64,000 nucleotides of DNA, from positions 75,636-139,635 of the forward strand of contig MHBK01000051.1 of assembly GCA_001804865.1 (NCBI GenBank). The letters run 5' to 3'. Position numbers and translations under genes: made by a program. The notes beneath the pieces were generated by a model. It had not been told where the DNA came from and did no database searches. It saw only the letters and a program-made list of their open reading frames with translations. How positions within the stretch are numbered: position 1 is the stretch's first letter; each line of letters begins with the position of its first letter. Shown in pieces: positions 1 through 64,000 of the stretch. Source of the DNA: Lentisphaerae bacterium GWF2_57_35. Lineage in GTDB: Bacteria; Verrucomicrobiota; Kiritimatiellia; CAIQIC01; GWF2-57-35.

Positions 1-928
1 CGAACAATATCACCAGTTCCTGACGGTTCAGAAGAACGTCAAACGCATGGAAGCCGCGGCCAAGAGCTCCAAGGCCAAACAGGATTTGCTCACGGCTGAA
101 GTCAAGAAACTGCACCAGATGGAGCAGGATCAGCACATGACCAGCGAAGAGTTCGAGGCGAAGTACAAGGAACTCAAGACCTGGCTCCGCAAAGGCCTGC
201 GCGCCAAGACCGAAATGGTCGAAGCCAACCTGCGCCTGGTCATCAGCATTGCAAAGAAATATACCAACCGCGGGCTCTCCTTCCTCGATTTGATCCAGGA
301 AGGCAACATGGGCCTCATGAAGGCCGTCGAAAAATTCGAGTACCGCCGCGGCTACAAGTTCAGCACCTACGCGACCTGGTGGATTCGACAGGCCATCACG
401 CGTTCCATCGCCGATCAGGCCCGGACCATTCGTATCCCGGTCCACATGATCGAGACGATCAACAAGTTGATGCGCGTGCAGAAGCAGCTCGTGCAGGAAT
501 TCGGCCGCGAGCCGACCCCCGAAGAAGTCGCCGAGGAAATGACCCTCCCCGTCGACCGCGTCCGCGCCGTCCTGAAAATGGCCCAACAGCCTATTTCGCT
601 GCAAAGCCCTGTCGGCGACAGCGACGACACGCACTTTGGGGACTTCATCGAAGATAAGAGCGCCGAGAATCCGTCGGAAATGACCGCCTACAGCCTGCTC
701 AAGGACCGTCTGCAAGACGTCCTGCACACGCTGACCGAACGGGAACAGGAAGTCTTGACGCTGCGCTTCGGCCTGGCGGACGGCTATTCCCGCACCCTCG
801 AGGAAGTCGGCAAGAAGTTCAATGTCACGCGCGAACGTATCCGACAAATCGAAGCCAAGGCGCTCCGCAAAATGCGCCATCCGACCCGGATTCGCAAGCT
901 CGAAGGTTTTCTTGAATTTGGCGACTGA
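1..928 (+). CDS. rpoD: RNA polymerase sigma-70 factor RpoD, 5'-truncated at the window edge. The reading frame is open from nt 2.
   Basis: Regions 1.2-4 are recognisable: '[76 protein letters not shown]' and the C-terminal '[15 protein letters not shown]...[30 protein letters not shown]'. The same frame has no stop back to the window start. Confidence 0.95.
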
Positions 929-994
929 TGCGTTGTCCATCCTCCGTCCGGCAAAGGAAGAACGCCGACTCACACATGACAACGTTCGTGTGCA

Positions 995-1024
995 GGCCGG
1001 TTCTGTGAACCGGCGGATTTTCGG
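995..1024 (+). terminator. Putative intrinsic terminator downstream of rpoD
   Basis: A 9/8-bp GC-rich stem 'ggccggttc-tgt-gaaccggc' is followed by 'ggattttcgg', about 70 nt after the rpoD stop. Confidence 0.45.
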
Positions 1025-1078
1025 TCGAAGCGGCACGGAGGATCGGTCGACGCTTAGAAATCAAGAATAAGGAGGCTC

Positions 1079-2428
1079 ATGAGCGCGAGTGCATGTCCGA
1101 TCACCCAGATCGTCAAACGGGACGGCAACCTGGTCCATTACGACCGAGACCGCATCACAACGGCCATTTTCAAAGCCGCTTCCTCCGTCGGCGGCAACGA
1201 CCGCGAAACGGCCGAGCAACTATCCTTGGAGGTCGAGAACACGCTGGTCGAAGCCTACGGCGCCCAATCGATCCCTTCCGTCGAGGAAATCCAGGACATC
1301 GTCGAAGCCACACTGATCAAGAACGGCCACGCCAAAACCGCGCGCGCGTACATCATTTACCGGCACGCCCGCGCGCAGGAACGAGCCTCACGGCAGTACA
1401 CCTTCGAAACCAACGACAACATTCCCTACAAAAAGATTTACGAAGTCCTCCGCTGGAACATGGACCACAAATGCGAAACCGTTGACGGCCTCAACAAGAT
1501 CGTCGCCGACGGACAGTTTGCCCAGTTGGTCAGGGACAGCGAGCAGCGCTACGACGAGGAAGTCGCGCTGGGCGCCACCCGCATCATGGAACGGCTTCCC
1601 GAGGTGCGCATTGCGATCATCGCCGGCCCCTCCTCCTCCAGCAAGACCACCACCACCATCAAGGTCAGCGAAAAGCTTAAATCCATCGGCATGGAATTGG
1701 TCGCCATCAACATCGACCATTACTTCTTCGATCTGGAGATGCATCCGAAGGACGAGTTCGGCGACTACGATTACGAAACGCCACAAGCCCTCGACCTGGA
1801 CCTCATCAACGAGCACCTGGTCGATTTGCTCGCCGGCAAATGCGTCAAGACCCCGCACTACGACTTCAAGACCGGCTCCCGCAAGCTCAGCGTGCACGAG
1901 TTGAGCCTCAAGCCCAATCAGATCCTGCTCATCGACAGCCTGCACGGCCTCTATGGCGACATGACCAAGAGCATCCCGGCCTCGAAAAAATTCAAGCTCT
2001 ACATCGAAACGCTCGGCCAGTTACGCAATGCCGAAGGCGCCTTCATGCGCTGGGCGGACAACCGGCTGCTCCGCCGCATGATCCGCGACAGTTGGCACCG
2101 GAATCTGCAACCGACGCAAACCCTCACGCACTGGCATTACGTCCGGCGCAGCGAACTGAAAAACATCATTCCGTTCATCGGCGCCGTCGATTATCTGGTC
2201 AACAGCGCCATGCCCTTCGAATTGCCCATCCTCAAGGCAAAACTCTTCAAGTATTTCCCCGAGGCCATGGAACGATTCAAGGACGAGCCCAAGCGCCAGG
2301 ACGCCTACCTGCGCGCCAAACGCGTTTTCGAAATGCTCAACCCCATGACCGAAGTGGCCGACGACAGCGTCGTGTCCTCCCGGTCGCTCTTGAGGGAATT
2401 TATCGGTGGAAGCGAATATCAATACTGA
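1079..2428 (+). CDS. ATP-cone domain fused to a P-loop nucleoside kinase of the uridine kinase/phosphoribulokinase family
   Basis: The N-terminal ~90 aa match the ATP-cone pattern ('VKRDG..V.YD..RI..AI..A...G......E.L...V...L........S.EEIQDIVE..L...G....A.AYI.YR'). The C-terminal half aligns by eye with E. coli Udk: P-loop 'IIAGPSSSSKTT', 'YDYETPQALDLDLINEHL', 'LLIDSLHGLY', 'LRRMIRDSWHR'. There is an AGGAGG RBS 6 nt upstream of the ATG. Confidence 0.8.
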   Translation: MSASACPITQIVKRDGNLVHYDRDRITTAIFKAASSVGGNDRETAEQLSLEVENTLVEAYGAQSIPSVEEIQDIVEATLIKNGHAKTARAYIIYRHARAQERASRQYTFETNDNIPYKKIYEVLRWNMDHKCETVDGLNKIVADGQFAQLVRDSEQRYDEEVALGATRIMERLPEVRIAIIAGPSSSSKTTTTIKVSEKLKSIGMELVAINIDHYFFDLEMHPKDEFGDYDYETPQALDLDLINEHLVDLLAGKCVKTPHYDFKTGSRKLSVHELSLKPNQILLIDSLHGLYGDMTKSIPASKKFKLYIETLGQLRNAEGAFMRWADNRLLRRMIRDSWHRNLQPTQTLTHWHYVRRSELKNIIPFIGAVDYLVNSAMPFELPILKAKLFKYFPEAMERFKDEPKRQDAYLRAKRVFEMLNPMTEVADDSVVSSRSLLREFIGGSEYQY

Positions 2429-3983
2429 GTTTCGTCCGCTGCCCGATCTGCTGGCCGCAAGCGTCGAACGTTTTGCGGCCCAGCGGGCCATCGTCTTCAA
2501 CGGCCGCACCACCGACTTTGCGGCCTTCGGCCTGATGACTGACCGCCTCGCCGCCGGCCTGGCCGCGCGCGGCGTGCAAAAAGGGGATCGCATCGGACTT
2601 TTTTGCGTCAATTCGGATGCCTTCGCCATCGCTTACTTCGGCATCGTCAAGGCCGGCGCAACCGTCGTGCCCATCAATCTGCTGCTCAACCCCAAGGAAG
2701 TCGCGTTCATCCTCAACGACGCGGGAGCGCGAGGGCTTTTCTACATCGACTTGCTCGGCATCTCTGTTCAGGCCTTTCGGTCCGCCGTCCCGGCCCTGGA
2801 ATTTGCCGTATGCATCGGCGATCAGAAAGCTGCGCCCGGCGATCTGCTTTTCAAGGACCTGCTGGCGGACTCCGGAACGCCGCCCACGCTATCCATCGAT
2901 CCGTCGGAGGATGTAGCGGCCATCTTGTACACCTCGGGCACCACCGGCCGGCCCAAGGGCGCCATGCTCACGCATCGCAACCTCGCTTCCAACGCTTGGA
3001 GCGTCAAGGAAGCCCTGTTGCTGACGCCGGGCGAGGACGTATTGATCGTTACGCTGCCCATGTTCCATGCTTTTGCCGCGACCGCCTGCATGCTGTTTCC
3101 CCTGCTCTACGGCTGCACCATGATCCCCGTTCCCCGGTTCGATCCGATCCTCGTAGCCCAGCTCATTCAAACCTATGGCGTAACGCATTTTCTCGGCGTG
3201 CCCAGCATGTTCGCCTCCTTGCTGCACATGCCGGACGAACACACGGCCAAGCTGGCCCCGCTCAAATATGCCATCTCCGGCGGAGCCGCCATGCCCGTCG
3301 AGGTGATGAACCGCTTCGAGGCCCGCTTCGGAAAATTGATTTACGAGGGCGACGGCCCCACCGAATGCTCCCCCGTCACGTGCGTGAACCCCATCGGAGG
3401 AACGCGCAAGCCCGCCTCCGTCGGACTCCCCGTACCGCTCGTCGCCATGAAAATCCTCGACGAAACCGGCCGCGAAGTTCCGCACGGCGTCATCGGCGAA
3501 ATCTGCGTGAAGGGTCCCAACGTCATGAAGGGCTACTGGAAACTGCCCGACGACACCCGCGAGGCTTTCTTCGGCGAGTGGCTCCGCACCGGCGACCTCG
3601 GCACGGAAGACGACGACGGCTACTTCTTCATCGTCGACCGCAAGAAGGACATGATCATCGTCAACGGCATGAATGTCTACCCGCGCGTCATCGAGGAAAT
3701 TCTCTACCAGCATGAAGCCATCCGCGAAGCCGCCGTGGTCGGCGAACCCGACGACCTGCACGGCGAAATTCCCGTCGCGTATGTCGCCCTGAAGCCCAAC
3801 GCCCAGACCACGGCCGCCGACGTCCGGAAATTCTGCCGCGAAAGCCTCGGCCGCCACGAAGTTCCCCGCAAAGTTTTCTTTATGCCTGCACTCCCCAAAA
3901 ACGCCGCCGGCAAAATCCTCAAACGCGAGCTCCGCAAACACGGGGAACTCGAACGCGGCATCGACAGCCGGACCGACGAATAA
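2406..3983 (+). CDS. AMP-dependent acyl-CoA synthetase (long-chain fatty-acid--CoA ligase family)
   Basis: AMP-binding signature 'LYTSGTTGRPKGAMLTHRNL', a 'GEICVKGPNVMKGYW' block, 'DLGTEDDDGYFFIVDRKKDMII' and a C-terminal 'LPKNAAGKILKREL'. The start is GTG at 2406 and overlaps the upstream gene by 23 nt; this start is uncertain. Confidence 0.85.
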   Translation: MEANINTEFRPLPDLLAASVERFAAQRAIVFNGRTTDFAAFGLMTDRLAAGLAARGVQKGDRIGLFCVNSDAFAIAYFGIVKAGATVVPINLLLNPKEVAFILNDAGARGLFYIDLLGISVQAFRSAVPALEFAVCIGDQKAAPGDLLFKDLLADSGTPPTLSIDPSEDVAAILYTSGTTGRPKGAMLTHRNLASNAWSVKEALLLTPGEDVLIVTLPMFHAFAATACMLFPLLYGCTMIPVPRFDPILVAQLIQTYGVTHFLGVPSMFASLLHMPDEHTAKLAPLKYAISGGAAMPVEVMNRFEARFGKLIYEGDGPTECSPVTCVNPIGGTRKPASVGLPVPLVAMKILDETGREVPHGVIGEICVKGPNVMKGYWKLPDDTREAFFGEWLRTGDLGTEDDDGYFFIVDRKKDMIIVNGMNVYPRVIEEILYQHEAIREAAVVGEPDDLHGEIPVAYVALKPNAQTTAADVRKFCRESLGRHEVPRKVFFMPALPKNAAGKILKRELRKHGELERGIDSRTDE

Positions 3984-4108
3984 GTTTCTCCCATTCGAGC
4001 GCCTTGGCAGGGACTCCGCCCTTGTCGCGAAGGCGCCACTTGCATTCGATTCGTATACGCTTATCTTGGAATGGCGTCGAAATTTATCGATTAACAAAGG
4101 AGCATAAC

Positions 4109-4594
4109 ATGAAAAAAGCATTCATCGTCACCGTGACCATCGCCGTGTTGTCCGCAACGGGAGCCCGTGCGCAAGGTAATCTGGGAATTGGCGTAATGGC
4201 CGGAGAGCCCACCGGAATCAGCATCAAGAATTGGTTCAACGATATTCATGCCATGGATGCCGGCATCGGCTGGTCGTTTACCGAAAACGATTCCCTTCAC
4301 CTGCACACCGATTATCTTCTGCACAATTACTCGATCCTGCCCCTGAGACAAGGGGGCGACAAGATGCCCGTATATGCCGGCGTCGGCCTGCGCTTCAAAG
4401 CAAAAAATACTCATGGCAGCGGAGAGAACGAAGACGACCATATTTGGGGCGTACGCGTTCCCTTCGGCATCTCCTATTTGTTTGCCAACAGCCCGCTCGA
4501 TCTTTTCGCGGAGATTGCTCCGGTGTTCGATTTTACGCCTGATGACGAATTCTCCATCAACGGAGCCGTCGGCGCCCGGTACTATTTCAGATAA
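4109..4594 (+). CDS. Small secreted protein with outer-membrane beta-barrel-like features (OmpW/OmpA-like fold family)
   Basis: An internal Met is preceded by AAGGAG. Signal peptide 'MKKAFIVTVTIAVLSATGARAQ'. Alternating hydrophobic beta-strand-like segments. The aromatic C-terminus is 'GARYYFR'. Confidence 0.55.
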   Translation: MKKAFIVTVTIAVLSATGARAQGNLGIGVMAGEPTGISIKNWFNDIHAMDAGIGWSFTENDSLHLHTDYLLHNYSILPLRQGGDKMPVYAGVGLRFKAKNTHGSGENEDDHIWGVRVPFGISYLFANSPLDLFAEIAPVFDFTPDDEFSINGAVGARYYFR

Positions 4595-4643
4595 ACGCCT
4601 GCTCGGAAAAACTTACCCATAAAGACAGACTCGTTCTCTAACA

Positions 4644-4673
4644 CGCATTTCTCACCGCCCGGTGAGAAATGCG
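4644..4673 (+). terminator. A 13-bp perfect hairpin downstream of the small OMP-like gene. It may be a terminator or regulatory stem-loop; there is no clear U-tract.
   Basis: 'cgcatttctcacc-gccc-ggtgagaaatgcg' lies 50 nt after the stop codon. Confidence 0.35.
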
Positions 4674-4785
4674 CCCAGATGAAACCGGGTCGCAAACGGG
4701 GTAGCCGCGTTCGCGGTGTCGCAAGACGCCGCGTCACGTCTAAAAGCCCGCAAAGCGAGGCGCTAAAAAAAAATTAAACTTTGCC

Positions 4786-5472
4786 TTGCAGAGTTCTCTG
4801 CTTATGGGTATCTCTTATCTGCAAGGAGCACGATCAATGATCGCCAGTCACATACACGATGCGTTGTCGCAGGTGCGCCGGTTGCAGGAACTGATCCTGA
4901 ACAAGCGGCAGTTCATGGGCTATTCGGGCAAAGCCCGCATCGCTTCCGGCGTTCTCGCGCTGGCCGGCGCGGGAGCGCTTTCCCGGGGAATCGTCCCGGC
5001 TACGCCCGAAGCGCACCTCATCGCTTGGGGGATCATCCTGGCCGGCGCCGTCGTTTTGAACTACTCCTGTCTCGCCTACTGGTTTTTCTTCGACGATCAC
5101 GTGCGGCGGAACCCCATTATGCTCAAACCGGCCCTGGATGCCATTCCCGCCCTGGCCGTGGGAGCGGCCCTGACCGTCGCCCTCGTCCTGGCCCGCCAAT
5201 TCGACCTGCTGTTCGGCGTCTGGATGTGCCTTTATGGTTTGGCGCAAGCGGCCTACCGTCAATCGCTGCCCGGCGGAATCTACCTGGTCGGCCTCTGCTA
5301 CATCTTGTGCGGAGCCGCCTATCTCGTTTTTTCAGGCGTTTCCTTCCTGAACCCCTGGCCGATGGGCTTGATGTTTTTCCTCGGGGAACTGGCGGGCGGC
5401 TGGACGCTCATTCATCAGGAATACACCCAGCAACAGCTTCTACAGAAAGAGCAGGCAGATCATGCGGAATAA
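4786..5472 (+). CDS. Hypothetical polytopic membrane protein
   Basis: 228-aa ORF with five or more hydrophobic segments (e.g. 'IASGVLALAGAGAL', 'IAWGIILAGAVVLNY', 'IPALAVGAALTVALVLA', 'LVGLCYILCGAAYLVF'). The stop overlaps the start of the next gene (ATGCGGAATAA). An alternative start is at 4837. Confidence 0.6.
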   Translation: MQSSLLMGISYLQGARSMIASHIHDALSQVRRLQELILNKRQFMGYSGKARIASGVLALAGAGALSRGIVPATPEAHLIAWGIILAGAVVLNYSCLAYWFFFDDHVRRNPIMLKPALDAIPALAVGAALTVALVLARQFDLLFGVWMCLYGLAQAAYRQSLPGGIYLVGLCYILCGAAYLVFSGVSFLNPWPMGLMFFLGELAGGWTLIHQEYTQQQLLQKEQADHAE

Positions 5473-5836
5473 AGAAAATCTTTACGAAGCCCTTGAACGA
5501 TTGTTTCACGAACCCAACCGCCTGGCCATCATGTCGGCCTTGTGCGCCGCCGACCAGGGCCTGACCTTCAACGAACTGAAAGAAGAATGCCATCTGACCG
5601 ATGGAAATCTGAACCGGCATCTGAAAGTATTGGAAGAGGCTCATGCGGTTCATATAGACAAGGCCTTTGTAGATTTAAAACCCCGCACCACAGTCCGTCT
5701 TTCCGCACAAGGCTTGAGGGAATTCGGCGAATACCTTGACGCCCTGGCCGAAGTCTTAAAAAAAGCAAAAAACGCCGTTCCGTCGGCCGAAAAACGAAAA
5801 ATCGCCGTTCTGACCGGTAAAACAGTCCGCATCTAA
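5462..5836 (+). CDS. Winged-helix transcriptional regulator (ArsR/PadR-like HTH)
   Basis: 'LYEALERLFHEPNRLAIMSALCAADQGLTFNELKEECHLTDGNLNRHLKVLEEAHAVHIDKAF' matches the helix-turn-helix plus wing pattern. It is translationally coupled to the upstream membrane protein. Confidence 0.6.
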   Translation: MRNKENLYEALERLFHEPNRLAIMSALCAADQGLTFNELKEECHLTDGNLNRHLKVLEEAHAVHIDKAFVDLKPRTTVRLSAQGLREFGEYLDALAEVLKKAKNAVPSAEKRKIAVLTGKTVRI

Positions 5837-5950
5837 CGGAGATCAACATGAAGCACAAATCCATGGACATTGCCTGGCATCGCACTTTGCTAAGCAGAGC
5901 TCTTTGTCGTTATTTATCCCAGGCGACCCCTCGCAAAAAGGGAGGAAAAG

Positions 5951-6367
5951 ATGAACGCAAACGAGTTCGATGAAGACGCCGCTTCGGCGAGGCGATGCTT
6001 TCAAGAAGGCAGCACATTTGAGATCTTCGGAAGAATTCGAAGCTTCCGCTATGCCTTCCACGGCCTGCTCATCCTGCTTCAAACGCAGCATAACGCCCTC
6101 GCAACCGTGGTGGCAGCCATTGCCGGATGGCACTGGGGCATTTCGAAGACGGACTGGAGCTGGTTAATCTTAACGATCGGCTCGGTTTGGGCAGCCGAAG
6201 CGATGAACACAGCTCTTGAACTTCTTGCCGATGCCGTCCATCCGGCCTTCCATCCTCTGGTGGGGAAAGCAAAGGACGTGGCCGCCGGCGCGGTATTAAT
6301 AACCGCCATGGGATCTCTGATTATTGGACTGACGATCTTTGGCCCTCATTTGATATACAATAAATAG
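5951..6367 (+). CDS. dgkA: Diacylglycerol kinase / undecaprenol kinase family (DgkA)
   Basis: Prokaryotic DAGK motifs: 'SFRYAFHGL', 'QHNALATVVAAIAGWHWGIS', 'ILTIGSVWAAEAMNTALELLADAVHP', 'KDVAAGAVLITAMGSLIIGLTIF'. A GGGAGG RBS lies upstream. Confidence 0.85.
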   Translation: MNANEFDEDAASARRCFQEGSTFEIFGRIRSFRYAFHGLLILLQTQHNALATVVAAIAGWHWGISKTDWSWLILTIGSVWAAEAMNTALELLADAVHPAFHPLVGKAKDVAAGAVLITAMGSLIIGLTIFGPHLIYNK

Positions 6368-6395
6368 CCGGTTTAAACTTTGCCGGGAAAGAGAA

Positions 6396-7523
6396 ATGCT
6401 CATGAAAAACAAACATCAGAAAATACAGAGAATAGACGCGATTCCTTTCTTTCTCTTTCTCGTTCTACCCCTACTGGGAATCCTCATAGCAGGAAAACCC
6501 CTCAGCCAATATCTGGAATTCCCGCCCCTGACTCAGCATGTCGCTCATGCGGGGTTTTCCTGGGGCGTGTTTGCCTTTTTCTGCGCCTTCGATTTGTTGT
6601 TTGCGGGCCCTGTTGCTTTTCATCTTTGGCGATGCCGGTTTCAGCGGCCGCCGGAGAGCTTCCACCGCTTTCCTTGGTGGGGCTGGTTGGGCGTAGCGAT
6701 TACATTTGGGTCATGGGTGCTGGCCTGGACCCGGTTCGAATTTTTCGAACCGCTTCAAGCCTTCACGTTCAGCCCGCTGTGGTTCGGCTACATCCTATGC
6801 GTTAATGCCTTGGCGTATCGCCGAACAGGGTCCTGCATGCTGACTCACCAGCGGTTCTATTTCATCCTGCTATTTCTTGTCAGCGCCGCCTTCTGGTGGT
6901 TCTTCGAATATCTCAATCGTTTCGTACAAAACTGGTATTACGTGGGGGCCGACGACTTATCGCCCTTTAAGTATTTCGTCTTTGCTACGCTCCCGTTCTC
7001 CACGGTTCTGCCGGCCGTGCTCGGAACGTACGACCTGCTGAACTCTGCGATGGCGCCACCGCCGGCAACCCGATTCTATGGGTATCTTCCCGTCAAATCT
7101 CCCCCGATTCTTCCGTGGACGATTTTGCTGTCTGCTTGCCTGGGTCTAGCGGGCATTGGGATCTGGCCGGACTTGCTGTTTCCCTTGCTCTGGCTATCGC
7201 CCTTGCTGATCCTTGGCGCCTGGCAGGCGATCCGGCGGGAGGAAACCATTCTGTTCAACATCACGCCGGAGAAATGGCATCGGATTTGCCTGCTTGCGGT
7301 CGCCGCGTTGATTTGCGGTTTTTTCTGGGAGCTGTGGAATTTTCACAGTTATGCCAAGTGGATCTATACGGTTCCGTTTGTGAATCGATTCCACCTATTC
7401 GAGATGCCGTTGCTGGGTTATGCCGGGTATCTTCCTTTCGGCATCGAGTGCGCGCTCATCGGCGACCTGATCAAAACGTTTGCCGAAAAACGAAAAACAA
7501 GCGAAGGAATTGCTCATGGCTAA
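6396..7523 (+). CDS. Hypothetical aromatic-rich polytopic membrane protein
   Basis: 375 aa with at least eight hydrophobic segments that are very rich in W, F and Y. I recognised no family motif. The stop overlaps the next gene's start. Confidence 0.6.
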   Translation: MLMKNKHQKIQRIDAIPFFLFLVLPLLGILIAGKPLSQYLEFPPLTQHVAHAGFSWGVFAFFCAFDLLFAGPVAFHLWRCRFQRPPESFHRFPWWGWLGVAITFGSWVLAWTRFEFFEPLQAFTFSPLWFGYILCVNALAYRRTGSCMLTHQRFYFILLFLVSAAFWWFFEYLNRFVQNWYYVGADDLSPFKYFVFATLPFSTVLPAVLGTYDLLNSAMAPPPATRFYGYLPVKSPPILPWTILLSACLGLAGIGIWPDLLFPLLWLSPLLILGAWQAIRREETILFNITPEKWHRICLLAVAALICGFFWELWNFHSYAKWIYTVPFVNRFHLFEMPLLGYAGYLPFGIECALIGDLIKTFAEKRKTSEGIAHG

Positions 7524-8709
7524 AACCATCAGAAGAGTGCTTGTCGGCTTGGGTTCGCTCCTGATCGCCGCGGCCTGCTGGCTTCCCCTGTCGCATTTTT
7601 TCTTCCAACCGCGAATGACCGATTACGTCGCCGCCCACGGCATCCCGGCCAAAGCACGGCAGCTCGCGGCCCGGCAACTGGAGATCTGGTCCGATCCCGG
7701 GTTGAAGGCGCAAGAGTTGGCCCGGATGCGATCCAGCAATGCCGAATGGGATTTCATGTCTCGCACCTTTTTCGTGCTCGCGCTGGCCAACATGGGCTTC
7801 CGCGACCCCGCTGCGAAGTCGCGCTATCTGGCCATTATCGACACGATTCTGGACGAGACGTTAAAGCTCGAAAAAGAAAAAGGCCTTTATCATTTCTTGA
7901 TGGACTATGCGAAGAGCGGTTCGTTTAAATCCAGCGCGAAGCGGAGCCTGTTTCAGGATGGCGAAATTGCCCTGATGCTCGGCATGCGGCGTCTGCTCGA
8001 GGAAAAGGAAGCCTACAAACCCCTGCTCCACGAGCGCGTCGAACAGATGCTTTCCTGCATGAGGGAAAGTCCCGTGCTCTGCGGCGAGAGCTATCCGGAC
8101 GAAGGCTGGATGTTTTGCAACAGCGTCGCCCTGGCCGCCATCCGAATCGCCGACCTCCTCGATCACGAGGATCACTCGGAGTTTTTTGCGCAATGGATTT
8201 CGACCGCACAAAAGCGGCTGACCGATCCCAAAACCGGGCTGTTGATTTCCAGTTTTCTTTTCGACGGCACGCATGGCGACGGACCGGAAGGGTCCTCCAT
8301 TTGGATGACCGCCCATTGCCTTCAGTTGATCGATCCCGCCTTTGCCGAAGACCAATACCGACGCGCCAAAAAAGAACTCGCGGGCCGTTTCCTTGGCTTC
8401 GGCTATGCCCGCGAATGGCCCAAGTCCTGGCCGGGACAGATGGACGTGGATTCGGGGCCGGTCATTCCGCTGTTCGAGATCAGCGCCGGATCGAGCGGGC
8501 TGGCATTTGTCGCGGCCGGCGCCTTCGGAGATCGCGAGTATCTGAAATCGCTGCTCACGTCGCTGAATTTCGGCGGGTTTCCCATTCTCCAGAAAAACCG
8601 GTTGCGCTACGCCGCCAGCAATCCCGTAGGCGATGCCGTCCTGCTCTATGCCCTGGTCTTGGGTCCGGCCTGGGATGAAATAAACAAGAGAATGGAGGAC
8701 CGGAAATGA
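7516..8709 (+). CDS. Hypothetical protein with an N-terminal membrane anchor
   Basis: The start is ATGGCTAA, overlapping the upstream stop. N-terminal anchor 'IRRVLVGLGSLLIAAACWLPL'. The rest appears soluble and possibly alpha-helical. No family was recognised. Confidence 0.55.
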   Translation: MAKTIRRVLVGLGSLLIAAACWLPLSHFFFQPRMTDYVAAHGIPAKARQLAARQLEIWSDPGLKAQELARMRSSNAEWDFMSRTFFVLALANMGFRDPAAKSRYLAIIDTILDETLKLEKEKGLYHFLMDYAKSGSFKSSAKRSLFQDGEIALMLGMRRLLEEKEAYKPLLHERVEQMLSCMRESPVLCGESYPDEGWMFCNSVALAAIRIADLLDHEDHSEFFAQWISTAQKRLTDPKTGLLISSFLFDGTHGDGPEGSSIWMTAHCLQLIDPAFAEDQYRRAKKELAGRFLGFGYAREWPKSWPGQMDVDSGPVIPLFEISAGSSGLAFVAAGAFGDREYLKSLLTSLNFGGFPILQKNRLRYAASNPVGDAVLLYALVLGPAWDEINKRMEDRK

Positions 8710-9020
8710 GACTCCCCTTTTTCTTCCGCCGACAACCGCTGCTTTCGCCCACGGATTTATTGGCCCGCGCCTTCGTCGTCTCGCTGGCCTTCGGCGTTGT
8801 TCATCTGTTGGGCTGGCGGGAGTACACCAGTTTTCTCAGCGGCACGCTGGCCTCGAACAGCATGCCCTCGTTCTACGCGTTGTTCATGGGCCTGACCTAC
8901 ATCGTGCTCTTCCTGGCCTTCACCCTGCTCGCACCCGCCCTCTTCTTTGCTGCATTGCTGGCTCGGGGTCTTAACCTGCTTTTCAGCCAAAGTCGGAAAC
9001 ACAAAGGAGGGGCCTCATGA
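8706..9020 (+). CDS. Small hypothetical membrane protein
   Basis: There is a 4-nt ATGA overlap with the upstream gene. Three hydrophobic segments. It is the third gene of a translationally coupled trio. Confidence 0.45.
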   Translation: MRLPFFFRRQPLLSPTDLLARAFVVSLAFGVVHLLGWREYTSFLSGTLASNSMPSFYALFMGLTYIVLFLAFTLLAPALFFAALLARGLNLLFSQSRKHKGGAS

Positions 9021-9045
9021 CTACTCGTCGCATAGGAATAGCCTC

Positions 9046-10083
9046 TTAGATTTTCCGCATCAACTTTTGCTTGTACAGAGCGCGGATCGTTTCGACGTCG
9101 AGGGAATGGCCGGCTTTGTACGAGACGATGTCGCCCAGGAACTGGCCTTCGTCGATCAAGGCCACGGCGGCCAGCAGATCGAGCACGGCGCGATGCCAGG
9201 CGGCTTCGAGCGACTTTCCCTGATGGAGCAAACGCGGCTTGTTGTAATAGCAGAATTTCCCGGCGACCAGGATGTTTTCGGTCGTGTAGCCCAGATTGCG
9301 GACGTCCGCGAACAACTTGCCGATGGTGCGGCAATAAAGCATTTTCAGGGCGGACGTGTTCGTGCGGGCCTCGGCGCCGCGCCGGAAGTTCGTATAATTC
9401 ACCGGGAAGCGAATCCGTTGCTTCCGAATGGCCGTTTTAAAGTCCACGGCGCAGTCGATCGTAAGCCCGGGCTTCTCGTTCGAACAAGGCGACAAGGTTA
9501 AGAAAGCCCCATTGGGCCCCGCCACGGTCACCTTCTCCTTCACGGTCACGAATTGCACCGGCCGCTCCAACTCCTTGATGCCGGCCGATTCGAGCGCCTC
9601 CACGAGATCGAGGCTGCCGTGCTGGAACAGCGGGGGATCGCCCGAGTCGATACGGATCATCAGATTGTCGATGCCCATGCCCATCTTCAGGGCGACGATG
9701 TGCTCGACCATGCGGATGTAGTTGTGAGGCGAGCCGCTGCGCAACACGATGTTGCTGACCACCAGACCGGTCGTCCACACATTGCGAATGGAAACGCGCA
9801 CGGGCAGGGAATCCGGAAGATCCGATCGATCGAACCACCAGCCTTCCATGTCCGTGGGCTCGAACGTTACGGTTCTTGTTTTTTTCCCAAAGAACGTGCC
9901 GGGACCTTTGACTGTGACGGGCCGGGCTATAGTCCGTTGCTTGCGCGGGGCGCCCCAGCCATTGCCGTCGACCAGTTCCAAGTCCACCGGTTGATTCGAA
10001 AATTTTTCATACGCTTTGCTGACCGTCTCCACATCCCCGGCCAAAAGTCGTCCAAACGATATATCCGCCATGCTGCACTCCAT
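9046..10083 (-). CDS. lpxC: UDP-3-O-acyl-N-acetylglucosamine deacetylase LpxC, with a ~45-aa N-terminal extension
   Basis: Aligns by eye with E. coli LpxC: 'KQRTIARPVTVKGPGTFFGKK' (N-terminus), 'TVEHIVALKMGMGIDNLMIRIDSGDPPLFQHGS' (EcLpxC '[21 protein letters not shown]'), 'YKAGHSLD' (EcLpxC 'YKSGHALN'). Confidence 0.9.
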   Translation of the reverse strand: MECSMADISFGRLLAGDVETVSKAYEKFSNQPVDLELVDGNGWGAPRKQRTIARPVTVKGPGTFFGKKTRTVTFEPTDMEGWWFDRSDLPDSLPVRVSIRNVWTTGLVVSNIVLRSGSPHNYIRMVEHIVALKMGMGIDNLMIRIDSGDPPLFQHGSLDLVEALESAGIKELERPVQFVTVKEKVTVAGPNGAFLTLSPCSNEKPGLTIDCAVDFKTAIRKQRIRFPVNYTNFRRGAEARTNTSALKMLYCRTIGKLFADVRNLGYTTENILVAGKFCYYNKPRLLHQGKSLEAAWHRAVLDLLAAVALIDEGQFLGDIVSYKAGHSLDVETIRALYKQKLMRKI

Positions 10084-10118
10084 GTTTCAAAACAGCCTAA
10101 AGGAAACGCCGGGAATCT

Positions 10119-13100
10119 TCAATCGCCGGAGAAGGAAACCTCATACCAGCTTTGGAAAATCTGCTTTCCCGCGCAAAATGCCCGGACATACATTTGTCCT
10201 TCACGAGCCCGACCCGGACGGATCGGCAGTAAGATCGTCTTTACGGATTCCAGAGCCACCCGCTCCTCCAGACGTCCTCCCTTGAAATCGCCCTCGTACT
10301 TGACCAGCACTTCGGCTTCCTTGTTGGAATGGTTATGCACTCTCAAACGAATAGCGGCAACTCCTTTCTCGCCTTGAACCCTGGCGGCCTCCGAGCGGAC
10401 GACGACCGGCGGCACGAAATCCGGCCGAATCAAACGCGAACACCAGAGCTCGGAAAAACCTCTTTTCAATCCCCACTGAACCTCAAGCCAGGGCTGCCCA
10501 ACGGCTTCCTCCGCGGTGAACCAGCCTTTGAAGACCGCCTTCATGCCCGGCAGCAACGATTCGGTCTGATCTTCAAAGGGACGAAACTGCCGGCTGGAAA
10601 TCAGTTTTAAATCCGAGAGAGCCAGGGTGTTGGTTCCGACATTGACGACCTCAAGCTGAAACACATTTTGCTGATTCGATACCGCGGGCGCCGGCCAGGA
10701 AAGCCGGCAGACCGCCGAAAAGGCCTGTTCGGAAAGCAAAGATTCGACGTTCTTCACGCACGCCGTCGATTCGCCCGCCCCTGAATTCCAGCCTTTCAAG
10801 AACGTCCGTTCGCCGGACGCCTCCGTGAAATCCACCAAGTCCAACACCGCCACTTCTTCCGGAAGCAGCGCCACCGACAGCGCCGTAAATTCTTCGCCCG
10901 CAGGAGCCTGTAGCCATTCCGCGGCCCCATTTAACGGATTGACCGCGAAACCCGGTTTTGCTGCGGGAATGGAAAGAACCGCCCGCCGGGATTCCGTGGC
11001 CGTATTGCGCAGCGTGATATGCCGAAGGCCGCTCTCCTCACGGCCATAATGCTCCACGGACACGTCCGGAACATCGGCCCGAACAGGTCCAAGCGGACGC
11101 CAACCCGCGGCGACCAGACGCGCCGCCAGGGGTCGATAGGTTTTCACGAGACTTCGATCCAAACTGTCCGGGCAACTCAAATCTATAATGGACGCATTCT
11201 TATCGCCGCCGAAACCCGGGAGAAAACCCCAGTACAGGCTCTCGCGCAAAAACCGGGTCGCCGCTTCCGCCACCAAGCCGGTCGCCGGTCCTTCCAGCAG
11301 ACAGATCACGGGCTTACGACCGGCCAGGGTTCTGAGTTGGCTCATGCGGCCATCGTCCGCCCGTCGATAGAAGCCATCCTTCGCAACCGCGAACGATTTG
11401 ACGATTACATCCGCCGACGGCATGAAAAACGCGTGGGAACCCATCGAGTCTTTTACGATCGACAGCTTGCCGCTTTGGCGAAGCAGCCGGGACGCCGGAA
11501 CGATAAAATCCTCGGCCGCGAAAGCCGTTGCCAAGGCCGGACGGAGAACCGTTGAGTCATACACGCAGGGATAATCGGCCACGCTCATGGACGGCGGATT
11601 ATAGTCCAGAACGGACGAAGCCGCATCGAGGTCCCAGCACACGCCCGCAAAACGGGGATCGCGCAGAATGCCGCGAAGGCGATTCCATTCCGACAGGGCG
11701 CGATTGAGAGGCAGGTTCGTTTCGCCCGGCAACTCCGGATCGATGTTCACGGCCATTTTCGCACCCGCGGGAGTCGTCGTGTAGGCCATTCGCCGGGACC
11801 CATCCGCTCGTCGCGCACAACCCAACAGGGCGCTCGCGGCCGCTTCCCGTTCGCCCAGCAGGCCGCAGGCAGCCGTCAGGGCCATTAAACCCAGGGCATC
11901 ATGCTCGTCGCCCACAAACGGAGCAGGAATGGCCAAACGATAAGTCCAAGGCGCCGAAACAAGCCCCAGAGCCGACTTCGACGCCAGCTCCAGCGTCGAA
12001 CTTCGGCCTTCAGCAAAGGCCGGATATCGCTCGTAAAAGTTTTCCACCGCCCGTCGGAAGGCCTGAACCGCGTTGGATTCGGACCGAAACCCGCATTGGA
12101 ACGCTGCGCGGGAGGGGAAATTGGAAGTGGCCGGCGTCAGGGCCAAATCATACCAAACGCCAAAAAAGCCGTTCGAGACATCTGCTGAAATTTGCATCGA
12201 ACGGGGTTCGTCCGGATCTGTTTCGACGATCATCAAGCCTTTTTCCGAGCTGACGACTCCAAACGGATAACACGATTGAACGCCTCGCGCACCCCAGGGA
12301 ACGGGGAGGACATTTTCAAAGAGGGCAGCGCCCGCCGCCATCGCCCGTGCCGCATACAGGTCGTCGTGCCAAAGCCAATCCTTTAAATCCATTTCGACGC
12401 CCACGCCGATACGCAGACACCGCTCGCGATCCGCCGACAGCCCGCCCTGCACGCGCAGGGTTCCATCGGAAAGCTCTTCGCGAACCAGAACCCAATCCAC
12501 ATCCAGCGTACGTCCGGCCCAACGAACCCCATTGCTCGAGACGGCGGCTTCTCCCCAGGCCAGGGCTTCGGTTCGACCCGAAACCACATCCGCAAGCACG
12601 ACCTTGAAGGAAACGTTCGAAGAAAGCCCCTCCGGCTTCCAGGAAAAGCCATGAATATCCGGATCGGGCTTCCAGAGTCGGTCTTTGATTTCCGCATCCA
12701 ATCGAAAAGACAAAGTACGCGGCATCAGGGCGAGCAGCTCATCGGCATAACCCGGCGTCACACGGGGCGCCGGAGTCTTGGCGGGCATGGCGGCATAATC
12801 GAATTCCAGCTCGCCCCGCTCGGGAAAACGCCCCATCACCGACCAATCCGACCGGACAAACTCCACGTGCCATTTGACCCGCGAGGCAAAGGGCGCATCG
12901 CGAATGATCAACGTCAGCGTTTGCTCGTCCTGCAGCGCCAGCGGCGGCGGAAGTTCGTCCCACGACCAATCTTTGGCGCCGGACGGATACCGAAAGAAGC
13001 GCCCTCTTTCGATCATGAAATCCGCACCCGACTGCGGCTCGCCGTGCGCCCGACCGTCCACATCCAGCATCACGCGCAAACGGAGCAAATCCGGAGTTCC

Positions 13101-13253
13101 AACACATTGAAGCTGAAGCCCCAGCCAGCCTTCCGTAGTTTTAAAAGCAGCGCCCTGCGAAACAAGCCCGGCGCGCTCGGACGCATTGCCGGAAGAGCCC
13201 AGCAGCCCGGCCAGCAGAAGAAGCCCCGGGAGGAGTTTTTTAGTTGTTTTCAT
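10119..13253 (-). CDS. Large secreted hypothetical protein (~1,045 aa)
   Basis: An internal Met gives the signal peptide 'MKTTKKLLPGLLLLAGLLGSSGNAS'. The ORF is long and uninterrupted. No family motif was recognised. Confidence 0.7.
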   Translation of the reverse strand: MKTTKKLLPGLLLLAGLLGSSGNASERAGLVSQGAAFKTTEGWLGLQLQCVGTPDLLRLRVMLDVDGRAHGEPQSGADFMIERGRFFRYPSGAKDWSWDELPPPLALQDEQTLTLIIRDAPFASRVKWHVEFVRSDWSVMGRFPERGELEFDYAAMPAKTPAPRVTPGYADELLALMPRTLSFRLDAEIKDRLWKPDPDIHGFSWKPEGLSSNVSFKVVLADVVSGRTEALAWGEAAVSSNGVRWAGRTLDVDWVLVREELSDGTLRVQGGLSADRERCLRIGVGVEMDLKDWLWHDDLYAARAMAAGAALFENVLPVPWGARGVQSCYPFGVVSSEKGLMIVETDPDEPRSMQISADVSNGFFGVWYDLALTPATSNFPSRAAFQCGFRSESNAVQAFRRAVENFYERYPAFAEGRSSTLELASKSALGLVSAPWTYRLAIPAPFVGDEHDALGLMALTAACGLLGEREAAASALLGCARRADGSRRMAYTTTPAGAKMAVNIDPELPGETNLPLNRALSEWNRLRGILRDPRFAGVCWDLDAASSVLDYNPPSMSVADYPCVYDSTVLRPALATAFAAEDFIVPASRLLRQSGKLSIVKDSMGSHAFFMPSADVIVKSFAVAKDGFYRRADDGRMSQLRTLAGRKPVICLLEGPATGLVAEAATRFLRESLYWGFLPGFGGDKNASIIDLSCPDSLDRSLVKTYRPLAARLVAAGWRPLGPVRADVPDVSVEHYGREESGLRHITLRNTATESRRAVLSIPAAKPGFAVNPLNGAAEWLQAPAGEEFTALSVALLPEEVAVLDLVDFTEASGERTFLKGWNSGAGESTACVKNVESLLSEQAFSAVCRLSWPAPAVSNQQNVFQLEVVNVGTNTLALSDLKLISSRQFRPFEDQTESLLPGMKAVFKGWFTAEEAVGQPWLEVQWGLKRGFSELWCSRLIRPDFVPPVVVRSEAARVQGEKGVAAIRLRVHNHSNKEAEVLVKYEGDFKGGRLEERVALESVKTILLPIRPGRAREGQMYVRAFCAGKQIFQSWYEVSFSGD

Positions 13254-13314
13254 CGCGGTATCTAAGCAAAAGTCGATGGCTGACGCCATGAGAATAGTGG
13301 AGCGAAGGCGATAC

Positions 13315-13404
13315 CGGGTGCATCTTGACCCAATCCCCGCGCATACGAATAAGAATCCACGTCCTTACGGACGCGGCTACGTAGCCGCCGGCGTAAGCCG
13401 GCGG
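13315..13404. repeat. MITE-like palindromic repeat element, copy 1. One end is truncated. It is inverted relative to copy 2 at 31.3 kb.
   Basis: 'gggtgcatcttgaccc...ccgcgcatacgaataagaatccacgtccttacggacgcggctacgtagccgccggcgtaagccgg' is nearly identical to the reverse complement of 31302-31370. Spurious ORFs on both copies translate to the same 'PPAYAGGYVAASVRTWILIRMRG'. Coordinates are +/-2. Confidence 0.8.
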
Positions 13405-13424
13405 CCTGAATACGACGATACGTT

Positions 13425-14219
13425 TTGTCTCAAGGGCCCTCCCTTCAGCCTCCACTTGCATCGAAACGGTTCTCAAGACATAATGCGATCATGCAAAACG
13501 ACGACATGATAACGGGGCTGGAAAGGAAACCGAATCTGGCGGTTCTTCCCGACCAATTGCTGCTCCTATCCCGGGGCTTCTCGTGTCTGTTTTGGAGCAT
13601 ACCGCTCGGCTTGCTGTTGTTCGCAATGGTCCCCCAAATCCAAGTTCTGCGCTATTTTCAAATGCCGTCGTTTCTGATTGGACTCATGACCGGCTATTGG
13701 GGACTGATCCTGTTGCGGAAGGCAGGGCCCATCACCCCCCATTGGCCGGCATTAATCCACCGGGGACTTGCGATCATCTTCTTCCAGCTTTATCTGGCGC
13801 CGTTTATTCAGTGGTGGAGAGTGATGCCGGGAGTGCCCTATTATTTCTACAACACGGCAGCCTTTTACCTCTGTACAACCTGGGGGCTGTTCCTGGTCAA
13901 CCAATTAGCCGGAGAAGCCGGCCGCGCACTGCACCAGTCTTCGTTTGAATTGGAAACGCACCTTTTTCGCTGGGCGTCATTGGCCTTCATGCTGGCGCCC
14001 CTGCTCGGCATTCTCGTCATGGCCGGATATGCCTCCCATCAATACGAGAGCCCGGTCTGGCTTGAATTGGTGAGACTCGGACAATTGCTGCCCCGCTGGG
14101 TCTTCATTCCTTTGCTTCTGCCGTTCACCTTGACCATGGCCACCGCCTGGAAAGCGAAGGAGCATGGGTTGTCGGCCTTGAAACGATCGGCGAAGTTGCC
14201 GGCGCTCAGCGAGTCGTGA
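13425..14219 (+). CDS. Hypothetical polytopic membrane protein
   Basis: 264 aa with six or more hydrophobic segments. An alternative start is at 13488. Confidence 0.55.
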   Translation: MSQGPSLQPPLASKRFSRHNAIMQNDDMITGLERKPNLAVLPDQLLLLSRGFSCLFWSIPLGLLLFAMVPQIQVLRYFQMPSFLIGLMTGYWGLILLRKAGPITPHWPALIHRGLAIIFFQLYLAPFIQWWRVMPGVPYYFYNTAAFYLCTTWGLFLVNQLAGEAGRALHQSSFELETHLFRWASLAFMLAPLLGILVMAGYASHQYESPVWLELVRLGQLLPRWVFIPLLLPFTLTMATAWKAKEHGLSALKRSAKLPALSES

Positions 14220-15891
14220 TGGGGTACAAGACGACGTAGGTGGGCAGGCCTTTCACGCCGAAATATTCCAACACTTCGCGGGCGGGCAACTCCGAAGGGC
14301 GTTCCGCCTGGGCTTTGATCGTCACGTAGTCATCCAACCGCGAACGTACGGCGCTTCGCTTGAAGGTGGTCTGCTCCATCGCCTCGCAATTTTTGCACCA
14401 AGTGGCCCAGAAATCGATGAAGACCGGCTTTCCTTCCTTCTCCGCTTGCAGCAGGGCGTCGACAAAGCGGTTGTCGGCGGGGCGATCCAATTCGGCATAC
14501 CGCACAGGCCCCTGGCCCTCGTCGGCCAGCCGGGCGCTGCCCCGGAAGCCGCGCCAGGCGATGGAGCCGTAGTACAAAGCCAGGAGCAGAATAAAAAGAC
14601 CAAACCCGTACTTGACCCAAACCATCCATTGCCCGGGCTTGGGAAGGAAGGTTAGGCCCGCGCCGGCGAACGGCCACGGCAGCGCCATTCCAACGCCCAG
14701 CAAGAAAGGCAGAATCAAGCCCGCCTGCCAGCCGTGCGCATATAGATTGCCGGCCAGCACGAGAACGGAAATAACCACGGGCGCCACGCAAGCGCCGGCC
14801 AGGAGCGCCGACAACCCGCCCATCAGGAAAGCCAGGATCATTCCTCCTTTGCGGCTGCGACTTCGCCCGCCGACCATCCCCTGTTGCAACCGGGTAAAAT
14901 CGATCGTAATCACATCGAACATGGCCAGGGCCAGCAGGACAAATACAACCGCAATGATCAGGTTGAACCACGGCGACGAATTCAACGCGCCGAACTGCGA
15001 GCCGCTCAGAACCACCACCAAGCCCAGCAGGCCATAGACCAAGGCAATGGCCGTTCCATAAACCGCGCCGAGAAGAAAGCCCCGCCGCCGGGAGGACGCC
15101 TGTACGCCCGCACCGATAATGGCCATATTGATCGGAATCATCGGCAGGACACAGGGCGTCAGGTTCAGCAGAAAGCCCCCCGCCAGGATCAGCAAAAGAG
15201 TCCATCCAACGCCGAATCGGCTCATAAACGTGACCGGATCTTCTTCGAACAAACGGGCCCAGGCCTTGATCCCGGATGCCTTTCGCTCATCGACGACGCC
15301 GGCCGTCCGATCGAGAAAGGCCAGGAAATCGTCCTGTCTCATATAACCGGCCGCTTGCCCACGGGATTCAAACCGCTGCACCACGTCCTGCCAGTCCTGT
15401 TTTTGCTCCGGCTGGCCGGCGTCGGCCGCCGTCGCCGGCGAAATCGCATCGGTCGGACGGCCCCCTTTCAAGGAGAGCTCGAAAGTTCTCGTTTCCGGAA
15501 AAAAACACACCGACTCATCGCAGCCTTGAAGCTTGACGGTCAATCGAACAACGTCGCGATTCCCGGGACGCACAAGAACGGAGAAGGATTTGTCGTAAAT
15601 CTTTTTATATTCGTCGCTGAAAGGATCTTTTTTGGAGACCGGCTCGGGAAAGGCAATGGACTCTAAAGCGTCGGCCTCTTCCGCGAATATTTTGGTTTCG
15701 TCCGCGTAAAGGATGTGCTGGGGCGGGATGGAAAAATCCACGCGGATAGCGGCCGCCCCATCGATTGTTTCGAGACGGGCCGTCACTCCGAAGGGGCTTT
15801 CGGCATAGCCCCTGCATAGCCCCAACCAGCCCAGGACAAGCAAAACGAACACCCATCGAGCTAATGAATATCTATGCGGTCGGCAACTCAT
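14206..15891 (-). CDS. dsbD: Thiol:disulfide interchange protein DsbD (CcdA-type membrane core plus C-terminal thioredoxin domain)
   Basis: Signal peptide. Membrane core 'LTPCVLPMIPINMAIIGAG'. C-terminal thioredoxin 'VFIDFWATWCKNCEAME'. The overall length and architecture match DsbD. Confidence 0.85.
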   Translation of the reverse strand: MSCRPHRYSLARWVFVLLVLGWLGLCRGYAESPFGVTARLETIDGAAAIRVDFSIPPQHILYADETKIFAEEADALESIAFPEPVSKKDPFSDEYKKIYDKSFSVLVRPGNRDVVRLTVKLQGCDESVCFFPETRTFELSLKGGRPTDAISPATAADAGQPEQKQDWQDVVQRFESRGQAAGYMRQDDFLAFLDRTAGVVDERKASGIKAWARLFEEDPVTFMSRFGVGWTLLLILAGGFLLNLTPCVLPMIPINMAIIGAGVQASSRRRGFLLGAVYGTAIALVYGLLGLVVVLSGSQFGALNSSPWFNLIIAVVFVLLALAMFDVITIDFTRLQQGMVGGRSRSRKGGMILAFLMGGLSALLAGACVAPVVISVLVLAGNLYAHGWQAGLILPFLLGVGMALPWPFAGAGLTFLPKPGQWMVWVKYGFGLFILLLALYYGSIAWRGFRGSARLADEGQGPVRYAELDRPADNRFVDALLQAEKEGKPVFIDFWATWCKNCEAMEQTTFKRSAVRSRLDDYVTIKAQAERPSELPAREVLEYFGVKGLPTYVVLYPITTR

Positions 15892-16439
15892 AAAGAAGAT
15901 TGCTTAAGCAGCGTCTCAATATCTTCCCGCAAGCGGACTTCAGGCACGACCCCCACGTAGTACTGACGAACAATGCCTTGTTTATCCAGCAGGAACTTAG
16001 TGGGCACCGCCCGAATGCCTCCGTAGGCTTTCTGCACATCTTCGTTGGCCAGCCCCACCGGATAGGAAATATCGAAACCCTTGACAGCCTCGGCAACGGC
16101 AGATTCTTCTCCGTGGTCGACCGACAACCCAATCACCAGGAAACCCCGGTCCTTCCAATCCTGGTACAACTTATTCAGTATGGGCAATTCCGCCTTGCAA
16201 GGAGCGCACCAAGTTGCCCAGAAATCCAGCAAGATGACGTTTCCGGCATAGTCGGAAAGCTTCAAGGTGGGCGAATCGCCGTTCAATCTGGCCACGATAA
16301 AGTCGGTGGCCGTCCGGGATTCGTCTTGAGCGCCGGCCGTTGCGGACTTTTTTTCCGGCGTCGCTTTGGGCGAACAACCTATCAGTAGCGTTGCAACCGC
16401 CAGCCCCGCGAGGCATAAACCCATCCATGCTGATTTCAT
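15888..16439 (-). CDS. TlpA/ResA-like thioredoxin-family thiol-disulfide oxidoreductase; likely a lipoprotein
   Basis: The internal start 'MKSAWMGLCLAGLAVATLLIGCS' has a lipobox. Motif 'LLDFWATWCAPCKAELP'. There is a 4-nt overlap with dsbD downstream. Confidence 0.8.
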   Translation of the reverse strand: MKSAWMGLCLAGLAVATLLIGCSPKATPEKKSATAGAQDESRTATDFIVARLNGDSPTLKLSDYAGNVILLDFWATWCAPCKAELPILNKLYQDWKDRGFLVIGLSVDHGEESAVAEAVKGFDISYPVGLANEDVQKAYGGIRAVPTKFLLDKQGIVRQYYVGVVPEVRLREDIETLLKQSSL

Positions 16440-16590
16440 GCAAGTTCCTTTCCAGCTTATGTAATCGTTTGTAAACATACCTGTTTCATGGACGCTTTCA
16501 AGCGACATTGCCGGGGAAAACACTTGCTTTGGCCTAACAGTTCTCTCATAGTCTGCCCCGGATTGGCTGTAAGTTGTCCATAAACATCGA

Positions 16591-17505
16591 ATGCAAGGAC
16601 ATTGCGTGAAGAAAAACCGCTGGTCGCCTCCAGGTTGGCCGTGGGAGCTTGAACTTCTGGCGCTGATCTTTGTTATCATCGCCATCGGAGTTCCCTGGTA
16701 TCTTGAGCATGCACGCCCGCCGGAATTGCAGACCCAGCAACAGATTTCCCTGATTGCCAAAGCCCAAATGGAAAACCAATCCCAGGTGGCTACCTGGCAA
16801 CAGTTGCAGGGATTCTTCTGGGCTCTGGCCGTGATCGGAATCTATGTGGCCCATTTAATCATTGCCGGCGCTTCCAGCGATTACATCTCGACGCCGTTTA
16901 CCTATCTGTTTTCTCCTTTGACGTTCGCCATGATCACCTATTACCGGCTGTTTCAGATCAGCCGGGCCTCGTCGACGGAAACCCGCATCATCAGCGGATC
17001 GCCTATGGAGATCGCCGGCTGGATTGCCGGCGTGCTGATCATCACCTTTCTGGTCGCGCGTATCCGTATGGCCCGGCACATGTTGAATTTCCGAAGCTTG
17101 GATTGGGAAATTTCGTCGCCCGTGAAATTCGACAACACCTACTTCGAACTCATCGCCCATTTCCAACCGCTGGTCTATCCGCCGCGCATGTACCGGGCTT
17201 GCAAGGAAGGGATTCTGATCGAAGGCTGGTTTTATGCCATGCCCTTGTCCTTCGACCACATTCAAGGCGTCGATGCAGCGCATGGATCGTCCGTCACCTC
17301 TTCAGGCTATTACCTGGCGACGTCATCCAAATCGCTGATGCGGATACGAGTGGTGGATAAAACCGTTCCCATTTTGATATCGCCGCGCGATTTTGCCCCG
17401 TTTCTCCATTATTGCGAGCATCAGGTGGCGGCGCGCAATCCGGGGTCGTCAACCCATACCAGCGACACCAAGGGCGGCTCGACGGCCACTCGCACCAAAG
17501 CCTGA
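16591..17505 (+). CDS. Hypothetical membrane protein
   Basis: 304 aa with four or more hydrophobic helices in the N-terminal half. No motif was recognised. Confidence 0.5.
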   Translation: MQGHCVKKNRWSPPGWPWELELLALIFVIIAIGVPWYLEHARPPELQTQQQISLIAKAQMENQSQVATWQQLQGFFWALAVIGIYVAHLIIAGASSDYISTPFTYLFSPLTFAMITYYRLFQISRASSTETRIISGSPMEIAGWIAGVLIITFLVARIRMARHMLNFRSLDWEISSPVKFDNTYFELIAHFQPLVYPPRMYRACKEGILIEGWFYAMPLSFDHIQGVDAAHGSSVTSSGYYLATSSKSLMRIRVVDKTVPILISPRDFAPFLHYCEHQVAARNPGSSTHTSDTKGGSTATRTKA

Positions 17506-17522
17506 GCCTCGGGAGACCCGTC

Positions 17523-18869
17523 ATGTCGAAGGAAGCCTCAACTCAGATGCAGGCCCATGCCCTGAAGATCGTCCAACTGCTCCGGCAAGCCGGACATCAA
17601 GCCTTCTGGGTGGGCGGCGCCGTGCGCGACCGGCTGATGGGCAAGGAGCCGGTGGATATCGACGTGGCCACCTCCGCCCAACCCGAACAAGTCCAGGCGT
17701 TATTCCCCCGCCACGTGGCCATAGGCAAAGCGTTTGGCGTCATCCAAGTCTTGCTGAACGACGAGCCTTTTGAAGTGGCCACCTTCCGCGAGGACATCGC
17801 CTACGCCGACGGACGCCATCCGACAGGCGTTCGCTTTGCCGATGCCGAAGCCGACGCCATGCGCCGTGATTTCACCATCAATGGGTTGTTCTACGATCCC
17901 GAGAGCGACACGATCCAGGACTTCGTCGGCGGACGCCGGGACATCGAGGCTAAAATCATCCGGGCCATCGGGCCGCCGGAAGAACGATTTAACGAAGATT
18001 ATCTTCGCATGCTCAGGGCCGTGCGCTTTGCCTCGGTGCTCCAGTTTTCGATCGAACCGGCCACCGGCGCCGCGATACGCCAGTTGGCCGGCCATATTAC
18101 CGCCGTCAGTCCTGAACGAATACAAGTGGAACTCACGCGACTGCTGACCGAATCGCCCAAGGCCGGCCAAGGGCTTCTCCTGCTGAAAGACATGGGATTG
18201 TTGGCGCCCATCCTGCCCGAAGTCAGCCGGCTGGCCGGCCAGGCGCAACCGCCGCAATTTCACCCGGAAGGCGATGTGCTCACGCACACGGCCATGATGC
18301 TCGACCAAATGGAACGCCCCTCCGTCACGCTGGCATACTCCGTACTCCTGCACGACATCGGCAAACCGCCCACCGCGACACTCTCCCTGGAACCCGACGG
18401 CTCGACTCGCATCCGATTCGACCGGCATGCCCAGGTGGGCGCCGAAATGGCCCGGGACATCCTGCGGCGCTTGCGGCTGCCCAACGAGGAGATCGATAAA
18501 ATCTGCCAATGCGTGGAACGGCACATGCATTTCATCAACGTCCCCCAAATGCGCAAAGCCACCTTGCGAAAGCTGGTCGGCTCGCCGACTTTTCCGGAGG
18601 AATTGGAACTGCACCGGCTCGACTGCCTGAGCAGTCATGGCCAGCTCGATAATTATTACTTCTTGATGGATTTCGTGGAACAGCTCAAAAACGAACCGGT
18701 CCTTCCGCCCGCCTGGATCAACGGCCGCGATTTACTGGCCCTGGGCATGACCGAAGGCCCGGAAATCGGCCAACGGCTAAAAAAAGCCTACGAGCTGCAA
18801 CTGGAAGGCGCCGTCGGCAGCCGTGAAGAGCTGCTGGAATGGGTCCGCAGGACCATCACAATCTACTAA
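17523..18869 (+). CDS. cca: CCA-adding tRNA nucleotidyltransferase / poly(A) polymerase family with a C-terminal HD domain
   Basis: 'FWVGGAVRDRLMGKEPVDIDVATSAQPEQV' (polymerase-beta head), 'RDFTINGLFYD', 'LRAVRFASVLQF', and the HD region 'AYSVLLHDIGKP...FDRHAQVGAEMA'. Confidence 0.85.
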   Translation: MSKEASTQMQAHALKIVQLLRQAGHQAFWVGGAVRDRLMGKEPVDIDVATSAQPEQVQALFPRHVAIGKAFGVIQVLLNDEPFEVATFREDIAYADGRHPTGVRFADAEADAMRRDFTINGLFYDPESDTIQDFVGGRRDIEAKIIRAIGPPEERFNEDYLRMLRAVRFASVLQFSIEPATGAAIRQLAGHITAVSPERIQVELTRLLTESPKAGQGLLLLKDMGLLAPILPEVSRLAGQAQPPQFHPEGDVLTHTAMMLDQMERPSVTLAYSVLLHDIGKPPTATLSLEPDGSTRIRFDRHAQVGAEMARDILRRLRLPNEEIDKICQCVERHMHFINVPQMRKATLRKLVGSPTFPEELELHRLDCLSSHGQLDNYYFLMDFVEQLKNEPVLPPAWINGRDLLALGMTEGPEIGQRLKKAYELQLEGAVGSREELLEWVRRTITIY

Positions 18870-18880
18870 AATAGAAACCG

Positions 18881-20125
18881 CTACTGACTCCGCAATCTTG
18901 TCCAGGCTTCGTCGATTTTTTTGTCGAAATCGATTCTTCGCAAGGGCAAGGAGGACAACCCCAGCAGCAAACAAATCAGCATCAGAATTTCGCTGTCGCC
19001 AAAATTATATTCCACCAGGCCGTTCAGGAGCAGCCCGCAAAAACCGCCCCAGGCGCCCAGCAGAACCCAATCGATTTTTTTGCGGTCTTGGAGGACCGGC
19101 TTGAGCAGCAGCCAGAAGGCCATGCCCATCCAGACCAGCCACGTCAGCAAACCGGCCGGCCCCATTTCCACGGCGACTTGAAGGACGTTGTTGTGTACGT
19201 GATTCAAGCCCTCCTGAATGCGGACGCCGTAGCCTTCAAAATCTTCCTGGGTCGTACCGGCATAGCCGATGCCGAAGGGATGCTCTGTAATCAAGGCCGG
19301 AGCCACCCGCGACCACAGGGCGTAGCGCCCTCCCGCCACGCGGGACCATTCCGAGGACAGCATGCCCAGGCGCTCGCGGGTTTGCGGCGCCGCCACCAGG
19401 ACGACCACGACCAACGGCAGGATCAGCAAGGCCTTTTTCCGGCCGGCCAGCAGGCTCATCACGGCGACGACGGTCAGACAGGAGATCCACGCCCCCCGCT
19501 TAAAGTGAAGCGTAAGTCCCAGCACATTCGACAACGTCGCCACGACCAGCGGCCACCGGCGCAACGAAGCGTCGCCCGCCAGCCAAACCGCCGACAGCAG
19601 ACAAATTCCCACCAGGTACATCTGCGGATCGCGCATGTTGCCGGCATCGAAAAGGGCCACGCCCTGAAAGAAGACTTCGACCGGCACGCGCACGGCGTCG
19701 TACAAACCCAGCACGGTCGTTCCGGCCATGAACATAAATACCAACGCGCTCCGGCGACTCCATCGAGGCCCCGCGTCGCCGCCAAAAACCGTAACGATCA
19801 TGAACACCAACGTCAACAGGCTCAATCGATCCACTTTGTCGAAGCAAACGTCCGGATGAAGCCCGCGAAAGGCGCTCAGGACCGCCAGCCCGGAGAACAG
19901 GATCATCGGCCAGAAATACGGACATCGCGTCCAGGAAAATTCGCGGCGGGAAAATACGTGCAGGAGCCAGACGACCAAGCCGGCATAAGCGAAGCCCTCC
20001 GAAAGGGCAATGGAGAGCGGCAGCGAAAACGCGAAGCCCAGCAGTAGAAAGCGAAGCGCTTTCTCGGTCCAATTAAAATTAACCCTCAACGAACAGCTCC
20101 TTGGTTTCGGTCCTCGTCCCCTCAT
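18881..20125 (-). CDS. O-antigen ligase (WaaL/Wzy_C) family membrane protein
   Basis: Ten or more transmembrane segments. Wzy_C-like block 'LTLHFKRGAWIS...ALWSRVAPALITEHPFGIGYAG...GLNHVHNNVLQVAVEMGPAGLL'. Confidence 0.7.
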   Translation of the reverse strand: MRGRGPKPRSCSLRVNFNWTEKALRFLLLGFAFSLPLSIALSEGFAYAGLVVWLLHVFSRREFSWTRCPYFWPMILFSGLAVLSAFRGLHPDVCFDKVDRLSLLTLVFMIVTVFGGDAGPRWSRRSALVFMFMAGTTVLGLYDAVRVPVEVFFQGVALFDAGNMRDPQMYLVGICLLSAVWLAGDASLRRWPLVVATLSNVLGLTLHFKRGAWISCLTVVAVMSLLAGRKKALLILPLVVVVLVAAPQTRERLGMLSSEWSRVAGGRYALWSRVAPALITEHPFGIGYAGTTQEDFEGYGVRIQEGLNHVHNNVLQVAVEMGPAGLLTWLVWMGMAFWLLLKPVLQDRKKIDWVLLGAWGGFCGLLLNGLVEYNFGDSEILMLICLLLGLSSLPLRRIDFDKKIDEAWTRLRSQ

Positions 20126-21711
20126 TTGACGTTCTGGGAGCCGGCCCGAATAATCCGCACACTCGAGCCCGCCGGAACGTTCAACGGACTGTGCGAACGC
20201 ACATAGTTAACCACGGCGGAGCGGGTGTCAATATTCGTCATTTCCAGGCGCGAGGCGGGACGTTCCACAATGGAACGCAACGTCGCGTACCGGCCGCCGG
20301 CCGACGCCAGCGTATGACTGTTGAAAGCGATTTTCAAACGGCGTTTCGGATGGATATTCCGGCCATCGGCATAGCGCAGATTCGCGATGCGTTCGCCCTG
20401 CGGCGCCGAGGGACAGAAATCGAAGGCCAACCCATAAACGCCCTGATAATGACCGGAGCCGGCATAGTCGGATGCTTCCTCCAGAATCTGCTTCAATTCC
20501 TGGGGGTTGAGATGGACGATCCCCACGCGGTTTTCGTAAGGAACAATCCGCCAGATGTCGCTGCGGCGAACCGGTCCGGCTTCGATCGGCTCCGTGGCCA
20601 GAACTCCATGAAGAACCCCGTCGGCGCGCGTGACCTCCGCAATGGAAAGACAAAGCAATTGCTGCACCGGGCTCTGCCCGGGGATTTTGAGCGCCGCGTC
20701 CATGAGCACGGCATTGGTTCCGATAATCTCTCCCAAATAGTTCGTGGCTCTCGCCAAATCGTCGCCCAGCATCGACCGTAGAGGCGCATATTCCGCGGTC
20801 GACGCATCCACCTCCAGGAATTCGCCCCGCTTGTCCACCACGCGACGTTGGACGGTGTCGTAGACCAGATCCACCCGGCCGACGCCCTGGGCATAGTTTC
20901 CCGCCTGGGCAAACAAAACTCCATCAAGTCGGATGCCCGGAAGGACCCAATGCAAATGACCGCCCAACATCACGTCGAACTCCGGAAATTTGCGGGCTAT
21001 CTGGGCTACTTCATTGGCAAAATCGTCGCCGCCCTTCGAATACCCCTGATGCACCAGCAGCAGCATGACGTCCGGGCAAAGCTGGCGAATGGAAGGCATC
21101 AAGCGAGCCAGGGTTTCTTCCGAGCGCGTGAATTGAATGGGCCCAATCACATCCTCCCGAAGCCAGGAGGGAATGCCGGGCGTCGTCAGTCCCGCGATCA
21201 GAACGCGGACTCCATCGATTTCCTTCAGAACGAATGGGCGCACCGTCGGCAGCGCATTCTCCACGCCAGGGGGAAATTGAATGTTGGCGGCCAGCACGGG
21301 AACCCGTGTCGTGGCGCAAAGCGCCGAAAGATTTTCGATGCCCCAATCGAAATCGTGATTTCCCAAGGCCCAGGCGTCATACCGCATCGACTCCATCGCG
21401 CGAATCATGAGCCGCCCGCCCGTCAGCCAGCTTTCCGCGCTGCCCTGCAGCGCATCGCCGCTATCCACCAGCAAAACGTTGGGTTCACGAGCCCGGATTT
21501 GTTCGATCAAGGCGGCGCATCGCAAGAGCGAGCCGCCTTTTTCTGCATAGGGATTCTCCAGCGGCGGCAGCACGTGCCCGTGTATATCGGTGGTATGAAG
21601 AATGGTCAAAGCGACCTGCCTTGCGTCGGACGCCGTCCCGCTCCACAAAACGGCGAAAAAGACAGTCCCGGCAAGCAGTCGCTTCAGGAAGATATCGATC
21701 GATTCCTTCAT
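20122..21711 (-). CDS. Secreted bifunctional metallophosphatase / 5'-nucleotidase (UshA family)
   Basis: Signal peptide. Metallophosphatase motifs 'ILHTTDIHGH', 'DSGDALQG', 'LGNHDFDWG', 'GGHLHWV'. A 5'-nucleotidase C-terminal domain follows. Confidence 0.85.
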   Translation of the reverse strand: MKESIDIFLKRLLAGTVFFAVLWSGTASDARQVALTILHTTDIHGHVLPPLENPYAEKGGSLLRCAALIEQIRAREPNVLLVDSGDALQGSAESWLTGGRLMIRAMESMRYDAWALGNHDFDWGIENLSALCATTRVPVLAANIQFPPGVENALPTVRPFVLKEIDGVRVLIAGLTTPGIPSWLREDVIGPIQFTRSEETLARLMPSIRQLCPDVMLLLVHQGYSKGGDDFANEVAQIARKFPEFDVMLGGHLHWVLPGIRLDGVLFAQAGNYAQGVGRVDLVYDTVQRRVVDKRGEFLEVDASTAEYAPLRSMLGDDLARATNYLGEIIGTNAVLMDAALKIPGQSPVQQLLCLSIAEVTRADGVLHGVLATEPIEAGPVRRSDIWRIVPYENRVGIVHLNPQELKQILEEASDYAGSGHYQGVYGLAFDFCPSAPQGERIANLRYADGRNIHPKRRLKIAFNSHTLASAGGRYATLRSIVERPASRLEMTNIDTRSAVVNYVRSHSPLNVPAGSSVRIIRAGSQNVK

Positions 21712-21935
21712 AGCTCCTTGGCCGGATGACGCCCATAGGCAAAGACGTCATCCAACCCCCTCCCCCTCACGGTCTTTTTATGTGCGCTGTAATTTGTTGG
21801 ATCGCAAAATGAGTTCGGCACACATTCGAGCAATCCAAGCACATGATTCCTGGAGGGTTCAGCTCTGTCGGAACCGTCTTCTTCCGGTCGCGACGGAGCG
21901 CGACCCTCCAAAATCCGGAAAAGGCGCCCCGCAAA

Positions 21936-23201
21936 CTAAGCCGTTTGCTTCATGCTCGATCCGTCGCCCAATCCCAACGAAGCCCGATGTCCCGCAATAA
22001 CGGAAGGCGTAATGCAGCATTCCTTTACGTTGGACTGACGCGGCACCTCATACATGATATCCAGCATGATGTGCTCGAGAATCGCCCTTAACCCGCGGGC
22101 GCCCGTACCTTTTTGATAGGCAATCCGGGCCAGCTCGCGAATGGCCGGCTTCGTAAAAGTCAAATCGACCCCCTCCATGCCCATCAGTTTTTTATACTGC
22201 CGGATCATGGAATTCTTGGGTTCGGTCAAGATGCGGACCAGATCATCTTCCTGCAACTCGTCCAGGCTGGCGGCCACCGGCAACCGGCCTACAAACTCGG
22301 GAATCAAGCCAAAGCGAACCAAATCCTCCGGTTCCACGCGCCGGCCGTTCTTCTTTTCTTTTTTCGGATCCAGCGGAGGCTTGACCCCAAAGCCCAAAGC
22401 CCCTTTGCCCAATCGGCGTTGGATGATCGCATCCAAACCGACGAAAGCGCCGCCGCAGATGAACAGGATATGCTCCGTATTGATCTTGATGTATTCCTGC
22501 TGTGGATGTTTGCGGCCGCCCTGGGGCGGCACATTGGAGACCGTGCCTTCCAAGATCTTCAACAAAGCCTGCTGAACGCCCTCCCCCGAAACGTCCCGGG
22601 TAATCGACACGTTCTCCATCTTGCGCGCAATCTTATCGATTTCGTCGATATAAATGATGCCCATTTCCGCGCGTGCAATATCGAAATCGGCCGCACGAAT
22701 GAGGCGCAGCAGCACATTCTCCACATCCTCGCCCACATAACCGGCTTCGGTCAGCGTGGTGGCGTCGGAAATGCTGAAAGGCACATCGAGAATCTTGGCC
22801 AGCGTCTTGGCCAGCAGCGTTTTTCCGCAGCCGGTGGGACCGATGAGCATGATGTTGCTCTTCTCGATCTCCACATCGGCATGCTCGCCGCCGACGGTGG
22901 ACTCGGTCATGTCCTTGATGCGCTTGTAATGATTATGAACCGCCACGGAAAGGACTTTCTTGGCGTATTCCTGCCCCACGACATATTCGTCGAGTTGCGC
23001 CATGATCTCGTGAGGCTTGGGGACTTTCAATTCCCGGGACTTCGCTTTTGGCTTTTTCGACGTTTCCCGGTGAATAAGAGAACTGCACAGTTCGACGCAT
23101 TGGTCGCAAATCTGAACGCCCGGACCGGCAATCAACCGCTGAACTTCACTCTGGGCCTTGCCGCAGAAAGAACACTTCGGAGCATCGTTGCGATCGACCA
23201 T
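21936..23201 (-). CDS. clpX: ATP-dependent Clp protease ATP-binding subunit ClpX
   Basis: Zinc finger '[30 protein letters not shown]'. Walker A '[18 protein letters not shown]'. Also '[13 protein letters not shown]'. Confidence 0.97.
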
Positions 23202-23205
23202 AACC

Positions 23206-23826
23206 TTACTTCCCTTTCTTGGCCTGGTTCTTGATATTCACCACGACCTCGTCGACCAATCCGTATTGCTTGGCTTCCTCCGCCGACATGAAGAAATCGC
23301 GATCCGTATCCCGAACGATGTCTTCCATCGGCTTGCCGGTATGAAACGAAAGAATCTCGTTCAAGCGGTCGCGCAAGCGGAGGATTTCCTTCGCTTGAAT
23401 GCTGATGTCGGAAGCGGCGCCCTGCGCCCCGCCCCATGGCTGATGAATCATGATGCGCGCGTTCGGCAGCGCATAGCGCTTGCCCTTGGCGCCCGCGGTC
23501 AGCAACACGGCGCCCATGCTCGCGGCTTGTCCCACACAGTAGGTGACCACGTCGCACTTGAGATATTGAATCGTGTCGTAAATCGCCATCCCGGCGGTCA
23601 CCGAGCCGCCCGGCGAATTGACGTACAAAAAGATGTCCTTTTCGGCGTCTTCGCTTTGCAGGAAAAGCATCTGCGCGATGATCAGATTGCTGACCTCGTC
23701 GTTGATCCCCGTGCCGATGAAAATAATACGGTCCTTCAGCAGGCGGGAATAGATGTCGTAAGCGCGTTCGCCGCGTCCCGTCTGTTCGACCACCATGGGT
23801 ATGAGAATCTGACTGTGTTCGCTCAT
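23206..23826 (-). CDS. clpP: ATP-dependent Clp protease proteolytic subunit ClpP
   Basis: '[56 protein letters not shown]...[12 protein letters not shown]'. Internal Met start. Confidence 0.95.
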
Positions 23827-23878
23827 CGTCGATTCCTTTCCAAAAATACACACCGGCTTGTCTCCCGGCGCAATTGAG

Positions 23879-25174
23879 TTATTCATTGATTACAGCTTGT
23901 TCCAAGATAAAGTCCACTGTCTTCCGAATGCGAATGTCCTCCACCAACTGGTCGAGCGTCTCGCGCTTTTCCAGCTCGGCGCGCAAGGCTTGCTCCGGCA
24001 TGCCGTACCGGGCGGCCAGGCCGTGAATCTCCGCCGCCAGATCGTCTTCCGATGTGGCAATGCTTTCAGCCTCGGCGATCCGGTGCAGGATGTACTTCAT
24101 CTTGACCTTGTCCGAGGCATTCCGGGCTGCGATTTCGAAAATCTCGCCCTTCTTTTCCTCGATTTGCTCGCGCGGGATGCCCCGGCTGGTATTGTTGCGG
24201 ACAATGTCATAAACCGCGTTGCGGGTCTCTTCCTGCACCACGGATTCCGGCACATCCAACGCCGTCTTTTCGAGCAGCGTCTTCACAATCTCGTCCTTGA
24301 GGCGGCGCTTCTCCTGATAATCCTTCATCGAGGCCACGTCCGTGCGCACGCGGGCTTTCAAGGCGTCCACCGAGTCCACTTCCATCGTCTTCAAAAAGGC
24401 TTCGTCGATTTCCGGCAGCTTCTTCTCGCGGATATTCTTCACTTCGACGGAATACAGCGCCTGCTTGCCCGCCACGGCCTTTTCCTGGAAATCCGCACTG
24501 AAATCGACCGGGATGTCTTTCTTGTCGCCGGTCTTCAATCCCTGCAAGCCCTGGGCGATCCCGGGCAGAAATTCGTTTTCGTCCGCCCGCACCCAGAAAT
24601 TCACGCCCTGGCCCAACCCCTTCGCGGCGGGAGCGAGCTCCTCCACCGGCTGGCCGTCGCAGACGCCCTTATAATCGATCATCACCATGTCGCCTTTTTG
24701 CACCGGCCGATCGACCACTTCGTATTTGGCGCTCTGCTCGCGAAGGTCGCGGATGGTATCTTCGACTTCCTGGTCGGTCACGTCCGCTTTGGCGCTCTTC
24801 AACTCCATGCCCTTATACTTCGGCAACTCGAATTGAGGCGGGACGTCCAGCATGACCGTAAACGAAGCCGGCGCGGAGGGCTTGATCACCACATCGGTCA
24901 CGCTCAAGACCGATACCGGGCTGATCTTCTCCTGGGTAAGCGCCTCCCGATAAGCGGAAGAAATCACTTGAGAATTAAGTTCTTCTTCGATTTCCTTCGC
25001 ATAGCGACGCTTGACCAGATCTTTCGGGGCTTTGCCCGGACGGAATCCGGGAATCTTGGCGGCGCGGCTGTACATGGAGACGATGCTCTCGTATTCCTCG
25101 CCAACCTTCTCGACCGGAACTTGAATTTTCAACACTTTGCGACAGGCCCCAGCATCTTCAACCGTTACGTTCAT
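23879..25174 (-). CDS. tig: Trigger factor
   Basis: '[24 protein letters not shown]...[11 protein letters not shown]' at the N-terminus plus an FKBP-like middle domain. The order is the canonical tig-clpP-clpX. Confidence 0.9.
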
Positions 25175-25263
25175 TATAAAACCAACCTCCATACACATTC
25201 ATCCAATTTATATTGGGCGCATACCATAGGCCAGCGGGGGAAAGACGTCAAGAAAACCCCCAT

Positions 25264-27042
25264 TCATGGCAACGGAATATCGCCTCCGTAGGGAACCGGA
25301 AGGCCATAGGCATCGGCCAGCCGGCGAATCTCGTCCATTGTTTCAGCCTTTCCCCGTCGAATATGCTCGCCAATCAAATAATATACCTTATGCCAGGCCC
25401 ATTGCGATCTGATTTCGGCGTCTCCGGAACTGCTTTCAGCCCATTTGAGCGAAAAAACCATGTCATGGCGGTTTGAACCCGACTTTCCAACGATTTGCAG
25501 GACGGCGTCGGGGGTTTTGACAGGCACTTTTCCATAAATCGTCAAAGGGCGGTCCAGATACAAATGCGTCAGCGTCCGGGGATACAGCTCCTGTTGGCCG
25601 CGTCCTGAAATGCGATAATCCAGGTCGATCAGCACCGGCCGGGCCAACTGCCGGTCCATATCCATCATGGCGCCCGGCACCTCCTGGCGTTCCGCCACAA
25701 TCGTCGAATCGCCGCGGTTTTTATAGCTGAGCATGTCGAGCAGGAATCGATTCACCCGGTTGCCGGCGCCCAACGCGAACATGGATATGCGTCCCGCGTT
25801 CTGTTGCGTGAACTGTTCGATGATGTCGGAGCTGTCCACCATGCCGGAGGTCGGACGCCCATCCGTCAACAACACCGCCACCACCGGACGAACCGGGTCC
25901 TTGGGAAACGACAGCAACTCCTGCAGGGAGGCAAAAACATCCGTCTTGCCGCGCGCCGCCATGCGATCGATATAAGCCAGGGCTTGCTTCTTCGAGGTCG
26001 CGGTCACCGGCGCCCACGTGGGCATGCACTTATCCGGCGTCTCGCTGAAGCCCATGATGTTCCAGCGGTCTTCCGGCGACAGCTCGTCCATCCAGGCCGT
26101 CAAACCTTTCTTGAATTCGTTGAGCTTCGACTGGGTCATGCTCGCCGAACAATCCTGGAGAAAGATCACGTCACGGGGAAGGACCGGCAAAATCTCGGCC
26201 CCCTGGCGTCGAATCCGAATCCTGAAGTACAGGTCTTCGGGTTCATCGGTCGGCCGGTACGTGCTGACGTCCAAAGCCAATAACTGCTCCACGGGCTTGA
26301 GTTCGGAAATGACGCTGGCAGGGTCTTCCAGCATTTGGCTCTGCTCGGCCAATTCGAATCCATCCCAGGCGCCCCCCCTCCCAGCGCCTGCCTGGCCCCG
26401 TCCGACTTCGGCAAAATTCTTCAACGGAATGTCCGTTCGCCCGGCGCCTTTCGCCACGCCGGGGGCGCCTTTGCGCTCTACCAGCGGCAACGGCTTGATG
26501 GACGCCGGCAGGGAAATATTCGGGGCTTTCTTGTTGGGCGACTCCCGTTCGATATAGCGGCGGGGCAACGCGCTGACCTTTTCCGCATAAATCTGATCTT
26601 CAATCAGCAGCAGATCCTGGCGGGGTTCCCACTTCACGTGCTCCACCGGTTTTTCGGGCGACAATAGAGCGCCGGAATCGCCTCGTAATCCGGATTCCGG
26701 CATGGCCGGCGCCTGGGGAGGTTCCGGGGCGAGCGCCTGGGCCGCCTGGGCTTGCTCCAAACCCGCGGCAAAGGTCCGTTCCGGACTCTCCGGGCGAAAA
26801 CGGGCGGGCCGTTCGATCCGGTCGCCCACGAACTCCTTCAAGACATCCTGAAGCTGTAGGGAGGGAATCCGCACCGTCGCATCGAACGCCGCGGGACGTC
26901 CGATGGGCAACGGCGGAATATGCTGCAGGATGAACGCGTGCAGCGCCACGGAGACTGCCGCGGCGACCCCCCAAGCCATCACATGATGACGGGTGCGGGG
27001 CCGTTCCGCGAACAGGTCCACCCTGGCGCCTTCGCTATCCAT
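25264..27042 (-). CDS. Membrane-anchored von Willebrand factor type A (VWA) domain protein
   Basis: N-terminal transmembrane segment '[19 protein letters not shown]'. Pro/Ala-rich linker. MIDAS-like '[12 protein letters not shown]...[10 protein letters not shown]...[11 protein letters not shown]'. Confidence 0.75.
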
Positions 27043-27048
27043 GTCCGA

Positions 27049-28573
<1,525 letters not shown>

Positions 28574-28581
<8 letters not shown>

Positions 28582-29212
28582 GATGCTCTATCTCCTTCTT
28601 ATTTCTTAAAATATCCAACCATATGGTCATTAGTTTATCTTCCAATTCCGCGAGCGTTCCGTCGTTCCATACGGCGTAATCCGCCCGCTGCATTTTCACT
28701 TCCACGGGCATCTGCGCGGCCAGCCTTTGTTCGGCTGCTTCCGGCAAAAGACCCCGTGTCTCCAATCGTTTCATTACCACGTCCCTCGATGCGCCGATGG
28801 AAATCACCGCATCCCAACCCTTCTCCACGCCCGCCTCGAACAGCAAGGGGACGATGGCCACCGCACGAAGCTGGAGACGCTTCGCCTTATCCTTCCACTC
28901 GTGCATTTGCGTCAAAACCGCGGGATGCACGATCGCATTCAAGGCTTTAAGTTCGGTGGGTTGGCCAAACACCCGTCGGCCTAATTCTTCCCGATTCAGC
29001 GATCCATCCGCTTTGACCACTTCCCGGCCAAAACGCCCGACGATCGCCTTATATACTTCCGTTCCCGGCGCCATGATTTTATGGGCTGCCTGGTCGGCAT
29101 CCCAAATCACGGCCCCTTTTCGTTCCAAGATGCGCCCGGCTTCGCTCTTCCCGCAGGCCAGCCCGCCGGTCAGGGCCAGACAAAACCCAATGGATAAATC
29201 AGTCGGCTTCAT
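28574..29212 (-). CDS. coaE: Dephospho-CoA kinase
   Basis: P-loop '[17 protein letters not shown]'. '[13 protein letters not shown]'. 'AIVHPAV'. Typical ~200-aa length. Confidence 0.9.
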
Positions 29213-31223
29213 GTCCGCCGTATTTGAATCCCAGATCTTTTAGCGAACCCACGTGCCGGAGCACTTCCATCGCCCGGCGATTCTCCGGGTCAAACTCCAA
29301 GGCGCCGATCGCATCCTTCTGCGCCCTATTCAACCGCCCCTCCTGCAAGGCTTGTTCGGCCTCGCGAGCTCGTTGCTCCGCCACCTCGGGATCGTCCTCG
29401 GACACCAGGCGGTAGAGCTGGTATTTTCGGTTGCTCCAGAGCAACTTGAAATCCTTCGCCGTTTCCGGGTAAAACTCGAAAACGCGAGCGGCCGCGTTGG
29501 TGGGCGGGGTCAAGCAATTGATCATATATCTCATCTGCTGATCGGGCGCCAGGGTCGAAAATTCACCCAACGCGTACACATAATACCGCGCGCCGTGCGC
29601 TCGAACCCATTTCGCAAAATCCTTTTCATTCCCTTTGAAAAGCGCCTCCCCATAACTTTGAACACGCGCCCGGATATCGGCCGATTCAAACTTGGGATGC
29701 AATATGATTGGACATCCCGCATACGCCAGAATCGACGAACCGATTCCGAAATTTGCCAGCACCGGCGCCGGCGCCACACTCTCCTTGAGTCGATTGATCA
29801 GGCCTTCAACTTCCACATAATATACATTCGGTCGCCCCCATTGCTCCGGATGTTTTACAATTTTTACCGCTTCAACGCCCAGTCCAGCGGCCAGCGCCCC
29901 TAAGACCAACGTTTTCCTCAGCCATCGCCCTCCCAAGCCCCACGCGGCTAACACGCCCATCAATCCAGCCGCGAATAACGCCAGAAAAACGTGAAACCTC
30001 ACAAACATGCAATAAGCAATTAGCGAAGCAACATAGAAGAATAAAAGCCGAATTAAATTGGAATTAGATCTTGTACTCTGAAGCAACAATATCCCAAAAG
30101 CGGCCAGCGTCAACAGTAAAATCGCGGGAAAAAGCTGAATCGTCAGCTCCAGGGTGGCCGAATGCAGGGACGGCACCCACATGATTCGCTGCGAAAAAGA
30201 CAGCCAGGAAGGGTCGGGCGGCTTCACATTCAGGAACCGGATTTTGGCCGCAATCAGCTCGAAGAAATGACCGTACGAGCGGGCATACAACCCCGCGAAG
30301 AGCCCGCCCAGCGCCAGCGGCACGAGGCCCGTCAACGCCTTTAACGACCGATGCCGATACGGGCGCAACGAAAAGCCGATGTAGGGTTCCGCCACCCTCA
30401 TCAGCAAGATTCCATACCCCAACAACATCGCCGGGGAGGCCAGGAAGGCATGGGCTCGCAAGTACGGATTGAAGGCGCCGACCAGCAGCAGCGCGCCAAA
30501 TTGGATTTGCCACTTGATAAACGAACGTCCGCCCCCTTCCGTTCCGGCCATCACCCGGACAAACTCCGCCAGCAGCCACAACAACACAAAAAACTGCATC
30601 ATATCCCAAAGCATCAGAGCCAGCCCCAGGCACACCGCCGAGACCACCGTCGCCAGCCAGAAGCGAGGGCGACTCGCGGCGCCGTTAGCCAGCGCATCGA
30701 AGGCCAGGTGCGCCGTCAGGAAGGGCAGCGCTGTATTTTCGTGAGAGAGTTCCTGTCCGGTCGACCGAATCACGGCGGAGGCCGAAACCGCATAAAAAGC
30801 GCCCGCAAAAGCCCCCGCCCAAACAGAACGAGTCCACCAGGCGATCCATAGGGCCAAAAACGGGATGCCCAGGCAAAACCAGAACACCTCAATCCAGCGG
30901 ATGCGATCCTGAAGGGAAATCGATGAGGGAAAAAGCCGGGCCAAGCCGGCATAAACATACTCCGCGCCCACCGTATCCGTCGCGCGCACCTCGATGCCCT
31001 CGGGATACTGTATCGCCCGATCCGTTTCCGGCAGCTTTCCGGAGTCGAACACCTGCTGAATGCGGCGGAATTGGAGCGCACTTTCCAACGTGAACGACAA
31101 CTTGTTCCCCTGCGCCTTGTACTGCGTCGCCAGAATCTCCCGCCGGATGCCCACGCCCAGCGCAAACAAAGCCATCAGGCCCACCAAAGGAAGACCCCAT
31201 TTTTTTAGAATCTCAAATTTCAA
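29199..31223 (-). CDS. GT-C-fold (ArnT/PMT-like) integral membrane glycosyltransferase-like protein with a C-terminal TPR-like tail; TTG start
   Basis: Twelve or more transmembrane helices in the first ~450 aa, then a soluble C-terminal domain ending in TPR-like 'EAEQALQEGRLNRAQKDAIGALEFDPENRRAMEVL'. The family assignment rests on topology only. Confidence 0.5.
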   Translation of the reverse strand: MKFEILKKWGLPLVGLMALFALGVGIRREILATQYKAQGNKLSFTLESALQFRRIQQVFDSGKLPETDRAIQYPEGIEVRATDTVGAEYVYAGLARLFPSSISLQDRIRWIEVFWFCLGIPFLALWIAWWTRSVWAGAFAGAFYAVSASAVIRSTGQELSHENTALPFLTAHLAFDALANGAASRPRFWLATVVSAVCLGLALMLWDMMQFFVLLWLLAEFVRVMAGTEGGGRSFIKWQIQFGALLLVGAFNPYLRAHAFLASPAMLLGYGILLMRVAEPYIGFSLRPYRHRSLKALTGLVPLALGGLFAGLYARSYGHFFELIAAKIRFLNVKPPDPSWLSFSQRIMWVPSLHSATLELTIQLFPAILLLTLAAFGILLLQSTRSNSNLIRLLFFYVASLIAYCMFVRFHVFLALFAAGLMGVLAAWGLGGRWLRKTLVLGALAAGLGVEAVKIVKHPEQWGRPNVYYVEVEGLINRLKESVAPAPVLANFGIGSSILAYAGCPIILHPKFESADIRARVQSYGEALFKGNEKDFAKWVRAHGARYYVYALGEFSTLAPDQQMRYMINCLTPPTNAAARVFEFYPETAKDFKLLWSNRKYQLYRLVSEDDPEVAEQRAREAEQALQEGRLNRAQKDAIGALEFDPENRRAMEVLRHVGSLKDLGFKYGGHEAD

Positions 31224-31255
31224 AGCTCACATCTCAAATTTCAGGTTTCAGATCT

Positions 31256-31391
31256 TGGGGTGCATCTTGACCCCTCCTCAACGTCTGGCACTGGAAAGAA
31301 ACCACCGGCTTACGCCGGCGGCTACGTAGCCGCGTCCGTAAGGACGTGGATTCTTATTCGTATGCGCGGGGGCCGTGTCAAGATGCACCCC
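31256..31391. repeat. MITE-like palindromic element, copy 2; complete, ~135 bp with 15-bp terminal inverted repeats
   Basis: Begins 'ggggtgcatcttgacccc' and ends 'gtcaagatgcacccc'. The core is identical to the reverse complement of copy 1 at 13.3 kb. Confidence 0.8.
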
Positions 31392-31413
31392 AGGTCTCGT
31401 CTACTTTTCCACT

Positions 31414-32379
31414 TCACATCTTATCCGGATCGAACAAAAACAGCTCCTGGCTATTCGGCGTCGGCTTCTGCCGTTTCGGCCGGCTGGGCGCCGCCAGGGG
31501 CGGCCCGCCCTGCTTCAGCTCTTCCGCCAGCGAATGAAGATCCAGCTTTTCGAAAAAAGGCGTCAGTCTCAACGGATCTTCCGGCGTCGTGCGCATCGCC
31601 TCCCACGGCGGATATTCCGTCAAATCGACCCGCAACTTCATCAAACCCATATTGCGCCGGATCAAATCCTGATGCGTCTCCAGCAACAGGCGTATACGCT
31701 CCGGCTGGACTTCCTGAATGCGCGCCAACAGTTGCTCCACGGAGCCGAAATCCTGCACCAGCCGTGCGGCGGTCTTCGGGCCGATGCCGGGCACCCCGGA
31801 GATGTTGTCCACCGCGTCCCCCGTCAACGACTGCCAGTCCACAATCTTATCCGGCCATACGCCGGTTTTTTCGAACACCTCGTTCGGACCCATCTTGTCC
31901 AGCGCCTTGGACGGGGAAACGATGCACACCCGATCCGTCACCAGTTGAAAAAGATCCTTGTCGCTCGTGGCCATCGCCACCGACATCCCCAACTGCTGCG
32001 CCGCGACCGACATGGACGCCATGACATCGTCCGCCTCCTGCCCCAGCACCCGAACCACCGGAATCTGCGCCTGGGCCAGATATTCCTCGATGGGGGCAAA
32101 TTGGCTGCGAAGATCGTCCGGCATGGGAGTTCGTTGGGCCTTATATTCCGGGCACTTCTCCACCCGCTCCGCGGGCAGTCCTCCATCGAATACCACCACC
32201 CGATGAGAAGGCTGGAGCAACCGACCCAGTTGGCGGAACATCCGGACAAACCCAAACACCGCGTTGGTCGGCTGGCCTGACGAGGTCGTCAACCCCGCAA
32301 TCGCATAAAACGCGCGGTAGGCTACCGCCGTGCCATCCACAATCAACAACGTTGAATTCGACCTGTCATCCGAGTTCAT
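31414..32379 (-). CDS. Stand-alone 5'-3' exonuclease (FEN family, Pol I N-terminal-domain-like)
   Basis: 'LLIVDGTAVAYRAFYA', 'NAVFGFVRMF', 'VVVFDG', 'SDKDLFQLV', and the H3TH 'VDNISGVPGIGPKTAARLVQDFGSVEQLL'. Confidence 0.85.
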   Translation of the reverse strand: MNSDDRSNSTLLIVDGTAVAYRAFYAIAGLTTSSGQPTNAVFGFVRMFRQLGRLLQPSHRVVVFDGGLPAERVEKCPEYKAQRTPMPDDLRSQFAPIEEYLAQAQIPVVRVLGQEADDVMASMSVAAQQLGMSVAMATSDKDLFQLVTDRVCIVSPSKALDKMGPNEVFEKTGVWPDKIVDWQSLTGDAVDNISGVPGIGPKTAARLVQDFGSVEQLLARIQEVQPERIRLLLETHQDLIRRNMGLMKLRVDLTEYPPWEAMRTTPEDPLRLTPFFEKLDLHSLAEELKQGGPPLAAPSRPKRQKPTPNSQELFLFDPDKM

Positions 32380-32563
32380 TGTAATTCCCAGGAAAATGGA
32401 CGTGCCGAGGTTTTGGAAAAATAAAATCGGAGCCGTGTCTCATGCACCAACCCTCGAGACCATCCCTCACTCATCCCCGTATCCCATCACCTGCCGCGCT
32501 CGAGTACACCCAAGAGGATACATCATTTCAAGCCAGGGTAAAGCCCCCCCCTAATACGGCAAA

Positions 32564-32589
32564 GCAACGCCTCCCTACGGAAGCGTTGC
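32564..32589 (-). terminator. Putative intrinsic terminator for the pil operon (minus-strand transcript)
   Basis: On the minus strand 'GCAACGCUUCC-GUAGG-GAGGCGUUGC' forms an 11-bp stem and is followed by 'UUUGCC'. It lies ~105 nt after the pilQ stop. Confidence 0.4.
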
Positions 32590-32615
32590 CCCTGCCTCAG
32601 TCCCCAGCCCCAATA

Positions 32616-32685
32616 CTCCTTGGCCTTTGGACCTTGGACTTTGGACTCCTTGGACTTTGGACTCTTCGTCCCTTGGACTCCTTGC
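32616..32685. repeat. Short tandem hexamer array (TTGGAC/CTTGGA)n immediately downstream of the secretin gene
   Basis: 'ccttggcctttggaccttggactttggactccttggactttggactcttcgtcccttggactccttgccc' gives ~10 units. Confidence 0.7.
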
Positions 32686-32692
32686 CCTCTTC

Positions 32693-35668
32693 TCAGGGCT
32701 TAGCCGTCTCGGTCGTCGTCGTCGTGCCGCCGCCCGGCAAGGCCATCGATTCGGCCTTGTGGATCGGCTTGCCCGCCGGATCGACCAACCGCGCCGTTAC
32801 AAAGATCAGCAAGTTCATCTTCTTGCTCGACTGGCCTTCGTTGCGGAACAGGCGGCCCAACAGAGGGATGTCGCCGAGGATCGGAACTTTGTCCTTGATC
32901 GTAACCAGTTCTTCGCGAATCAAACCGCCCATCACCACCGTCTGGCCATCCCAAATGACAATGCTGGTGGTCACTTTGCGGCTGCTGAAGACCGGCTGCG
33001 GAATGTTGAACTGGAAGGTACGCTCCTGCGTTCCGATCTGAATGCCCAATGCGCTCAAAATAGGCCGTTCCAGCGTAATCGCCGAGCCATACTGAATCCA
33101 ATCCACCAATTCGGCCACTTCCGGCACCATGACCAAGTCGATGGTATAGCCATCCGGGCCGACGGTCGGGGTGACGTTGAGGATCACACCCACTTCGCGG
33201 GTTTCAAAGGAGCCCGGCGTAACCGTCGGAGGCGTCACCAAATCGCCCTGGCTTTGCACCGTGGGCTGCGTCACTTCGAACTCGGTCGGATAAATGATCT
33301 CGCGAACCACCTGGATCTGGGCGTTCACGCCGCTGCGGGTCGTCACCCGGGGAGCCGACAGCAAATCCGCGCCGCCGTGCTGCGACAAGGCCTGGATGAC
33401 CAGGGTCATCTCCGGATTCGTCAGGATGCTGGAGAAGCTCAGGATGCTGCCCAACATGGACTGGCTGACGCCTTTGGTGACCGCCGACATCGGGCTGACC
33501 GCCGCCGTGCTCCGATCGAACCCGAAGAAGCGGTTGCCCTGCGTAATGCCGTTGGGGTTGGCGTTGGCCTGGATGCGCTCCTGCGTTCCGATGCCGCCCA
33601 GCGAATTCTTGTTCTGGGCGATTTCGTAATTGTCGGTCAGAATCCACTGCAAGCCGAGTTCTTCCAAATCGTTTTCCCCCACTTCCACAAAGCGGGCTTC
33701 GATTTCCACCTGGTTCGGCACCACGTTCAATTGCGCCAGGATGCGTTCGAAAATTTCCAGGTTGTCCGGCGTATTCGCCACAATCAACTGGCTGATGCTC
33801 TGGTTGTACGTGATCGATGTGCCCACCGGGAACGGAACGCCGGCTTTTTCGAAGAACTCCTTCACGTCGCTGCGCTTGATGGAGGTCTTGCTGCCCATCT
33901 CGATGAACTCGCCGGTGTGTTCGTCGGACGACGAGTCTTCTTTGGAAATGATGACGTCCAGGATCGAGGGCTGCACCGGATACATGCGCGTAATCACGCG
34001 GCCGGACACCACGCCGGCCGGCGTAATGATCACGGCATTGTCTTCCAGACGATACTTCAAGCCCGCCACTTCCGTGATGTACTTGACGGCATCCAACAGC
34101 GAAATGCGCCGAAGGTTGAGGGTGATGGTCTTCACACCGGCCGCCGGAGCCGCCGCTTCAACCGACGTCGAGCCGGCATCGGTCATAGCCCAGGGATCGT
34201 CCACCGCCGGAGCCGCTGCCGGAGCCGCACTCGCCGTACCGGAGCCCGGAATGTTCAGGTTCAAAACAATGTTCACGCCGGCGCCTTCCGGATCGCCGCT
34301 GATGCTGGCTTCAACCAAAAAGTTGATGACGTCGGTGATGTTCGCCGACCGGAATTCGATCGACGGGATCATGATCTTCGCCATGCGGTCCTGCAGCCGT
34401 TGCGTAGCCGTCTTGGTTTCTATCGCGCCGCGCGCCATGACCTCTTCCGGCAACTTTACTTCTTCGCGAATCGGCGGATTCCACGCATCGCGTACGTTTC
34501 TCATCAAACCGGCGACGGTCGCCTCGCGCTCCTTGGTGCTGATCTTGAAGCGGATTTCCTCGATCTTCTTGAGATACCGCATGGCATCCACGTTGAACTC
34601 GTCGGTCAACAAGACCGTCTCGAACAAGGCTTCGGCCTGCTTGTAGTCCTTCAAATCGAAATACTGAATGCCTTCCTTGATCAGCTTTTTGATTTCGCTC
34701 TTCTTCTCGACATAGGCCGGCGTTTCCCCCGGAGGCAAGGGCAAGCTCTGGCGGTATTCTTCGCGGGCAATCCTCTTCAGCAGACTATCCACACCCTTGT
34801 GGGCCGGATCGAGCTTCAGGGCTTTTTCGGCGTTATGACGGGCATCCGCCATGTTGCCGCGCTTTTCATATTCGTTCCACGACGTGCGATAAAGCGCCTC
34901 CGCCAAACCCCATTTGGCCTGTTCGCGCTGCTCGTAGGTCGCCGGACGTTCCGGCAGATTCGAAAGCGTGTCTTCAAAACTCTTGGCCGCCGCTGCGAAA
35001 TCGCCCGCCGTCAGAAGCTTGTATCCGCCTTCGAGATTCTGCAACGCCTGGGTCTCCATGCCCTGACGGCGAATCTCTTCCTGTTCCGCCAGCACGCGAG
35101 CTTGCTTGGGGCTGATCTTGGCCGCCGCCGGAGCCGTGGCTTCCGCGGGAGCCGATTCCTGCACCGGTTCAATCACCTCGGCAGGAGCCGGCTCTTCATC
35201 GGCCGTTACGGCCGACGGTTCGACCGCCGCAGGCGCTTCAACCACCGCAGGCTCTTCGGGCGCGAGCTCAGGAGCCGCCGTAACCGCCGGTTCTTCAACC
35301 GGAGCGGTAAAGAAAGCGTCCGTGCTCAAAGGTTCTTCGGCCACCGGCGTAACCGGTTCGGCAGGAGCGGCCGGCTCGGCCGGCGCTGCCGGCTCGGGAA
35401 TGGTCGCCGCCTCCGGAGGCGTTGGACTTTCAAGCAACCCGGCATCCGTCGCCGCTTCCGGCTCGATGACCGCCGGCTGTTCCGTCACGGCCGGCTGCTC
35501 GACCGCCGCAGGCGGTTCTACCGCTGCCGGCTGCTGTTGAGGAGCTCCTTCAATATCGCTGAGCAGAGATTCCAGATCCGAATCCTGTTTTTCCTGCGCA
35601 ATGGCGCCCACGCACCATACCAGCGAAGAGAAAACCATTACCGCCATCGCTGTCGTACCGACTCTCAT
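32693..35668 (-). CDS. pilQ: Secretin (type IV pilus PilQ / T2SS GspD family) with a long Pro/Ala/Glu-rich low-complexity N-terminal region and TPR-like repeats
   Basis: Signal peptide 'MRVGTTAMAVMVFSSLVWCVGAIAQ'. C-terminal secretin domain 'VVPNQVEIEARFVEVGENDLEELGLQW...NVTPTVGPDGYTIDLVMVPEVAE...QTVVMGGLIREELVTIKDKVPILGDIPLLGRLFRNEGQSSKKMNLLIFVTARLV'. Confidence 0.9.
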   Translation of the reverse strand: MRVGTTAMAVMVFSSLVWCVGAIAQEKQDSDLESLLSDIEGAPQQQPAAVEPPAAVEQPAVTEQPAVIEPEAATDAGLLESPTPPEAATIPEPAAPAEPAAPAEPVTPVAEEPLSTDAFFTAPVEEPAVTAAPELAPEEPAVVEAPAAVEPSAVTADEEPAPAEVIEPVQESAPAEATAPAAAKISPKQARVLAEQEEIRRQGMETQALQNLEGGYKLLTAGDFAAAAKSFEDTLSNLPERPATYEQREQAKWGLAEALYRTSWNEYEKRGNMADARHNAEKALKLDPAHKGVDSLLKRIAREEYRQSLPLPPGETPAYVEKKSEIKKLIKEGIQYFDLKDYKQAEALFETVLLTDEFNVDAMRYLKKIEEIRFKISTKEREATVAGLMRNVRDAWNPPIREEVKLPEEVMARGAIETKTATQRLQDRMAKIMIPSIEFRSANITDVINFLVEASISGDPEGAGVNIVLNLNIPGSGTASAAPAAAPAVDDPWAMTDAGSTSVEAAAPAAGVKTITLNLRRISLLDAVKYITEVAGLKYRLEDNAVIITPAGVVSGRVITRMYPVQPSILDVIISKEDSSSDEHTGEFIEMGSKTSIKRSDVKEFFEKAGVPFPVGTSITYNQSISQLIVANTPDNLEIFERILAQLNVVPNQVEIEARFVEVGENDLEELGLQWILTDNYEIAQNKNSLGGIGTQERIQANANPNGITQGNRFFGFDRSTAAVSPMSAVTKGVSQSMLGSILSFSSILTNPEMTLVIQALSQHGGADLLSAPRVTTRSGVNAQIQVVREIIYPTEFEVTQPTVQSQGDLVTPPTVTPGSFETREVGVILNVTPTVGPDGYTIDLVMVPEVAELVDWIQYGSAITLERPILSALGIQIGTQERTFQFNIPQPVFSSRKVTTSIVIWDGQTVVMGGLIREELVTIKDKVPILGDIPLLGRLFRNEGQSSKKMNLLIFVTARLVDPAGKPIHKAESMALPGGGTTTTTETAKP

Positions 35669-35753
35669 TTTGGAAACTCCTCCTTGGGCCTATTTTCGTA
35701 ACTTATGTTTATTGCAAACTAAATTCCTGGACTTGGATTCGAACGATCCTCCG

Positions 35754-36800
35754 CTATCCCCCAGGCTGACCGTCCCCTACGGCAGAACCGCTGCCTCGTA
35801 ACAGCTCAAGCTCCCCTTCGCTGAGCAATCCAACAGATGTGTTTTTCCCTGTTGTCACGTTGCGTATTAATACGCGATCGCGCAGGATGTCAATGACTTT
35901 GTAATCAACATCTTTTACCTGAAACACGTCGCCAAGTTTTTGACGCAGCCGGCTACGGTCGATCAGCAAGGCCATATCGGCCACCATTTCGTGCTGCGTA
36001 ATCGCCCGGCCCTTGACCAGGCGAATCGTGGTCGTGCCCTGCCGCAAAATCAACGTCGGACCCTCTGTGGTCTCCGGCACATACTCTACGACTTCAAACC
36101 CTTCGATCTGATCGCCCAGCCGGGCAAAGAACGTCCGTTCCAACGTCCGCAAATTCAGTTGATATCGATTGCCGTCCGCCAGCTTCTGGACGCCTTGGAA
36201 GCGAAGCTTGAAGGGATTCGACACCACGCGAATCAAGCGCAGCTTGGCGGTGGGCGGAGGACTGCTCGTTGCGCTGTTCAAATCGGTCCCGGCGAGAAAT
36301 TCTTCGAAATTCGTGAATCCATCCCCATCGGCATCCAGCGCGGCGTCCTCGTGGCTCATCGCGTTGAGGCCCTTGCTTTTTTCGAAAACGTCCGACATGC
36401 CGTCGCCATCGCTGTCGATGTCCTGCGTATTGATCATGATCGGCTGCGCCGCGGCGCAGAACGAACACTTGGCCGCGCTGTACGGAATCGGTTTTCCACA
36501 ACTGATGCAACTCACGCGAAGCTCGCTGACCATCAGCCGCGAAACGGTCTGGGAACTTTGGAAGGGATGGTCCAGGGAGGCCTGCAAGCCGGCATAGACC
36601 TTGGTATCCAGCGGCGGAACGCTCTTCAGCGTGCCTTGGGGTTGCTCCCACTGGGCTTCATCCAAGGATTTCTGCCCTTGCCCAATCTGCAACAACAGGA
36701 ACAGGGCCGAACCCATCAACAACACCAACACCACGACAAGAATGAGCTTCTCGTAATTCTGCATCAACCAACTGGAAGATGGACGAGGAGTGGATTTCAT
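35754..36800 (-). CDS. PilP-position protein: membrane-anchored, with a CxxC...CxxC zinc-ribbon-like motif and a dockerin/TSP3-like double calcium-binding module
   Basis: N-terminal transmembrane segment 'LILVVVLVLLMGSALFLLL'. 'CISCGKPIPYSAAKCSFC'. 'DIDSDGDGMSDVFE...DADGDGFTNFEEF'. It sits between the pilO-like gene and the secretin gene. Confidence 0.5.
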   Translation of the reverse strand: MKSTPRPSSSWLMQNYEKLILVVVLVLLMGSALFLLLQIGQGQKSLDEAQWEQPQGTLKSVPPLDTKVYAGLQASLDHPFQSSQTVSRLMVSELRVSCISCGKPIPYSAAKCSFCAAAQPIMINTQDIDSDGDGMSDVFEKSKGLNAMSHEDAALDADGDGFTNFEEFLAGTDLNSATSSPPPTAKLRLIRVVSNPFKLRFQGVQKLADGNRYQLNLRTLERTFFARLGDQIEGFEVVEYVPETTEGPTLILRQGTTTIRLVKGRAITQHEMVADMALLIDRSRLRQKLGDVFQVKDVDYKVIDILRDRVLIRNVTTGKNTSVGLLSEGELELLRGSGSAVGDGQPGG

Positions 36801-37819
36801 GGCGTCGCCTCCTCTTGTTGAGCGCCCGCAAAACGGTACACATCGACCTCCAGTTTCACCACGACCGGTTCGCGCCCGGCCACAATCCGCTGCTCGCGGC
36901 TGACAGCCGTATCTTTAGCCCCCACGGCGGACGGAACGGACCCGGCCGGAGCCACCACGCTCGACGAGGGCGCGGGCGCCTTCGCCGGAAGAATGTCGGC
37001 GCCTTTCTTGACGGACTTGCCGGCATTGTCCAATTCCAGATTGGAGACCACAACGAACAATGGGGATCGAGCCATCGCGTTCAGCACCTCGCGGATCGAG
37101 GAATCGTTGGAGGCGAAGGTCAGCGTATAATGCTCGCGCGAATACAACCCCGCCTGCTCGCCGGCGTCGGGCTGATGAGGGAAGATCGCCGTTGCAGAGG
37201 CGTTCTGCTCGGACTGATTCGCCATGCCGCGCCGCCGCCCGCCGCCCTGCGGCTCCGTTGGCTGCGCCATGCTGCCGCCCTGCTCGAAAACCTCCCGCGT
37301 AACCGATACAATCTCGCCGATCTTGGATTTGTACAGCAAGTTACAAAGTTCCTCGACCTCCTTAACCTGCACCACCAGCCGGGGAATATCCGAGGAGGAG
37401 GGCAACTCGCCCTTGGCATAGCGGTCGAATCCAAACGCGAACCGGGCCGGCAACTTGACATTGGCGGTCATGGAGGAATCCAGCAACTTGCGAATGGTAC
37501 GCTCCAACAGCAGCGGAAATTGCGCCGATTCCATGTTCTCCGGCTCGAGCTGCCCGACCTGGAGTTGACCGTATAAATTGGTGAAAAAGCCCTGAAGAAG
37601 ATCCGCCTGCTTCCGCATCTGCTCGACGTTCGCCTCCGAAGGATACGGATCGCGCTGATGTAAAAAGGTCAGGCGATTCATCGAACTCTGCAGCTCGCTG
37701 TTCACCTTCTTGAACGCCCCGTGAAAGCGAAACAGCATGACCAACGCCGCCAGAATCAGGACTAGCGATATCGTCCCGCCGACTATTAAAACCATGTGTT
37801 TTTTTAAATTCATTGTCAT
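36797..37819 (-). CDS. PilO-like type IV pilus assembly protein
   Basis: A single N-terminal transmembrane segment 'MVLIVGGTISLVLILAALVMLF' is followed by a coiled-coil and a periplasmic domain. The gene sits between the pilM/N-like and PilP-position genes with a 4-nt overlap. Confidence 0.55.
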   Translation of the reverse strand: MTMNLKKHMVLIVGGTISLVLILAALVMLFRFHGAFKKVNSELQSSMNRLTFLHQRDPYPSEANVEQMRKQADLLQGFFTNLYGQLQVGQLEPENMESAQFPLLLERTIRKLLDSSMTANVKLPARFAFGFDRYAKGELPSSSDIPRLVVQVKEVEELCNLLYKSKIGEIVSVTREVFEQGGSMAQPTEPQGGGRRRGMANQSEQNASATAIFPHQPDAGEQAGLYSREHYTLTFASNDSSIREVLNAMARSPLFVVVSNLELDNAGKSVKKGADILPAKAPAPSSSVVAPAGSVPSAVGAKDTAVSREQRIVAGREPVVVKLEVDVYRFAGAQQEEATP

Positions 37820-37938
37820 TACTTGGAGTATGGGAATCGCAGATTAACGACTATTTTAAAAGCTCTTCCTCGCCATACTGCTCACGTAGAACCCCATCTC
37901 AAATTTTCGATCTAAAATTCTCCGCCTCCCCCTGCTCC

Positions 37939-39636
37939 CTACACCTCCAGAGGCTTCTTCAGCACCCCGATAATCCGAAACTCGAGGATCACATCGTCCG
38001 GCCCCGGAGCCGGCTGCCACCGGATTTCCGTCTGATCGTCGAACAGCGACATCGTACGCAACTTGTCCCGGAACTTGCTGATCGCCTCCGATGAAACCTT
38101 GTCGATATAGCCCGCGCCATTCAATTCAATAAACCGTATCCCCTGCGGAGCGGCAGCCTCTCCGGACGGATCTTGCGGCGGCGTCGCGCCGGTCGGCGCA
38201 TCGGAGCCGGAAGAAACGGTCGGACGTATCGTTTGCAGCCACATGCCGTCCGGCAGGCATTGATTGATCTCGTCGAGCACCTTCAACCATTGGGAACGCC
38301 GGTCCACCAAATGGAGCGTCGTGCGAATCTTTTCGTCAATCTCGTTGCGCTGCTGCTCCGTGCTTCTCAACTGGCTCTCGACCGATTCCAGCGCCGCCGC
38401 CACGACCTTCACCCGGTCCAGCCGCGCCTGCGCCAGGCTCGTCATCTTGAGGAAATAGCCGCACCAGATTGTCAGCACCAAAAACAGCACCACCGCGGAG
38501 GCGACAAACAAGGGCTGTTTCTTGCGAAACGCCTTTTGTTGTACGACCTTGGGAGGCATCAAATTGATTTCGATCGGACAGGACAACTCGCGCCGCAGGG
38601 CCAGGCCGACCACCTGCCCCAACGTATGGGCGTGCCGTCCAATCTGCTCCGCCGGAATCCGCTCGCTCACCGCGACGTTCAAAAACGGATTCATATAATC
38701 CACATCCACTTTCAGCTTTTCCTTCAGGAAGGTATCCGTGTAAGGAATCACCGAAGTGCCGCCCGTCAGCAGCACCAACTGCGGTTGCTGCCCCGATTGC
38801 TGGCTGCGGTAGAAATTGATCGAACGGTTGATTTCGGCGTGCAGCCGGGTCATTACGCTGCGGACGCTCTTGGACACCTTGTCCACCGTTTCGCTCTTGG
38901 GTCCTTCGTAGGCGCCGCCGAAGGCTACGAAGGCGTGCGCCATCTTCATCTGCTCGGCATCGGCAAACGACAGGTTGAACTCCTGCATGATCTGCTGGGT
39001 AATCGCGTTGCCCGCCACCGGCACGCTGCGGCTGAACACCCGGCCCGCTTCGATGAAAATCAGGTCCGTCGAACGCGCCCCGATGTCGATCAGCAGCGTA
39101 CAGGCCGGCAAGTCGGTGTAGTTGTAGCGAACGGCATTGTACAGCGCCATCGGCGCCACATCGATCAGGTCCGGGCGCATCCCGGCCGACTCCACCGTGT
39201 CCGACAACTGCTCGATGATGTCCGCCTTGATGGCCGCCAGCATCACGTCCACTTCGCCGCCCGCCCCGCCGATCAATTGGTAATCCCAAACCACTTCGTC
39301 GATCGGGAACGGCACGTTCTGCTGTGCCTCGTAGAGGATGATCTGGTAAACCTTGTCCTTGTCCACCGGCGGCAACTTTACGAAACGCGAGAAAACCGAC
39401 TGCCCTGACACCGAGATCAGCACCGTTCCCGGCCGAATACCCGAATCCTGCAACAGCTCTCGGATGGTCGTCACCAAGTAGGTCGAGCGATCCCCTTCGC
39501 TCTGAGGATCCATGCCCAACGAACCGACCGCATAATTGACCAGTTCAAGTCCGCCCGACTTCAGTGCCACGAACTCCGCCAGCTTGATGCCGCTTGCACC
39601 GATGTCCAGGGCCAGAATACTTTCGGATTTCAGCAT
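37939..39636 (-). CDS. pilM: PilM (actin-like ATPase fold) fused to a PilN-like C-terminal module
   Basis: PilM N-terminus 'ILALDIGASGIKLAEF...VLISVSGQSVFSRFVKLPP...LIDIGARSTDLIFIE...LVLLTGGTSVIPY'. Then a transmembrane segment 'LFVASAVVLFLVLTIW', a coiled-coil and a periplasmic domain typical of PilN. Confidence 0.8.
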   Translation of the reverse strand: MLKSESILALDIGASGIKLAEFVALKSGGLELVNYAVGSLGMDPQSEGDRSTYLVTTIRELLQDSGIRPGTVLISVSGQSVFSRFVKLPPVDKDKVYQIILYEAQQNVPFPIDEVVWDYQLIGGAGGEVDVMLAAIKADIIEQLSDTVESAGMRPDLIDVAPMALYNAVRYNYTDLPACTLLIDIGARSTDLIFIEAGRVFSRSVPVAGNAITQQIMQEFNLSFADAEQMKMAHAFVAFGGAYEGPKSETVDKVSKSVRSVMTRLHAEINRSINFYRSQQSGQQPQLVLLTGGTSVIPYTDTFLKEKLKVDVDYMNPFLNVAVSERIPAEQIGRHAHTLGQVVGLALRRELSCPIEINLMPPKVVQQKAFRKKQPLFVASAVVLFLVLTIWCGYFLKMTSLAQARLDRVKVVAAALESVESQLRSTEQQRNEIDEKIRTTLHLVDRRSQWLKVLDEINQCLPDGMWLQTIRPTVSSGSDAPTGATPPQDPSGEAAAPQGIRFIELNGAGYIDKVSSEAISKFRDKLRTMSLFDDQTEIRWQPAPGPDDVILEFRIIGVLKKPLEV

Positions 39637-39672
39637 ACTTAAAGAACCTTATACAGGCGAATACGGCCTGTG

Positions 39673-40248
39673 TTATTTTCTCATCTTGATCGCTTCGTAA
39701 TCGTCAAAATTCATCATCGCAAACGGCGTTTCCATCCGGTTGAGCACCAGCCCATCCACCGGCGGAACCGGCGACTGCTCCCACCACCGCGCATTGCTCG
39801 ACGGCAAACTTTCCATCGCCAGCATGCGGCCTTGCGAATTGATCAGCACCGCCACCCGCTCCACCGTGCCGAAACGCGCCAGCGTGCTGGGATGAAGGTA
39901 GATGTCGCTCAAATGACGGCCGCGCGCAATGTTCACATAGGTCACGTCGCCCTTGAACAAGCTGAATTTGCCGGCCTTGGACTTTACCAGCACGTAATAC
40001 GTGAAGCTCAGCTCGTCCACCCAGTCCGGCGCCGTCTCGTAGTGCGCCACGATCTGATACCAGTCCAGCGAACGAGCCACCACCTGGCCTTTTAACAACT
40101 GATATTGCGGCGTCGCCACCTTCGAACCGGTGACCTTGCGGATCTGAACGATATTGGGACTCTCTTGGGCCAATACAACGAAGGAACTCAGCAGACTTAC
40201 AGACAAAACCGTCAAAACCAACTTCAGATTTAAGCGAGAACACTTCAT
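39673..40248 (-). CDS. Hypothetical secreted protein
   Basis: The internal Met gives the signal peptide 'MKCSRLNLKLVLTVLSVSLLSSFVVLAQ'. ~190 aa, no motif recognised. It is the last gene of the GC-rich core. Confidence 0.55.
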   Translation of the reverse strand: MKCSRLNLKLVLTVLSVSLLSSFVVLAQESPNIVQIRKVTGSKVATPQYQLLKGQVVARSLDWYQIVAHYETAPDWVDELSFTYYVLVKSKAGKFSLFKGDVTYVNIARGRHLSDIYLHPSTLARFGTVERVAVLINSQGRMLAMESLPSSNARWWEQSPVPPVDGLVLNRMETPFAMMNFDDYEAIKMRK

Positions 40249-40515
40249 TCCACACCCCTTTTCGGATGAAAGTGAAGACTCAACACACAATGCCCCTAAA
40301 AAAATTCTCGCGAGTATAGGCAGTGATTCCGCCAACAGTCAACCAGCTTTCTTATTCAAACCGCCGGTTTTTTTGTCATGAAATCCCTCTCACGCAAACC
40401 CAGGATCGAAACGGCTGCGGGCGTCGCCCGCAGCCGGATTGCCGAATGCCGATTTCCGATGGCCGAATTTTTGTCGGCCCAATTTCTGCGGCGGGAGGAT
40501 GCCGTTCTGATTTCT

Positions 40516-40605
40516 ACTCATAATCTTAATCATAATCTTAATCGTAATCTTCATTTTCTTATTCAGAAAGAGATTAAGATTACGATTAAGATTATGATTA
40601 TGAGT
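40516..40605. repeat. Long imperfect hairpin built from TAATCN hexamer repeats (~30 bp stem, 6-nt bulge, ~21-nt loop), in an AT-rich 580-bp intergenic region
   Basis: 'actcataatcttaatcataatcttaatcgtaatctt-cattttcttattcagaaagag-attaagattacgattaagattatgattatgagt'. Confidence 0.75.
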
Positions 40606-40829
40606 AAGATAAGAAAAGACTTGCGCGCACGAGAGGCTCTTAATGGAAGGGAGGGCCTTCTTGCCCGCCATCGCAGCCAGGAATGGCTGCGGTCCTTTAA
40701 CAAACTCCCAATGAGTCCAAGCCTGAGTCATAATTACAGTTGTTGTGACGCCAAAACCTTCTATTGCCAAGCCATCCGTTTGGGGGTATTTAATAACTAC
40801 AAGGGTCGCCAAGCTGAAAGGTGTGTTCC

Positions 40830-43800
40830 ATGTTCAAAGTAAAAACCATTCTTCTCGCCGTCTTGCTAGCTACAATATGCTATATGCCAAGCTCTTATGC
40901 TCAGACTTCCGTTTGGAGCGGGATGGCGGTGGTCGGGCAATTTAATGGCTGGCATACCACACCTAATATGATGCTCATCGCCAATAACACATGGCAATCA
41001 GAACATCAGCTATTTGTTGCTTCGAACCAGTTCAAGTTTGTCGCCAACAACAATTGGGTAAATCAATGGGGCGATACGAATCAAAGCATGAGACAAGTTC
41101 CCATTACAGGGATAGCCGAAGCTGTTGGTGGACACGACATTGTCATCACAAACGCGATACCTGGTCGCTATCTCTTTACCTTTGATGCTTCCACTCGGGA
41201 GTATAGCATCCAACGTCTTTACACCGATGCTTCCGGTGTAAATATAATTCAAAACTCCAATTTCGAACAAGCCGGCACTGCGCGTGAACGAGCCTCTCAT
41301 TGGCAATGGGGCTCTCCTGACAACCATGGCGGATACTGGTCCGATAACGCTCAACGCCAAGACTTTCGACGGCATAGTGGAACTTGGGCGGGGACCCTAT
41401 GCTCGCAACCAGTAACAAATGGCGACAAAGCTGGCGGTTGGTGGCAAGAAGGGCCGGCCACACCCGACCTGCAATACAAAGCCGCCGCTTGGTTTTGGGC
41501 GGACCCTACCTGGACGGCCGGCTCGATGATGATGAAGCTCGAATTCTATGACACCAACCAAACGTTGATAACTTATGCGTCCACATCGATCGACAGCATC
41601 ACGAACACCACCTGGAGAAAGCGACAACTCACCGCCGTCGCGCCCGCTAAGACCGCATGGGCACGAGTGGTAATCTTCATGACCGAAGTGGGCACTCAAG
41701 GTGCGATATGGTTCGACGACGTCGAATTGCGTCGCTATTCGACGCGCGAGCAGGATTTCAACTATTGGACCTCGTTTACAAACGAGTCCTGTCACAGCCT
41801 CGATTGGGAACTGTGTCCAGGACATGCAGAATACAACACCATCCCTCCCGAATCCCAAGCAGGCGTCTTCATGTCCGAATATGTCGAGGGCAGCAGCCAG
41901 AACAAAGCCATTGAGGTTTTCAATGGCTCAACCAATTCGATTGATCTTTCCACTACCTTCTACTATTTGCAGGGCTATAATAATGGCAGCCTCACCCCCA
42001 CCTACACCGTGCGACTCACCAATGGCATCATAGCTCCACAAGCCGTTTATATCGTTGCAAACCCATCGGCAAGCGCGGACATCCGCACCAATGCCAGTCA
42101 ACTTTATGGCTTAACCTTCAGCGGAGACGATTCGATTCTGCTGCGGCGCGACTCCAGCAGCGGCCCGATCATCGACCGGTTCGGTCGCGTCGGAGAAACT
42201 CCGGGCGCCGCCGGCTGGAACAGCATAACGACAGACCATACGCTAAGACGCAAAGCCACCGTCCGAAATGGCGATACGAATTATCTCGGGGCGTTTGACC
42301 CAAGCATTGAATGGGACGTATATCCCAAAGACGACTCCATTGGGTTAGGATTTCACCTGCTGGGACCTGGACCTGGCGGCTATACACCCAGCGGCCTCAG
42401 CGCATCTCTAGCCACCAACATCGGCAGCTTCCTGCAATCCGGAGATCTTTCCGATGGCGGGATCGGAACGGTTAGCTTCTGGTATAAGGCCGTCACCAAT
42501 ACGCCAGTCATGAATTATGCTATTCAAACCTCGCCGGATGGCACAGCCTGGACCGATGCCGGTTATATGGTGGACGTGAGCAGCACTTCATTCGAGTATT
42601 ATTCTCTCTACATCAACAAACCCGAGCATCGCTATGTGCGCCTGTACCACCTCGACGGCACTAATCGGCTGCTGATAGACGACATTCAGGTGGCCTACCC
42701 CAACACCGTACGGCGAACGGAGGATTTCAACATGTGGGATAGCCCCACCTATATAACCGAAGGCAACTATTCATTTAATGGTTGGTCGGTAAGCAACGCC
42801 AAAATTTCATCCGCTTACGCCCACGACAAAATCCTTTGCGCCTATGTAGCCACGAACGGATCCATTCAATCGCCCCTGCTGCCGGAAGGCGCCGGCGCCG
42901 TCAGCTTTTGGCTGCAAAGCCTGGCGAGCACTTCCCCCGTCGACATCAACGTGGAATTCTCGTCAGACGGCATCAACTGGACTACGGAACGGAGCATAAC
43001 GCATCCCAATAATCTTAGCGCTTTTTATTCCATATATGCCTATGCAACAAACCCGACCTACGTGCGGCTTTTCTACGTGGATAACCCAGATTATCCGAAC
43101 CACCCCTATGCCCTTTTCGATCAAGTCGAAGTCAGGCTTCCTGTTGTATATCGCTCTCAGAATTTCAACTCCTGGCCGCGACAAACCAGCTATTCGGATT
43201 CCGAATACCAAGGATGGTCGGTTCACGGGGCTGTAATCGGCACGTCCAATGCCCTGTCAGGTTTTTCTGCCCGTCTTGATAACACCTTCAGCAACCATGC
43301 TACGATCCGCACCCCGCGTTTTCAGGATGGCATCGGAACCATTACATTCCAGTATCGCAAATGGAGTGAATCCGAAACTGATCCACGGTATGAAATTCAA
43401 GTGTCAACCAATGGATCCGCATGGAATACCATCACCAACATGCTCATTACCAATGCAAGCTGGCAGGCCTTTTCCTTGTATTATTATAGCTACAGCAACC
43501 AATATCTACGCTTCTACCATCTTAGCGGAGCAGGACGGGCATTGTTCGATGAAATCAACATCGCCGTCCCCACGCCTCCGGCCAACGTGGAACTTTCCGC
43601 CTGGGTCGATCCGCAAGCCCCCTTCACCAATGATACGCCTCACATCATGTCCAGCGCCTATCCTTCGTATGGGGCTCAAAATATCAGTGTGACCGGTTAT
43701 TACCGCCTGGGAACCGCTGGAGCATTTACCGCCACCTCCCTGCAGTTGACGAACTACGTCCTCTATCGCAGCATGACCACCCTGCCGCCGCAACCGCCGG

Positions 43801-44741
43801 GAAGCGTCGTCCAATACTATATTCAATCCACCTTTAACGGTCCGGGGTCCTACCTGACCTCGCCCCAAACCTATCCCAGCAGCGGAACCAATGCGCCGTT
43901 AAGTTATACCGTACCACGCAGCCGGTCCGGACAGGTGTGGATCAATGAGCTTAGCTACATCAATTACTGGGAAGCCTTCTGGGATACCAATGAATTCATT
44001 GAACTTTGCGGACCAGCAGGCATGGATATTAGCGGCTGGACGATTGAATTGGTTTATGGAGATCAAGTCACTAATGCAACGGTCAATGGATACGCCCATT
44101 ATCGCGTACCCAATGGCATCATACTCAATGATGAGACAAATGGATTCGGGTTTTACACCGTTGGGGATGTTCAGTGGGGCGAATTGATGGATCAATATTT
44201 CACAAATCTAACTAAAGAGGGTTGGGCCGAGAATAATTTTGCCGATGGCAATCCAGATGGTGTCCGAATATGTAATGAAGTGGGCGGCATCGAATATGCA
44301 TTGTCATATGGAGGCTATATCCCAAACTTTCAACGTATCGTGCAGAACCAAACTTGGGAAACAGTATTAATGCTAGCGCTTAAAGGCACAGGATCGGTCT
44401 TCACCAATTTCACATTTGCATTAACCAATGGAACTCCGGGGAGAATTAATGCAGGGCAAACACTGATCCCGCCTCCCGAACCGCCTGAGTATCCTCCTAC
44501 GGTGGATCTTGTCAGAGTTGTAATAGGCACTAACATTACGATCACAGCATACGGGAACACAAACTCGCCCTCATGGGCAGTGCAACCCTACTACACCACG
44601 AATCTACCGTTAAACAATCCGCAGTGGCTCGCCGTCTCGCCATTCTTCAGCACCTATGCCGGAGGAACAAACGTCATCTGGTTTGACCGGCATACTAATG
44701 GACAAGTGTACTTCTACCGGGTGCTGCTAACGAAGCCGTAA
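40830..44741 (+). CDS. Large secreted surface protein with two lamin-tail domains (LTD)
   Basis: Signal peptide 'MFKVKTILLAVLLATICYMPSSYAQ'. LTD-like blocks 'AGVFMSEYVEGSSQNKAIEVFNGSTNSIDLSTTFYYLQGYNNGS' and 'SGQVWINELSYINYWEAFWDTNEFIELCGPAGMDISGWTIELVYGD'. The codon usage is visibly AT-richer than the core. Confidence 0.8.
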   Translation: MFKVKTILLAVLLATICYMPSSYAQTSVWSGMAVVGQFNGWHTTPNMMLIANNTWQSEHQLFVASNQFKFVANNNWVNQWGDTNQSMRQVPITGIAEAVGGHDIVITNAIPGRYLFTFDASTREYSIQRLYTDASGVNIIQNSNFEQAGTARERASHWQWGSPDNHGGYWSDNAQRQDFRRHSGTWAGTLCSQPVTNGDKAGGWWQEGPATPDLQYKAAAWFWADPTWTAGSMMMKLEFYDTNQTLITYASTSIDSITNTTWRKRQLTAVAPAKTAWARVVIFMTEVGTQGAIWFDDVELRRYSTREQDFNYWTSFTNESCHSLDWELCPGHAEYNTIPPESQAGVFMSEYVEGSSQNKAIEVFNGSTNSIDLSTTFYYLQGYNNGSLTPTYTVRLTNGIIAPQAVYIVANPSASADIRTNASQLYGLTFSGDDSILLRRDSSSGPIIDRFGRVGETPGAAGWNSITTDHTLRRKATVRNGDTNYLGAFDPSIEWDVYPKDDSIGLGFHLLGPGPGGYTPSGLSASLATNIGSFLQSGDLSDGGIGTVSFWYKAVTNTPVMNYAIQTSPDGTAWTDAGYMVDVSSTSFEYYSLYINKPEHRYVRLYHLDGTNRLLIDDIQVAYPNTVRRTEDFNMWDSPTYITEGNYSFNGWSVSNAKISSAYAHDKILCAYVATNGSIQSPLLPEGAGAVSFWLQSLASTSPVDINVEFSSDGINWTTERSITHPNNLSAFYSIYAYATNPTYVRLFYVDNPDYPNHPYALFDQVEVRLPVVYRSQNFNSWPRQTSYSDSEYQGWSVHGAVIGTSNALSGFSARLDNTFSNHATIRTPRFQDGIGTITFQYRKWSESETDPRYEIQVSTNGSAWNTITNMLITNASWQAFSLYYYSYSNQYLRFYHLSGAGRALFDEINIAVPTPPANVELSAWVDPQAPFTNDTPHIMSSAYPSYGAQNISVTGYYRLGTAGAFTATSLQLTNYVLYRSMTTLPPQPPGSVVQYYIQSTFNGPGSYLTSPQTYPSSGTNAPLSYTVPRSRSGQVWINELSYINYWEAFWDTNEFIELCGPAGMDISGWTIELVYGDQVTNATVNGYAHYRVPNGIILNDETNGFGFYTVGDVQWGELMDQYFTNLTKEGWAENNFADGNPDGVRICNEVGGIEYALSYGGYIPNFQRIVQNQTWETVLMLALKGTGSVFTNFTFALTNGTPGRINAGQTLIPPPEPPEYPPTVDLVRVVIGTNITITAYGNTNSPSWAVQPYYTTNLPLNNPQWLAVSPFFSTYAGGTNVIWFDRHTNGQVYFYRVLLTKP

Positions 44742-45017
44742 AGGAAGAGAAGAGGAGTCCAAAGACCAAGGGGGGCATTTCCGGCGCGTGTCGGCGGCTT
44801 TTGTCATCCAGCTCGTGCGGGACGGAGTGGCGCAACCGGCGCAGACCGCCAAAACGGCGCTGGCCAGAAGAAGTAAGGAACAGCGGATTGGTGACTTTTC
44901 ATTTTCTTGTGGGAGAAAAAAAGGACGGGGGTACATGAAGTAGTTGTTCTCTCCAAGTTGTTATCGACGTAGTGATTCTTTTGTGGCTGAATGGCCGCAG
45001 GTAAAGGGGGTGGGGAA

Positions 45018-46466
45018 ATGGTTCAGAAACTTAAGCGCCTTATGGGGCGTGTGGACGTGCGCTTGTTGGTTCTGTTGGCGATAGGGGTTCTGCTGGGAAC
45101 TTTAACGTGGGCTGCCGTGCAGTTGACGAAGGATCAGACAGACGACTTCGATGCCCGGACGCTCAACACTTGGCGAGATTTGATCACTGAATTCACGGCC
45201 ATCCGCGAAACTGCTTATCCCTTGGTTATACCGGCTCTGCTGCCCGACGAGTCCTCGATAGATTGGGCGGCCCTCCAAAATGACGATCCCGAATGGTATT
45301 GGGATTTTGATGCGGGGACCTATTATTTCGACCCGGGTTCTGAAATCTCCAAGCAGATCCCGCACGATACCGACTTGCTGGTCTATGAAGACATTGCTGA
45401 AGAAGAACTTCTTATCCTGAGCGTGCCGAAGACCTCGGACGCGCCTTACAAAGAAGAAATGGTTTTCCGCGCGATGGCTTGGCCCCAGCCGTCAAAATTC
45501 GAGCGCTACCAACGTTACCTCGACCGCGAACTCTGCAAGCGCCGGATCGCCTGGCACATCACGCTGAAATCCCGCCGCCTGGCCGAGAAGGAAGAAACGC
45601 AACCAAGAATGTCCGCGCTCCTTGAAGAACCGCAGGCATTCCGTCCTGCGAATTCTTCCTCTATGCAAATGATGTCGATGGAGTCTTTAACCGAATTGAA
45701 AATCACCGGCATCAAAAAGATGAGCAACACTTGCGCCATCGAAATATCCTACCCATCGTCGTACTCAGGAACTTCTTGGTCTGTTTTCTCCTATGATATG
45801 CCCGCGTGCGTGTATACCAACGAGAGCGGCGGGAGTGGTGGAAATCCACAGCCCCCCACCAACGAAGCGCCCTGTGAAGGCTGCTCGACCTGCTACACCG
45901 ACCCGGAAAGAAGCTTCGCCGGACTGGACCGCGTCTGGATGCTCTCCGAAAGCAACCTCGTCTTGACCGGCGAGACCAGCACCGTTTGGCTCGATCCCCG
46001 GCCCATGGGCCTGGACACCAACGGCGAGCCCTGCCACCGCACCTATGCGGTGGGAGCCAATGCCGCCGATGAGGACAACGATCAAATCAGTTCGGCTTTT
46101 GAAATTTTCGCTCTCAAAACCAATCCTGCCATTTGGGATTCAGACGGCGACCAGATGCCGGACGGATGGGAACTCGCGAATGGGTTCAATCCGCTAAATT
46201 TTGCGGACGGGGCCTTGGACGCCGATGAAGACGGCTTGGCCAACTTTGAAGAATTTGCCTTGAAAGCGAATCCCCATAACAGCGCCGACGCCGCCAAGCT
46301 GCTGACGGAATCCCGCGCCAGAATCCAATCTTATTGGGCGGCCGTGAAGAATACGCCCTTGGTTTTCACCCATACTCCCGGCTCGCCGGAAGATCTGCTG
46401 GATCTGAAGAATGCCCTGATGGATCTTTCAGGAACCTTTAGCCGGGAAGTGGAGGTGCAACCGTGA
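45018..46466 (+). CDS. Membrane-anchored hypothetical protein with a C-terminal dockerin/TSP3-like double calcium-loop module
   Basis: The RBS 'aaggggg' precedes the internal ATG. Transmembrane segment 'VRLLVLLAIGVLLGTLTWAAV'. 'DSDGDQMPDGWELANGFNPLNFADGALDADEDGLANFEEFALKANP'. Confidence 0.6.
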   Translation: MVQKLKRLMGRVDVRLLVLLAIGVLLGTLTWAAVQLTKDQTDDFDARTLNTWRDLITEFTAIRETAYPLVIPALLPDESSIDWAALQNDDPEWYWDFDAGTYYFDPGSEISKQIPHDTDLLVYEDIAEEELLILSVPKTSDAPYKEEMVFRAMAWPQPSKFERYQRYLDRELCKRRIAWHITLKSRRLAEKEETQPRMSALLEEPQAFRPANSSSMQMMSMESLTELKITGIKKMSNTCAIEISYPSSYSGTSWSVFSYDMPACVYTNESGGSGGNPQPPTNEAPCEGCSTCYTDPERSFAGLDRVWMLSESNLVLTGETSTVWLDPRPMGLDTNGEPCHRTYAVGANAADEDNDQISSAFEIFALKTNPAIWDSDGDQMPDGWELANGFNPLNFADGALDADEDGLANFEEFALKANPHNSADAAKLLTESRARIQSYWAAVKNTPLVFTHTPGSPEDLLDLKNALMDLSGTFSREVEVQP

Positions 46467-48691
46467 AGCACCTTTTTCAAGCCCTCTTTGTAACCGCAGC
46501 CTGCTGTACTCAGACTCTTCAAGCAACGGAAACCAATCTCTATTACCATAACCGTCGCTTCGAACCGGTGGTTTTCAACAATCTGGCCAATCCCACGATC
46601 TATAAGGTGATCCAGGCCGGACGGGAGCTGACCGGCATTGTCGGACCTTTCTCCGTAAAGACTAATTATGCCAATGCCATCGAACGAGAAAGCCTTTCCG
46701 TTGGCATGTCGAACGCCCTGGACGCCTGGAATGCAGTGGTTCAGTGCAACCGATCGTTGCATCACCAAGGCGCCGTTTACGATAATGTCGGTTGGATCAA
46801 AGGAACGACCACCGCGTATGGAGATTGGGGCGGCTATTTCTGGTCGTTGCAGCAGACCATGAATTTCTTCTCCTCCACGTCCGATGTTTATGTCAGCAGC
46901 GCTGGGGTTACCAGCCGCATTGCCCGTGTTCTGGTCGGAAGCATCGGAGACTTTTCTCCTCAAGCTTACTGTTCGGTTGTCTGGCCTTCCATCGACACGA
47001 ATTTCCCCGGAGCGGGCGGCGTGTGGACGGAAGTGGTCTACCGGGCCGACTTCCAGGCCTATTACAAGCTGGCCCTGCCGATCACCCTTCAGCCGAATGT
47101 CAAGGACGGCGATGCCGACGGCATCCCGAATTTCGCCGACGGGTTCAACTGGGATGGAACTCCCGGCAATGCGGACGATCAGACCCCTGGTGAAGAATTC
47201 ATGCCGTGGGACATTACCTTGCCGACCTACGTCAGCGTCACGACCTCGACCTACATTCAAATCAGCTATTCCGCCTCCGATCCTTCCAGCCTGACCCGTT
47301 CAGGTCCTTCGACCAATTATGTGTACACTCCGGCCTCCGGCTTGCTGCGGCTTTGGACGAAACCCGAATCCGATCAACGCGTTCGGCTGGCGGTGACCAA
47401 TGCAGGCCACTTTGTTCCTGCCGCCATTTATGAGGCCACTGCTTTGGGTTTTTCTTCCTCCAAGAGGACCATCACCCTTTACGTGGAAGGCATAAGTCCG
47501 ACAGCCCTGTCCAGCCTATGCCTTGACTTCAGCACCAATCGAACTTATCACAACGGTTACTGGAACTATTATTGGACGTACTTGGATAGAGCTCAGGCGG
47601 AGATCTTTAGAGTAGAACTGCTTTCCGACAAAGCGGTGAATTCACCAAAGGAATTTACCCTTAACCAACCAGTGGATGATTCGTGCGAGTTTGCATACGG
47701 TTCCGACAGCCAACGGCAGGAACTGGAGGAGTTGGAGCAGAAGAAAATTAATTCGTCACTGACCATCTACTTTAAAGATGCATCCGATATTGCGGGCAAT
47801 GTCTTGGATTTCGATGTGATGTTACGTGTCTCGCCAACAAACCTACAAGGTGTTACTTGGGAAAAAGTATGGGGACCTGCAAATTCGGGCACGCTGATTG
47901 ATGCAAACAAAGCCGTTGCTATTTTCAGAAATCCCACCAAGGGCGGAAAATACATTTTTGATGTAACACTGCCGGATGGAGATAAGGTTCGTACACAGCT
48001 CTGGCTTCCAGTAAGCGGCCCAGACATCTCAGAGAATTTCCAAAACGAAGTTGATTATATCAAGTCCGACTGGGGGCCGAGATACCAGAGCAACTTCGGT
48101 GTTCGATATGCGGCATTGGCACCGCCTTTTCTTGAACTCTCTCCGGCTGCCGTCGTTGCCTTCACCTTCAACATGAAGATTGATGATATTTTGAGTTTCG
48201 GTTTGGACATGGACTACATTCTTCAGGCATACATAAACGACATCTGTGGTCTTGCCCATATTGCTGGCCCTAACTTTTCCGCAGGAGACAGAGAACGATT
48301 TACCCTGGCCGGGACTTCAAAACGGTATGTTATTGATTTTGCTAAGCGAAGTAACATGGGGTATGCAATGGCTGCAGCAGAAATCGGTCTTCAAGATATT
48401 ATTATTCTTGATGGCCCAGATCTTTATCTTAAATGGGTTGGGGACGAAGTGGGTTCGAAGGACACGCCTGCCGCTAAGGAGTCATATCGTGCGGGGATCG
48501 ATCTCATCAAGAACGACAAGACGCTCTCGGAGGTTATGGATCAAAGGGGGATTTCAATGCAGGAAGCGAACACGCGTGTTCGCAAGGAATGGCCACAAAT
48601 CAATCTTGCACTGTTTCCGTACATAAAGCTCGAAGATGAAGCACCAGCATACACTAAGCAAAAAATGGAGGCATTGACTGTTTCACCATGA
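46463..48691 (+). CDS. Secreted hypothetical protein (742 aa). There is an abrupt drop in GC within the gene at ~47.5 kb.
   Basis: Signal peptide 'MKHLFQALFVTAACCTQTLQA'. One calcium-loop 'KDGDADGIPNFADGFNWDG'. The start overlaps the upstream stop (GTGA). The C-terminal ~400 aa are encoded by markedly AT-richer DNA. Confidence 0.6.
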   Translation: MKHLFQALFVTAACCTQTLQATETNLYYHNRRFEPVVFNNLANPTIYKVIQAGRELTGIVGPFSVKTNYANAIERESLSVGMSNALDAWNAVVQCNRSLHHQGAVYDNVGWIKGTTTAYGDWGGYFWSLQQTMNFFSSTSDVYVSSAGVTSRIARVLVGSIGDFSPQAYCSVVWPSIDTNFPGAGGVWTEVVYRADFQAYYKLALPITLQPNVKDGDADGIPNFADGFNWDGTPGNADDQTPGEEFMPWDITLPTYVSVTTSTYIQISYSASDPSSLTRSGPSTNYVYTPASGLLRLWTKPESDQRVRLAVTNAGHFVPAAIYEATALGFSSSKRTITLYVEGISPTALSSLCLDFSTNRTYHNGYWNYYWTYLDRAQAEIFRVELLSDKAVNSPKEFTLNQPVDDSCEFAYGSDSQRQELEELEQKKINSSLTIYFKDASDIAGNVLDFDVMLRVSPTNLQGVTWEKVWGPANSGTLIDANKAVAIFRNPTKGGKYIFDVTLPDGDKVRTQLWLPVSGPDISENFQNEVDYIKSDWGPRYQSNFGVRYAALAPPFLELSPAAVVAFTFNMKIDDILSFGLDMDYILQAYINDICGLAHIAGPNFSAGDRERFTLAGTSKRYVIDFAKRSNMGYAMAAAEIGLQDIIILDGPDLYLKWVGDEVGSKDTPAAKESYRAGIDLIKNDKTLSEVMDQRGISMQEANTRVRKEWPQINLALFPYIKLEDEAPAYTKQKMEALTVSP

Positions 48692-49164
48692 AAACTATGA
48701 ATATCATTGTTGCGGTTTTGGGTCTCACTTTCTTGGCCTATTTTGCCGTTGCTGATGACTGTGATGTCCAGCCTTTCGTGGATAACGTGAATCAGGAGTG
48801 GATTGCGCGCGACTATCCGGAAATACTTGCTCTAATTGATGCAAGACTATCAACTTGCACCAATGACATTTTAGCTTTGGGCATAAAAATTGAGTACTTT
48901 GGCTTGGCAGTCGTGAATCTCTCGCAGGCTCGGTCGGCAGCGAGCAACTTCCTCGCTGCTGTTCAGGCCGTAGCCCCAGAAGAAATTACCTCGCCAACGG
49001 CTCTGACACAATACGCAATATCTATTGCTAGCATCACAGTGCCGACAAACTATGTTGATGTTTCGCGTACATCGAACCAAGTGGAATACGTGCACAGGAC
49101 ATACTCTTCGGCGTTCCCTCGTATTGAGCGATACGTGGATTTTGTTGAACGCCTAAATCAATAA
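48688..49164 (+). CDS. Small secreted hypothetical protein (158 aa)
   Basis: Signal peptide 'MKTMNIIVAVLGLTFLAYFAVADD'. The ATGA overlaps the upstream gene. Shares the motif 'SITVPTNYVDVS' with the next gene. Confidence 0.55.
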   Translation: MKTMNIIVAVLGLTFLAYFAVADDCDVQPFVDNVNQEWIARDYPEILALIDARLSTCTNDILALGIKIEYFGLAVVNLSQARSAASNFLAAVQAVAPEEITSPTALTQYAISIASITVPTNYVDVSRTSNQVEYVHRTYSSAFPRIERYVDFVERLNQ

Positions 49165-49175
49165 TCTCTAACCCT

Positions 49176-50372
49176 ATGAAAACGAATAAGCGAAACTTAA
49201 TGATCGGGAATCAAATAGTGACCGCTTGCTGTGGGGTCCTGGCCTTCCTCTCAGTTCCTACGGCCGGTTTTTCTTCTATCCTTCAGGAGCGTCCCGGTCT
49301 CGGACGATGCGAGACGGCCGTTTCGAATATGCTTTGGACTCAGAAAGCCGTCACGGAGCGATGTTGGGCCGCCAATCGCACTCCGCCAATCAATGGTTGC
49401 CGTGACGTGGCGAGTTTAAAAAGCGAAGTGAAACTCGTGGCGCCTAAATTTGTGATTCCCAACGTCAATCCGCAAACATGGCATAATACCGTCTGCAACT
49501 TTCTTCCGGGTCCTCTGGGAAGCGGTTATCTGCCCGTGTATAAGTCGCAACGGCCCGCCAATACGGTTGCCGGATTCTTATCTGCTTTGAGCCTTCCAAC
49601 GAATTATTTGGATGTCTCAAGCTGGCGTGTGGCGGGTTTACAAGATACGAATTGGAATGACGTGATGCGATGTCTTACAAGCTTGCAGAAGACTGTGCAT
49701 GATTCTTCATGGGGTAATGGGGTGGAGAAGACGTATCTTCGATGGGAAGACCAGACCGGATGGAAGGTGGACAATACGACGAGAGCGGTACAAGGTGCAG
49801 GTCCTTATGTCTGTACGAGGACGAGCATCTTTGTTTTGGACGGCTACTGTAACGATTGGACTATTATAAGGGATGCCAACGGGCGCTATACACATGTCAC
49901 CTGTTATGCCTATCAACAAGTCGAAAACTTAACGGCTCAATTGAGCGGAGAGATCAGCCTTTTTGTGTGGATAGGGACAAATCCTTTTTATCATTTTGGC
50001 GATGGAGGCTACCTTCAAGGAAATAGAGCGCGGTTCAATAACTGGTGCTTGAGCAGTAAAGCCACAAACGCAACCAGCGTAGTTTCCTCGGCGATGCTTG
50101 GTTATCAAGATTCGCCGCCCGGCTCGTTTCCGCCTATCCCAACTCCGTCTTGCCGGGGCGATTTGTGTTTGGGGAACAATGCTTACGATCTGTACTCAAG
50201 TCTTGGATGCAACACATCGGAACCGCTCTTGGTCGATTGCATGCCCATTCCTTGCGTATGCGAGTCGCAACGTGATGCCTGGCGCCAATGGTATAACGCT
50301 TTGAACTCAGATTATTTTAATAGCGATGTGCGTCCTTATGCGGTGGTATCGTGGGATTTTACCTATAAATAA
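49176..50372 (+). CDS. Cysteine-rich secreted hypothetical protein (398 aa, ~17 Cys)
   Basis: N-terminal hydrophobic segment 'IVTACCGVLAFLSVPTAG'. Many spaced Cys. Motif 'LSLPTNYLDVS' shared with the 158-aa protein. Confidence 0.55.
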   Translation: MKTNKRNLMIGNQIVTACCGVLAFLSVPTAGFSSILQERPGLGRCETAVSNMLWTQKAVTERCWAANRTPPINGCRDVASLKSEVKLVAPKFVIPNVNPQTWHNTVCNFLPGPLGSGYLPVYKSQRPANTVAGFLSALSLPTNYLDVSSWRVAGLQDTNWNDVMRCLTSLQKTVHDSSWGNGVEKTYLRWEDQTGWKVDNTTRAVQGAGPYVCTRTSIFVLDGYCNDWTIIRDANGRYTHVTCYAYQQVENLTAQLSGEISLFVWIGTNPFYHFGDGGYLQGNRARFNNWCLSSKATNATSVVSSAMLGYQDSPPGSFPPIPTPSCRGDLCLGNNAYDLYSSLGCNTSEPLLVDCMPIPCVCESQRDAWRQWYNALNSDYFNSDVRPYAVVSWDFTYK

Positions 50373-50405
50373 GTGTTAGCAGATCAACCCAACACCTATC
50401 AACAT

Positions 50406-50446
50406 CGAATTCCGAACGACCAAGGTGGGAGGTCATTCGGAATTCG
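50406..50446. terminator. Strong hairpin between the convergent operons; candidate bidirectional terminator
   Basis: 'cgaattccgaacgacc-aaggtggga-ggtcattcggaattcg' gives a 16-bp stem with one mismatch. Confidence 0.45.
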
Positions 50447-50463
50447 GCAATCGGAATTTCTTC

Positions 50464-52854
50464 TCATTCATCCAAATATCTGAACTGCCGGACAAACATT
50501 TCGTGAATGTCATCACCATTGGGGAATGGATCCCGCCAAACCAGAGCCACGGCCCGACGTTCTGCGGAAATAACATCAAGGTCAGCGTCCCAATCACCAA
50601 TCGGCTCATTATCCTTGATAGCCTGAGCCACTACGACTACGGTGAAAAGGTTCTCCGTAGGATTGAAGGCCCGATACGTATTGCGTACCAAGGCATCGCG
50701 CTGATTGTTGTTTAAACTCTGAGCGCCGCCAGACATGGCCCCACCGACTTGCATGACGGAGACCCCCGCCCAACTGGCGGGACTGTCGAAACTGTCCAGC
50801 CCTTCGCGCCCCTCGTGCGACCCCGTTACGATTTGATCAATTAAAAAGTCGAGCGGCTCTGAGGCGCCATTCAAGACGTTCGTGTCGTCTGGCACAGGAG
50901 CTTCTGCGATACTCGCATTCTGAAAAATACTCCTTAATACGTTCGAATTGAGCGTACCCGGATGCACCAGGCCATTAGTCCAGAAACCGTTAACAATTCC
51001 TTGAGGCGCCAAGACTTTTGCCATAATGTTAGTCTGTTGATTGCCACAAAACCTATTAAGAAGCTCGATGCCTGCCGGCTCAAAAAGATTGATGGTCTTC
51101 CAAGGCTGGCCGATGCTGATAAAGCCAAAATCCGCTGGCGATTCTAAGTTTGCATCACGAACGTACAAAGAATATCCTTCGTCATCTCCGCCCGAAGCAG
51201 CAACTGAAGGATTTATCAAACCTGGCGACACAGGCGACGCAGCTGTCCACGCTGTGACTTCGTAGTTCATGCGAGGATCATTAACCTCCAGTCCCTTCTC
51301 AGCCAGAGAAACCGTGCCGTTCGCAGCAGCAGCAGTAAAGGAAAAAGGCAAAAAGACCAGCGCAGAAACGGAATCAGCTGTATCAGCGTTTCGTATAAGC
51401 TCTAACAAATTAACACGAACAAGCAATCGAAGACTATCATTTGCCGAGATCGGCAAGCCATTAGCTGTATATGTATAATCCCATTTCTGAGGTTTTCCAT
51501 CACTATAATCTTCGGTAAACATAATATCCTCAGATGGTGATATTAGCCCAACATTGGCTATTGTTCCTTGGGTCATATTCTGAAACGTAAAGGAAATCTC
51601 ACCTGACCCTAGAGGTCCAATTCCCAATCGGGGATTATTGGGCTTGAATCGATAGCCACCAAGTGCTGGCTTTCCAGGAAAGGGATACCAAGTTTCGATT
51701 GTCAGATTGACAACTAAGTTTGCCGTAAGCCCATCACTAGCCGTCGTCAAAGTGCCTTTGTAAATGATTTCATTAATCATCGGCACGGCCTCGGTGGAGA
51801 AAGAGTTTACATTAATGGGTATTCGATTTGTATCTCGAAAATCCATCAGACTGTCGGCCATCATATCCGCCACCGAAGCATCCATACCCCAGAAGTCAGG
51901 ACTGCTAAATATTTTCTTCGCCTGCGCTGCCGTCCATTTGTTAACATCGGGATTCACATCTTCCCATCCAAAAGCCTGCCAGCTTCCCGATCCCCAATCA
52001 AACCACCCCCGATAATAATTAAGGCTATAGGGCATCAAGTTGGAGAGCTTATTTGTATCCAGGGCAATCAAATCGGGGTTTTGCCAATTAGGACCATTCC
52101 CTTCCCCATCGTTGAAAGTAATTAACTCAGGGAAAGAGTCAAACCCATGATACCAGTTCCGATTTTGTATGAAGTTCACCAGAGCCACGGCTTCCGGCAA
52201 AGAACTCATGTCTACATCGCGAACGTTTTGCCTCTCGCTCGAAGGATTAAAGAGACCGCCCGCGTTGGGCATGGAGATCAGATTAGCATCCATGGCCCCG
52301 GAGCAATCCAGCACGACATAACCATACCGCCCGAGGATTCGTCTAGGGGATTCAGGATCTACCACATAAACCCACTGAGCGGGAAGGTTAAAGGGAGGAA
52401 GGCCATTTGTCAGAAGAACCCTGGCATTCAGTTGGGGCATCGTGGGGGGGAAATACTTCTTGGGAATCCAGTTAACCACTTCCCCTTCCAGCAACTTGAG
52501 GTTTCCCAAAGGGACCGCCTGGTTGGGAACCGAACCCACATGCCGCGACATAAGAACCGACTCGGTCAGGGAAGGAATAATCAAATTGCTATCCCATAAT
52601 GCATGGTCGTAATCGTTCATGGCGGCGTTCAACGCAGAACGGGCCAATTGACGACAACGGCTGAGTTCCAGAGCGGAATCCGCCACCAGTCGTTCCGTGC
52701 GCGTCAGCGTCAGCAAAGCCACAGCCATCATAGTTAAAATGCTGAGAAACCCCAATACCACCACTAAGGCAATGCCGTCGCGCCTGTTGATGTTGCTCCA
52801 CAACTGAATCGTCATAAGAATTCCTAGTGCCAATAATGAGCCGGATGGCTCCAT
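50464..52854 (-). CDS. gspK: GspK-like minor pseudopilin (unusually large, 796 aa)
   Basis: GspK-type N-terminus 'RRDGIALVVVLGFLSILTMMAVALLTL', which lacks the conserved Glu5. It is the last gene after the G-H-I-J-like series. The start may instead be the internal Met at 52815. Confidence 0.45.
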   Translation of the reverse strand: MEPSGSLLALGILMTIQLWSNINRRDGIALVVVLGFLSILTMMAVALLTLTRTERLVADSALELSRCRQLARSALNAAMNDYDHALWDSNLIIPSLTESVLMSRHVGSVPNQAVPLGNLKLLEGEVVNWIPKKYFPPTMPQLNARVLLTNGLPPFNLPAQWVYVVDPESPRRILGRYGYVVLDCSGAMDANLISMPNAGGLFNPSSERQNVRDVDMSSLPEAVALVNFIQNRNWYHGFDSFPELITFNDGEGNGPNWQNPDLIALDTNKLSNLMPYSLNYYRGWFDWGSGSWQAFGWEDVNPDVNKWTAAQAKKIFSSPDFWGMDASVADMMADSLMDFRDTNRIPINVNSFSTEAVPMINEIIYKGTLTTASDGLTANLVVNLTIETWYPFPGKPALGGYRFKPNNPRLGIGPLGSGEISFTFQNMTQGTIANVGLISPSEDIMFTEDYSDGKPQKWDYTYTANGLPISANDSLRLLVRVNLLELIRNADTADSVSALVFLPFSFTAAAANGTVSLAEKGLEVNDPRMNYEVTAWTAASPVSPGLINPSVAASGGDDEGYSLYVRDANLESPADFGFISIGQPWKTINLFEPAGIELLNRFCGNQQTNIMAKVLAPQGIVNGFWTNGLVHPGTLNSNVLRSIFQNASIAEAPVPDDTNVLNGASEPLDFLIDQIVTGSHEGREGLDSFDSPASWAGVSVMQVGGAMSGGAQSLNNNQRDALVRNTYRAFNPTENLFTVVVVAQAIKDNEPIGDWDADLDVISAERRAVALVWRDPFPNGDDIHEMFVRQFRYLDE

Positions 52855-53729
52855 TGCCCCGGCGTCATGATCGGGAAAATACGAGTCATTAGTACATTTG
52901 AATCGCGGATCATCAGTGAACGCCCTTTTCGCCAGACATCATCCTGGGAGCTCCCAACGTATAATAGATTCGCGCCGCCCTGACTGGCCGCTTCCGTGGA
53001 CGTAACTTGCAGATAAATGTCAATAGCTGCAGGATGCATGTCCGCATCATAAAGACCGGGGTATGTCTTGCTGCTTGAATAGGAACTGATCCCCCCTGAT
53101 TCCTCCTGCAACAAGACACCTTTCTGCGTATGCAGATACACGTCGAACCGGACAATATTATCGATCAGGACTTCGGGATTCCCACTCGCCACAGACAACG
53201 TCAGCCACCAATCTTTGTACAGGAGAGGATTATTCGCCGACGGCTGCAAGGGATCTTTAGAATTCTTATCCATCACATCGAAATTCCATGAAGAGCGCCG
53301 AAGTCGAAAGCGCTTGGATGCCACTAAATTATTCGTTGCTTGATATTCATTAACATCATAACACACAAGCTGATAAGCCCGGCCATCATCCTGATCACCG
53401 CCCGTCGTAACAAACCAGACCTCGTCGAACCCAAACCCGTTAGGATTTGCTCCCCACGACCCGGTTGTCTTGTCCACCGAATCCGCCTCGTGATAGAAAG
53501 CCAGACGTTCATTAATCACAGCACATTCAAGTTCGTGGCGGATGAGATCCAAAGCCGATTCAGCAGCGCCATTTCGCATGACCGTGGTCGTCCCTTTTTT
53601 AAACGCGTTCGTGGCTTCCGTAAAAACACGGGTTAGGGCCAGCATCAAAATGACCAGCACAACCATGGAGGCCAACACCTCAATCAGGGTAAAAGCATCC
53701 GTTTTTCGTGTCGTCCATGAACTTCGCAT
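52824..53729 (-). CDS. Prepilin-type minor pseudopilin in the GspJ position
   Basis: 'MRSSWTTRKTDAFTLIEVLASMVVLVILMLALT' is a class III signal / N-methylation motif. 301 aa. Called GspJ-like from its position before the GspK-like gene. Confidence 0.5.
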   Translation of the reverse strand: MRSSWTTRKTDAFTLIEVLASMVVLVILMLALTRVFTEATNAFKKGTTTVMRNGAAESALDLIRHELECAVINERLAFYHEADSVDKTTGSWGANPNGFGFDEVWFVTTGGDQDDGRAYQLVCYDVNEYQATNNLVASKRFRLRRSSWNFDVMDKNSKDPLQPSANNPLLYKDWWLTLSVASGNPEVLIDNIVRFDVYLHTQKGVLLQEESGGISSYSSSKTYPGLYDADMHPAAIDIYLQVTSTEAASQGGANLLYVGSSQDDVWRKGRSLMIRDSNVLMTRIFPIMTPGQWSHPAHYWH

Positions 53730-53733
53730 AAAA

Positions 53734-54288
53734 CTACCTCAGTGGGAGATATTCCCTGTAAAAGACCTTGCCGGGCGTGCCAGGGGTCTGTCCAGATGGG
53801 TACTGTCCGGGCCAAACCTGCAGACGGGCATATTTAAGTCCAGGATAAGCGTTCACCTCCGCGATACTAAACTTGTAAGTGAAATATGCGGCTTTGATAT
53901 TCCCATCTAGCCAAACGTCACCGGCATAGAAATTAGGGATCCAGTAATACGGATTCTCTACCTCGATCACACCGCTGGGAACGATAATCGGTTGCAGGTT
54001 TGTGTTCATGGAATGTGATTTCATCAACTGAAAGGAGCCGCTTGTCTCAAAGTCATCCCACAGTTCATTCGTATTGGCCGCTTCAAAATCAAGGCTGCTG
54101 AAAACATAATCGGCAAAGGCGGCAACTTCCGTGTCGTCCACCGCTGCCCGGGTGGCATTCAAGCCTTCGGGGAAAAGGCCGAAAACAGCCAACAAGCCGA
54201 TGGCGACAACCAGGAGAGCCAGACTTACTTCGACCAATGAGTATCCGGCATCCTTTCGAATAGAGTCTATTGTGGCATGCATATTCAA
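53734..54288 (-). CDS. Prepilin-type minor pseudopilin in the GspI position
   Basis: 'KDAGYSLVEVSLALLVVAIGLLAVFGLFPEG'. 184 aa. Confidence 0.5.
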   Translation of the reverse strand: MNMHATIDSIRKDAGYSLVEVSLALLVVAIGLLAVFGLFPEGLNATRAAVDDTEVAAFADYVFSSLDFEAANTNELWDDFETSGSFQLMKSHSMNTNLQPIIVPSGVIEVENPYYWIPNFYAGDVWLDGNIKAAYFTYKFSIAEVNAYPGLKYARLQVWPGQYPSGQTPGTPGKVFYREYLPLR

Positions 54289-54971
54289 AAGTTCATATTT
54301 CCTATGTCTATTTCCACCTGCCCGGTCTTCCCCCTGACACGTATCCGGTTCGTGATGCCCGGCACGGACAACCGTTCCTCCAAGTTGTTGCCAGCCGCAT
54401 TGGGCTCATAAAACTTGGAAGTCGTCAGAAAAACACTGACGGGCACATCCCCCCAAGATGCGCCTCCATACTTATAACCATGCCCATTGGGTTTGAAAAG
54501 GATGGCTGCCATGTCGCGGCGTGCATCGCTTTCTGCCGGGAAAGGCAAGGGGAAGCTTGTCCCAAAGACCTGACCAGTCAATGAACTGTTAGTCAAAATA
54601 TAAACCCCGGAGGGAAGATACTTCCATGAAGACAGATACACAAAATTAGTCACTGTTTTGGTTTCGTTGGTTAGAGCCATGACCACATAACCCTGAAGGC
54701 ATTTATTGAGATTTTCAGAGCTATAAGTTCCATCCGAAATGGAGGGAAAGGCAACAAAGACCCATTGACGTTGAGTGACTGCATGCTGCCGAGCCAGACG
54801 AAGAGTTGTGGCCAATTCGGTGGAAGCTCCATTGATATCCTTTTTCCCGAACGTTTCGAACACCGGCATGGCGACGACGAACAGCAGGCTGATGATGGCA
54901 ATCACCACCAGCAGCTCGATGAGCGTAAAGGAACTTCTGTCTTTGCGTGTTAGATCCATATTCATTACCAA
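54285..54971 (-). CDS. Prepilin-type minor pseudopilin in the GspH position
   Basis: 'RSSFTLIELLVVIAIISLLFVVAMPVF...ELATTLRLARQHAV'. 228 aa. Confidence 0.5.
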   Translation of the reverse strand: MVMNMDLTRKDRSSFTLIELLVVIAIISLLFVVAMPVFETFGKKDINGASTELATTLRLARQHAVTQRQWVFVAFPSISDGTYSSENLNKCLQGYVVMALTNETKTVTNFVYLSSWKYLPSGVYILTNSSLTGQVFGTSFPLPFPAESDARRDMAAILFKPNGHGYKYGGASWGDVPVSVFLTTSKFYEPNAAGNNLEERLSVPGITNRIRVRGKTGQVEIDIGNMNF

Positions 54972-55480
54972 CTCGTCAAATTATCGTTGGTGGTCGCATC
55001 CTGCCCATCCGGCCCGGAGGACCAAGCAATGACGGGAGCCAGCACCGCGTCGATTCCCCCGCCGGGAGGGACAATTCGTCCGTCGCGGGTCGCATCGAAT
55101 CTCACCTTGTAGACATTGCCCCACGGATCGACAAAATCGTTGGCGGAGTTTAAAGCGGATTCGTCCGGCTCAAAAAATACGATTCTTTTAGGATTCCGGG
55201 GGTCGGAGGTCTTGAAATAAGCCCGCAACATGAGCACAACCTCGCCGTTCATAGCGTAATCCAATTCGTTTTGAACAGGCCAAATCCCGTATTCATTGAA
55301 GTACTTCATCCACACCGAGGCCAGCAGCTTGGCGTCGGCCTGAGCCTGAGCTTGCTCCCCTTTTTTGATCATGGTGTTGATGGCCGGCATGAGAAGCGCA
55401 GCCAAGATGGCCAAGATGCCAATGACAACCAGCAATTCGATCAAGGTGAATCCATTTTTCGTTTCAGGTTTTTTTTTCAT
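54965..55480 (-). CDS. gspG: GspG-like major pseudopilin, paralog 4
   Basis: 'NGFTLIELLVVIGILAILAALLMPAINTMIKKGEQAQAQADAKLLASVWMKYFNEYGIWP' matches the T2SS GspG pattern (F-T-L-I-E-[LIVM], 'K...A..D...L..A...Y..D.G.YP'). Confidence 0.55.
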   Translation of the reverse strand: MKKKPETKNGFTLIELLVVIGILAILAALLMPAINTMIKKGEQAQAQADAKLLASVWMKYFNEYGIWPVQNELDYAMNGEVVLMLRAYFKTSDPRNPKRIVFFEPDESALNSANDFVDPWGNVYKVRFDATRDGRIVPPGGGIDAVLAPVIAWSSGPDGQDATTNDNLTSW

Positions 55481-56124
55481 GGGGGTGTAAAGGTCGTTAA
55501 GGCCCGGCTTATATCATAGCTAGCTTTGTTGTTGCTTCCCGCCGAGTTTCCGCCCGTGGGCGGACCATAGGACACGACGCCTACTTTGTGGCCAATTATT
55601 TCGACTATATTCCAAACCTGCAGGGGCGTCTGAAGTCGAGAAAACAAAATGACCGTGTCGGCGTCGGTATCCATGATAATTTGATAAGGATTGCCCCAAG
55701 GGTCGAGAAAATAGTTGTTGGCCGGGGTATAAGAGTCGCCGTTCATATCCACGCCCACCAACGATTCCTCGGGGATTTGCAGGTAGACCTTACGATTGGG
55801 ATTATTCGTCGTATCGCGGGCGGTCAGAATATTCATCACAATGCTCTGATCGTCCGGAGTGGAATTACCAGGCAACTGCTTCATGCCGTAGTCGGAATCC
55901 TGACTGCCATTTCGGCCCGGGGCGGGCATGAACCCATAGTCCTTGTAATAAGACAAAATGGCGGTCTTTATATTGTTCATCTCCGTCTTGGCGCGGGTGA
56001 TGTCCGCGCGCTTCATGGCGGCATTGATCGCGGGAAACAACAGCGCGGCCAGCACGGCAATAATGCTGATGACCACCAGCAATTCGATTAGCGTAAAACC
56101 CCTTCGATTTGTGTTTAAGCGCAC
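55477..56124 (-). CDS. gspG: GspG-like major pseudopilin, paralog 3
   Basis: 'RGFTLIELLVVISIIAVLAALLFPAINAAMKRADITRAKTEMNNIKTAILSYYKDYGFMPAP'. Confidence 0.55.
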   Translation of the reverse strand: MRLNTNRRGFTLIELLVVISIIAVLAALLFPAINAAMKRADITRAKTEMNNIKTAILSYYKDYGFMPAPGRNGSQDSDYGMKQLPGNSTPDDQSIVMNILTARDTTNNPNRKVYLQIPEESLVGVDMNGDSYTPANNYFLDPWGNPYQIIMDTDADTVILFSRLQTPLQVWNIVEIIGHKVGVVSYGPPTGGNSAGSNNKASYDISRALTTFTPP

Positions 56125-56128
56125 GATT

Positions 56129-56803
56129 TCACCATGATTTAATAAACGATTTCGCCTTGCCCGGTTCGGATCCGAAGCTCATGACGCCAATTTTTAGGCC
56201 AGGGAAGGTCCCGTCGCCACCCGGTGACGCGGCATTAATGGCCGTACGCACTTCCGCATATGGGATCAAATCGAAAGCTCCCCGGTCGATCCCCTCATCC
56301 CGGCTGGTATCCATCACGATGTAATATGGATTTTCCCACGGGTCGAGATAGTAGTTATCCGCTTCGGTATAAGAAGCCGAATCCCCCGTCAAAGAAGCCT
56401 TGCCGACAAGGCTTTCCTTCGAAATATCGAGATAAAGCTGCTGGCCCTTGTTCTGGCTGTGATCCGGATTAAACGTGCTGTGCGGCATGGCCCTCAAGAC
56501 ATACATGAGAGAACACTGCTTGTCAGCCAAATTTTGCCCGCCAAACAGGGCATCTGCGCGGCCGTTTTGATTGTACGTCGGCATTCGATTATGCTTTTGA
56601 TAATAATTGCGGATGGCCGTTTCGATGTCCTTCATCTGCGCCATGGCTTTATTCTTGTCCGCCCGTTGAAACGCCGCGTTCATGGCAGGGAGGATAATCG
56701 CCGCCAGAATGGCAATAATGCTTATAACAACGAGTAGCTCAACCAATGTAAAAGCGTGCTTGCTTGGGATTCTTCTCATCAACATCATCTCCGCTCCCTC
56801 CAA
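56129..56803 (-). CDS. gspG: GspG-like major pseudopilin, paralog 2
   Basis: 'HAFTLVELLVVISIIAILAAIILPAMNAAFQRADKNKAMAQMKDIETAIRNYYQKHNRMP'. Confidence 0.55.
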   Translation of the reverse strand: MEGAEMMLMRRIPSKHAFTLVELLVVISIIAILAAIILPAMNAAFQRADKNKAMAQMKDIETAIRNYYQKHNRMPTYNQNGRADALFGGQNLADKQCSLMYVLRAMPHSTFNPDHSQNKGQQLYLDISKESLVGKASLTGDSASYTEADNYYLDPWENPYYIVMDTSRDEGIDRGAFDLIPYAEVRTAINAASPGGDGTFPGLKIGVMSFGSEPGKAKSFIKSW

Positions 56804-56867
56804 GACACGAACTTACCCTCCTAAAGTTTAAAAGTCCAGCGGCCTTTCCACGAGCCGTCCGCTAAAG

Positions 56868-57368
56868 CTATTGAGCTGTCCAGTTATTCAAATTTGTCTG
56901 CCCATCAGGGCCCAAAGACCACAAATCGTAGCCAAATTTGGAGTCGTTGTGATCGGCATAAGGACTAGCAGAACGATGAAGATATCGATACGTCGCCCCC
57001 CAAGGATCGATGGCTCCATAGTTGATGTTGGGATCGGTCCAGCCCTTTAACACCAAGAAGGGTTTCTTACCTAAGGCTTGGGGCTGGCACCACAATTGAG
57101 CGACCCAGTTGGTGGTATTTGCAGGAAGAAAATTGATTGGATATCGTCCATACTCGACACGATAATCTTCCAAGGCATTCTTAATCTTCTCCATATCGGA
57201 CAGAGCCTTGCCCTCATCTGCCTTCTTGGTAGCAAGCCCCGCCACCCCCAAGATCATCGAAGCCAAAACCGCGATGATGGCAACCACCACGAGCACTTCA
57301 ATGAGGGTAAAAGCCTGGGAAAACACCGAATGGTCTGAGGTCGGAGCAGAGATATGTATACGCTTCAT
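56868..57368 (-). CDS. gspG: GspG-like major pseudopilin, paralog 1. The start is taken at the internal Met after a GGAG RBS; the ORF is open up to 57422.
   Basis: 'QAFTLIEVLVVVAIIAVLASMILGVAGLATKKADEGKALSDMEKIKNALEDYRVEYGRYPIN'. Confidence 0.55.
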   Translation of the reverse strand: MKRIHISAPTSDHSVFSQAFTLIEVLVVVAIIAVLASMILGVAGLATKKADEGKALSDMEKIKNALEDYRVEYGRYPINFLPANTTNWVAQLWCQPQALGKKPFLVLKGWTDPNINYGAIDPWGATYRYLHRSASPYADHNDSKFGYDLWSLGPDGQTNLNNWTAQ

Positions 57369-57383
57369 GTCGCGGTCTCCAAT

Positions 57384-57433
57384 TTTTCCAATGATTGGAA
57401 AAAATCCTACACGATTTTCCAATGATTGGAAAA
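57384..57433. promoter_or_regulatory. Two perfect palindromes 'TTTT(T)CCAATGATTGGAAAA(A)' with centres ~31 bp apart, between the giant gene stop and the first gspG-like start
   Basis: Palindrome 1 is at ~57384-57404 and palindrome 2 at ~57414-57433. Both are confirmed by mirror-image translations on both strands ('FFPIIGK' / 'FPMIGK', 'FSNDWK'). Confidence 0.5.
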
Positions 57434-57453
57434 CGTTTAAAGGGTTTTTATAG

Positions 57454-60400
57454 CTATTGGTTAACCGAATAACTAAAACAATGGTCCAAATGGGCGCTTG
57501 GATATCGCTGAGTCACGCTGGCGCCATCTTTGGAATACTCCGACTGAAGGAAGTACTCAACCTTGGTCTGAGGTGGCTGCGCGGGAATGGGCGTAGCGGT
57601 GTAGTACACGTCAAACGCATTCGTCATACTTAGCAATGTAAAGACACCGTTCGTCCCTGCGCGATACCAGGTTCTTAGCGCAAGATTCGTTAGGTCGGCA
57701 CGAGGGAGGATTTTGGCATGAATATACACCGTGTCATTGGAATATGCAGACTGAGGAACTTGTCCCACATTCAGAACGTTTATGCGACCTGGGGCCGTTT
57801 CTGCCAGAATCGAGATGGCTGAAGCGGTCCCCAATAACTGTCCAGCGTAGTTGCCTAGCCATGCTCCATCGGTTCGCTGAGCTGAAAGAAGATTGGTCGC
57901 GCAAGCGTATCGCCAGTTCTGAGCGCCAATCATCTCAATGGGTGGATCGAACATGTCACAGGCTGCGCCGAAAGCGTGCATCCCATAAAGGTCAGAAGCT
58001 TCTGGAATCGAGTTGGCATTCAAGTAATTCAGGGCCAGCTGGACTTCCGTGTTAGTAAAAGTGCGGTTCAGGAAAGCCAATTGAGCTAAGCCATAGGAAG
58101 TGCGCGCAGAAGTGCCGTAAGACGGCCCATCATAGCCAAAGTATCCGTTGTCGTTTTGCGAATAGGCAATCCAAGCCGCCAATTCGGCTCTCAACCCGTT
58201 AGGGATGGAAATCCCATCCCAGGTTTGTGCATGATACAATCCGACCGCTGACCACCATGACGCAGAGTTGTCCGAAGACTCATGATTCGCGGAATACCGC
58301 CATCCGCCACGCCCGTAGCCATCGTCCGTTTGCGCCCAACCGCAATAATCGGCCATATCTTGCATGATATCGCGATATGATCTTCCCGCAATATTGCCGG
58401 GTGCATTCTCGGGAGCAACATTGGTCGGCCATGCAGACTCGATAAATGCAGTCATTATCGAACCAAGTTGATACATCTCGTTATTGCTATTAGCCAGCCC
58501 TATACCTAAACCATTCGAATTTGCATCAGGATTGTAATTACATTTGTCCGTGGAAATGGGTTTGGCTTGAAGGCAGTCGATTAACAAATACCGCAAGCCT
58601 CCTGAAATCGTCTCCTCGTATATGTCGTCTTCACAAGATGGCCGATGGCCAAGGGACGCAAAGGCGGTGATCGCCAGGCTATTGGCGCAGGCAATGTAAG
58701 AAGTTCCATAGTTATCGTGCTGCCAATAATATCCGTGAGCATGAAAAAACGCATTTGTATATAACCAGATCAACCCATTTTCCGCGGCGAGTAATGCCAG
58801 CGCATCAAAGTTGTTTGTTTCACGACACGCTAGTTGAAAATCGAGCGTTACAGGAACTCCCCGGCTATCGCTTAAATAAGCGTTTACATCGTATATAGAC
58901 GATGTCGAATAAACATGTTCGGTCCCAATATAACGAGATCCTGTTGTTTGCGTTACCGTAATTGTCGCACTGTGGTGGCCATCGCCTAAATCGAACCAAC
59001 AAGACAACGGCCATTGATTGGTTTGAATTTCAGTTGCTGCCATCCAAATACGAGTCGTCACGCCAACAACCGAAACTCCCCACGTATTACTTTGGTCATA
59101 ACTCGGCATATGCATGAAACGATTGAATGCGCATTCATCTGCACCGATATCTACCACGGCTTCTAATATCCGAGCATCGCCATCCAAGTCCGTTAGCATT
59201 TCCATTCCAGACGTATTGCTCCCCGTATTTAGACAGGGGGATGCATGTGATAAGTGCCAGCCGTCCGGTGCGAAAAGAGGATTGGAATTCAAATTGCCAG
59301 GTCCTGGAGGTATTAAAGAATCTTGCAGACAGGAATAGGCAAAGGACCAGTTTGTCCCCCATACATTGTTGGAGACGAAACCCCACACAATGCAATTTGT
59401 CATAGTCACGTATGACCCAGGCACTCCCGTATTATCGAGAAAAAGTGCATGCCCACAATTATCAGCGCTGTTATTGACCAAGGTGCAGTTCATGAATCGA
59501 ATCGGATATCCAGGGTGTCCACTCGAATAGAAAGCGCCGCCTTTGTGGGCCACGTTGCTATGAAATAAACTCGTATTTACATCTACCTGCGAGCTTGCCG
59601 CGATGGCGCCTCCGGTGGAGGCTGTATTTTCAATAAAGCGGCAGTGGGATAGCGAAAACACGCCCAAACCCATCAAAGCTCCGCCTTGATTAACTGCGTG
59701 GTTGTCCTCGAATCGACATGCCGCAGCCCTGAATAATCCGTTACTTTGCACAACGACTGCACCGCCATTCAACGCTGTATTTTGATTCAAACGACTGTTT
59801 TCCAGATTAAGATTTGCGGACACTTTCAATGCTCCGCCTATCGCGGACGAATTATTGGTGAACCCGCAGTCCGCGAGGTACGATTCACATTCAGCGTCAA
59901 TAGCGCCTCCAACACTCGTCGCATTGTTGTCCTCAAACGAACAATTTGCAGCCATAAGAATTCCATTACTGCGCGCCGAAATAGCGCCACCATCAATCGC
60001 GCTATTACCCGAAAACAAGCAATTGGATAAGTAAAGATCGGAGCACCCCGCCAGCGCTCCGCCAATGGCCGCCAGATTACTGGAAAAGCAACATTGTACA
60101 AAGTCAGATTCGCCATCCGAACTGATCGCTCCACCTTTATCGAATGCATTATTGTTAGCGAACAAAGAACCCCAAATAGAGGCCATTCCGTCTCTATGAA
60201 TAACAACCGCACCACCGACAAGCCCGGTATTGCACAGAAAAATACTATTGGTTAGATCCAGATAACTGCCAACAAATACAGCGCCGCCTGTGGCTGCGGA
60301 ATTACCATTGAAGCTGCACTGCGCCAGTCGCGCATCTCCTCCCAAATACAAAGCACCGCCCATTCCTCGAGCTTGATTCCTTGTGAACAAATTATCTTCA

Positions 60401-63400
60401 GCAAATAGCGAATAGGAATCTGCTGCGGTATATAAGCCTCCCCCCAGACGCGCCAGACAACCTGTTATAATGCAATTTGCTATTCGCACATCTTCTTCAC
60501 ACCAAGCGCCGCCACCGTCTTGAGAGAGGGTTCCTCCGCTATTATCAGTGTGACCATTATAAAGAGTGAACCCATCAACAGTGCATTTTGCGGCTGCATA
60601 TAAACAACGAGTGGATAATTCGGGGCCACTGCCAGATATTGTCGTAACAGATGGACCATTGACACTTTGCAGGTGAACCGAATCCTTCAGAAGAGCAACC
60701 CGACACCCAATTCCGTCCCCAACAATCCGCATTCCTGAATCATAAACCCCATTGGAAACCAATACAAAGGAACCGACCCATGCCGCATCAATGGCATCCT
60801 GAATATTGGTTGCAGCGGTTGCCCATGTGATGAATGGGACAGAGGGGCTGGAATTATATTTATCGACATAATAGACACCTAATTCGTCCGCGCCGATATC
60901 AACGATTTGATCTTGTATTCTTGGAGCACCATCTAAATCGGCTTCTACCGCGAATCTCGATAGGTTGGTCCCCGCATTTCGACACGGAGAGTCCGGCATT
61001 AAATGCCAGCCGTCGCGTTGAAAATTCGGATCGGTATTGATATTACCTACACCTGGAGCGGGCGATGGGCCTTGAATACAAGAGTACGCCGCGCCCCACG
61101 TTCCGCCTTCAATAACGCGATTATTTGCGGCTCGCAATATACAATTAGTCAAACAAGCCGTGCCCCCTAAATAGATCAGCGGGGCTAAAGATCCGGCGTC
61201 GTTGTCAACCAAGGTGCAATTGACCAAATTCAGGTCACCCATCGAGCGAATTGCACTGCCCCTACATCCACCGCCATTATCCATCAACAGACTGTTCTCA
61301 ACGACTGTGCGCGAGGTCGAATATATTCCTTCCGCACCGGGAGAACAACGGTTGCTGGCAATAACACTGCGGTCGATATATATAGGCAAGGTAACGTATA
61401 GCGCTCCCCCTTCTCTTGCGTAATTGTCCTCAAAAACACATCTCGACATTAGGCAAGTAATCCCCGACAAATAAATAGCACCACCTGCACTGCCACCAAT
61501 GTTTCCGGTGAACAAGCAATTTTCCAATACAAATGATCCCGATGTGCCGCACACCGCACCACCATAGCCCGTTGTAATGGAATTACTGATAAATGCGCAT
61601 GACTGAACAGTCAGCATGGCTCCATCAGCATTGATCGCTCCGCCAAAATAGAATATATGTCCATTTCGCATGGTCAAATGCTTAATGACGGCACTAGTTG
61701 TCCCATTTTGAATCAGAAACGCCCGGCCAGAAGATTCACAGTCGATGACGGTATTGTCTCGTTGCCCTTGCAGGCCGGTAACGGCCAGGTTTTTTCCGTT
61801 GAAATCCACGTCACGATTTAAAGATCCCGTATAGGCGCCAGGCATAATAATAATATGGTGGCCATTGGACGCCTGCCCAAGCGCGTAAGAAATGGTAGCG
61901 TAAGGGTTGGTATACGAGCCGCGGCCTATGGCATCCACGCCGTTGGTGGCGACGTAGTGACCGCCGACGGGCTGAGAGTCAAGCGAGTTGGGATTGGTTT
62001 GGGCGTTATACTCTTCCAGGTTCGACCAGCCGTCCTGGTCGGGGTCCAGGTCCGCATCGGCGGGGTTGTTGGGATTCAGGCTATGCCAGCGTTCCCAGTC
62101 GTCGCTCATGCCGTCGCCGTCGGCGTCCACAAAACCGGCCGTTGGATCGGCGCCGGCGTAATATTCGTAGAGATTGATGAGGTGGTCGCCGTCTTCGTCG
62201 TTTGTCTCCACACGCGACAAATTAGAAAACCATTTCATTTCCCACCAATCCCCCATTTCATCGTCATCGGTGTCCGGATTGGTCAGGACGATATCGGCGT
62301 TGTCGATTGGGCCGGCAATGGAAAGGGCGGTGTTCGTATAGTAGCCGCGGGCTTCGTACACTCCGCAGGTTCTGTTGCCGTCGGAGTCGCGCCAGGTCCA
62401 AATCCAGCAGGGTCCTTCCGGAAAAGCGGTCAGCCGATAAGGGCCGGGTTGCGGCAAGACTTGTGCAAAGTTTGTGCTGCAACTGTTCGAGGCGGCGACG
62501 GCCACAACATAAATCAAGCCGGTCTGGCCTCCACTATAAGGCGCATAACTTATCGTGCCGCCGATGCTGGGCGGGTCCTGGAGCGCAAAATCGATGGCGG
62601 TCCTGCGGTTGCTGACGGCAAAGGCCGTTTGGCTGTACCGCCCCACCCGTTCGGGCCAGGCCATGTTGAAATTTGTGTCGGAATCGACGAAGGCGCGAAT
62701 CCAGTAATTCGAGGCGGGCATTCCAACGATGGAATAATTGACGGGGAAGGTCACAACCGCCATTTCGCCGGAAAGGCCGCTGCTTTGTATCCAGGGAATG
62801 ACGCAACGATACGTCGTATCCCAACTATTCGATGCCGTGACCGCGACGATCCAAATATCCCCATTGACCGAACCCGTGTAGCTCAGTTGTCCCCAAATCG
62901 AGGGGACATCCTGCAGGGCCATGTTGACGCCGCCGATATTGGACGTCACGTAAGTTGAGGCCGCACTGTAAAGAGCCCAAGGCTCCCAGCCGTCCAGGTT
63001 GTGATTGTTGTTCGCATCGCGAAACGCTTTGAACCACCAAGCCCGAGGGATGGCGACGCGATTGTTGCTATAGGCGTCCGGCGTGGGCATCGAGACGGAG
63101 CCCCCCAGCGACCAGCTCTCGGAGGCGGCCACCGCCAGCATATAGACCGAACCGGTTTCAGCGCCGCTATACGAAATTGCACCCGACACGAGAGCCGGGT
63201 GAGACGATGCATTGGTCGGATCGGAATGGTACAGAAATCGTTCGCGCATATCGGCATACCCATCTCCATCCGAATCCAGATCGGCATTGCCCGCCGCATA
63301 GATGCGTGGCGTTACCGGGGGTATGGCCACTTCGGCATCGGTCCATTCGATCCAGTTGGTTGAAGAGGAGACCGGGGTCGTGGCCGCAAGATCCCACCAG

Positions 63401-64000
63401 AATTCAAGCAGGTCATCCGTCCGGAAAACATCGAGCCGATTCGTGAAGCAGTTGACCGGGTAGGTTGCGCCACTATAAGGATACACAATGGTCAGACGGA
63501 CAAGATTGGTCATTCTTTCGATAGCCGTGATGCAGATGTTCGTGACCGGCGGGCCGGCGTAGCGCATAAGCACGGCGCCGCCTTTCGGTGTGGAGGAAGA
63601 AAGGGCAGCATTCTGCGCAATAAGGGCGGTTGTGTACAGGTACGGCTCGGCATATTCGCACGGAACCAACGTAAGTTCCACCTGCACCCGCGAACTGTCA
63701 TATAGCCGGGACATATAGTCCACATAACCGGGGCTGTATTTTCCCGAGAACAGATCCTGAAAGATCGTTTTGAGATACCATTGCGGCTCACGGGTTGCCG
63801 ATTGAAGTGCAAATATCTCTTTGCCTTTTTCGTTAAAGAACCGAGTGGTCCGCGACTTTTGATCTTCGACCATAGTCAGTTTGTAGGCGGGAACACTGTT
63901 CTCGTAGCGTAAGACGAGATTTTTGAATTCGTGCGGAAATTTATGCCAATTAAACGGCAAGACTTGGCCGCTGGGTTGGCGCAGGATGAAATCCTCGGCA
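57454..64000 (-). CDS. Giant secreted protein (>2,168 aa, probably 5'-partial). Its parts are described in the evidence field.
   Basis: The ORF is open to the window end. The first listed codon is TTG and the visible N-terminus has no signal peptide, so the gene likely continues upstream. The N-terminus carries three tandem copies of a ~110-aa unknown module ('ISYSGAETGSVYMLAVAASESWS', 'LSYTGSVNGDIWIVAVTASNSWD', 'ISYAPYSGGQTGLIYVVAVAASNSCS'). Two dockerin/TSP3-like double calcium-loop modules follow: 'DTDDDEMGDWWE...DEDGDHLINLYEY' and 'DADGDGMSDDWE...DPDQDGWSNLEEY'. There are ~18 Pmp-type repeats pairing 'GGAI/GGAV/GGAL' with 'CxFxxN', e.g. 'GGAINADG...CAFISNS', 'GGAIYLSG...CVFEDN', 'GGAISARSNG...CSFEDN'. 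The C-terminus is a W/Y/G-rich region 'DDGYGRGGWRYSANHESSDNSASWWSAVGLY...QNDNGYFGYDGPSYGTSARTSYGLAQLAFL'. Confidence 0.8.
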   Translation of the reverse strand, partial: AEDFILRQPSGQVLPFNWHKFPHEFKNLVLRYENSVPAYKLTMVEDQKSRTTRFFNEKGKEIFALQSATREPQWYLKTIFQDLFSGKYSPGYVDYMSRLYDSSRVQVELTLVPCEYAEPYLYTTALIAQNAALSSSTPKGGAVLMRYAGPPVTNICITAIERMTNLVRLTIVYPYSGATYPVNCFTNRLDVFRTDDLLEFWWDLAATTPVSSSTNWIEWTDAEVAIPPVTPRIYAAGNADLDSDGDGYADMRERFLYHSDPTNASSHPALVSGAISYSGAETGSVYMLAVAASESWSLGGSVSMPTPDAYSNNRVAIPRAWWFKAFRDANNNHNLDGWEPWALYSAASTYVTSNIGGVNMALQDVPSIWGQLSYTGSVNGDIWIVAVTASNSWDTTYRCVIPWIQSSGLSGEMAVVTFPVNYSIVGMPASNYWIRAFVDSDTNFNMAWPERVGRYSQTAFAVSNRRTAIDFALQDPPSIGGTISYAPYSGGQTGLIYVVAVAASNSCSTNFAQVLPQPGPYRLTAFPEGPCWIWTWRDSDGNRTCGVYEARGYYTNTALSIAGPIDNADIVLTNPDTDDDEMGDWWEMKWFSNLSRVETNDEDGDHLINLYEYYAGADPTAGFVDADGDGMSDDWERWHSLNPNNPADADLDPDQDGWSNLEEYNAQTNPNSLDSQPVGGHYVATNGVDAIGRGSYTNPYATISYALGQASNGHHIIIMPGAYTGSLNRDVDFNGKNLAVTGLQGQRDNTVIDCESSGRAFLIQNGTTSAVIKHLTMRNGHIFYFGGAINADGAMLTVQSCAFISNSITTGYGGAVCGTSGSFVLENCLFTGNIGGSAGGAIYLSGITCLMSRCVFEDNYAREGGALYVTLPIYIDRSVIASNRCSPGAEGIYSTSRTVVENSLLMDNGGGCRGSAIRSMGDLNLVNCTLVDNDAGSLAPLIYLGGTACLTNCILRAANNRVIEGGTWGAAYSCIQGPSPAPGVGNINTDPNFQRDGWHLMPDSPCRNAGTNLSRFAVEADLDGAPRIQDQIVDIGADELGVYYVDKYNSSPSVPFITWATAATNIQDAIDAAWVGSFVLVSNGVYDSGMRIVGDGIGCRVALLKDSVHLQSVNGPSVTTISGSGPELSTRCLYAAAKCTVDGFTLYNGHTDNSGGTLSQDGGGAWCEEDVRIANCIITGCLARLGGGLYTAADSYSLFAEDNLFTRNQARGMGGALYLGGDARLAQCSFNGNSAATGGAVFVGSYLDLTNSIFLCNTGLVGGAVVIHRDGMASIWGSLFANNNAFDKGGAISSDGESDFVQCCFSSNLAAIGGALAGCSDLYLSNCLFSGNSAIDGGAISARSNGILMAANCSFEDNNATSVGGAIDAECESYLADCGFTNNSSAIGGALKVSANLNLENSRLNQNTALNGGAVVVQSNGLFRAAACRFEDNHAVNQGGALMGLGVFSLSHCRFIENTASTGGAIAASSQVDVNTSLFHSNVAHKGGAFYSSGHPGYPIRFMNCTLVNNSADNCGHALFLDNTGVPGSYVTMTNCIVWGFVSNNVWGTNWSFAYSCLQDSLIPPGPGNLNSNPLFAPDGWHLSHASPCLNTGSNTSGMEMLTDLDGDARILEAVVDIGADECAFNRFMHMPSYDQSNTWGVSVVGVTTRIWMAATEIQTNQWPLSCWFDLGDGHHSATITVTQTTGSRYIGTEHVYSTSSIYDVNAYLSDSRGVPVTLDFQLACRETNNFDALALLAAENGLIWLYTNAFFHAHGYYWQHDNYGTSYIACANSLAITAFASLGHRPSCEDDIYEETISGGLRYLLIDCLQAKPISTDKCNYNPDANSNGLGIGLANSNNEMYQLGSIMTAFIESAWPTNVAPENAPGNIAGRSYRDIMQDMADYCGWAQTDDGYGRGGWRYSANHESSDNSASWWSAVGLYHAQTWDGISIPNGLRAELAAWIAYSQNDNGYFGYDGPSYGTSARTSYGLAQLAFLNRTFTNTEVQLALNYLNANSIPEASDLYGMHAFGAACDMFDPPIEMIGAQNWRYACATNLLSAQRTDGAWLGNYAGQLLGTASAISILAETAPGRINVLNVGQVPQSAYSNDTVYIHAKILPRADLTNLALRTWYRAGTNGVFTLLSMTNAFDVYYTATPIPAQPPQTKVEYFLQSEYSKDGASVTQRYPSAHLDHCFSYSVNQ

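Follow-up and report, generated by a model that had tools for sequence, protein, structure and literature searches.

Does a secreted protein whose base composition changes in mid-gene, and which is followed by small secreted genes, belong to a polymorphic toxin system? The question is raised by a 742-aa gene within the 64,000 nucleotides from Lentisphaerae bacterium GWF2_57_35 analysed here (the window). A first-pass annotation had proposed a polymorphic-toxin or other cassette-swap locus. Our analysis supports the exchange of C-termini together with the 158-aa protein encoded downstream, while the toxin and immunity roles are what we infer, no toxin or immunity family having scored above threshold.

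Gene organization and distribution

The open reading frames and their junctions were confirmed, including the ATGA overlap of the 158-aa start with the upstream stop (Table 1). These genes are part of a four-gene cassette, g1-g2-g3-g4, which is found with conserved gene order in about 20 Verrucomicrobiota/Kiritimatiellae loci. The first gene encodes a leader/anchor and TSP3 repeats; g2, g3 and g4 encode proteins of 742, 158 and 398 aa, all three with signal-peptide-like N-terminal leaders. Counting its modules A, B and C together, the 742-aa protein has 808 relatives in public data according to an exhaustive search; the sequences compared were from MAGs and metagenomes throughout. Several genomes contain two cassettes, and the cassette neighbourhoods are unrelated among loci, exemplified by a scpA/scpB interval, a position adjoining an integrase and one adjoining IS200/605.

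Table 1. Positions in the window of the features discussed in the text.
Feature	Position	Strand	Description
"Constant" segment	44911..46180	+	upstream leader and g1 codons 1-~400; blastn
g1, 491 aa	44991..46466	+	first cassette gene; stop overlaps g2 start (GTGA)
g2, 742 aa	46463-48691	+	second cassette gene
g2 Sec signal peptide	46463..46528	+	aa 1-22, ...TLQA/TETNLYYH; AXA-type site directly before first conserved residues
g2 module A	46523..47092	+	aa ~21-210; family-defining beta-rich domain, motifs YDN.GW.KGT and VLVG[ST]LGD
TSP3-like acidic linker and module B	47093..47587	+	aa ~211-375; linker DGDADGIPNFADGFNWDG
g2 module C	47588..48688	+	aa 376-742; swappable C-terminal module
GC3 change-point	47606	+	codon 381; 0.64 upstream, 0.47 downstream, z=4.8 (unbiased change-point scan, best split)
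PKD/Ig-like beta-sandwich of module C	~47813-48007	+	aa ~451-515, after short N-terminal segment
Helical alpha+beta domain of module C	48011-48688	+	aa ~517-742
g3, 158 aa	48688..49164	+	secreted, mostly helical; leader ...FAVA/DD; start overlaps g2 stop (ATGA)
PTNYVDVS motif in g3	49042..49065	+	P[TS]N[YFL] conserved in 6/8 of this g3 class
g4, 398 aa	49176..50372	+	secreted, ~17 Cys; fourth cassette gene
PTNYLDVS motif in g4	49596..49619	+	family signature; P141 invariant, N143 nearly (alignment A5)
Inverted repeat	50406..50446	.	perfect 11 bp, CGAATTCCGAA / TTCGGAATTCG, 19-nt loop; read from sequence

Homologs of g1 are located immediately 5' of g2 in 18 loci, with a 4-nt overlap in 15 of them. 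The g1 protein of the window starts with a hydrophobic leader or signal-anchor; a central domain follows, then TSP3-type Ca-binding repeats (aa ~350-435), and its C-terminal ~80 aa are conserved. An identity as Amuc_1099, MtsD or CglD was considered for g1 and rejected, the scores being 21-35 bits against NCBIfam cut-offs of 50-800 and confined to the TSP3 repeats (aa 342-433); in Pfam and NCBIfam all matches to TSP3_bac, MtsD and Amuc_1099 were sub-threshold and covered the repeats only.

In at least 12 loci a g4 homolog comes next after g3. In g4 the N-terminal ~170 aa are conserved (F..RP..S...AVD.GTW...A..ER ... [LA]P[TS]NY[FL]D..PW) and the C-terminal part is variable; g4 had no Pfam or PDB match. 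The suggestion that the 398-aa protein, too, is matched to the C-terminal module of g2 had to be given up: it is a conserved cassette gene that does not track the g2 tail, and the g4 of locus L021 shares 47% identity from end to end despite unrelated g2 tails.

A motif common to g3 and g4 had also been described. PTNY[VL]DVS does occur in register in both proteins, but the longer form S[IA].S[IL]..PTNY is not matched by the 398-aa protein. In BLASTP the two aligned over 14 residues (E=0.005), and hhalign gave no significant alignment beyond the motif (probability 0.35%). The DNA encoding the motif is 17/24 identical between g3 and g4, and there has therefore been no recent duplication. PTNY characterises g4 and is kept in this class of g3 as well; the g3 and g4 families are not homologous.

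Downstream, the inverted repeat separates the convergent g4 and a 796-aa gene and is possibly a bidirectional terminator closing the operon. It went unreported in a consensus terminator scan; both promoter and terminator scans of the window performed at chance level overall. A Verru_Chthon cassette (TIGR02598-02600; cassette proteins A-D) or type IV pilin-like identity, the latter recognised by the prepilin-type N-terminal methylation motif, was rejected for g1-g4: the matches sit in the minus-strand neighbours (50464-54288), and none of the other loci has this neighbourhood.

Domain architecture of the g2 protein

The g2 protein is modular. The cleavage site of its signal peptide was read from the sequence and not from a dedicated predictor; in the homologs, variable hydrophobic leaders end in A-x-A right before the conserved ETNLYH block (alignment A1). 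Module A is present in all g2 homologs, invariably at the N-terminus. An AF2 model of it is beta-rich and moderately confident (pLDDT 65-83), and it had no Pfam, NCBIfam or PDB match. Module B is optional, being kept in some g2 homologs and missing in others (P0008, L017). It is also found in giant proteins of 1,000-6,400 aa (the largest of 6,398 aa), often repeated, where 2-5 stretches match residues 210-350 of the query.

All 30 relatives examined have module C ending no more than 18 aa from the C-terminus; there it stands alone or behind TSP3, fn3, PKD or unknown N-termini; in P0028 it is fused to a g1-like N-terminus in a single chain. To judge from this distribution it is an independent C-terminal module. 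Its invariant residues are W514, P516, G519, P520, W537, Y541, D584, K628, M632, D667, Y675, A677, M699, E709, W710 and P711, with R629 and N631 nearly so. The AF2 model, built from 28 sequences, has a pLDDT of 90.9 and a pTM of 0.89 and comprises the PKD-like and the helical domain. Foldseek searches of PDB and BFVD matched the Ig/PKD part alone and gave no structural match for the helical domain.

No toxin family in Pfam or NCBIfam scored above threshold for module C of the window. At least five module-C relatives matched Ntox44 (PF15607) in constant register (profile positions ~40-103) with 13-19.5 bits, below the Pfam gathering threshold of 24 bits; module C of the window itself gave no match even at E<=10, compared with 13.2-19.5 bits in the relatives. 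Ntox44 is a predicted all-alpha toxin domain and resembles the core of module C (VIDFAKRNNMMYALIGREMG...AGFDL) in being C-terminal and helical, whereas module C is about three times longer, PKD-like domain included. The published Ntox44 motifs are DxK, GNxxxG and DxxxD (PMC3482391). By eye these were not evident in the helical domain, where D584, K628, D667 and E709 stand in other contexts (DFAKRxNM, i.e. DxxK) and no GNxxxG is seen. The sub-threshold Ntox44 matches are a weak toxin lead for module C.

Exchange of C-termini and base composition

The full-length 742-aa protein does not recur in other genomes. Instead, 13 g2 homologs align over aa 1-~215 or 1-~400 only and then diverge into unrelated C-termini, as exemplified by P0003 and P0004, which are 82% identical over 390 aa and have no relation downstream. 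The alternative C-termini include transglutaminase (7e-16 and 2e-11), DUF6973 (7e-11), a reprolysin/M6-like domain with an HELGH motif (HExxH metalloprotease) and a weak alpha/beta-hydrolase match, and are by these matches enzyme-like.

The mid-gene drop in GC that had been seen by eye is real, but the values of 58% and 44% describe peak to trough only, the means being 55% and 47%. In 300-bp windows GC falls from 0.57-0.59 at 46.8-47.4 kb to 0.44-0.48 at 47.5-48.9 kb. Nor is GC3 uniform across the gene: it is 0.647 in codons 1-340 and 0.481 in codons 341-742, followed by 0.465 in the 158-aa and 0.516 in the 398-aa gene, and the best split, at codon 381, coincides with the junction of modules B and C (homology boundaries at aa 375-390). 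Within the window this is one of the larger steps but not the only one, other long ORFs having z = 4.8, 5.8 and 9.1. Low GC3 is not confined to g2-g4 either, as values are 0.51-0.57 throughout 40.8-64 kb and 0.65-0.81 in the first 40 kb. The AT shift in the variable part does, however, repeat in 12 of 12 loci, where GC3 is higher in the N-part of g2 than in the C-part (0.61 vs 0.50, p=0.0005); the mean GC3 of g3 across the loci compared is 0.495.

Several comparisons speak for recombination between loci. The constant segment is 86-89% identical to cassettes L018 (6200-7418 to 44962-46180 of the window, 89%) and L021 (5305-6563 to 44911-46151, 86%), where flanks and downstream genes are otherwise unrelated. 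The blastn similarity stops sharply at the TSP3 repeats of g1 with no match beyond, and the g2 proteins of these two loci are only ~40% identical to that of the window, over module A only. The displaced or alternative cassettes that had been anticipated in related strains were found in L005 versus L013 and in L028 and L029. Loci L013 and L005 have flanks 94-96% identical, and L013 lacks the entire first unit; its g2 switches at aa ~388 from g2a-like (94%) to g2b-like (91%), and its g3 is a non-alignable island. Between the two units of L005 an 85-aa g4 remnant is found. The alignments indicate that a whole g2-g3 unit distinguishes related strains, with recombination having taken place inside the conserved N-terminal modules.

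Pairing of g3 with module C

The pairing of module C with g3 is obligatory. Homologs of g3 (25-46% identity, E 1e-8 to 1e-38) are located directly 3' of module C whatever the N-terminal architecture, in six of six loci examined (L001, L026, L027, L028 twice, L029 with two copies). In L026-L029 the module-C genes have unrelated N-termini and each is immediately followed by a homolog of the 158-aa protein; L028 is a tandem array of two [module C-g3] units, and in L029 two g3 paralogs follow a single effector gene.

The two also co-vary. Of 276 locus pairs, 13 have g2 tails that are homologous, and all eight g3-g3 similarities fell among these 13 (Fisher p=1.7e-12); shared descent of whole loci could account for some of this co-variation. 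The g3 protein is always more diverged than the g2 tail, e.g. 40% against 80% identity. The earlier proposal that the 158-aa protein is matched to the C-terminal module is borne out by both the co-variation and the pairing in L026-L029. Scans of 11 g3 proteins (that of the window and 10 from other loci) against Pfam and NCBIfam returned no family and no known immunity family, and we know of no immunity family for Ntox44 or for module C. We regard g3 as the cognate partner of module C and as a candidate immunity protein.

Comparison with known systems

Polymorphic toxin systems have been catalogued by Zhang, de Souza, Anantharaman, Iyer & Aravind 2012 (PMC3482391), and their Sec/"T2SS" class of toxins carries a signal peptide only. 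The cassette resembles such systems in its conserved N-terminus with C-terminal domains exchanged by recombination, in the cognate small gene downstream that co-varies and evolves fast, and in its tandem arrays, truncated remnants, extra partner genes, several copies per genome and foreign-looking composition. It differs in that the catalogued trafficking, repeat, pre-toxin, toxin and immunity domains were not detected above threshold, in that neither the g3 family nor any of modules A, B and C is annotated, and in the extra conserved genes g1 and g4. In Pfam and NCBIfam, g1, g2 and g4 showed no trafficking or secretion module (T5SS, T6SS, T7SS, Rhs, MafB-N etc.), and neither they nor the scanned g2 homologs showed TPS/FHA or YD/Rhs repeats with PAAR; the 742-aa protein had no Pfam match at E<=0.1, including the MafB N-terminal domain (DUF1020). 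The cassettes carried Sec-type leaders only; neither a pre-toxin junction motif nor a known delivery apparatus was found.

The closest operon logic is that of the MafB/MafI/MafA islands of Neisseria, reportedly described by Jamet and colleagues in PLoS Pathog in 2015. There MafA, an exported accessory protein, is encoded upstream like g1, MafB corresponds to g2 in its Sec signal, conserved N-terminal domain and polymorphic C-terminus, and MafI, like g3, is encoded directly 3' as the immunity gene; further likenesses are that the C-terminal/immunity cassettes come in alternative forms and that a genome has several islands. There is, however, no sequence relationship and no DUF1020/MafB-N match in the window proteins, g1 is a TSP3-repeat protein and no MafA-type lipoprotein, g3 has a signal peptide, g4 is without a Maf counterpart and the phylum is another.

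As in CdiA-CT/CdiI and Rhs-CT/RhsI, effector and partner are swapped as a unit at conserved upstream sequence, and displaced or "orphan" units occur downstream. Unlike these, the cassette is without TPS/FHA repeats, a CdiB-like transporter, YD/Rhs shell, PAAR, VENN or a PxxxxDPxGL junction, and the downstream unit of L005 contains a full-length g2 and no N-terminally truncated orphan. Pairs of T6SS effectors and immunity proteins that act in the periplasm are represented by Tae/Tai and Tle/Tli. The Sec leader of g3 is what would be expected if the effector similarly acts in the periplasm or on the envelope, but no T6SS components or PAAR/VgrG/Hcp linkage were found in the loci examined, and the effector has a Sec leader of its own.

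Proposed function and alternative explanations

From the sequence evidence we propose, with a probability of roughly 55%, that the cassette is an undescribed polymorphic secreted-effector system of Verrucomicrobiota/Kiritimatiellae, the toxicity of which we infer. The region at 44.9-50.4 kb would be a single translationally coupled operon, g1-g2-g3-g4. The g2 protein would be exported by Sec, with modules A and B as the constant "carrier", probably acting together with g1, the TSP3-repeat protein that is fused to the effector in some organisms. Module C (the C-terminal ~365 aa, with its PKD-like and its novel helical domain) would be the exchangeable, enzyme-like effector head and presumably toxic to competitors. 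Also exported, g3 would be its cognate binding partner and most likely a protective immunity or inhibitor protein, neutralising module C in the periplasm of the producer or in sibling cells. A role of g1 and g4 in anchoring or export is presumed, as is a route of the effector across the outer membrane. Effector-plus-partner units would be gained, duplicated and lost via homologous recombination in the conserved g1 and g2 N-terminal sequences, and because units recombine there, the composition would be AT-shifted and "foreign" from the module boundary onwards.

Only tentatively do we go further and speculate that g1-g4 are a phylum-specific, hitherto unrecognised system of inter-bacterial antagonism, in which the Sec carrier (modules A/B, a g1 TSP3 stalk and the Cys-rich g4) delivers a new effector fold (the helical domain of module C), the periplasmic immunity family is likewise new, and PTNY, kept independently by g3 and g4, is a shared docking signal. 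The docking partner would then be e.g. the carrier or an export/sorting factor.

An unlikely alternative is that g2 is a secreted enzyme, its variable C-termini being hydrolases or cross-linking enzymes for nutrient acquisition or for remodelling of the envelope or matrix, and that g3 is no immunity protein of inter-bacterial conflict but a domain-specific foldase, chaperone or pro-enzyme inhibitor, for which lipase-specific foldases and protease-inhibitor pairs are models. The transglutaminase, metalloprotease and hydrolase C-termini would fit, as would the export of g2 and g3 to one compartment, in a lineage rich in secreted enzymes that degrade glycans and proteins; strict pairing and co-variation are also what a dedicated chaperone would lead one to expect. 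However, g3 outpaces its client domain in divergence and forms a non-alignable island between strains 91-96% identical, g3 is duplicated in L029, L028 has tandem arrays, and whole units are gained or lost between strains. These are hallmarks of a conflict system and not of a housekeeping secretion helper.

We think it quite improbable that the cassette encodes a variable surface adhesin or recognition protein without toxicity, in which g1 anchors g2 and the swappable head and g3 set the binding specificity, used e.g. to recognise kin, to attach to hosts or particles, or to escape phage and grazers through antigenic variation. Modules of the TSP3, PKD and Ig-like kinds are equally typical of adhesins, as is the occurrence of module B in giant multi-repeat proteins, the g1 repeats weakly resemble MtsD (cell-cell cohesion), CglD and Amuc_1099 pilus-like proteins, and the window cassette adjoins a pseudopilin operon. 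Yet the g1 similarities are limited to generic TSP3 repeats far under the family cut-offs, the pseudopilin neighbourhood is conserved in no other locus, the variable heads include an HExxH protease and a transglutaminase core, and a co-varying secreted partner with an overlapping start is not normally something that adhesins require.

That g2 is an ordinary multi-domain secreted protein, with the GC change due to amino-acid composition or noise and the small genes unrelated, can practically be dismissed: other genes of the window have GC3 steps of similar z, all of 40.8-64 kb is GC3-poor and the promoter and terminator scans were at chance, but the step falls on an independently defined homology boundary and repeats in 12/12 loci, gene order is kept in ~20 loci and module C is paired with g3 in 6/6 loci examined.

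Implications

Soils, waters, sediments and guts all hold abundant Verrucomicrobiota and Kiritimatiellae, and to our knowledge almost nothing is known about competition among them. The cassette offers a recurrent, defined unit with a candidate effector/partner pair and a recombination mechanism for its diversification, and module C provides a high-confidence model of a domain for which the fold libraries searched gave no structural analogue. Should the effector be toxic, a new type of carrier, a toxin fold and an immunity family would join the polymorphic-toxin catalogue, and the cassette would give markers of strain-level competition in these bacteria. If it is not toxic, the cassette would still be a clean natural case of domain-plus-partner swapping.

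Organization of the locus

Four protein-coding genes in the window, here named g1 to g4, form the cassette described below (see table). The three ORFs of 742, 158 and 398 aa reported in the first-pass annotation, and the ATGA overlap between the first two, are present as described, while the 491-aa g1 located directly 5' of g2 was absent from it. The stop codon of g1 overlaps the start of g2, and the stop codon of g2 overlaps the start of g3; the four genes are therefore a tightly coupled unit. The window belongs to a Verrucomicrobia MAG; a database protein identical to g2 (P0001) is labelled 'hypothetical protein DCZ95_12740 [Verrucomicrobia bacterium]', and Pfam and NCBIfam scans returned nothing for g2, g3 or g4. 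No extra or orphan copies of the modules were found elsewhere in the window, and scans of the window for promoters and terminators gave results at chance level.

Features of the window and of the g2 protein (nt, window coordinates; aa, residues of g2)
Feature	Position	Strand	Remarks
GC-rich intergenic element, ~65 nt	nt ~21848-21918		
AT-rich hairpin	nt 40511-40616		44-nt arms, 86% complementary
1306-aa secreted LTD/F5-8C protein	nt 40821-44741		upstream neighbour of cassette
g1, 491-aa ORF	nt 44991-46466		stop overlaps g2 start (GTGA)
g2, 742-aa ORF	nt 46463-48691		GTG start
g3, 158-aa ORF	nt 48688-49164		ATG overlaps g2 TGA stop (ATGA)
g4, 398-aa ORF	nt 49176-50372		~17 cysteines
Prepilin-type (N_methyl) operon	nt 50464-57422	minus	convergent with g4
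2168-aa ORF	nt 57454-63960	minus	
g2 module A	aa ~20-210		
g2 module B	aa ~210-375		TSP3-like acidic linker in front
g2 module C	aa ~376-742		
Module C, N-terminal segment			short; AF2 model
Module C, PKD/Ig-like beta-sandwich	aa ~451-515		AF2 model
Module C, helical domain	aa ~517-742		AF2 model

The 1306-aa protein combines an N-terminal region resembling ExeM (3e-20) with a lamin-tail domain (2.8e-12) and two galactose-binding domains of the F5/8 type C / NedA-like kind. The minus-strand operon is apparently a divergent pseudopilin cassette, the N-termini of its products matching Verru_Chthon proteins A, B and C (TIGR02600, TIGR02598, TIGR02599) far under the cut-offs. A tie between the cassette and either neighbour was rejected because neither is kept beside the cassette in other loci. 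The AT-rich hairpin, with TAATCTTA-like units, lies ~200 bp upstream of the gene for the 1306-aa protein, and similar sequence in three of the related cassette loci (L008, L018 and L021) makes it a lineage-wide repeated element. The GC-rich element (GGAGGGTTC...GACCCTCC) forms a long hairpin (-40.7 kcal/mol, z=-5.1), has copies in L021 (3367-3497 and 12188-12251, 89-95% identical) and no match in Rfam; it resembles REP- or terminator-like repeats.

Distribution of the cassette

Related loci were collected from contigs encoding homologs and by pattern scanning, which gave 7 loci in GTDB genomes and 13 in JGI metagenomes. About 20 loci have the gene order g1 - g2 - small signal-peptide gene (g3) - optional gene - g4, with a 4-nt overlap of g1 and g2 in 15 out of 18 cases. 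The genomes that could be identified are without exception MAGs of Verrucomicrobiota or Kiritimatiellae, and two of them encode two cassettes apiece. The flanks vary, being housekeeping genes in L001 and L004, scpA and scpB on either side in L005, and an integrase in L002; the cassette is therefore an autonomous unit. In L002 (1-5900, 15794-17167) it is located among NYN, DUF6602 and DUF7380/EMARD_N genes and a tyrosine integrase, which suggests a mobile or defence-island context for this copy. Phage or viral carriage was rejected, because module C is absent from IMG/VR.

The g1 protein begins with a hydrophobic leader or anchor, followed by a central domain, TSP3 repeats and, at the C-terminus, ~80 conserved residues. 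Membership of the Amuc_1099, MtsD or CglD families was rejected, as the TSP3 repeats alone match. P0028, a 1093-aa protein from outside the window, unites module C (aa 782-1081) with a g1-like N-terminus (aa 5-420) in one chain, a fusion that would link g1 functionally to the putative effector. P0034 seems to have the P0028 architecture with its 5' end truncated.

g2 is modular, with exchangeable C-termini

Thirteen g2 homologs were similar to g2 in their N-terminal part only, and HMMER, run exhaustively against 1.84 billion representatives, yielded 808 relatives, from which three independent modules were resolved. Module A, with the motifs YDN.GW.KGT and VLVG[ST]LGD, is N-terminal in every case and defines the family. 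Module B is optional in g2; giant proteins, the largest of 6,398 aa, have it as well, often as repeats. Module C either stands alone or occupies the very C-terminus of proteins behind TSP3, fn3, PKD or unknown N-terminal regions, and its end lies at most 18 residues from the C-terminus in 30 out of 30 proteins examined. Word-indexed homolog searches retrieved only six proteins when module C was the query and two when its helical subdomain was, none of them annotated. The only match in PDB sequence searches with g2, g4 and a module C profile was a PKD domain.

The homologs elsewhere are thus not the same full-length protein, and alternative C-termini, as the first-pass annotation had anticipated, are present in relatives. 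P0003 and P0004, encoded in tandem in L005, are 82% identical over ~390 aa and then unrelated. Other g2 proteins end in a transglutaminase (Transglut_N 7e-16, Transglut_core 2e-11), in DUF6973 (7e-11), in a reprolysin/M6-like domain with a HELGH motif, or in a weak alpha/beta-hydrolase. The g2 C-termini are polymorphic and enzyme-like. An NCBIfam scan of the alternative proteins gave no named toxin family, and literature searches returned nothing on DUF6973 or on this cassette.

Composition and recombination

The drop in GC that had been noticed by eye in the middle of g2 is located at ~47.4-47.6 kb, where sliding GC falls from 0.57-0.59 to 0.44-0.48. GC3 is not uniform either, falling from 0.647 in codons 1-340 to 0.481 in codons 341-742, with 0.465 in g3 and 0.516 in g4. 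A change-point scan placed the best split at codon 381 (0.64 to 0.47, z=4.8), which is the junction of modules B and C as set independently by homology. Steps of comparable z (4.8, 5.8 and 9.1) are found in other long ORFs of the window, which has two GC3 regimes: 0.65-0.81 in the first 40 kb and 0.51-0.57 in all genes from 40.8 to 64 kb, where secreted or surface proteins, pseudopilins and the cassette are located. The low-GC state is not private to the cassette genes. Across 12 loci from genomes of 46-62% GC, GC3 of the N-terminal part of g2 exceeded that of the C-terminal part in every case (means 0.61 vs 0.50, Wilcoxon p=0.0005), with means of 0.635 for g1, 0.495 for g3 and 0.525 for g4. 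The break is therefore real, and a general signature of the exchangeable part.

No intragenic GC3 step in the window is stronger than that of the 2168-aa ORF (0.67 to 0.46 at codon 701, z=9.1), which has TSP3-like segments in common with g1 and one segment in common with the 1306-aa protein. Its product, too, may be a surface protein that is modular or recombines.

Exchange can be followed between L013 and L005, which are related at strain level and whose flanking DNA is 94-96% identical. L005 has the order g1 - g2a - g3a - (85-aa g4 remnant) - g2b - g3b - g4, where a and b denote first and second copies, and L013 has one unit only. The single g2 of L013 is 94% identical to g2a until aa ~388; beyond this point it is 91% identical to g2b, as homologous recombination between repeated A/B modules would produce. 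The g3 genes of L013 and L005 have no DNA similarity and only 40% amino-acid identity. From ~50 bp upstream of g1 to codon ~400, the window is 86-89% identical in DNA to the cassettes of L018 and L021, both from one metagenome, in which the flanks and remaining genes are otherwise different. This similarity stops at the TSP3 repeats, a boundary of the same kind as that in L013 and L005.

g3 as the partner of module C

Sequence similarity between g3 proteins of different loci is confined to cases where the C-terminal parts (tails) of g2 are homologous. Among 276 locus pairs, tail and g3 were both similar in 8, the tail only in 5, g3 only in none and neither in 263 (Fisher p=1.7e-12). The g3 protein was always more diverged than the tail, identities of tail vs g3 being 80 vs 40%, 59 vs 35% and 54 vs 32%.

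A sharper test of the pairing used four module C genes with N-termini unrelated to g2 (P0016, P0071, P0031 and P0158, in loci L026-L029). A g3 homolog (29-46% identity, E 1e-9 to 1e-38) is located directly 3' of each, overlapping the upstream stop codon in three of the four. L028 is a tandem array of two module C-partner pairs, L029 has two g3 paralogs side by side, and L027 adjoins an IS200/IS605 transposase. The pairing was found in all six loci examined, L001 included, and it goes with module C rather than with the backbone of the cassette. We therefore regard g3 as the cognate partner of module C. No known immunity family was found among 11 g3 proteins scanned against Pfam and NCBIfam.

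Predicted fold of module C

An AF2 model of full-length g2 (12-sequence alignment) had a pLDDT of 43.5 with an unusable C-terminal half, and gave only noise in Foldseek. Module C modelled alone with a 28-sequence alignment reached a pLDDT of 90.9 and a pTM of 0.89, its last domain being alpha+beta but mostly helical. Only the Ig/PKD part matched in Foldseek searches of PDB and BFVD (e.g. 2yrl). The residues that do not vary in the family are those of the helical domain: W514, P516, G519, P520, W537, Y541, D584, K628, M632, D667, Y675, A677, M699, E709, W710 and P711 are invariant, and R629 and N631 nearly so.

Pfam Ntox44 ('Bacterial toxin 44') matches at least five module C relatives with 13-19.5 bits, under the threshold of 24 bits, and always at profile positions ~40-103 over a DFAKRNNMMYALIGREMG...AGFDL core. 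The module C of the window had no Ntox44 match in Pfam, and the published motifs DxK, GNxxxG and DxxxD (PMC3482391) were not evident in module C by eye. The resemblance may serve as a lead, not as evidence of membership.

g4 and the PTNY motif

The g4 protein is conserved over its N-terminal ~170 aa and variable in the remainder, without a domain in Pfam or NCBIfam. It had been proposed that g4 is matched to the C-terminal part of g2. This did not hold, as g4 does not track the tail; g4 of L021 is 47% identical to that of the window, although their g2 tails are unrelated.

Of the motif said to be common to g3 and g4, PTNY[VL]DVS stands, whereas the longer S[IA].S[IL]..PTNY pattern is out of register in g4. 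BLASTP aligned 14 residues (E=0.005), and hhalign of the two families aligned the motif alone (17 columns, probability 0.35%, E=0.17), far from a significant alignment. The signature [LA]P[TS]NY[FL]D..PW is found in 9 out of 12 g4 proteins, P141 being invariant and N143 nearly so. Among g3 proteins of all classes the motif is found in that of the window alone (1/24), but P[TS]N[YFL] in six of the eight members of the module-C-specific class. Homology of g3 and g4 was rejected on the hhalign probability, and micro-duplication of the motif because its two copies in the window agree at only 17/24 nt, so there is neither homology nor recent duplication. The short motif is conserved independently by the g3 class and the g4 family, and could either serve both for docking or be coincidental.

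Interpretation

Read from sequence, the architecture appears to be that of a polymorphic toxin/immunity locus. It combines a conserved N-terminus with a polymorphic C-terminus, a C-terminal module common to different architectures, a co-varying and fast-evolving downstream partner, tandem and displaced units, and strain-level exchange. The initial suggestion of cassette exchange with a toxin/immunity-like layout thus agrees with the swapped C-termini, the co-varying g3 and the exchange between L005 and L013, and the cassette-exchange architecture itself is very probable. Catalogued trafficking, toxin and immunity domains were not found in the cassette. The most likely mechanism, to which we assign a probability of roughly 55%, would be a Sec-exported polymorphic effector (g2), a putative toxin, with a periplasmic immunity-like partner. 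In operon logic, the closest analogue is the MafA/MafB/MafI arrangement of Neisseria.

One alternative, a secreted enzyme served by its own chaperone or inhibitor, is unlikely, and a variable adhesin or recognition system is slightly less likely again. An ordinary gene is contradicted by the data and scarcely credible.

Polymorphic effector/immunity loci are an already known kind. The predicted effector domain has no structural match in PDB and BFVD as modelled. What is new here is that the carrier modules, the effector domain and the partner family are all unannotated, that the unit holds two extra conserved genes (g1 and g4), and that it is found in an under-studied phylum.

Follow-up and report, generated by a model that had tools for sequence, protein, structure and literature searches.

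The 64-kb window (the whole stretch of DNA analysed here) encodes a genuine pilin set of eight genes, p1 to p8, comprising four GspG-like pilins followed by H-, I- and J-like pilins and an oversized GspK-like protein. This block is probably the filament module of a type IV filament machine of the PVC type (Kiritimatiellia, Lentisphaerae, Verrucomicrobia), a reading that is carried by the identities of the G and K genes, the packing of the operon, its synteny in relatives, and the homology of a nearby operon to the Amuc family of Akkermansia. All eight genes lie on the minus strand, where the initial annotation had placed them:

56868 to 57422, minus strand: p1, GspG-type pilin (T2SSG, N_methyl, alignment with 5wda)
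56129 to 56803, minus strand: p2, GspG-like pilin (N_methyl, T2SSG, NCBIfam GspG)
55477 to 56124, minus strand: p3, GspG-like pilin (N_methyl, T2SSG, NCBIfam GspG)
54965 to 55480, minus strand: p4, GspG-like pilin with a 4-nt overlap with p3 (N_methyl, NCBIfam GspG)
54285 to 54971, minus strand: p5, GspH/FimU-like minor pilin (Pfam GspH, TIGR02596)
53734 to 54288, minus strand: p6, small minor pilin in the GspI/PilV position (TIGR02523, Verru_Chthon B)
52824 to 53729, minus strand: p7, minor pilin in the GspJ/PilW position (Verru_Chthon C)
50464 to 52854, minus strand: p8, oversized GspK-like minor pilin of 796 aa (structural GspK homologue)

From p2 to p8, neighbouring genes overlap by 4 nt or are separated by no more than 8 nt. 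The prepilin motif [G/A/S]-[F/Y]-[T/S]-L-[I/V]-E, with Glu+5, is present in all seven proteins p1 to p7, and a regular-expression scan of the whole window returned exactly seven such motifs, all within these genes; p8 is without Glu+5. Pfam N_methyl was matched by the same seven proteins (E-values 1e-9 to 2e-4), six of which passed the gathering score, with p6 0.2 bits below it (21.0 vs. 21.2). The seven consecutive prepilin-type genes and one GspK-like gene of the initial annotation are present, and N_methyl and the motif scan agree on the seven. Most NCBIfam matches score below the curated cut-offs.

For p1, the likely start is that of the public gene calls, an ATG at 57368, giving 166 aa. 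The protein matched Pfam T2SSG with 40 bits (cut-off, 21; E 4.4e-10) and NCBIfam TIGR01710 with E 3.6e-16 (59.4 bits, below the equivalog cut-off of 88.85), and aligned with the PDB GspG structure 5wda over residues 38-177, i.e. helix and globular domain. The T2SSG matches of p2 and p3 were marginal (21.6 and 21.2 bits, respectively, vs. a cut-off of 21); both matched N_methyl (1.7e-7 and 1.4e-9) and the NCBIfam GspG model, which was the top NCBIfam match of p2 (3.3e-13) and was matched by p3 with 2e-14. T2SSG was not detected in p4, which is GspG-best in NCBIfam only (top match, 1.5e-9; N_methyl, 2.2e-7). The sequence DPWENPY is found in p2, DPWGNPY in p3, and DPWGNVY in p4.

Of the minor pilins, p5 narrowly passed Pfam GspH (22.4 bits; cut-off, 21) and matched Verru_Chthon D (TIGR02596) with 3.1e-14 over residues 15-164, below cut-off; in the PDB, its profile matched pilins on the N-terminal helix only. 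The best NCBIfam matches of p6 and p7 are weak and span the N-terminal 39-75 residues: p6 matched PilV (TIGR02523; 9.7e-8) and Verru_Chthon B (6.5e-6), with both matches under the cut-off and limited to the N-terminal 39-73 residues, and p7 matched Verru_Chthon C (3.3e-10, N-terminal only). No specific or significant PDB match was obtained with the p6 family profile, and none that was significant with the p7 profile (weak, non-specific matches with a best E of 0.02, chiefly to the N-terminal helix); a single-sequence AlphaFold model of p7 had a pLDDT of 37, too low for use. In the G(x4)-H-I-J-K order originally proposed, G and K are firm and H is moderately well assigned, and I and J are placed by position and weak N-terminal matches only.

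Protein p8 is, on its predicted structure, a GspK homologue, with a pilin fold that carries an alpha-domain insertion, and its 796 aa (783 aa from the start at 52815 in the public gene call) are indeed more than twice the usual size of about 280-330 aa. We propose that a beta-sandwich domain was added to this homologue and that its alpha region was enlarged. No Pfam model matched p8, and word-index homologue searches, with the single sequence and with a profile, returned only p8 itself; an exhaustive HMMER search yielded 789 representative clusters. The oversized K is family-wide, and the suggestion of an 'undescribed coupling' in this lineage is unjustified. In the p8 model, strands 736-794 form the C-terminal end; the motif found there is conserved throughout the family. 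In GspK-type proteins the final beta-strand is supplied in cis (PMC13533445); p8 seems to have retained C-terminal strands of its own, and would therefore need no PilY1-type partner.

The homology to the Akkermansia system lies in an operon at 32693-40335, 10 kb from the pilin block and on the same strand:

39673 to 40335, minus strand: Amuc_1102-family pilus-like protein (NF042424, 63.5 bits vs. cut-off 55)
37939 to 39636, minus strand: PilM-like protein, Amuc_1101 family (Pfam PilM_2, 4e-45; TIGR01175; NF045709)
36797 to 37819, minus strand: Amuc_1100-like protein (NF038287, 8e-29, 101 bits vs. cut-off 180)
35754 to 36800, minus strand: Amuc_1099-family protein with TSP3-like repeat (NF042425, 62.6 bits vs. 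cut-off 50; TSP3_bac)
32693 to 35668, minus strand: TPR-fused secretin, Amuc_1098-like (Pfam Secretin, 7e-37; TPR; STN)

The top matches of these five genes are the Amuc_1102, 1101, 1100, 1099 and 1098 models, in the same gene order as in Akkermansia, and two of the five reached the model cut-offs (1102 and 1099). The PilM-like protein passed TIGR01175 (PilM; 171.9 bits vs. 133) and scored below cut-off with NF045709 (551 vs. 650). The secretin matched NF042912 (Amuc_1098) with 1.2e-161 and 540 bits (cut-off, 750), TIGR02515 (PilQ) with 137.8 bits (cut-off, 284), and TIGR02517 (GspD) with 154 bits (cut-off, 351). The outer-membrane secretin Amuc_1098 contains TPR repeats and is conserved in Verrucomicrobia and Lentisphaera (PMC4960237), and the window's secretin has the N-terminal TPR region described for it. 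No GspE ATPase or GspF platform gene was found in the window, in the roughly 9 kb of scaffold that precede it or in the 11.7 kb that follow. A pilT-pilB-pilC set just outside the window was considered and rejected, with none in these flanks, and the full T2SS operon that the initial annotation had allowed for beside the block is not present in the flanking scaffold. Its statement that secretin, ATPase and platform genes are missing nearby thus holds for the ATPase and platform genes but not for the secretin, since the PilM-secretin operon at 32693-40335 is part of a machine of this kind.

Related loci were compared in a set of 49 K-centred loci from metagenome-assembled genomes of Kiritimatiellia, 'Verrucomicrobia' and Lentisphaerae. 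Directly upstream of the G genes, pilB-pilC is present in L005, L020 and L026, together with pilT in the latter two. The order in L026 is pilT-pilB-pilC-G-H-I-J-K, an LTD protein on the opposite strand, and then Amuc_1102-1101-1100-1099-1098, so that the LTD and Amuc genes follow the pilin block in the window's order; this supports, in a moderated form, the earlier fallback suggestion that the pilins use the 'pilMNOPQ-like' operon, which is a homologue of Akkermansia Amuc_1102-1098. The pilin block stands beside an Amuc-like operon in the window and L026 only; no such operon was found in at least 8 kb downstream of K in L006, L007, L020 and L029. In Akkermansia itself (L036), a similar succession of pilC, several G-like genes, an H-like, a PilV-like, a Verru_Chthon-C-like and another G-like gene ends in a large K-like gene whose product shares its N-terminal region with p8. 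The two systems differ in that p8 is matched over about 250 N-terminal residues only (E 4e-7), that pilC is not adjacent to the pilin block in the window, and that L036 has no Amuc_1098-1102 homologue within the 8 kb sequenced downstream of its K gene.

The reading of the block as a classical T2SS pseudopilus, with GspC, D, E, F, L and M encoded elsewhere and unrelated to the window's PilM-secretin operon, has the GspG-type pilins in its favour, as well as a K with GspK fold and cis terminal strand. Gene order (G-H-I-J-K) and GspG-type major subunits with the DPWGNPY motif are shared with T2SS pseudopili (ETEC GspI-J-K, 3CI0; Pseudomonas XcpVWX, 5VTM), and the platform protein of the relatives is marginally better matched by GspF than by PilC (390 vs. 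386), with their ATPase nearly tied between PilB and GspE (621 vs. 618). However, the machinery adjoining the block in relatives is of PilT and PilM type (PilT family score, 463 bits vs. a cut-off of 319), there are no GspC, GspL or GspM family matches in the window, its flanks or the related loci, and the secretin, far below the GspD cut-off, is best explained as Amuc_1098-like. In contrast to T2SS, the window also has four G paralogues and a 796-aa K with an inserted beta-sandwich, and its GspG, H, I and J sequence-model matches are below the equivalog cut-offs. We therefore regard a classical T2SS as unlikely.

Type IVa pili, in turn, are resembled by the PilM that passes TIGR01175, by the PilT-family ATPase beside the cluster in relatives, by the best match of p6 to PilV, and by an H-I-J-K order equivalent to FimU-V-W-X. 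Unlike type IVa pili, the locus has no PilY1/PilC-type adhesin, and the last strand of K seems to come from K itself, a T2SS-type solution (PMC13533445); its major pilins are GspG-like, not PilA-like, and its secretin is below the PilQ cut-off.

The Verru_Chthon A-D families (TIGR02600, 02598, 02599 and 02596) are prepilin-like proteins of Verrucomicrobia that include a large A protein; among the matches listed, they were the best for p5 (D), p7 (C) and p8 (A), and the second best for p6 (B). Their place among the best NCBIfam matches of p5 to p8 would fit a horizontally acquired or spare pilin cassette, resembling Verru_Chthon paralogues, unused by the adjacent machine and perhaps silent or conditional, as would the many pseudopilin paralogues of PVC genomes (PMC13274419) and the extra prepilin/DUF1559 gene noted below. 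A GC dip points the same way: GC content is 0.48-0.53 across 40-62 kb vs. 0.57-0.61 for most of the remaining window (two 2-kb bins near 4-8 kb, at 0.54-0.55, are the exception), and the block, the giant gene described below and the intervening genes lie about 8 points below the Amuc-like operon, so that a separate origin of the pilin block is possible. However, the frames of p1 to p8 are intact and tightly coupled, L026 has the same order beside its Amuc-like operon, and every Verru_Chthon score is far below its cut-off (A, 35.8 vs. 332.3; B, 26.4 vs. 51.4; C, 39.7 vs. 256.5; D, 53.5 vs. 70). Moreover, three of the four matches span the N-terminal helix only, and the A model has 1296 positions vs. 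the 796 aa of p8; a literature search on 'Verru_Chthon cassette' found nothing. A spare cassette is hence very improbable, and the filament module of a PVC-type machine remains our preferred reading.

Upstream of p1 lies the gene that the initial annotation had proposed to be served by the pilins, followed by a candidate regulatory element:

57454 to 64000, minus strand: giant secreted beta-helix protein, cut at the window end (Chlam_PMP, TSP3_bac and DUF1565 matches)
57385 to 57432, no strand assigned: candidate operator within the giant-p1 spacer, made up of the palindrome TTTTCCAATCATTGGAAAA in two perfect copies

As had been expected, the giant reading frame extends past the window end; its full length is 2256 aa, and the N-terminus looks by eye like a signal peptide. 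Another divergent prepilin/DUF1559 gene is found upstream of the giant gene. The two genes giant and p1 are co-oriented, and the 31 bp reported between them apply to the longest p1 reading frame only; with the public start at 57368, the distance is 85 nt. Co-orientation and proximity would agree with co-transcription and functional coupling, i.e. with a pseudopilus module dedicated to export or display of the giant protein. The apparent Sec signal peptide is as a T2SS cargo would have, and PulG-like pseudopilin genes are found in another verrucomicrobium inside polysaccharide-utilisation clusters beside secreted enzymes (PMC13274419). In addition, the last ~120 aa of the giant protein share 34% identity with residues 912-1031 of the LTD protein (E 4e-16), whose gene is the one conserved beside K, and could be a shared recognition module.

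However, no full-length giant homologue is found in any of the 49 related loci, and no giant orthologue upstream of their pilin genes: tblastn with the giant protein returned only the C-terminal domain of about 100 aa, inside LTD-protein homologues. The p1-like G genes are core members of the clusters in L005 and L026, both of which are without the giant gene. The 85-bp spacer contains the 19-bp palindrome twice, with the copies 31 bp apart (four strand-matches vs. 0.22 expected, none elsewhere in the window), which suggests separate regulation through an independent promoter/operator; related TTCCAA-N3-TTGGAA palindromes occur in intergenic regions of L017 and L024. No sigma-54 promoter was seen by eye in the spacer, and scans for sigma-70 promoters and terminators were at chance level and favour neither side. 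The dedicated export or display route is thus unsupported, and we consider it improbable: relatives share the pilin block, and not the giant protein with GGGG-HIJK. The giant gene is best read, from its sequence context, as a lineage-specific neighbour in the place held by pilT-pilB-pilC in some relatives, not as a conserved partner. Since the relatives tie the pilin set to adjoining Akkermansia-type pilus machinery, and not to the giant protein, the locus is a fairly ordinary, if divergent, pilus cluster.

Between the Amuc-like operon and p8, the following genes are encoded on the plus strand:

40821 to 44741, plus strand: secreted LTD and discoidin-domain protein of 1306 aa (Pfam LTD, F5_F8_type_C)
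44991 to 50372, plus strand: four genes of unknown function (491, 742, 158 and 398 aa), from the LTD gene to p8

The LTD protein has an apparent signal peptide, and a convergent LTD/discoidin homologue follows just after the K gene in 12 of the 14 close relatives with downstream sequence. The four other genes have no Pfam matches and no homologues in the related loci, and are organism-specific; the N-termini of their products look like signal peptides or membrane anchors. The ~120-aa domain common to the giant and LTD proteins might be a docking or recognition module for secreting or displaying very large cargo, though we think this unlikely.

For the PVC-type machine, we propose that p1 to p4 would be GspG-type fibre subunits, p5 (H/FimU-like) an adaptor, and p6, p7 and p8 together a tip-initiation complex. 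The subunits would be cleaved by a prepilin peptidase encoded elsewhere. A PilB/PilC motor, its genes likewise at another place in the genome, would then assemble them by way of the adjacent PilM-type platform and TPR-fused secretin (32693-40335), which the pilin set would thus feed. The fibre may be a pilus, or may serve as a piston for secretion. The motor is assumed, not seen, because the 84.6 kb of scaffold examined contain no recognised gene for pilB, pilC, pilT or a prepilin peptidase, and because a metagenome scan for the organism's pilB gave a best identity of 66%, a match not assignable to the organism.

The mixture of T2SS-type pilins with a PilM/PilT-type machine bears on the divergence of T2SS and type IVa pili. 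Biomedical interest attaches to the Akkermansia form of this machine, the Amuc_1100 cluster, although the subunits of its filament have received little discussion. GspK-like proteins of 700-830 aa form a widespread, unannotated family that has no Pfam model, and are here tied to the pilin operon of a PVC pilus-like machine. As the claim of giant-protein export fails the comparison with relatives, the practical value lies in a better annotation and in one testable lead, i.e. the conserved LTD protein and the domain it has in common with the giant protein; if docking through this shared domain were true, the K gene and the LTD protein would represent a cargo-machine pair of a kind undescribed for type IV filaments.

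Downstream of the open reading frame of a giant beta-helix protein, eight tightly packed minus-strand genes were described in the initial annotation as seven prepilin genes and a GspK-like gene, and the analysis confirmed this description, for the seven prepilin genes by motif and Pfam N_methyl searches. The features concerned are (window positions):

32693-40335, minus strand: PilM-secretin operon
40821-44741, plus strand: LTD/discoidin protein of 1306 aa, a conserved neighbour of the GspK-like gene (K)
44991-50372, plus strand: four genes (491, 742, 158 and 398 aa) between the LTD gene and p8, with signal-peptide-like N-termini
50464-57422, minus strand: pilin block, p1 to p8
57385-57401 and 57416-57432: two copies, 31 bp apart and upstream of p1, of the perfect 19-bp palindrome TTTTCCAATCATTGGAAAA
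57454 to beyond 64000, minus strand: giant beta-helix protein

Each of p1-p7 (7/7) starts with a class III signal peptide, [G/A/S]-[F/Y]-[T/S]-L-[I/V]-E with Glu+5, and all seven match Pfam N_methyl, p6 at 0.2 bits under the gathering score; a regex scan of the 64 kb found exactly seven prepilin motifs, every one inside p1-p7. In the public gene calls, p2 to p8 are spaced by 4-nt overlaps or gaps of at most 8 nt and are therefore regarded as an operon. Pfam T2SSG is passed by p1-p3 (marginally for p2 and p3), the alignment of p1 with GspG (5wda) spans the helix and the globular domain, and a GspG-type DPWGNPY motif is common to p1-p4. The H-like p5 narrowly passes the Pfam GspH cut-off; the best matches of p6 (I position; PilV/Verru_Chthon B) and p7 (J position; Verru_Chthon C) are weak and cover only the N-terminal 39-75 residues.

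At 796 aa, p8 resembles GspK at its N-terminus and has no Glu+5; it gave no match in a Pfam search, and word-index homologue searches returned nothing beyond p8 itself. Exhaustive HMMER search yielded a family of 789 representative clusters at E up to 1e-3 (425 at E up to 1e-10), mostly full-length with 700-830 aa, and the large size is therefore a property of the family. The structure model shows an added beta-sandwich (approximately residues 359-524), an enlarged helical region, and three strands (736-794) at the C-terminal end, the sequence of which is conserved family-wide. In T2SS-type K proteins the last beta-strand is provided in cis, whereas in type IV pilus K proteins it is supplied by PilY1/PilC (PMC13533445); from the model, we infer that p8 would be of the cis type, with its own last strand.

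A scan of species-representative genomes for the p8 family gave 49 loci, and the ORFs called in them were compared with the proteins of the window (blastp and tblastn). Close relatives retain the H-I-J-K series behind one or more G-like genes, and in 12 of the 14 close-clade loci with any downstream sequence an LTD homologue lies directly downstream of K and convergent to it (L006, L007, L010, L012, L013, L015, L016, L019, L020, L021, L026, L029). Genes for pilB and pilC are located directly upstream of the G genes in L005, L020 and L026, with pilT as well in L020 and L026; in L023, pilB-pilC is found 6.5 kb downstream of K, not upstream. Near the pilin clusters of L020 (19171-19980) and L023 (15525-16340) are genes whose products begin with MYLEFYGLKEFPFN..., N-termini that we take to resemble those of ExeA/GspA/MshM-type AAA proteins.

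The initial annotation viewed the block as a dedicated export or display route for the giant protein (2256 aa full length, apparent signal peptide). This interpretation is not supported, since no giant orthologue was found in any of the 49 loci by blastp and tblastn, an outcome that the initial annotation had itself named as speaking against it. The only matches derived from it in relatives are to a C-terminal domain of about 100 aa, inside homologues of the LTD protein (L016, L021, L026). In the window, the last ~120 residues of the giant protein (57454-57820) are 34% identical (E 4e-16) to LTD residues 912-1031 (43554-43913), and this common domain is the only sign that the large secreted proteins may be connected with the machine. 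TSP3-like calcium-binding repeats are common to the giant, the 491-aa protein and the Amuc_1099-like protein of the secretin operon; for the four genes at 44991-50372, neither Pfam nor any of the related loci gave a match.

The spacer from the giant stop codon to the likely p1 start comprises 85 nt. The two TTTTCCAATCATTGGAAAA copies, of which no further copy was found in the window, are candidate protein-binding sites, and as such would suggest that the pilin operon is regulated on its own. Related TTCCAA-N3-TTGGAA palindromes occur in L017 (10982-11060) and L024 (2750, 3817, 7415); they are intergenic in related MAGs, some in tandem at ~32-bp spacing, and also occur away from pilin genes. 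A regulator shared across the lineage might bind palindromes of this type.

An identical sequence is found in an aquifer metagenome as scaffold_263, and the DNA has been deposited twice, as Lentisphaerae bacterium GWF2_57_35 and as a 'Verrucomicrobia bacterium' MAG (DNKJ01000087). Relatives carry the labels Kiritimatiellia, Verrucomicrobia or Lentisphaerae. Because two phylum labels stand on the same DNA and the closest relatives by K protein are assigned to Kiritimatiellia, the taxonomic label cannot be relied on. The GC content drops from ~0.58 to 0.48-0.53 over ~40000-62000 (LTD operon, pilin block, most of the giant gene) and stays at 0.57-0.59 in the adjacent secretin operon; the drop may stem from a different origin of the region or from biased composition in genes for surface proteins. 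About 1.5 kb past position 64000, upstream of the giant gene and on the opposite strand, lies a divergent prepilin-type gene (L054, 10001-10870) with weak N_methyl and DUF1559 (H-X9-DG type) matches; beyond it, as in the ~9 kb ahead of the window start, are housekeeping genes.

No full T2SS operon abuts p1-p8, flanks outside the window included, and among the large ORFs of the window Pfam detected no GspE/PilB, GspF/PilC, PilT or prepilin peptidase. The five-gene PilM-secretin operon is homologous to Akkermansia Amuc_1102, Amuc_1101 (PilM-like), Amuc_1100, Amuc_1099 and Amuc_1098 (secretin), with the order kept; two of the five genes pass the Amuc family cut-offs (NCBIfam), and PilM passes TIGR01175. 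Like Amuc_1098, the window secretin has an N-terminal TPR region, described as conserved in Verrucomicrobia and Lentisphaera (PMC4960237). Near this operon, a Wzy_C (O-antigen ligase-like) protein and a Dpy19-like membrane glycosyltransferase are encoded (18881-20125 and 29199-31223, minus strand). Since the Wzy_C group includes the pilin O-glycosylases, one of the two could be a modifier of the pilins.

The alternative offered initially, that the block uses the nearby PilMNOPQ-like machine, fares better than the giant protein as cargo: in L026 the series runs from pilT, pilB and pilC through G, H, I, J and K to the LTD gene, which is on the other strand, and on to genes homologous to those at 39673-40335, 37939-39636, 36797-37819 and 35754-36800 and to the secretin, in the window's order. 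The adjacency is not universal, however: in L006, L007, L020 and L029 the sequence after K extends for 8 kb or more with no secretin operon. By score, the relatives' ATPase is as much PilB as GspE and their platform protein as much GspF as PilC; PilT is over its family cut-off. The system is probably not a classical T2SS, because the window, its flanks and the related loci gave no match to GspC, GspL or GspM and the secretin falls short of the GspD cut-off, and it differs from the Verru_Chthon models in remaining under their cut-offs. It is predicted to work like a type IV filament, combining T2SS-type pilins with a type IVa pilus-type platform. The Akkermansia locus L036 has the succession pilC, several G-like genes, H-like, PilV-like, Verru_Chthon-C-like, another G-like and a large K-like gene, and the architecture of the window block is therefore that of the normal pilin operon of the lineage.

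Follow-up and report, generated by a model that had tools for sequence, protein, structure and literature searches.

A Helically Phased Palindrome Pair before a Pseudopilin Operon Belongs to a Phylum-Wide Palindrome Family of the Kiritimatiellota

Introduction

The two palindromes that lie between a giant gene and a pseudopilin operon in the stretch of 64,000 nucleotides analyzed here (the window) are members of a palindrome family which recurs across the bacterial phylum Kiritimatiellota. Copies of the family are almost always spaced by whole turns of the DNA helix, they are maintained inside genes as well as between them, and the genes they precede show no functional specificity. The model discussed below, which we give about an even chance of being right, is that the pair are family sites for a conserved dimeric DNA-binding protein that would bind cooperatively and affect pseudopilin transcription locally.

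The family appears to be undescribed. Full-text literature searches, including one with CCAATGATTGG, returned no description of the element, and the sole CCAAT-type palindrome found in them is a eukaryotic BEN-domain site which is irrelevant to it. The family belongs to the genome-wide iterated palindromic repeats or phased binding-site arrays, and within these to no named family.

The Palindrome Pair and Its Surroundings

The giant gene and the pseudopilin genes on either side of the palindrome junction are all on the minus strand. In the direction of transcription the features are:

57454-64000, minus strand: giant beta-helix/PMP-repeat gene, 3' part; stop codon TAG at 57456-57454; 2256-2320 aa in full contigs
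57415-57433, no strand: distal palindrome TTTTCCAATGATTGGAAAA, built as TTTTCCAAT-G-ATTGGAAAA, with 9-nt arms and central G57424
57404-57414, no strand: non-conserved spacer between the palindromes, aatcctacacg on the plus strand, which sets the 31-bp, three-turn distance
57383-57403, no strand: proximal palindrome TTTTTCCAATGATTGGAAAAA, built as TTTTTCCAAT-G-ATTGGAAAAA, with 10-nt arms and central G57393
57377-57380, minus strand: SD-like GGAG, 8 nt before the ATG and directly after the proximal palindrome
56868-57368, minus strand: first pseudopilin gene, 166 aa, T2SSG and N_methyl domains; ATG at 57368-57366
52824-56803, minus strand: six further N_methyl pseudopilin genes of the operon, making seven N_methyl/T2SSG pseudopilins in all
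50464-52854, minus strand: last gene of the operon, coding for a 796-aa protein with no Pfam match

Both palindromes described in the earlier note are present, inside the 85-nt gap from the giant gene stop to the first pseudopilin ATG, and they fill most of it. The distal palindrome is the copy nearest the giant gene stop and is an exact match to the family 19-mer; the proximal one lies 25 nt 5' of the first pseudopilin ATG and is nearest the SD. An identical 19-mer is common to both, and the start-to-start and center-to-center distances are 31 bp, the value which the note had put as approximate. Its location of the pair at 15-65 nt upstream of the first gspG-like start codon agrees with the measured positions. 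The note also called the palindromes perfect; this is true of the arms, but the single central base cannot complement itself. The pair is not due to chance: the 15-mer TTCCAATGATTGGAA, with at most 2 mismatches, has 4 matches in the 64-kb window (2 sites on both strands) against 0.22 expected, and none of 100 shuffles reached 4 matches. That the motif is absent elsewhere in the window was borne out for looser patterns too, as the relaxed core TTCCAA-N3-TTGGAA had no further copy in the window or in the 3.4 kb beyond; the only near-misses carry 1-2 mismatches. The density in the source DNA is one pair per ~67 kb sampled.

The protein coded for by the first pseudopilin gene is also encoded, unchanged, on contigs deposited for the same organism at NCBI (GCA_003489865.1) and ENA. 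The gap (57369-57453) has no terminator-like site, and no sigma-70-like promoter site turned up in a scan requiring at least 9 of 12 hexamer matches, an A at position 2 of the -10 hexamer and a T at position 6. A search of 56800-57900 against Rfam (E up to 10) returned sub-threshold microRNA and snoRNA noise only.

Some further features of the window deserve mention. The G+C content falls from ~0.58 over positions 1-40000 to ~0.48-0.53 over 40000-62000. This low-G+C block, possibly an island acquired horizontally or distinct in composition, contains the pseudopilin operon as well as the giant genes and a number of proteins without a Pfam match. Upstream of it, at 32693-39636 on the minus strand, are genes for a TPR-containing secretin of 991 aa and for a PilM-like protein with an ATPase fold, so that the window holds more T2SS/T4P-like machinery than the pseudopilin operon alone. 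A 674-aa protein at 29199-31223 (minus strand) matches nearly the whole profile of Dpy19 (PF10034; E = 8e-12), a family better known from eukaryotic C-mannosyltransferases. At 1079-2428 (plus strand) an ATP-cone domain is fused to a uridine-kinase/PRK domain; ATP-cones are otherwise typical of NrdR and the ribonucleotide reductases.

Distribution in the Kiritimatiellota

The 19-mer TTTTCCAATSATTGGAAAA was searched for by an exact-match scan in one genome per species (GTDB representatives), which gives lower bounds. It was found in at least 115 stretches from ~46 assemblies, against ~4 expected from the size of the collection (596 Gb / 4^18). Among the matches listed all but 4-5 are in genomes labelled Kiritimatiellota or Verrucomicrobiota, MAGs or isolates, and the labels include Kiritimatiellae, Kiritimatiellales, Pontiellaceae, Pontiella, Tichowtungia and generic Verrucomicrobiota MAGs. 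The exceptions are Methylophilaceae, Flavobacteriales, Capnocytophaga and one "Bacteroidales" rumen contig which carries an array; these matches outside the phylum look like chance or mis-binning. In the NCBI taxonomy Pontiella and Tichowtungia are placed in different classes of the phylum Kiritimatiellota. The window comes from a host in the same phylum, its Rho protein, 100% identical to that of Lentisphaerae bacterium GWF2_57_35, having as named relatives at 80-90% identity mostly MAGs whose names begin with Kiritimatiell.

In viral contigs a 17-mer was found in 32 stretches, 31 of them with a single copy. These matches were judged, not calculated, to be near chance level and show no sign of a phage origin. 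The one viral-collection contig with a 31-bp palindrome pair (L133:3459-3506; IMG/VR UViG_3300035698_006241) could be a prophage of Kiritimatiellota, or else a host fragment that was misclassified.

Anatomy and Spacing of the Family

The word is 15-19 bp long and has the consensus T(3-4)CCAA-N3-TTGGA(3-4), most often in the form TTTCCAAT-S-ATTGGAAA. Interleaved variants, e.g., TTCCAATGGTTGGAA and TTCCAACGATTGGAA, mark TTCCAA-N3-TTGGAA as the conserved unit and the T/A tracts as lying outside it. The family profile has A in 77% of the copies at +1, in 89% at +8 and in 77% at +9, and both copies in the window fit the 19-mer exactly. The central G/C is not oriented preferentially with regard to the downstream gene (54 vs 45). 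Statistics were collected over 806 kb in 112 loci (referred to by L numbers), each of which was ascertained on one perfect copy; read with that in mind, the exact core occurs 398 times where 0.05 are expected, a more than 8000-fold over-representation, and the core with one mismatch 79 times against 1.7 expected.

The copies in the 112 loci stand alone in 90 cases and in pairs, the commonest array, in 53; the other arrays have 3-7 copies. The distances between neighboring copies fall at 20-22 bp (66 cases), 29-33 bp (190), 40-43 bp (8) and 62-63 bp (3), and none is found at 23-28 or 34-39 bp. The spacing is thus almost always 2, 3, 4, or 6 helical turns, with a vector strength of 0.86 at a period of 10.3-10.4 bp. 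The modal distance, which accounts for 113 of the 278 neighbor pairs, is 31 bp, the same as in the window.

Neighboring spacers are near-identical in L013, L024, L072 and L089, which shows tandem duplication to be at least part of how arrays grow. This counts against a reading by cooperative binding, since tandem duplication alone would keep a period within one array. When arrays from different genomes are compared the spacer sequences are unrelated and the periods are the same, with 21-22 and 30-32 bp recurring in ~46 genomes. A CRISPR array was considered and rejected; the repeat is 15-19 bp and the spacers 3-16 bp, where at least ~23 bp and at least ~21 bp, respectively, would be needed.

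Two peculiarities of the arrays were seen in passing. Rumen Kiritimatiellae MAGs have in common a composite array with similar linkers (L036, L042, L047, L051, L068, L099, L100, L113), in which an ATGAT copy is followed after 22 bp by an ATGGT copy, after 30 bp by an ATGAT copy and after 31 bp by another ATGAT copy; these composite arrays are reminiscent of BIME mosaics. In L039:572-716, L072:7102-7246, L013, L024 and L089 the first copy of the array has a flipped central base (C, then G G G and so on), and in L039 and L072 this copy is only 20 bp from the next one. In some MAGs a flipped first copy recurs as a mark of array polarity.

Copies Inside Genes

The assemblies are of two kinds. Rumen and other high-G+C MAGs have intergenic arrays of 3-5 copies, and genomes of the Pontiellaceae type have dense singletons. 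In loci of the latter type there is ~1 non-ascertained copy per 3.5 kb, and of 75 copies 37 are wholly contained in called ORFs, which make up 77% of the DNA. Our claim about coding frames is restricted to singletons deep within high-scoring ORFs. There are 26 of these, and they are read in the frames FP[IM]IGK-type (12), FSNDWK-type (8) and FQSLEK-type (6). All three frames are used, hence what recurs is a DNA word and not a peptide.

The gene murJ, which codes for the essential lipid II flippase, gives an example of how such copies are kept. The orthologues at L088:2531-4105 and L067:2985-4910 are 52% identical in amino acids, 59% in nucleotides and 42% at third positions, and the 12 core bases are found at the same two codon positions in both, with a different central triplet and different encoded residues. 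In the pair upstream of aroE in L043 and L070 changes have occurred in the 12-nt spacer and in one central triplet, and the arms are intact. The intragenic copies and the sites at murJ and aroE bear the mark of a word that is maintained as DNA, be it by selection or by a conversion-type drive.

Genes Downstream of the Palindromes

Genes were called with a crude home-made gene caller which over-extends 5' ends and produces spurious ORFs across arrays in genomes of 66-68% G+C; with this caller neither the closeness of arrays to start codons nor an "intragenic" call for a multi-copy array is reliable. The 106 classified clusters are co-directional in 67 cases, divergent in 27 and convergent in 12. 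Copies in essential genes and in these 12 convergent gaps cannot all be regulatory. Arrays end 10-40 nt before the start codon in 52 of 121 cases, a figure to be read with the bias of the start calls to short distances.

The 121 best-supported downstream genes hit 125 Pfam families, none of which is enriched or counts more than three genes; among the genes are cysS, pheS, a sucB-like gene, metF, ribBA, ruvB, trmD, murJ, gyrA, asd, and queA. In this census N_methyl is absent from the recurrent families, and no DNA-binding or transcription-factor family recurs.

The same picture is obtained from the pseudopilin genes themselves. Orthologous multi-pseudopilin operons are without the motif in L121, L155 and L156, and those in L118 and L119 have one degenerate copy each, so the pair is not needed for this type of operon. 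On the other hand, the gspG homologues of L122 and L157, in a T2SS E-F-G context, have a 31-bp pair which ends just before the SD and the ATG, and L122 has a second pair upstream of its T2SS ATPase gene (T2SS-E). The palindrome is accordingly not pseudopilin-specific, though the local layout with a pair before the SD recurs. For genome annotation this is a caution against taking such pairs as gene-specific operators.

The degenerate copies upstream of the orthologous operons, at L119:~7880-7900 and L118:~7950-7970, are single variant palindromes, CTTTCAAT-CC-ATTGAAAAA, in which both arms are changed symmetrically, and CTTCCAATCTTTTTGAAAA. They may be decayed or diverged copies. Y1 (IS200/RAYT-like) transposase genes were noted at L118:15092-15337, L121:15280-15732 and L024:6723-7025; none is flanked by the palindrome, and two of the three lie ~7 kb downstream of pseudopilin operons related to that of the window.

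Comparison with Known Systems

A close likeness to the pair as such is found in the system of NrdR, a tetrameric repressor of ribonucleotide reductase operons. NrdR binds two 16-bp palindromic boxes with a linker of 15-16 bp and a center-to-center distance of 31-32 bp, on one face of the helix (PMC13584703, PMC12051234). The pair in the window resembles these in being twin boxes of similar length, with same-face spacing and adjoining the start of a gene. However, the sequences are unlike, NrdR boxes are confined to nrd operons whereas the Kiritimatiellota word precedes unrelated genes and occurs inside ORFs, and there is no NrdR homologue near the arrays in the sampled loci.

Proteins of the Lrp family bind cooperatively to sites aligned on one helix face at distances of 2 or 3 turns, and they wrap the DNA (PMC2995911). 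The likeness to Lrp/AsnC sites lies in palindromes of ~15 bp and in family spacings of 21-22 and 29-33 bp, which fit the 2 or 3 turns. Lrp sites are degenerate, whereas the Kiritimatiellota word is near-perfect and identical across the phylum, and the sampled loci contain no Lrp-family gene.

Cyanobacterial HIP1 is an over-represented palindrome which is conserved within and between ORFs (PMC5861425). The Kiritimatiellota word is likewise a palindrome over-represented throughout a taxon, in and between ORFs (398 copies vs 0.05 and the two murJ sites, all in the loci of relatives). It differs from HIP1, which is 8 bp and G+C-rich and is not known to form helically phased tandem arrays, in being 15-19 bp long and A+T-flanked, in its ~3-fold enrichment between genes, and in its scarcity in certain lineages, that of the window among them.

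The BIMEs of E. coli are dispersed intergenic palindromes in regularly spaced clusters, and the present element shares both the dispersal and the regular clusters. REPs are extragenic, longer, G+C-rich imperfect hairpins which are species-specific and linked to RAYT; in contrast, the Kiritimatiellota word is not strictly extragenic (37 of 75 copies in ORFs), it is phylum-wide, and the Y1-transposase-like genes in the sampled loci are not flanked by it. With the uptake sequences DUS and USS, the former of which is recognized by a minor type IV pilin, it has in common that a short word is found throughout a taxon, in coding and non-coding DNA, and in some lineages at a density on the kb scale. 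Unlike the present word, DUS and USS are not palindromes and are not known to form phased arrays, and the density in the source DNA is far too low for such a sequence. The element joins HIP1-like maintenance in ORFs, BIME-like clusters and operator-like phased dyads, and these are not found together in one known kind.

A Model for the Pair

The symmetric 6-3-6 site with its A/T flanks, the lack of strand bias, the identity across the phylum and the whole-turn spacing lead us to propose a dimeric, cooperative binder of the helix-turn-helix type. The geometry is that of known cooperative binders such as NrdR and the Lrp family. The model hypothesizes that the copies of the family are high-affinity sites, each with two 6-bp half-sites 9 bp apart center to center and flanked by A/T tracts. 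On sites 2 or 3 turns apart the dimers would touch each other on one face of the DNA, forming a dimer of dimers or some larger complex with the DNA wrapped. At the junction this complex would lie after the giant gene and before the ribosome-binding site of the first pseudopilin. Any transcript that ran in from the giant gene, or began in the gap, would meet the occupied pair, which could modulate, block or insulate pseudopilin transcription.

The earlier note had interpreted the pair as operator sites for a dimeric or tetrameric regulator controlling the pseudopilins. The one-face spacing, found over 112 loci, agrees with the former part of that interpretation, but the distribution over 121 downstream genes, the orthologous operons and the copies in ORFs do not agree with a control of pseudopilin expression as such. 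The note had also allowed that the motif might be a common dispersed repeat of intergenic and coding DNA; across the phylum that is what it is, while the source DNA is sparse, with its one pair per ~67 kb. When the motif-bearing loci (~1 Mb) were searched by tblastn, the queries being Lrp, Fur, NrdR and HU of E. coli and Spo0J of B. subtilis, the matches were to HU only; these loci yielded no homologue of Lrp, Fur, NrdR or ParB.

Alternative Explanations

A different view is that the pair has no function at the junction and that the family is a repeat, selfish or neutral, like REP/BIME or MITE elements, spread by a transposase or by slippage and building up wherever the genome tolerates it. 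Dispersed and mostly intergenic copies beside unrelated genes, arrays of regular period in which near-identical neighboring spacers mean tandem duplication, the composite arrays common to several rumen MAG loci, the great variation in copy density among lineages and the lack of the motif in most orthologous pseudopilin operons are all as such a repeat would have it. Yet we hold it to be unlikely. REP sequences are species- or genus-specific, whereas the same 19-mer is found in two NCBI classes of one phylum; half of the Pontiellaceae-type copies are in ORFs, and the murJ positions are kept despite saturated synonymous sites. Only 3 Y1-transposase-like genes occur in ~1 Mb, none flanked by the motif, the A+T-rich stem with its loop of 1-3 nt makes a weak hairpin (-5 to -6 kcal/mol), and the same periods of 21-22 and 30-32 bp are found in ~46 genomes with unrelated spacers. 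The copies in genes fit another view, in which the word is a tag of self DNA of the DUS/USS or HIP1 kind, serving an uptake, repair, methylation or nucleoid machine and preserved throughout the genome by selection or biased conversion; the position before the operon would then be incidental. The density of ~1 copy per 3.5 kb in loci of the Pontiellaceae type, where half of the copies are in ORFs and all three frames are used, the conserved orthologous positions in murJ and the identity of the word throughout the taxon speak for a tag, as does the example of HIP1, which is over-represented and conserved within and between ORFs (PMC5861425). But a tag does not account for a source DNA with one pair per ~67 kb, and in the rumen lineages nearly all copies are in intergenic arrays. 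Helically phased arrays are, to our knowledge, no property of DUS, USS or HIP1, and taking these points together we regard the tag as somewhat less probable than an already unlikely repeat.

Three models make the pair a local signal of the junction. A distance of 31 bp creates the arrangement TTGGAA-N17-TCCAAT, with exactly the 17-nt spacer of a sigma-70-like -35/-10 promoter, which would give a short leader containing the SD. The pair is the commonest array, a start codon often follows an array at 10-40 nt (52 of 121), and divergent and co-directional contexts predominate, all of which would suit a promoter, though the start-codon calls are biased toward short distances. TCCAAT, however, has a C at position 2, where the near-invariant -11 A belongs, and the scan of the gap was negative; the corresponding hexamer in L122 is TCCAAG, and neither the 22-bp spacings nor the singletons, intragenic copies and convergent contexts fit. 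A promoter is for these reasons quite improbable. Still less probable is an element acting in the RNA, where the two copies in a read-through transcript would pair to a long hairpin that masks the SD or stabilizes the upstream mRNA. The junction does fold with -26.1 kcal/mol (z = -3.3) with the copies paired together and GGAG paired with CUUUAA in the minimum-free-energy structure, and there is no terminator between the two cistrons. Against this, the equivalent region of L122 is not unusually stable (z = +0.5) and leaves the SD unpaired in the centroid structure, the single hairpins are weak, no Rfam family matches, and helical phasing is a property of DNA for which RNA offers no rationale. 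Nor do the AT-rich attenuator hairpins suggested earlier find support, as the gap has no G+C-rich stem, no U tract and no terminator-like site, the A/U-rich stem being followed by A on both strands. The last of the three is a dedicated operator pair for a repressor specific to pseudopilins or T2SS. It has on its side the pair directly upstream of the first pseudopilin gene and those upstream of the gspG homologues in L122 and L157 and the T2SS-E gene in L122. We consider it very improbable, and the distribution of the motif has largely refuted it: the 121 downstream genes are functionally incoherent, most orthologous operons are without the motif, and hundreds of copies are found elsewhere, including inside murJ.

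What the Family May Mean for the Kiritimatiellota

Genome-wide words are known in few bacterial groups, namely HIP1 in the cyanobacteria, DUS and USS in two families of proteobacteria, and REPs in enteric bacteria and pseudomonads. Every one of these words has raised questions on chromosome organization, self-recognition or mobile DNA.

Returning to the model of a cooperative dimeric binder, the features of the family taken together would imply a conserved, probably abundant and undescribed DNA-binding protein in the Kiritimatiellota. It is tempting, as a tentative extension which we think possible but do not favor, to see in TTTCCAAT-S-ATTGGAAA a phylum-wide, selection-maintained signal of an abundant nucleoid-organizing, self-marking or uptake protein. 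If that were true, it would be a word written in all reading frames and amplified into phased intergenic arrays, and the first such system beyond cyanobacterial HIP1. The phased-array architecture would make the mode of binding directly testable, and with a long, perfect word and strict phasing the binder should be easily recovered from cultured Pontiella or Kiritimatiella.

What the first reader, a model, noticed from the sequence alone, without database searches (positions are those of the whole stretch)
57454..64000. Chlamydia-type Pmp (FxxN/GGAI) repeat beta-helix in a non-chlamydial giant protein, with a non-autotransporter C-terminus
About 18 tandem repeats pair 'GGA[ILV]' with '[CS]xFxxN'. 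This is the signature of chlamydial polymorphic membrane proteins, where the passenger is an autotransporter with a C-terminal beta-barrel. Here there is no C-terminal barrel. The protein instead ends in a W/Y/G-rich region that resembles alpha/alpha-toroid (prenyltransferase / squalene-cyclase-like) repeats.

The protein starts with a triplicated ~110-aa module of unknown family and two dockerin-like calcium modules. The visible N-terminus lacks a signal peptide and the frame is open to the window edge, so the gene is probably even longer. The domain combination suggests an adhesin with a possible ligand-binding or enzymatic toroid domain, exported by something other than the type V route.
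Basis: partly seen in the sequence, partly recalled or inferred. Interest (0 to 1): 0.7.

Follow-up and report, generated by a model that had tools for sequence, protein, structure and literature searches.

The report
Secreted Pmp-repeat beta-helix protein with toroid head
This is most of a 2,256-residue secreted surface protein from an uncultured relative of Verrucomicrobia and Chlamydia, built from known kinds of modules in a rare combination; it is a probable adhesin or sugar-binding protein, not a new secretion principle.

Summary
The minus-strand ORF 57454-64000 is the last 2,181 codons of a 2,256-codon gene. The missing 75 residues, read from two public contigs, carry a signal-peptide-like N-terminus.

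The domain order is:
- a lineage-specific N-domain
- Ca-binding thrombospondin-type-3 (TSP3) repeats, not dockerins
- three homologous beta-sandwich modules of about 100 aa
- more TSP3 repeats
- two homologous units of Pmp-type beta-helix plus a 'choice-of-anchor Q' cap, with 4 and 13 regular GGA[ILV]...FxxN coils
- a PKD-like domain
- a 111-aa modular beta domain

There is no autotransporter barrel, Pmp middle domain or known C-terminal anchor.

The novelty was overstated. Pmp repeats are widespread outside Chlamydia, and NCBIfam already models their cap domain. Three things are less ordinary:
- The toroid belongs to a large extracellular family (over 1,000 clusters) with no Pfam model of its own.
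- The N-terminal module recurs as stand-alone proteins beside RHS toxin genes.
- Synonymous-site GC drops sharply at the module/payload junction, which suggests a mosaic gene.

Function (adhesin or glycan binder, possibly exported through the neighbouring pseudopilin/secretin system) is inferred, not shown.

The parts
63295..63999 (-). N-domain, window-protein residues 1-235. The first 75 residues of the gene, including the signal peptide, lie beyond the window edge.
   Evidence: The frame is open to the edge and the full start is read on L001/L002. The domain is conserved at 40-61% identity in 600-680-aa stand-alone secreted proteins. The AF2 model is mixed alpha/beta with no convincing PDB match.
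63205..63294 (-). First TSP3-type Ca-binding repeat (ADLDSDGDGYADMRE)
   Evidence: Pfam TSP3_bac best stretch at 242-264. D242, D244, D246 and E253 are invariant in 45 homologues.
62275..63204 (-). Three homologous beta-sandwich modules of about 100-110 aa (residues 266-365, 366-475, 476-575)
61960..62274 (-). Second TSP3 repeat region (residues 576-680)
   Evidence: It hits MtsD, lanmodulin and Amuc_1099, the last at 49.2 bits, below its 50-bit cutoff, on residues 630-677. The DxDxDG-type sequence is shown.
61090..61959 (-). Beta-helix 1 with a DUF1565-like N-cap, 4 canonical Pmp coils and further degenerate coils (residues 681-970)
   Evidence: Chlam_PMP 25.9 bits on this block; NosD E 0.006; DUF1565 E 0.007. 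Coil register shown.
60880..61089 (-). Choice-of-anchor Q domain, copy 1 (residues about 971-1040)
   Evidence: NCBIfam NF041518 43.7 bits (cutoff 25), best stretch 999-1039.
59365..60879 (-). Beta-helix 2: N-cap plus 13 regular Pmp coils of 24-28 aa (residues 1041-1545), with a 3-coil (75-aa) super-repeat
   Evidence: Chlam_PMP 57.7 bits with 7 stretches. Register shown. Coil identity is 0.38 at lags 3 and 6 against 0.23-0.27 at other lags. The unit is homologous to beta-helix 1 (33% over 323 aa, E 4e-35).
59134..59364 (-). Choice-of-anchor Q-like domain, copy 2 (residues about 1546-1622)
   Evidence: One search reports two stretches for NF041518 but gives coordinates only for the first (999-1039). 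The second is placed here because this segment aligns with copy 1 (YSC[IL]Q...GxGN...DGWHL...SPCxNxG...DLDG...VDIGADE).
58822..59133 (-). PKD-like beta-sandwich (residues 1623-1726)
   Evidence: Strands in the AF2 model. It aligns with the WDFGDGS PKD-like domain that precedes the toroid in homologues. Weak Big_13 hit.
57790..58821 (-). (alpha/alpha)6 toroid domain (residues 1727-2070)
57457..57789 (-). C-terminal 111-aa modular domain (residues 2071-2181); stop codon at 57454-57456
   Evidence: Conserved in P0016 and P0017. It occurs four times in tandem after the toroid of P0018, and once inside window ORF 40821-44741 at 43554-43913 (36% identity). No known sorting-signal model matches. The AF2 model is unreliable here.
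50464..57422 (-). Context: downstream same-strand operon of seven prepilin-type proteins (four GspG-like, then Verru_Chthon D/B/C-like) and one Verru_Chthon A-like protein. It starts 85 nt after the giant gene.
   Evidence: No terminator-like site lies in the gap.
32693..40335 (-). Context: Amuc_1102-like, PilM, Amuc_1100-like and Amuc_1099-family proteins plus a secretin, forming a pilus-like/secretion cluster

Best explanation
The ORF encodes a Sec-exported, modular extracellular protein of an uncultured PVC-group bacterium (labelled Verrucomicrobia; homologues labelled Kiritimatiellae/Kiritimatiellia).

Proposed anatomy:
- A conserved N-terminal 'carrier' part: N-domain, TSP3 calcium repeats and transthyretin-like beta-sandwich modules.
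- A long rigid stalk made of two duplicated right-handed beta-helices built from Pmp-type coils, each closed by a choice-of-anchor Q cap.
- A distal head made of a PKD-like domain, an (alpha/alpha)6 toroid and a small beta domain.

Proposed function: it most likely acts as a surface or secreted adhesin or glycan-binding protein. The stalk would project the toroid head away from the cell, and the toroid cavity would be the ligand-binding (possibly hydrolytic) site.

What it is not: it is not a type V autotransporter. It shares only the repeat type with chlamydial Pmps.

Shown here: gene extent, signal-peptide-like start, every domain assignment, the toroid fold, the absence of a barrel, and the mosaic composition.

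Inferred: the beta-helix fold of the repeat regions (by analogy with Pmp models in PMC11166332 and PMC10715098), calcium binding, extracellular location, and the adhesive or glycan-binding function.
For: - Full gene and signal-peptide-like start.
- Pmp repeat profiles above cutoff in both blocks.
- Motif counts far above shuffles.
- Regular 24-28-aa coils.
- Two choice-of-anchor Q matches.
- No Autotransporter or ChlamPMP_M hit.
- Toroid-family partners are extracellular modules: PKD in 35 of 46 members, also CARDB, FlgD_ig, dockerin, T9SS tail, F5/8-C and Peptidase_C25.
- Homologues carry signal peptides.
- Orthologues P0016 (55-61% identity) and P0017 (about 46%) keep the N-module, beta-helix, PKD, toroid and C-domain order in independent samples.
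- The P0016 orthologue sits next to a GH31 glycosidase gene.
Against: - There is no direct evidence for any ligand or for localisation.
- The toroid matches terpene cyclases and glycosidases about equally well, so the fold does not identify a function.
- No structure was predicted for the beta-helix regions themselves.
- The AF2 models rest on shallow alignments (16 and 45 sequences). The last 111 aa and module 3 are unreliable in them.
- No known anchor (PEP-CTERM, LPXTG, T9SS tail, lipobox) was found, so how or whether the protein stays on the cell is unknown.
Confidence: 0.6

Rival explanations
1. The protein is functionally tied to the adjacent type IV filament or type II secretion-like system. 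It would be either cargo pushed through the secretin by the pseudopilus, or an adhesin carried by the pilus, analogous in logic to PilY1 encoded with minor pilins.
For: - The gene lies 85 nt upstream of, and on the same strand as, seven prepilin-type genes plus a GspK/Verru_Chthon-A-like gene. No terminator-like site is in the gap.
- A PilM, Amuc_1100-like, Amuc_1099-like and secretin cluster lies further along the same strand.
Against: - Orthologues P0016 and P0017 are not next to pilin genes. Both share a different upstream neighbour, a beta-helix/TSP3 protein, and P0016 is followed by GH31.
- No PilY1/PilC domain was found.
- No secretion ATPase or platform gene was found among the window ORFs tested.
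Confidence: 0.25
2. It is a carbohydrate-active enzyme rather than an adhesin. The beta-helices would be polysaccharide lyase or hydrolase domains, and/or the toroid a six-hairpin glycoside hydrolase.
For: - A weak Pel9A-like beta-helix hit is precomputed for the full protein; NosD and DUF1565 hits are weak.
- A GH31 gene neighbours the orthologue.
- Toroid-family partners include carbohydrate-related modules.
Against: - No Pfam or NCBIfam glycosidase or lyase family scores, even at lenient thresholds.
- The invariant toroid residues mostly lie in QW-like structural motifs.
- Catalytic residues could not be mapped.
Confidence: 0.2
3. It is one member of a polymorphic, recombining surface-protein or toxin system. 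A conserved N-terminal carrier module would be combined with exchangeable payloads: RHS shells encoded in trans next door, or the beta-helix/toroid payload fused in cis here.
For: - The N-terminal part (about 480 aa) is 40-61% identical to stand-alone 600-680-aa proteins.
- In L004/L005, L006, L007 and L012 such a gene is followed at once by an RHS/YD-shell gene. That is 4 of the 9 distinct contexts read; the downstream gene in L003 is cut by the contig end and was not identified.
- Several stand-alone homologues end in YD-repeat-like sequence.
- The module also heads proteins of 1,282, 1,597 and 1,619 aa with other C-terminal parts.
- GC3 falls from 0.63-0.71 in the N-module to 0.39-0.52 in the payload, exactly at the junction.
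Against: - The payload is conserved, not polymorphic, among the three orthologues.
- No toxin or immunity pair is evident at this locus.
- The GC3 shift could reflect different selection on codon usage.
Confidence: 0.15
4. It is a genuine chlamydial-type Pmp autotransporter whose barrel was missed, or the toroid is a working terpenoid cyclase or prenyltransferase.
Against: - There is no Autotransporter or ChlamPMP_M hit at E<=1.
- Everything after the second cap is accounted for by PKD, toroid and a 111-aa module that is too short for a 12-strand barrel.
- The toroid has no DxDD and gives no Prenyltrans/SQHop profile hit.
- It is a single toroid in a secreted protein, not a beta-gamma didomain.
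Confidence: 0.03

Closest known systems
Chlamydial polymorphic membrane proteins (Pmps; type Va autotransporters)
   Same: GGA[ILV] and FxxN tetrapeptides alternate with a period of about 24-28 aa. PF02415 and TIGR01376 score above cutoff. An N-terminal signal peptide is present. The host belongs to the same PVC group.
   Different: There is no Pmp middle domain and no C-terminal beta-barrel. The repeats sit in two duplicated units, each capped by a choice-of-anchor Q domain. Large unrelated N- and C-terminal modules are present.
Non-chlamydial Pmp-repeat beta-helix proteins with a choice-of-anchor Q domain (NCBIfam NF041518 / TIGR01376)
   Same: A Pmp-type beta-helix is followed by the YSCxQ...DPxF...SPCxNxG...DLDG...DIGAxE cap. 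The model scores 43.7 bits against a cutoff of 25.
   Different: The unit is duplicated. It is followed not by a terminal sorting signal but by PKD, a toroid and a beta domain. From my own knowledge, the family name refers to varied C-terminal anchors, and none is found here.
Six-hairpin / terpenoid-cyclase-like (alpha/alpha)6 toroids (oxidosqualene and squalene-hopene cyclases, prenyltransferase beta subunits, GH76, complement TED)
   Different: This protein gives no profile hit, has no DxDD, and has a single extracellular toroid flanked by beta-sandwich domains. Its conserved motifs (NPDxNGNGLG, QDMxD, GGWRYS..DNS) are specific to its own family.
Uncharacterised secreted PKD-toroid-PKD proteins (P0001-P0015, P0018-P0164)
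   Same: They share the PKD-like plus toroid module (28-42% identity), the same invariant residues, and signal peptides.
   Different: They are usually 400-1,500 aa (some up to 7,300 aa) and have PKD/Ig arrays rather than Pmp beta-helices. Only P0016 and P0017 share the full architecture.
Stand-alone N-module/TSP3 proteins beside RHS genes in Kiritimatiellota/Verrucomicrobiota MAGs (P0165-P0203)
   Same: They share the N-domain, the TSP3 repeat and two beta-sandwich modules at 40-61% identity. Two paralogues (P0168, P0172) carry locus tags of the window's own assembly.
   Different: They stop after the TSP3 repeats, some with a YD-like tail. In 4 of the 9 distinct contexts read they are followed by a separate RHS gene. 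Here the module is fused to a 1,500-aa payload.
PilY1/PilC-type pilus-associated adhesins and type II secretion substrates
   Same: A large signal-peptide-bearing protein is encoded at the head of a (pseudo)pilin operon.
   Different: There is no PilC/PilY1 beta-propeller domain, and the neighbourhood is not conserved in the orthologues.

Membership tests
Chlamydial Pmp autotransporter | Repeated GGA[ILV]/FxxN motifs matching PF02415/TIGR01376 | tested here: met
   39.4, 25.9 and 57.7 bits against a 20.6 cutoff; TIGR01376 50.5 bits. 16 GGA and 13 [CS]xFxxN motifs against fewer than 1 expected.
Chlamydial Pmp autotransporter | Pmp middle domain (PF07548) | tested here: not met
   No hit at E<=1 on the whole protein.
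Chlamydial Pmp autotransporter | C-terminal autotransporter beta-barrel (PF03797) | tested here: not met
   No hit at E<=1. The C-terminal 588 aa are modelled as PKD, toroid and a 111-aa module.
Choice-of-anchor Q / Pmp-repeat beta-helix proteins (NF041518) | Match to the NF041518 domain model above its cutoff, following a beta-helix | tested here: met
   43.7 bits against 25, two stretches. The two units are homologous, E 4e-35.
Choice-of-anchor Q / Pmp-repeat beta-helix proteins (NF041518) | One of several C-terminal sorting signals after the domain (definition recalled from my own knowledge) | tested here: not met
   No PEP-CTERM, LPXTG or T9SS tail model hit. The last domain is a repeatable internal module elsewhere.
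Terpenoid cyclase / prenyltransferase toroid | (alpha/alpha)6 toroid fold | tested here: met
Terpenoid cyclase / prenyltransferase toroid | Profile match to Prenyltrans/SQHop_cyclase Pfam models | tested here: not met
   None at E<=10 for this protein. No PDB hit for the toroid, by single sequence or by profile. 2 of 46 relatives hit SQHop_cyclase_C.
Terpenoid cyclase / prenyltransferase toroid | Catalytic DxDD (class II cyclase) or Zn-binding D/C/H triad (prenyltransferase beta) | tested here: inconclusive
   DxDD is absent from residues 1711-2075. The Zn triad could not be mapped without model coordinates.
Six-hairpin glycoside hydrolases (e.g. GH76) | Family profile match and catalytic acidic pair in the cavity | tested here: inconclusive
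Bacterial TSP3 calcium-binding repeats | PF18884 match above cutoff | tested here: met
   29.6 bits against 25. The Asp ladder is invariant in homologues.
Dockerin | PF00404 match | tested here: not met
   No hit at E<=1.
PilY1/PilC pilus tip adhesin | C-terminal PilC/PilY1 beta-propeller domain | tested here: not met
   No hit. The C-terminus is accounted for by other domains.
Amuc_1099 family pilus-like system protein (NF042425) | Score at or above the 50-bit cutoff over the profile | tested here: not met
   49.2 bits, confined to TSP3 residues 630-677. A true family member lies elsewhere in the window at 35754-36800, with 62.6 bits.

The most novel reading that the evidence does not exclude
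The N-terminal part of about 500-600 aa is the constant 'carrier' of a PVC-lineage-specific system of exchangeable surface payloads. The same module is paired in trans with RHS toxin shells and fused in cis with other large payloads. In this gene a beta-helix/PKD/toroid payload of foreign codon composition was recombined onto it inside a low-GC island next to a pseudopilin/secretin system, which could be its export route. The toroid would represent a large extracellular family of glycan-active or ligand-capturing domains with no Pfam model of its own.
Probability: 0.2. Interest if true: 0.65.

Novelty: new variant of a known kind. Interest (0 to 1): 0.38.

Why it matters
As filed, the finding is mostly ordinary. 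Pmp-type beta-helices without autotransporters are common outside Chlamydia and are already covered by curated models.

Three by-products are worth keeping:
- A widespread extracellular (alpha/alpha)6 toroid family (over 1,000 clusters at 50% identity) has no Pfam model of its own and no sequence-detectable solved relative. It is a candidate new binding or glycoside-hydrolase family in polysaccharide-degrading PVC bacteria.
- A lineage-specific N-terminal module links this protein to RHS toxin loci. That hints at a shared display or export route for very large proteins in Kiritimatiellota.
- A clean intragenic GC3 break documents domain-level mosaicism in a giant surface protein.

None of these changes a major question by itself, but each can be tested.

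Tried and rejected
- Close-relative scans of genome contigs and metagenome contigs with the C-terminal 588 aa found nothing. A 3-sequence alignment found only distant toroid relatives.
- Alignment A2 was too diverse for a locus scan. A3 gave 4 true loci.
- A homologue search with the last 116 aa found nothing. Local phmmer/tblastn then showed that this is a repeatable module.
- The AFDB50 fold library was unavailable.
- PDB sequence searches, by single sequence and by profile, found no toroid relative.
- Tandem Repeats Finder found no DNA-level repeats, so the coils are old.
- ORFs 18881-20125 and 20122-21711 were tested as possible GspF/GspE. One has no PDB match and the other is a 5'-nucleotidase homologue.
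- Literature searches for 'choice-of-anchor Q' and for Kiritimatiellae plus pseudopilin returned nothing.

Rejected readings:
- Dockerin: no PF00404 hit.
- Autotransporter: no barrel.
- Lipoprotein: the residues before the only Cys of the signal region (RSLVC) do not form a lipobox.
- C-terminal sorting domain: the domain is internal and tandem elsewhere.
- Assembly chimera: identical in two assemblies, and the architecture is kept in two orthologues from other samples.

Full report
**Observation.** The minus-strand frame from 57457 to the window edge is open for 2,181 codons, with the stop at 57454-57456. I looked up the adjacent pseudopilin protein and recovered the same locus on two public contigs: L001 (ENA ERZ28564009 scaffold_263, 155 kb) and L002 (NCBI GCA_003489865.1, DNKJ01000087). 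On these the gene is 2,256 codons (called as 2,320 on L002) and is identical over the window part. The 75 residues missing from the window start MRNRSSGKWVAFRSLVCLAGVFVLFLTAGGPSDA. This is the only strongly hydrophobic stretch in the protein, so I read it as a Sec signal peptide. No dedicated predictor was available, so this is an inference.

**Repeats.**
- GGA[ILVF] occurs 17 times against a shuffle mean of 0.5. [CS]xFxxN occurs 13 times against 0.7.
- Sixteen of the GGA motifs, plus one GGGL, lie in two blocks: residues 786-864 (4 coils) and 1186-1487 (13 coils of 24-28 aa).
- Pfam Chlam_PMP scores 39.4 bits on the whole protein, and 25.9 and 57.7 bits on the two blocks separately (cutoff 20.6). 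TIGR01376 scores 50.5 bits. Generic beta-helix families appear only weakly (NosD E 0.006, DUF1565 E 0.007).
- Each block is followed by a segment matching NCBIfam NF041518, the choice-of-anchor Q domain (43.7 bits, cutoff 25, two stretches).
- The two beta-helix-plus-cap units are homologous to each other (33% over 323 aa, E 4e-35). The 'about 18 tandem repeats' are therefore real but belong to two duplicated domains.
- Within the second helix, coil identity peaks at lags 3 and 6 (0.38 against 0.23-0.27). The helix therefore grew by duplication of 3-coil, 75-aa units. These duplications are old, because there is no DNA-level tandem repeat.
- I did not predict a structure for these regions. Their beta-helix fold is inferred from the published Pmp models (PMC11166332, PMC10715098).

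**No type V features.** Neither Autotransporter nor ChlamPMP_M appears at E<=1. Everything after the second cap is accounted for by other domains, described next.

**C-terminal region.**
- An AlphaFold2 model of the last 588 aa, built with 15 homologues, has pTM 0.72. It shows a beta-sandwich (model residues 34-133) and a 12-helix domain (138-475) whose block pLDDT is mostly 80-92.
- At the sequence level it matches nothing known. There is no Pfam hit at E<=10 and no PDB hit for the toroid, by single sequence or by profile.
- It has no DxDD motif. It has two QW-like Qx3Gx[WF] loops.
- An exhaustive HMMER search with the toroid alone found 1,082 representative clusters at E<=1e-3 and 726 at E<=1e-10, in proteins of about 200 to 7,300 aa.
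- Among 46 of these, 35 carry PKD domains. Others carry CARDB, FlgD_ig, dockerin, T9SS tails or F5/8-C, and two reach SQHop_cyclase_C. One further member carries Peptidase_C25.
- Invariant residues define family-specific motifs: NPDxNGNGLG, QDMxD and GGWRYS..DNS..W.
- Only P0016 (2,248 aa, 55-61% identity) and P0017 (1,646 aa, about 46% identity, one beta-helix) combine this toroid with the N-module and beta-helices.
- The last 111 aa are not a sorting signal. The same domain occurs four times in tandem after the toroid of P0018, and once internally in window ORF 40821-44741 (36% identity).

**N-terminal region.**
- The three modules of about 100-110 aa are about 30% identical to each other (E about 1e-11).
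- The N-domain (residues 1-235) has no convincing structural match.
- The 'dockerin-like' segments are Pfam TSP3_bac repeats. The near-threshold Amuc_1099 hit (49.2 against 50 bits) is confined to these repeats.
- Unexpectedly, the first 480 aa or so are 40-61% identical to a family of stand-alone 600-680-aa secreted proteins from MAGs labelled Verrucomicrobia or Kiritimatiellae. Two of these (P0168, P0172) carry locus tags of the window's own assembly.
- In L004/L005, L006, L007 and L012 such a gene is followed at once by an RHS/YD-shell gene. In the three loci with called genes the gap is 2-6 nt. That is 4 of the 9 distinct contexts read. The downstream gene in L003 is cut by the contig end and was not identified.
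- Several of the stand-alone proteins end in YD-repeat-like sequence.
- The module also heads proteins of 1,282, 1,597 and 1,619 aa with other C-terminal parts.

**Mosaicism.** Third-position GC is 0.63-0.71 in the N-module and TSP3 part. It drops to 0.49, 0.44, 0.39 and 0.52 in the beta-helices, PKD and toroid, and the break falls at the TSP3/beta-helix junction. Housekeeping genes in the window have GC3 of 0.73-0.79, and the whole 40-62 kb stretch has 0.51-0.65. This fits a payload recombined onto a resident N-module inside a compositionally distinct island. Selection on codon usage cannot be excluded as an alternative.

**Genomic context.**
- Downstream on the same strand, 85 nt away and with no terminator-like site between, lie four GspG-like pseudopilins. 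They are followed by Verru_Chthon cassette D-, B-, C- and A-like proteins.
- Further along the same strand is a cluster of Amuc_1102-like, PilM, Amuc_1100-like and Amuc_1099-family proteins plus a secretin.
- This makes export through, or association with, a type IV-filament/type II-like system attractive. However, orthologues P0016 and P0017 have a different conserved upstream neighbour and no pilins, and P0016 is followed by GH31. The link is therefore weak.

**Interpretation.** The best-supported reading is a Sec-exported, calcium-stabilised modular surface or secreted protein. A lineage-specific N-terminal carrier is followed by a double Pmp-type beta-helix stalk and a PKD-toroid head. It probably acts as an adhesin or glycan binder.
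- It is not a member of the chlamydial Pmp autotransporter family, because two defining features were tested and not met.
- It is a member of the broader, already curated class of non-chlamydial Pmp-repeat/choice-of-anchor Q proteins.
- PMC11166332 notes that fewer than a third of PF02415-containing proteins are chlamydial. The host belongs to the PVC group.

**Novelty.** The headline novelty is therefore low. The domain combination is rare, with three clusters found. The toroid family has no Pfam model of its own. The link between the N-module and RHS loci is undescribed as far as my searches reach. I rate the finding as a new variant of a known kind, with interest 0.38.

Noticed in passing
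window 32693-40335 (minus strand): A homologue of the Akkermansia Amuc_1098-1102 pilus-like cluster. Its genes are Amuc_1102-like (39673-40335, 63.5 bits), PilM (37939-39636), Amuc_1100-family-like (36797-37819, E 8e-29 but below cutoff), Amuc_1099 family (35754-36800, 62.6 bits) and a TPR-secretin (32693-35668).
   Followed up: partly
window 50464-57422 (minus strand): An operon of seven prepilin-type N-methylation proteins: four GspG-like, then Verru_Chthon cassette D-, B- and C-like. It is followed by a 796-aa protein whose N-terminus matches Verru_Chthon cassette protein A. It starts directly downstream of the giant gene.
   Followed up: partly
L004/L005 10001-17637; L006 9001-16697; L007 9001-15371; L012 9767-18630: N-module proteins are followed at once by RHS/YD-shell genes of about 1,460 to 1,930 aa that have their own signal peptides. 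In L004/L005, L006 and L007 the gap is 2-6 nt and the RHS start is always offset +2 in frame. Some RHS genes carry Peptidase_C39 or transglutaminase/DUF6531 domains. Several of the closest stand-alone N-module homologues, including P0172 (L007), end in YD-like sequence.
   Followed up: partly
window 57457-63999, break near 61960; island 40000-62000: There is a sharp intragenic drop in third-position GC, from 0.63-0.71 to 0.39-0.52, at the TSP3/beta-helix junction. The whole 40-62 kb region has lower GC (about 0.50) than the rest of the window (0.55-0.61). This suggests a mosaic gene in a compositionally distinct island.
   Followed up: partly
window 43554-43913 (plus strand, inside ORF 40821-44741); P0018 residues 511-912: The giant protein's last 111-aa domain has a paralogous copy (36% identity) inside the neighbouring 1,306-aa protein, which has LTD and F5/8-type-C domains and ExeM-like similarity. 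It also occurs four times in tandem after the toroid of P0018.
   Followed up: yes
window 59365-60879 (residues 1183-1483): The 13 Pmp coils follow a 27+24+24-aa pattern. Coil identity peaks at lags 3 and 6, which indicates growth by duplication of 3-coil units. There is no DNA-level repeat, so these events are old.
   Followed up: yes
L009 2-1717; L010 3-1652; L011 1-423: Orthologues P0016 and P0017 share a conserved upstream gene encoding another beta-helix/TSP3 protein (69% identity between the two loci). This gene is absent from the window's locus, where the upstream genes are a DUF1559-type N-methyl protein on the opposite strand, a 180-aa unknown and LpxI.
   Followed up: partly
window 44991-50372 (plus strand): Four consecutive ORFs of 491, 742, 158 and 398 aa have no Pfam hit. 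Only the first has a weak TSP3-type NCBIfam hit. They are convergent with the pseudopilin operon.
   Followed up: no
window 61855-62958 (plus strand): A 367-aa ATG ORF lies antisense to the N-module/TSP3 part of the giant gene. It is probably a by-product of the GC-rich coding strand opposite. I did not examine it.
   Followed up: no
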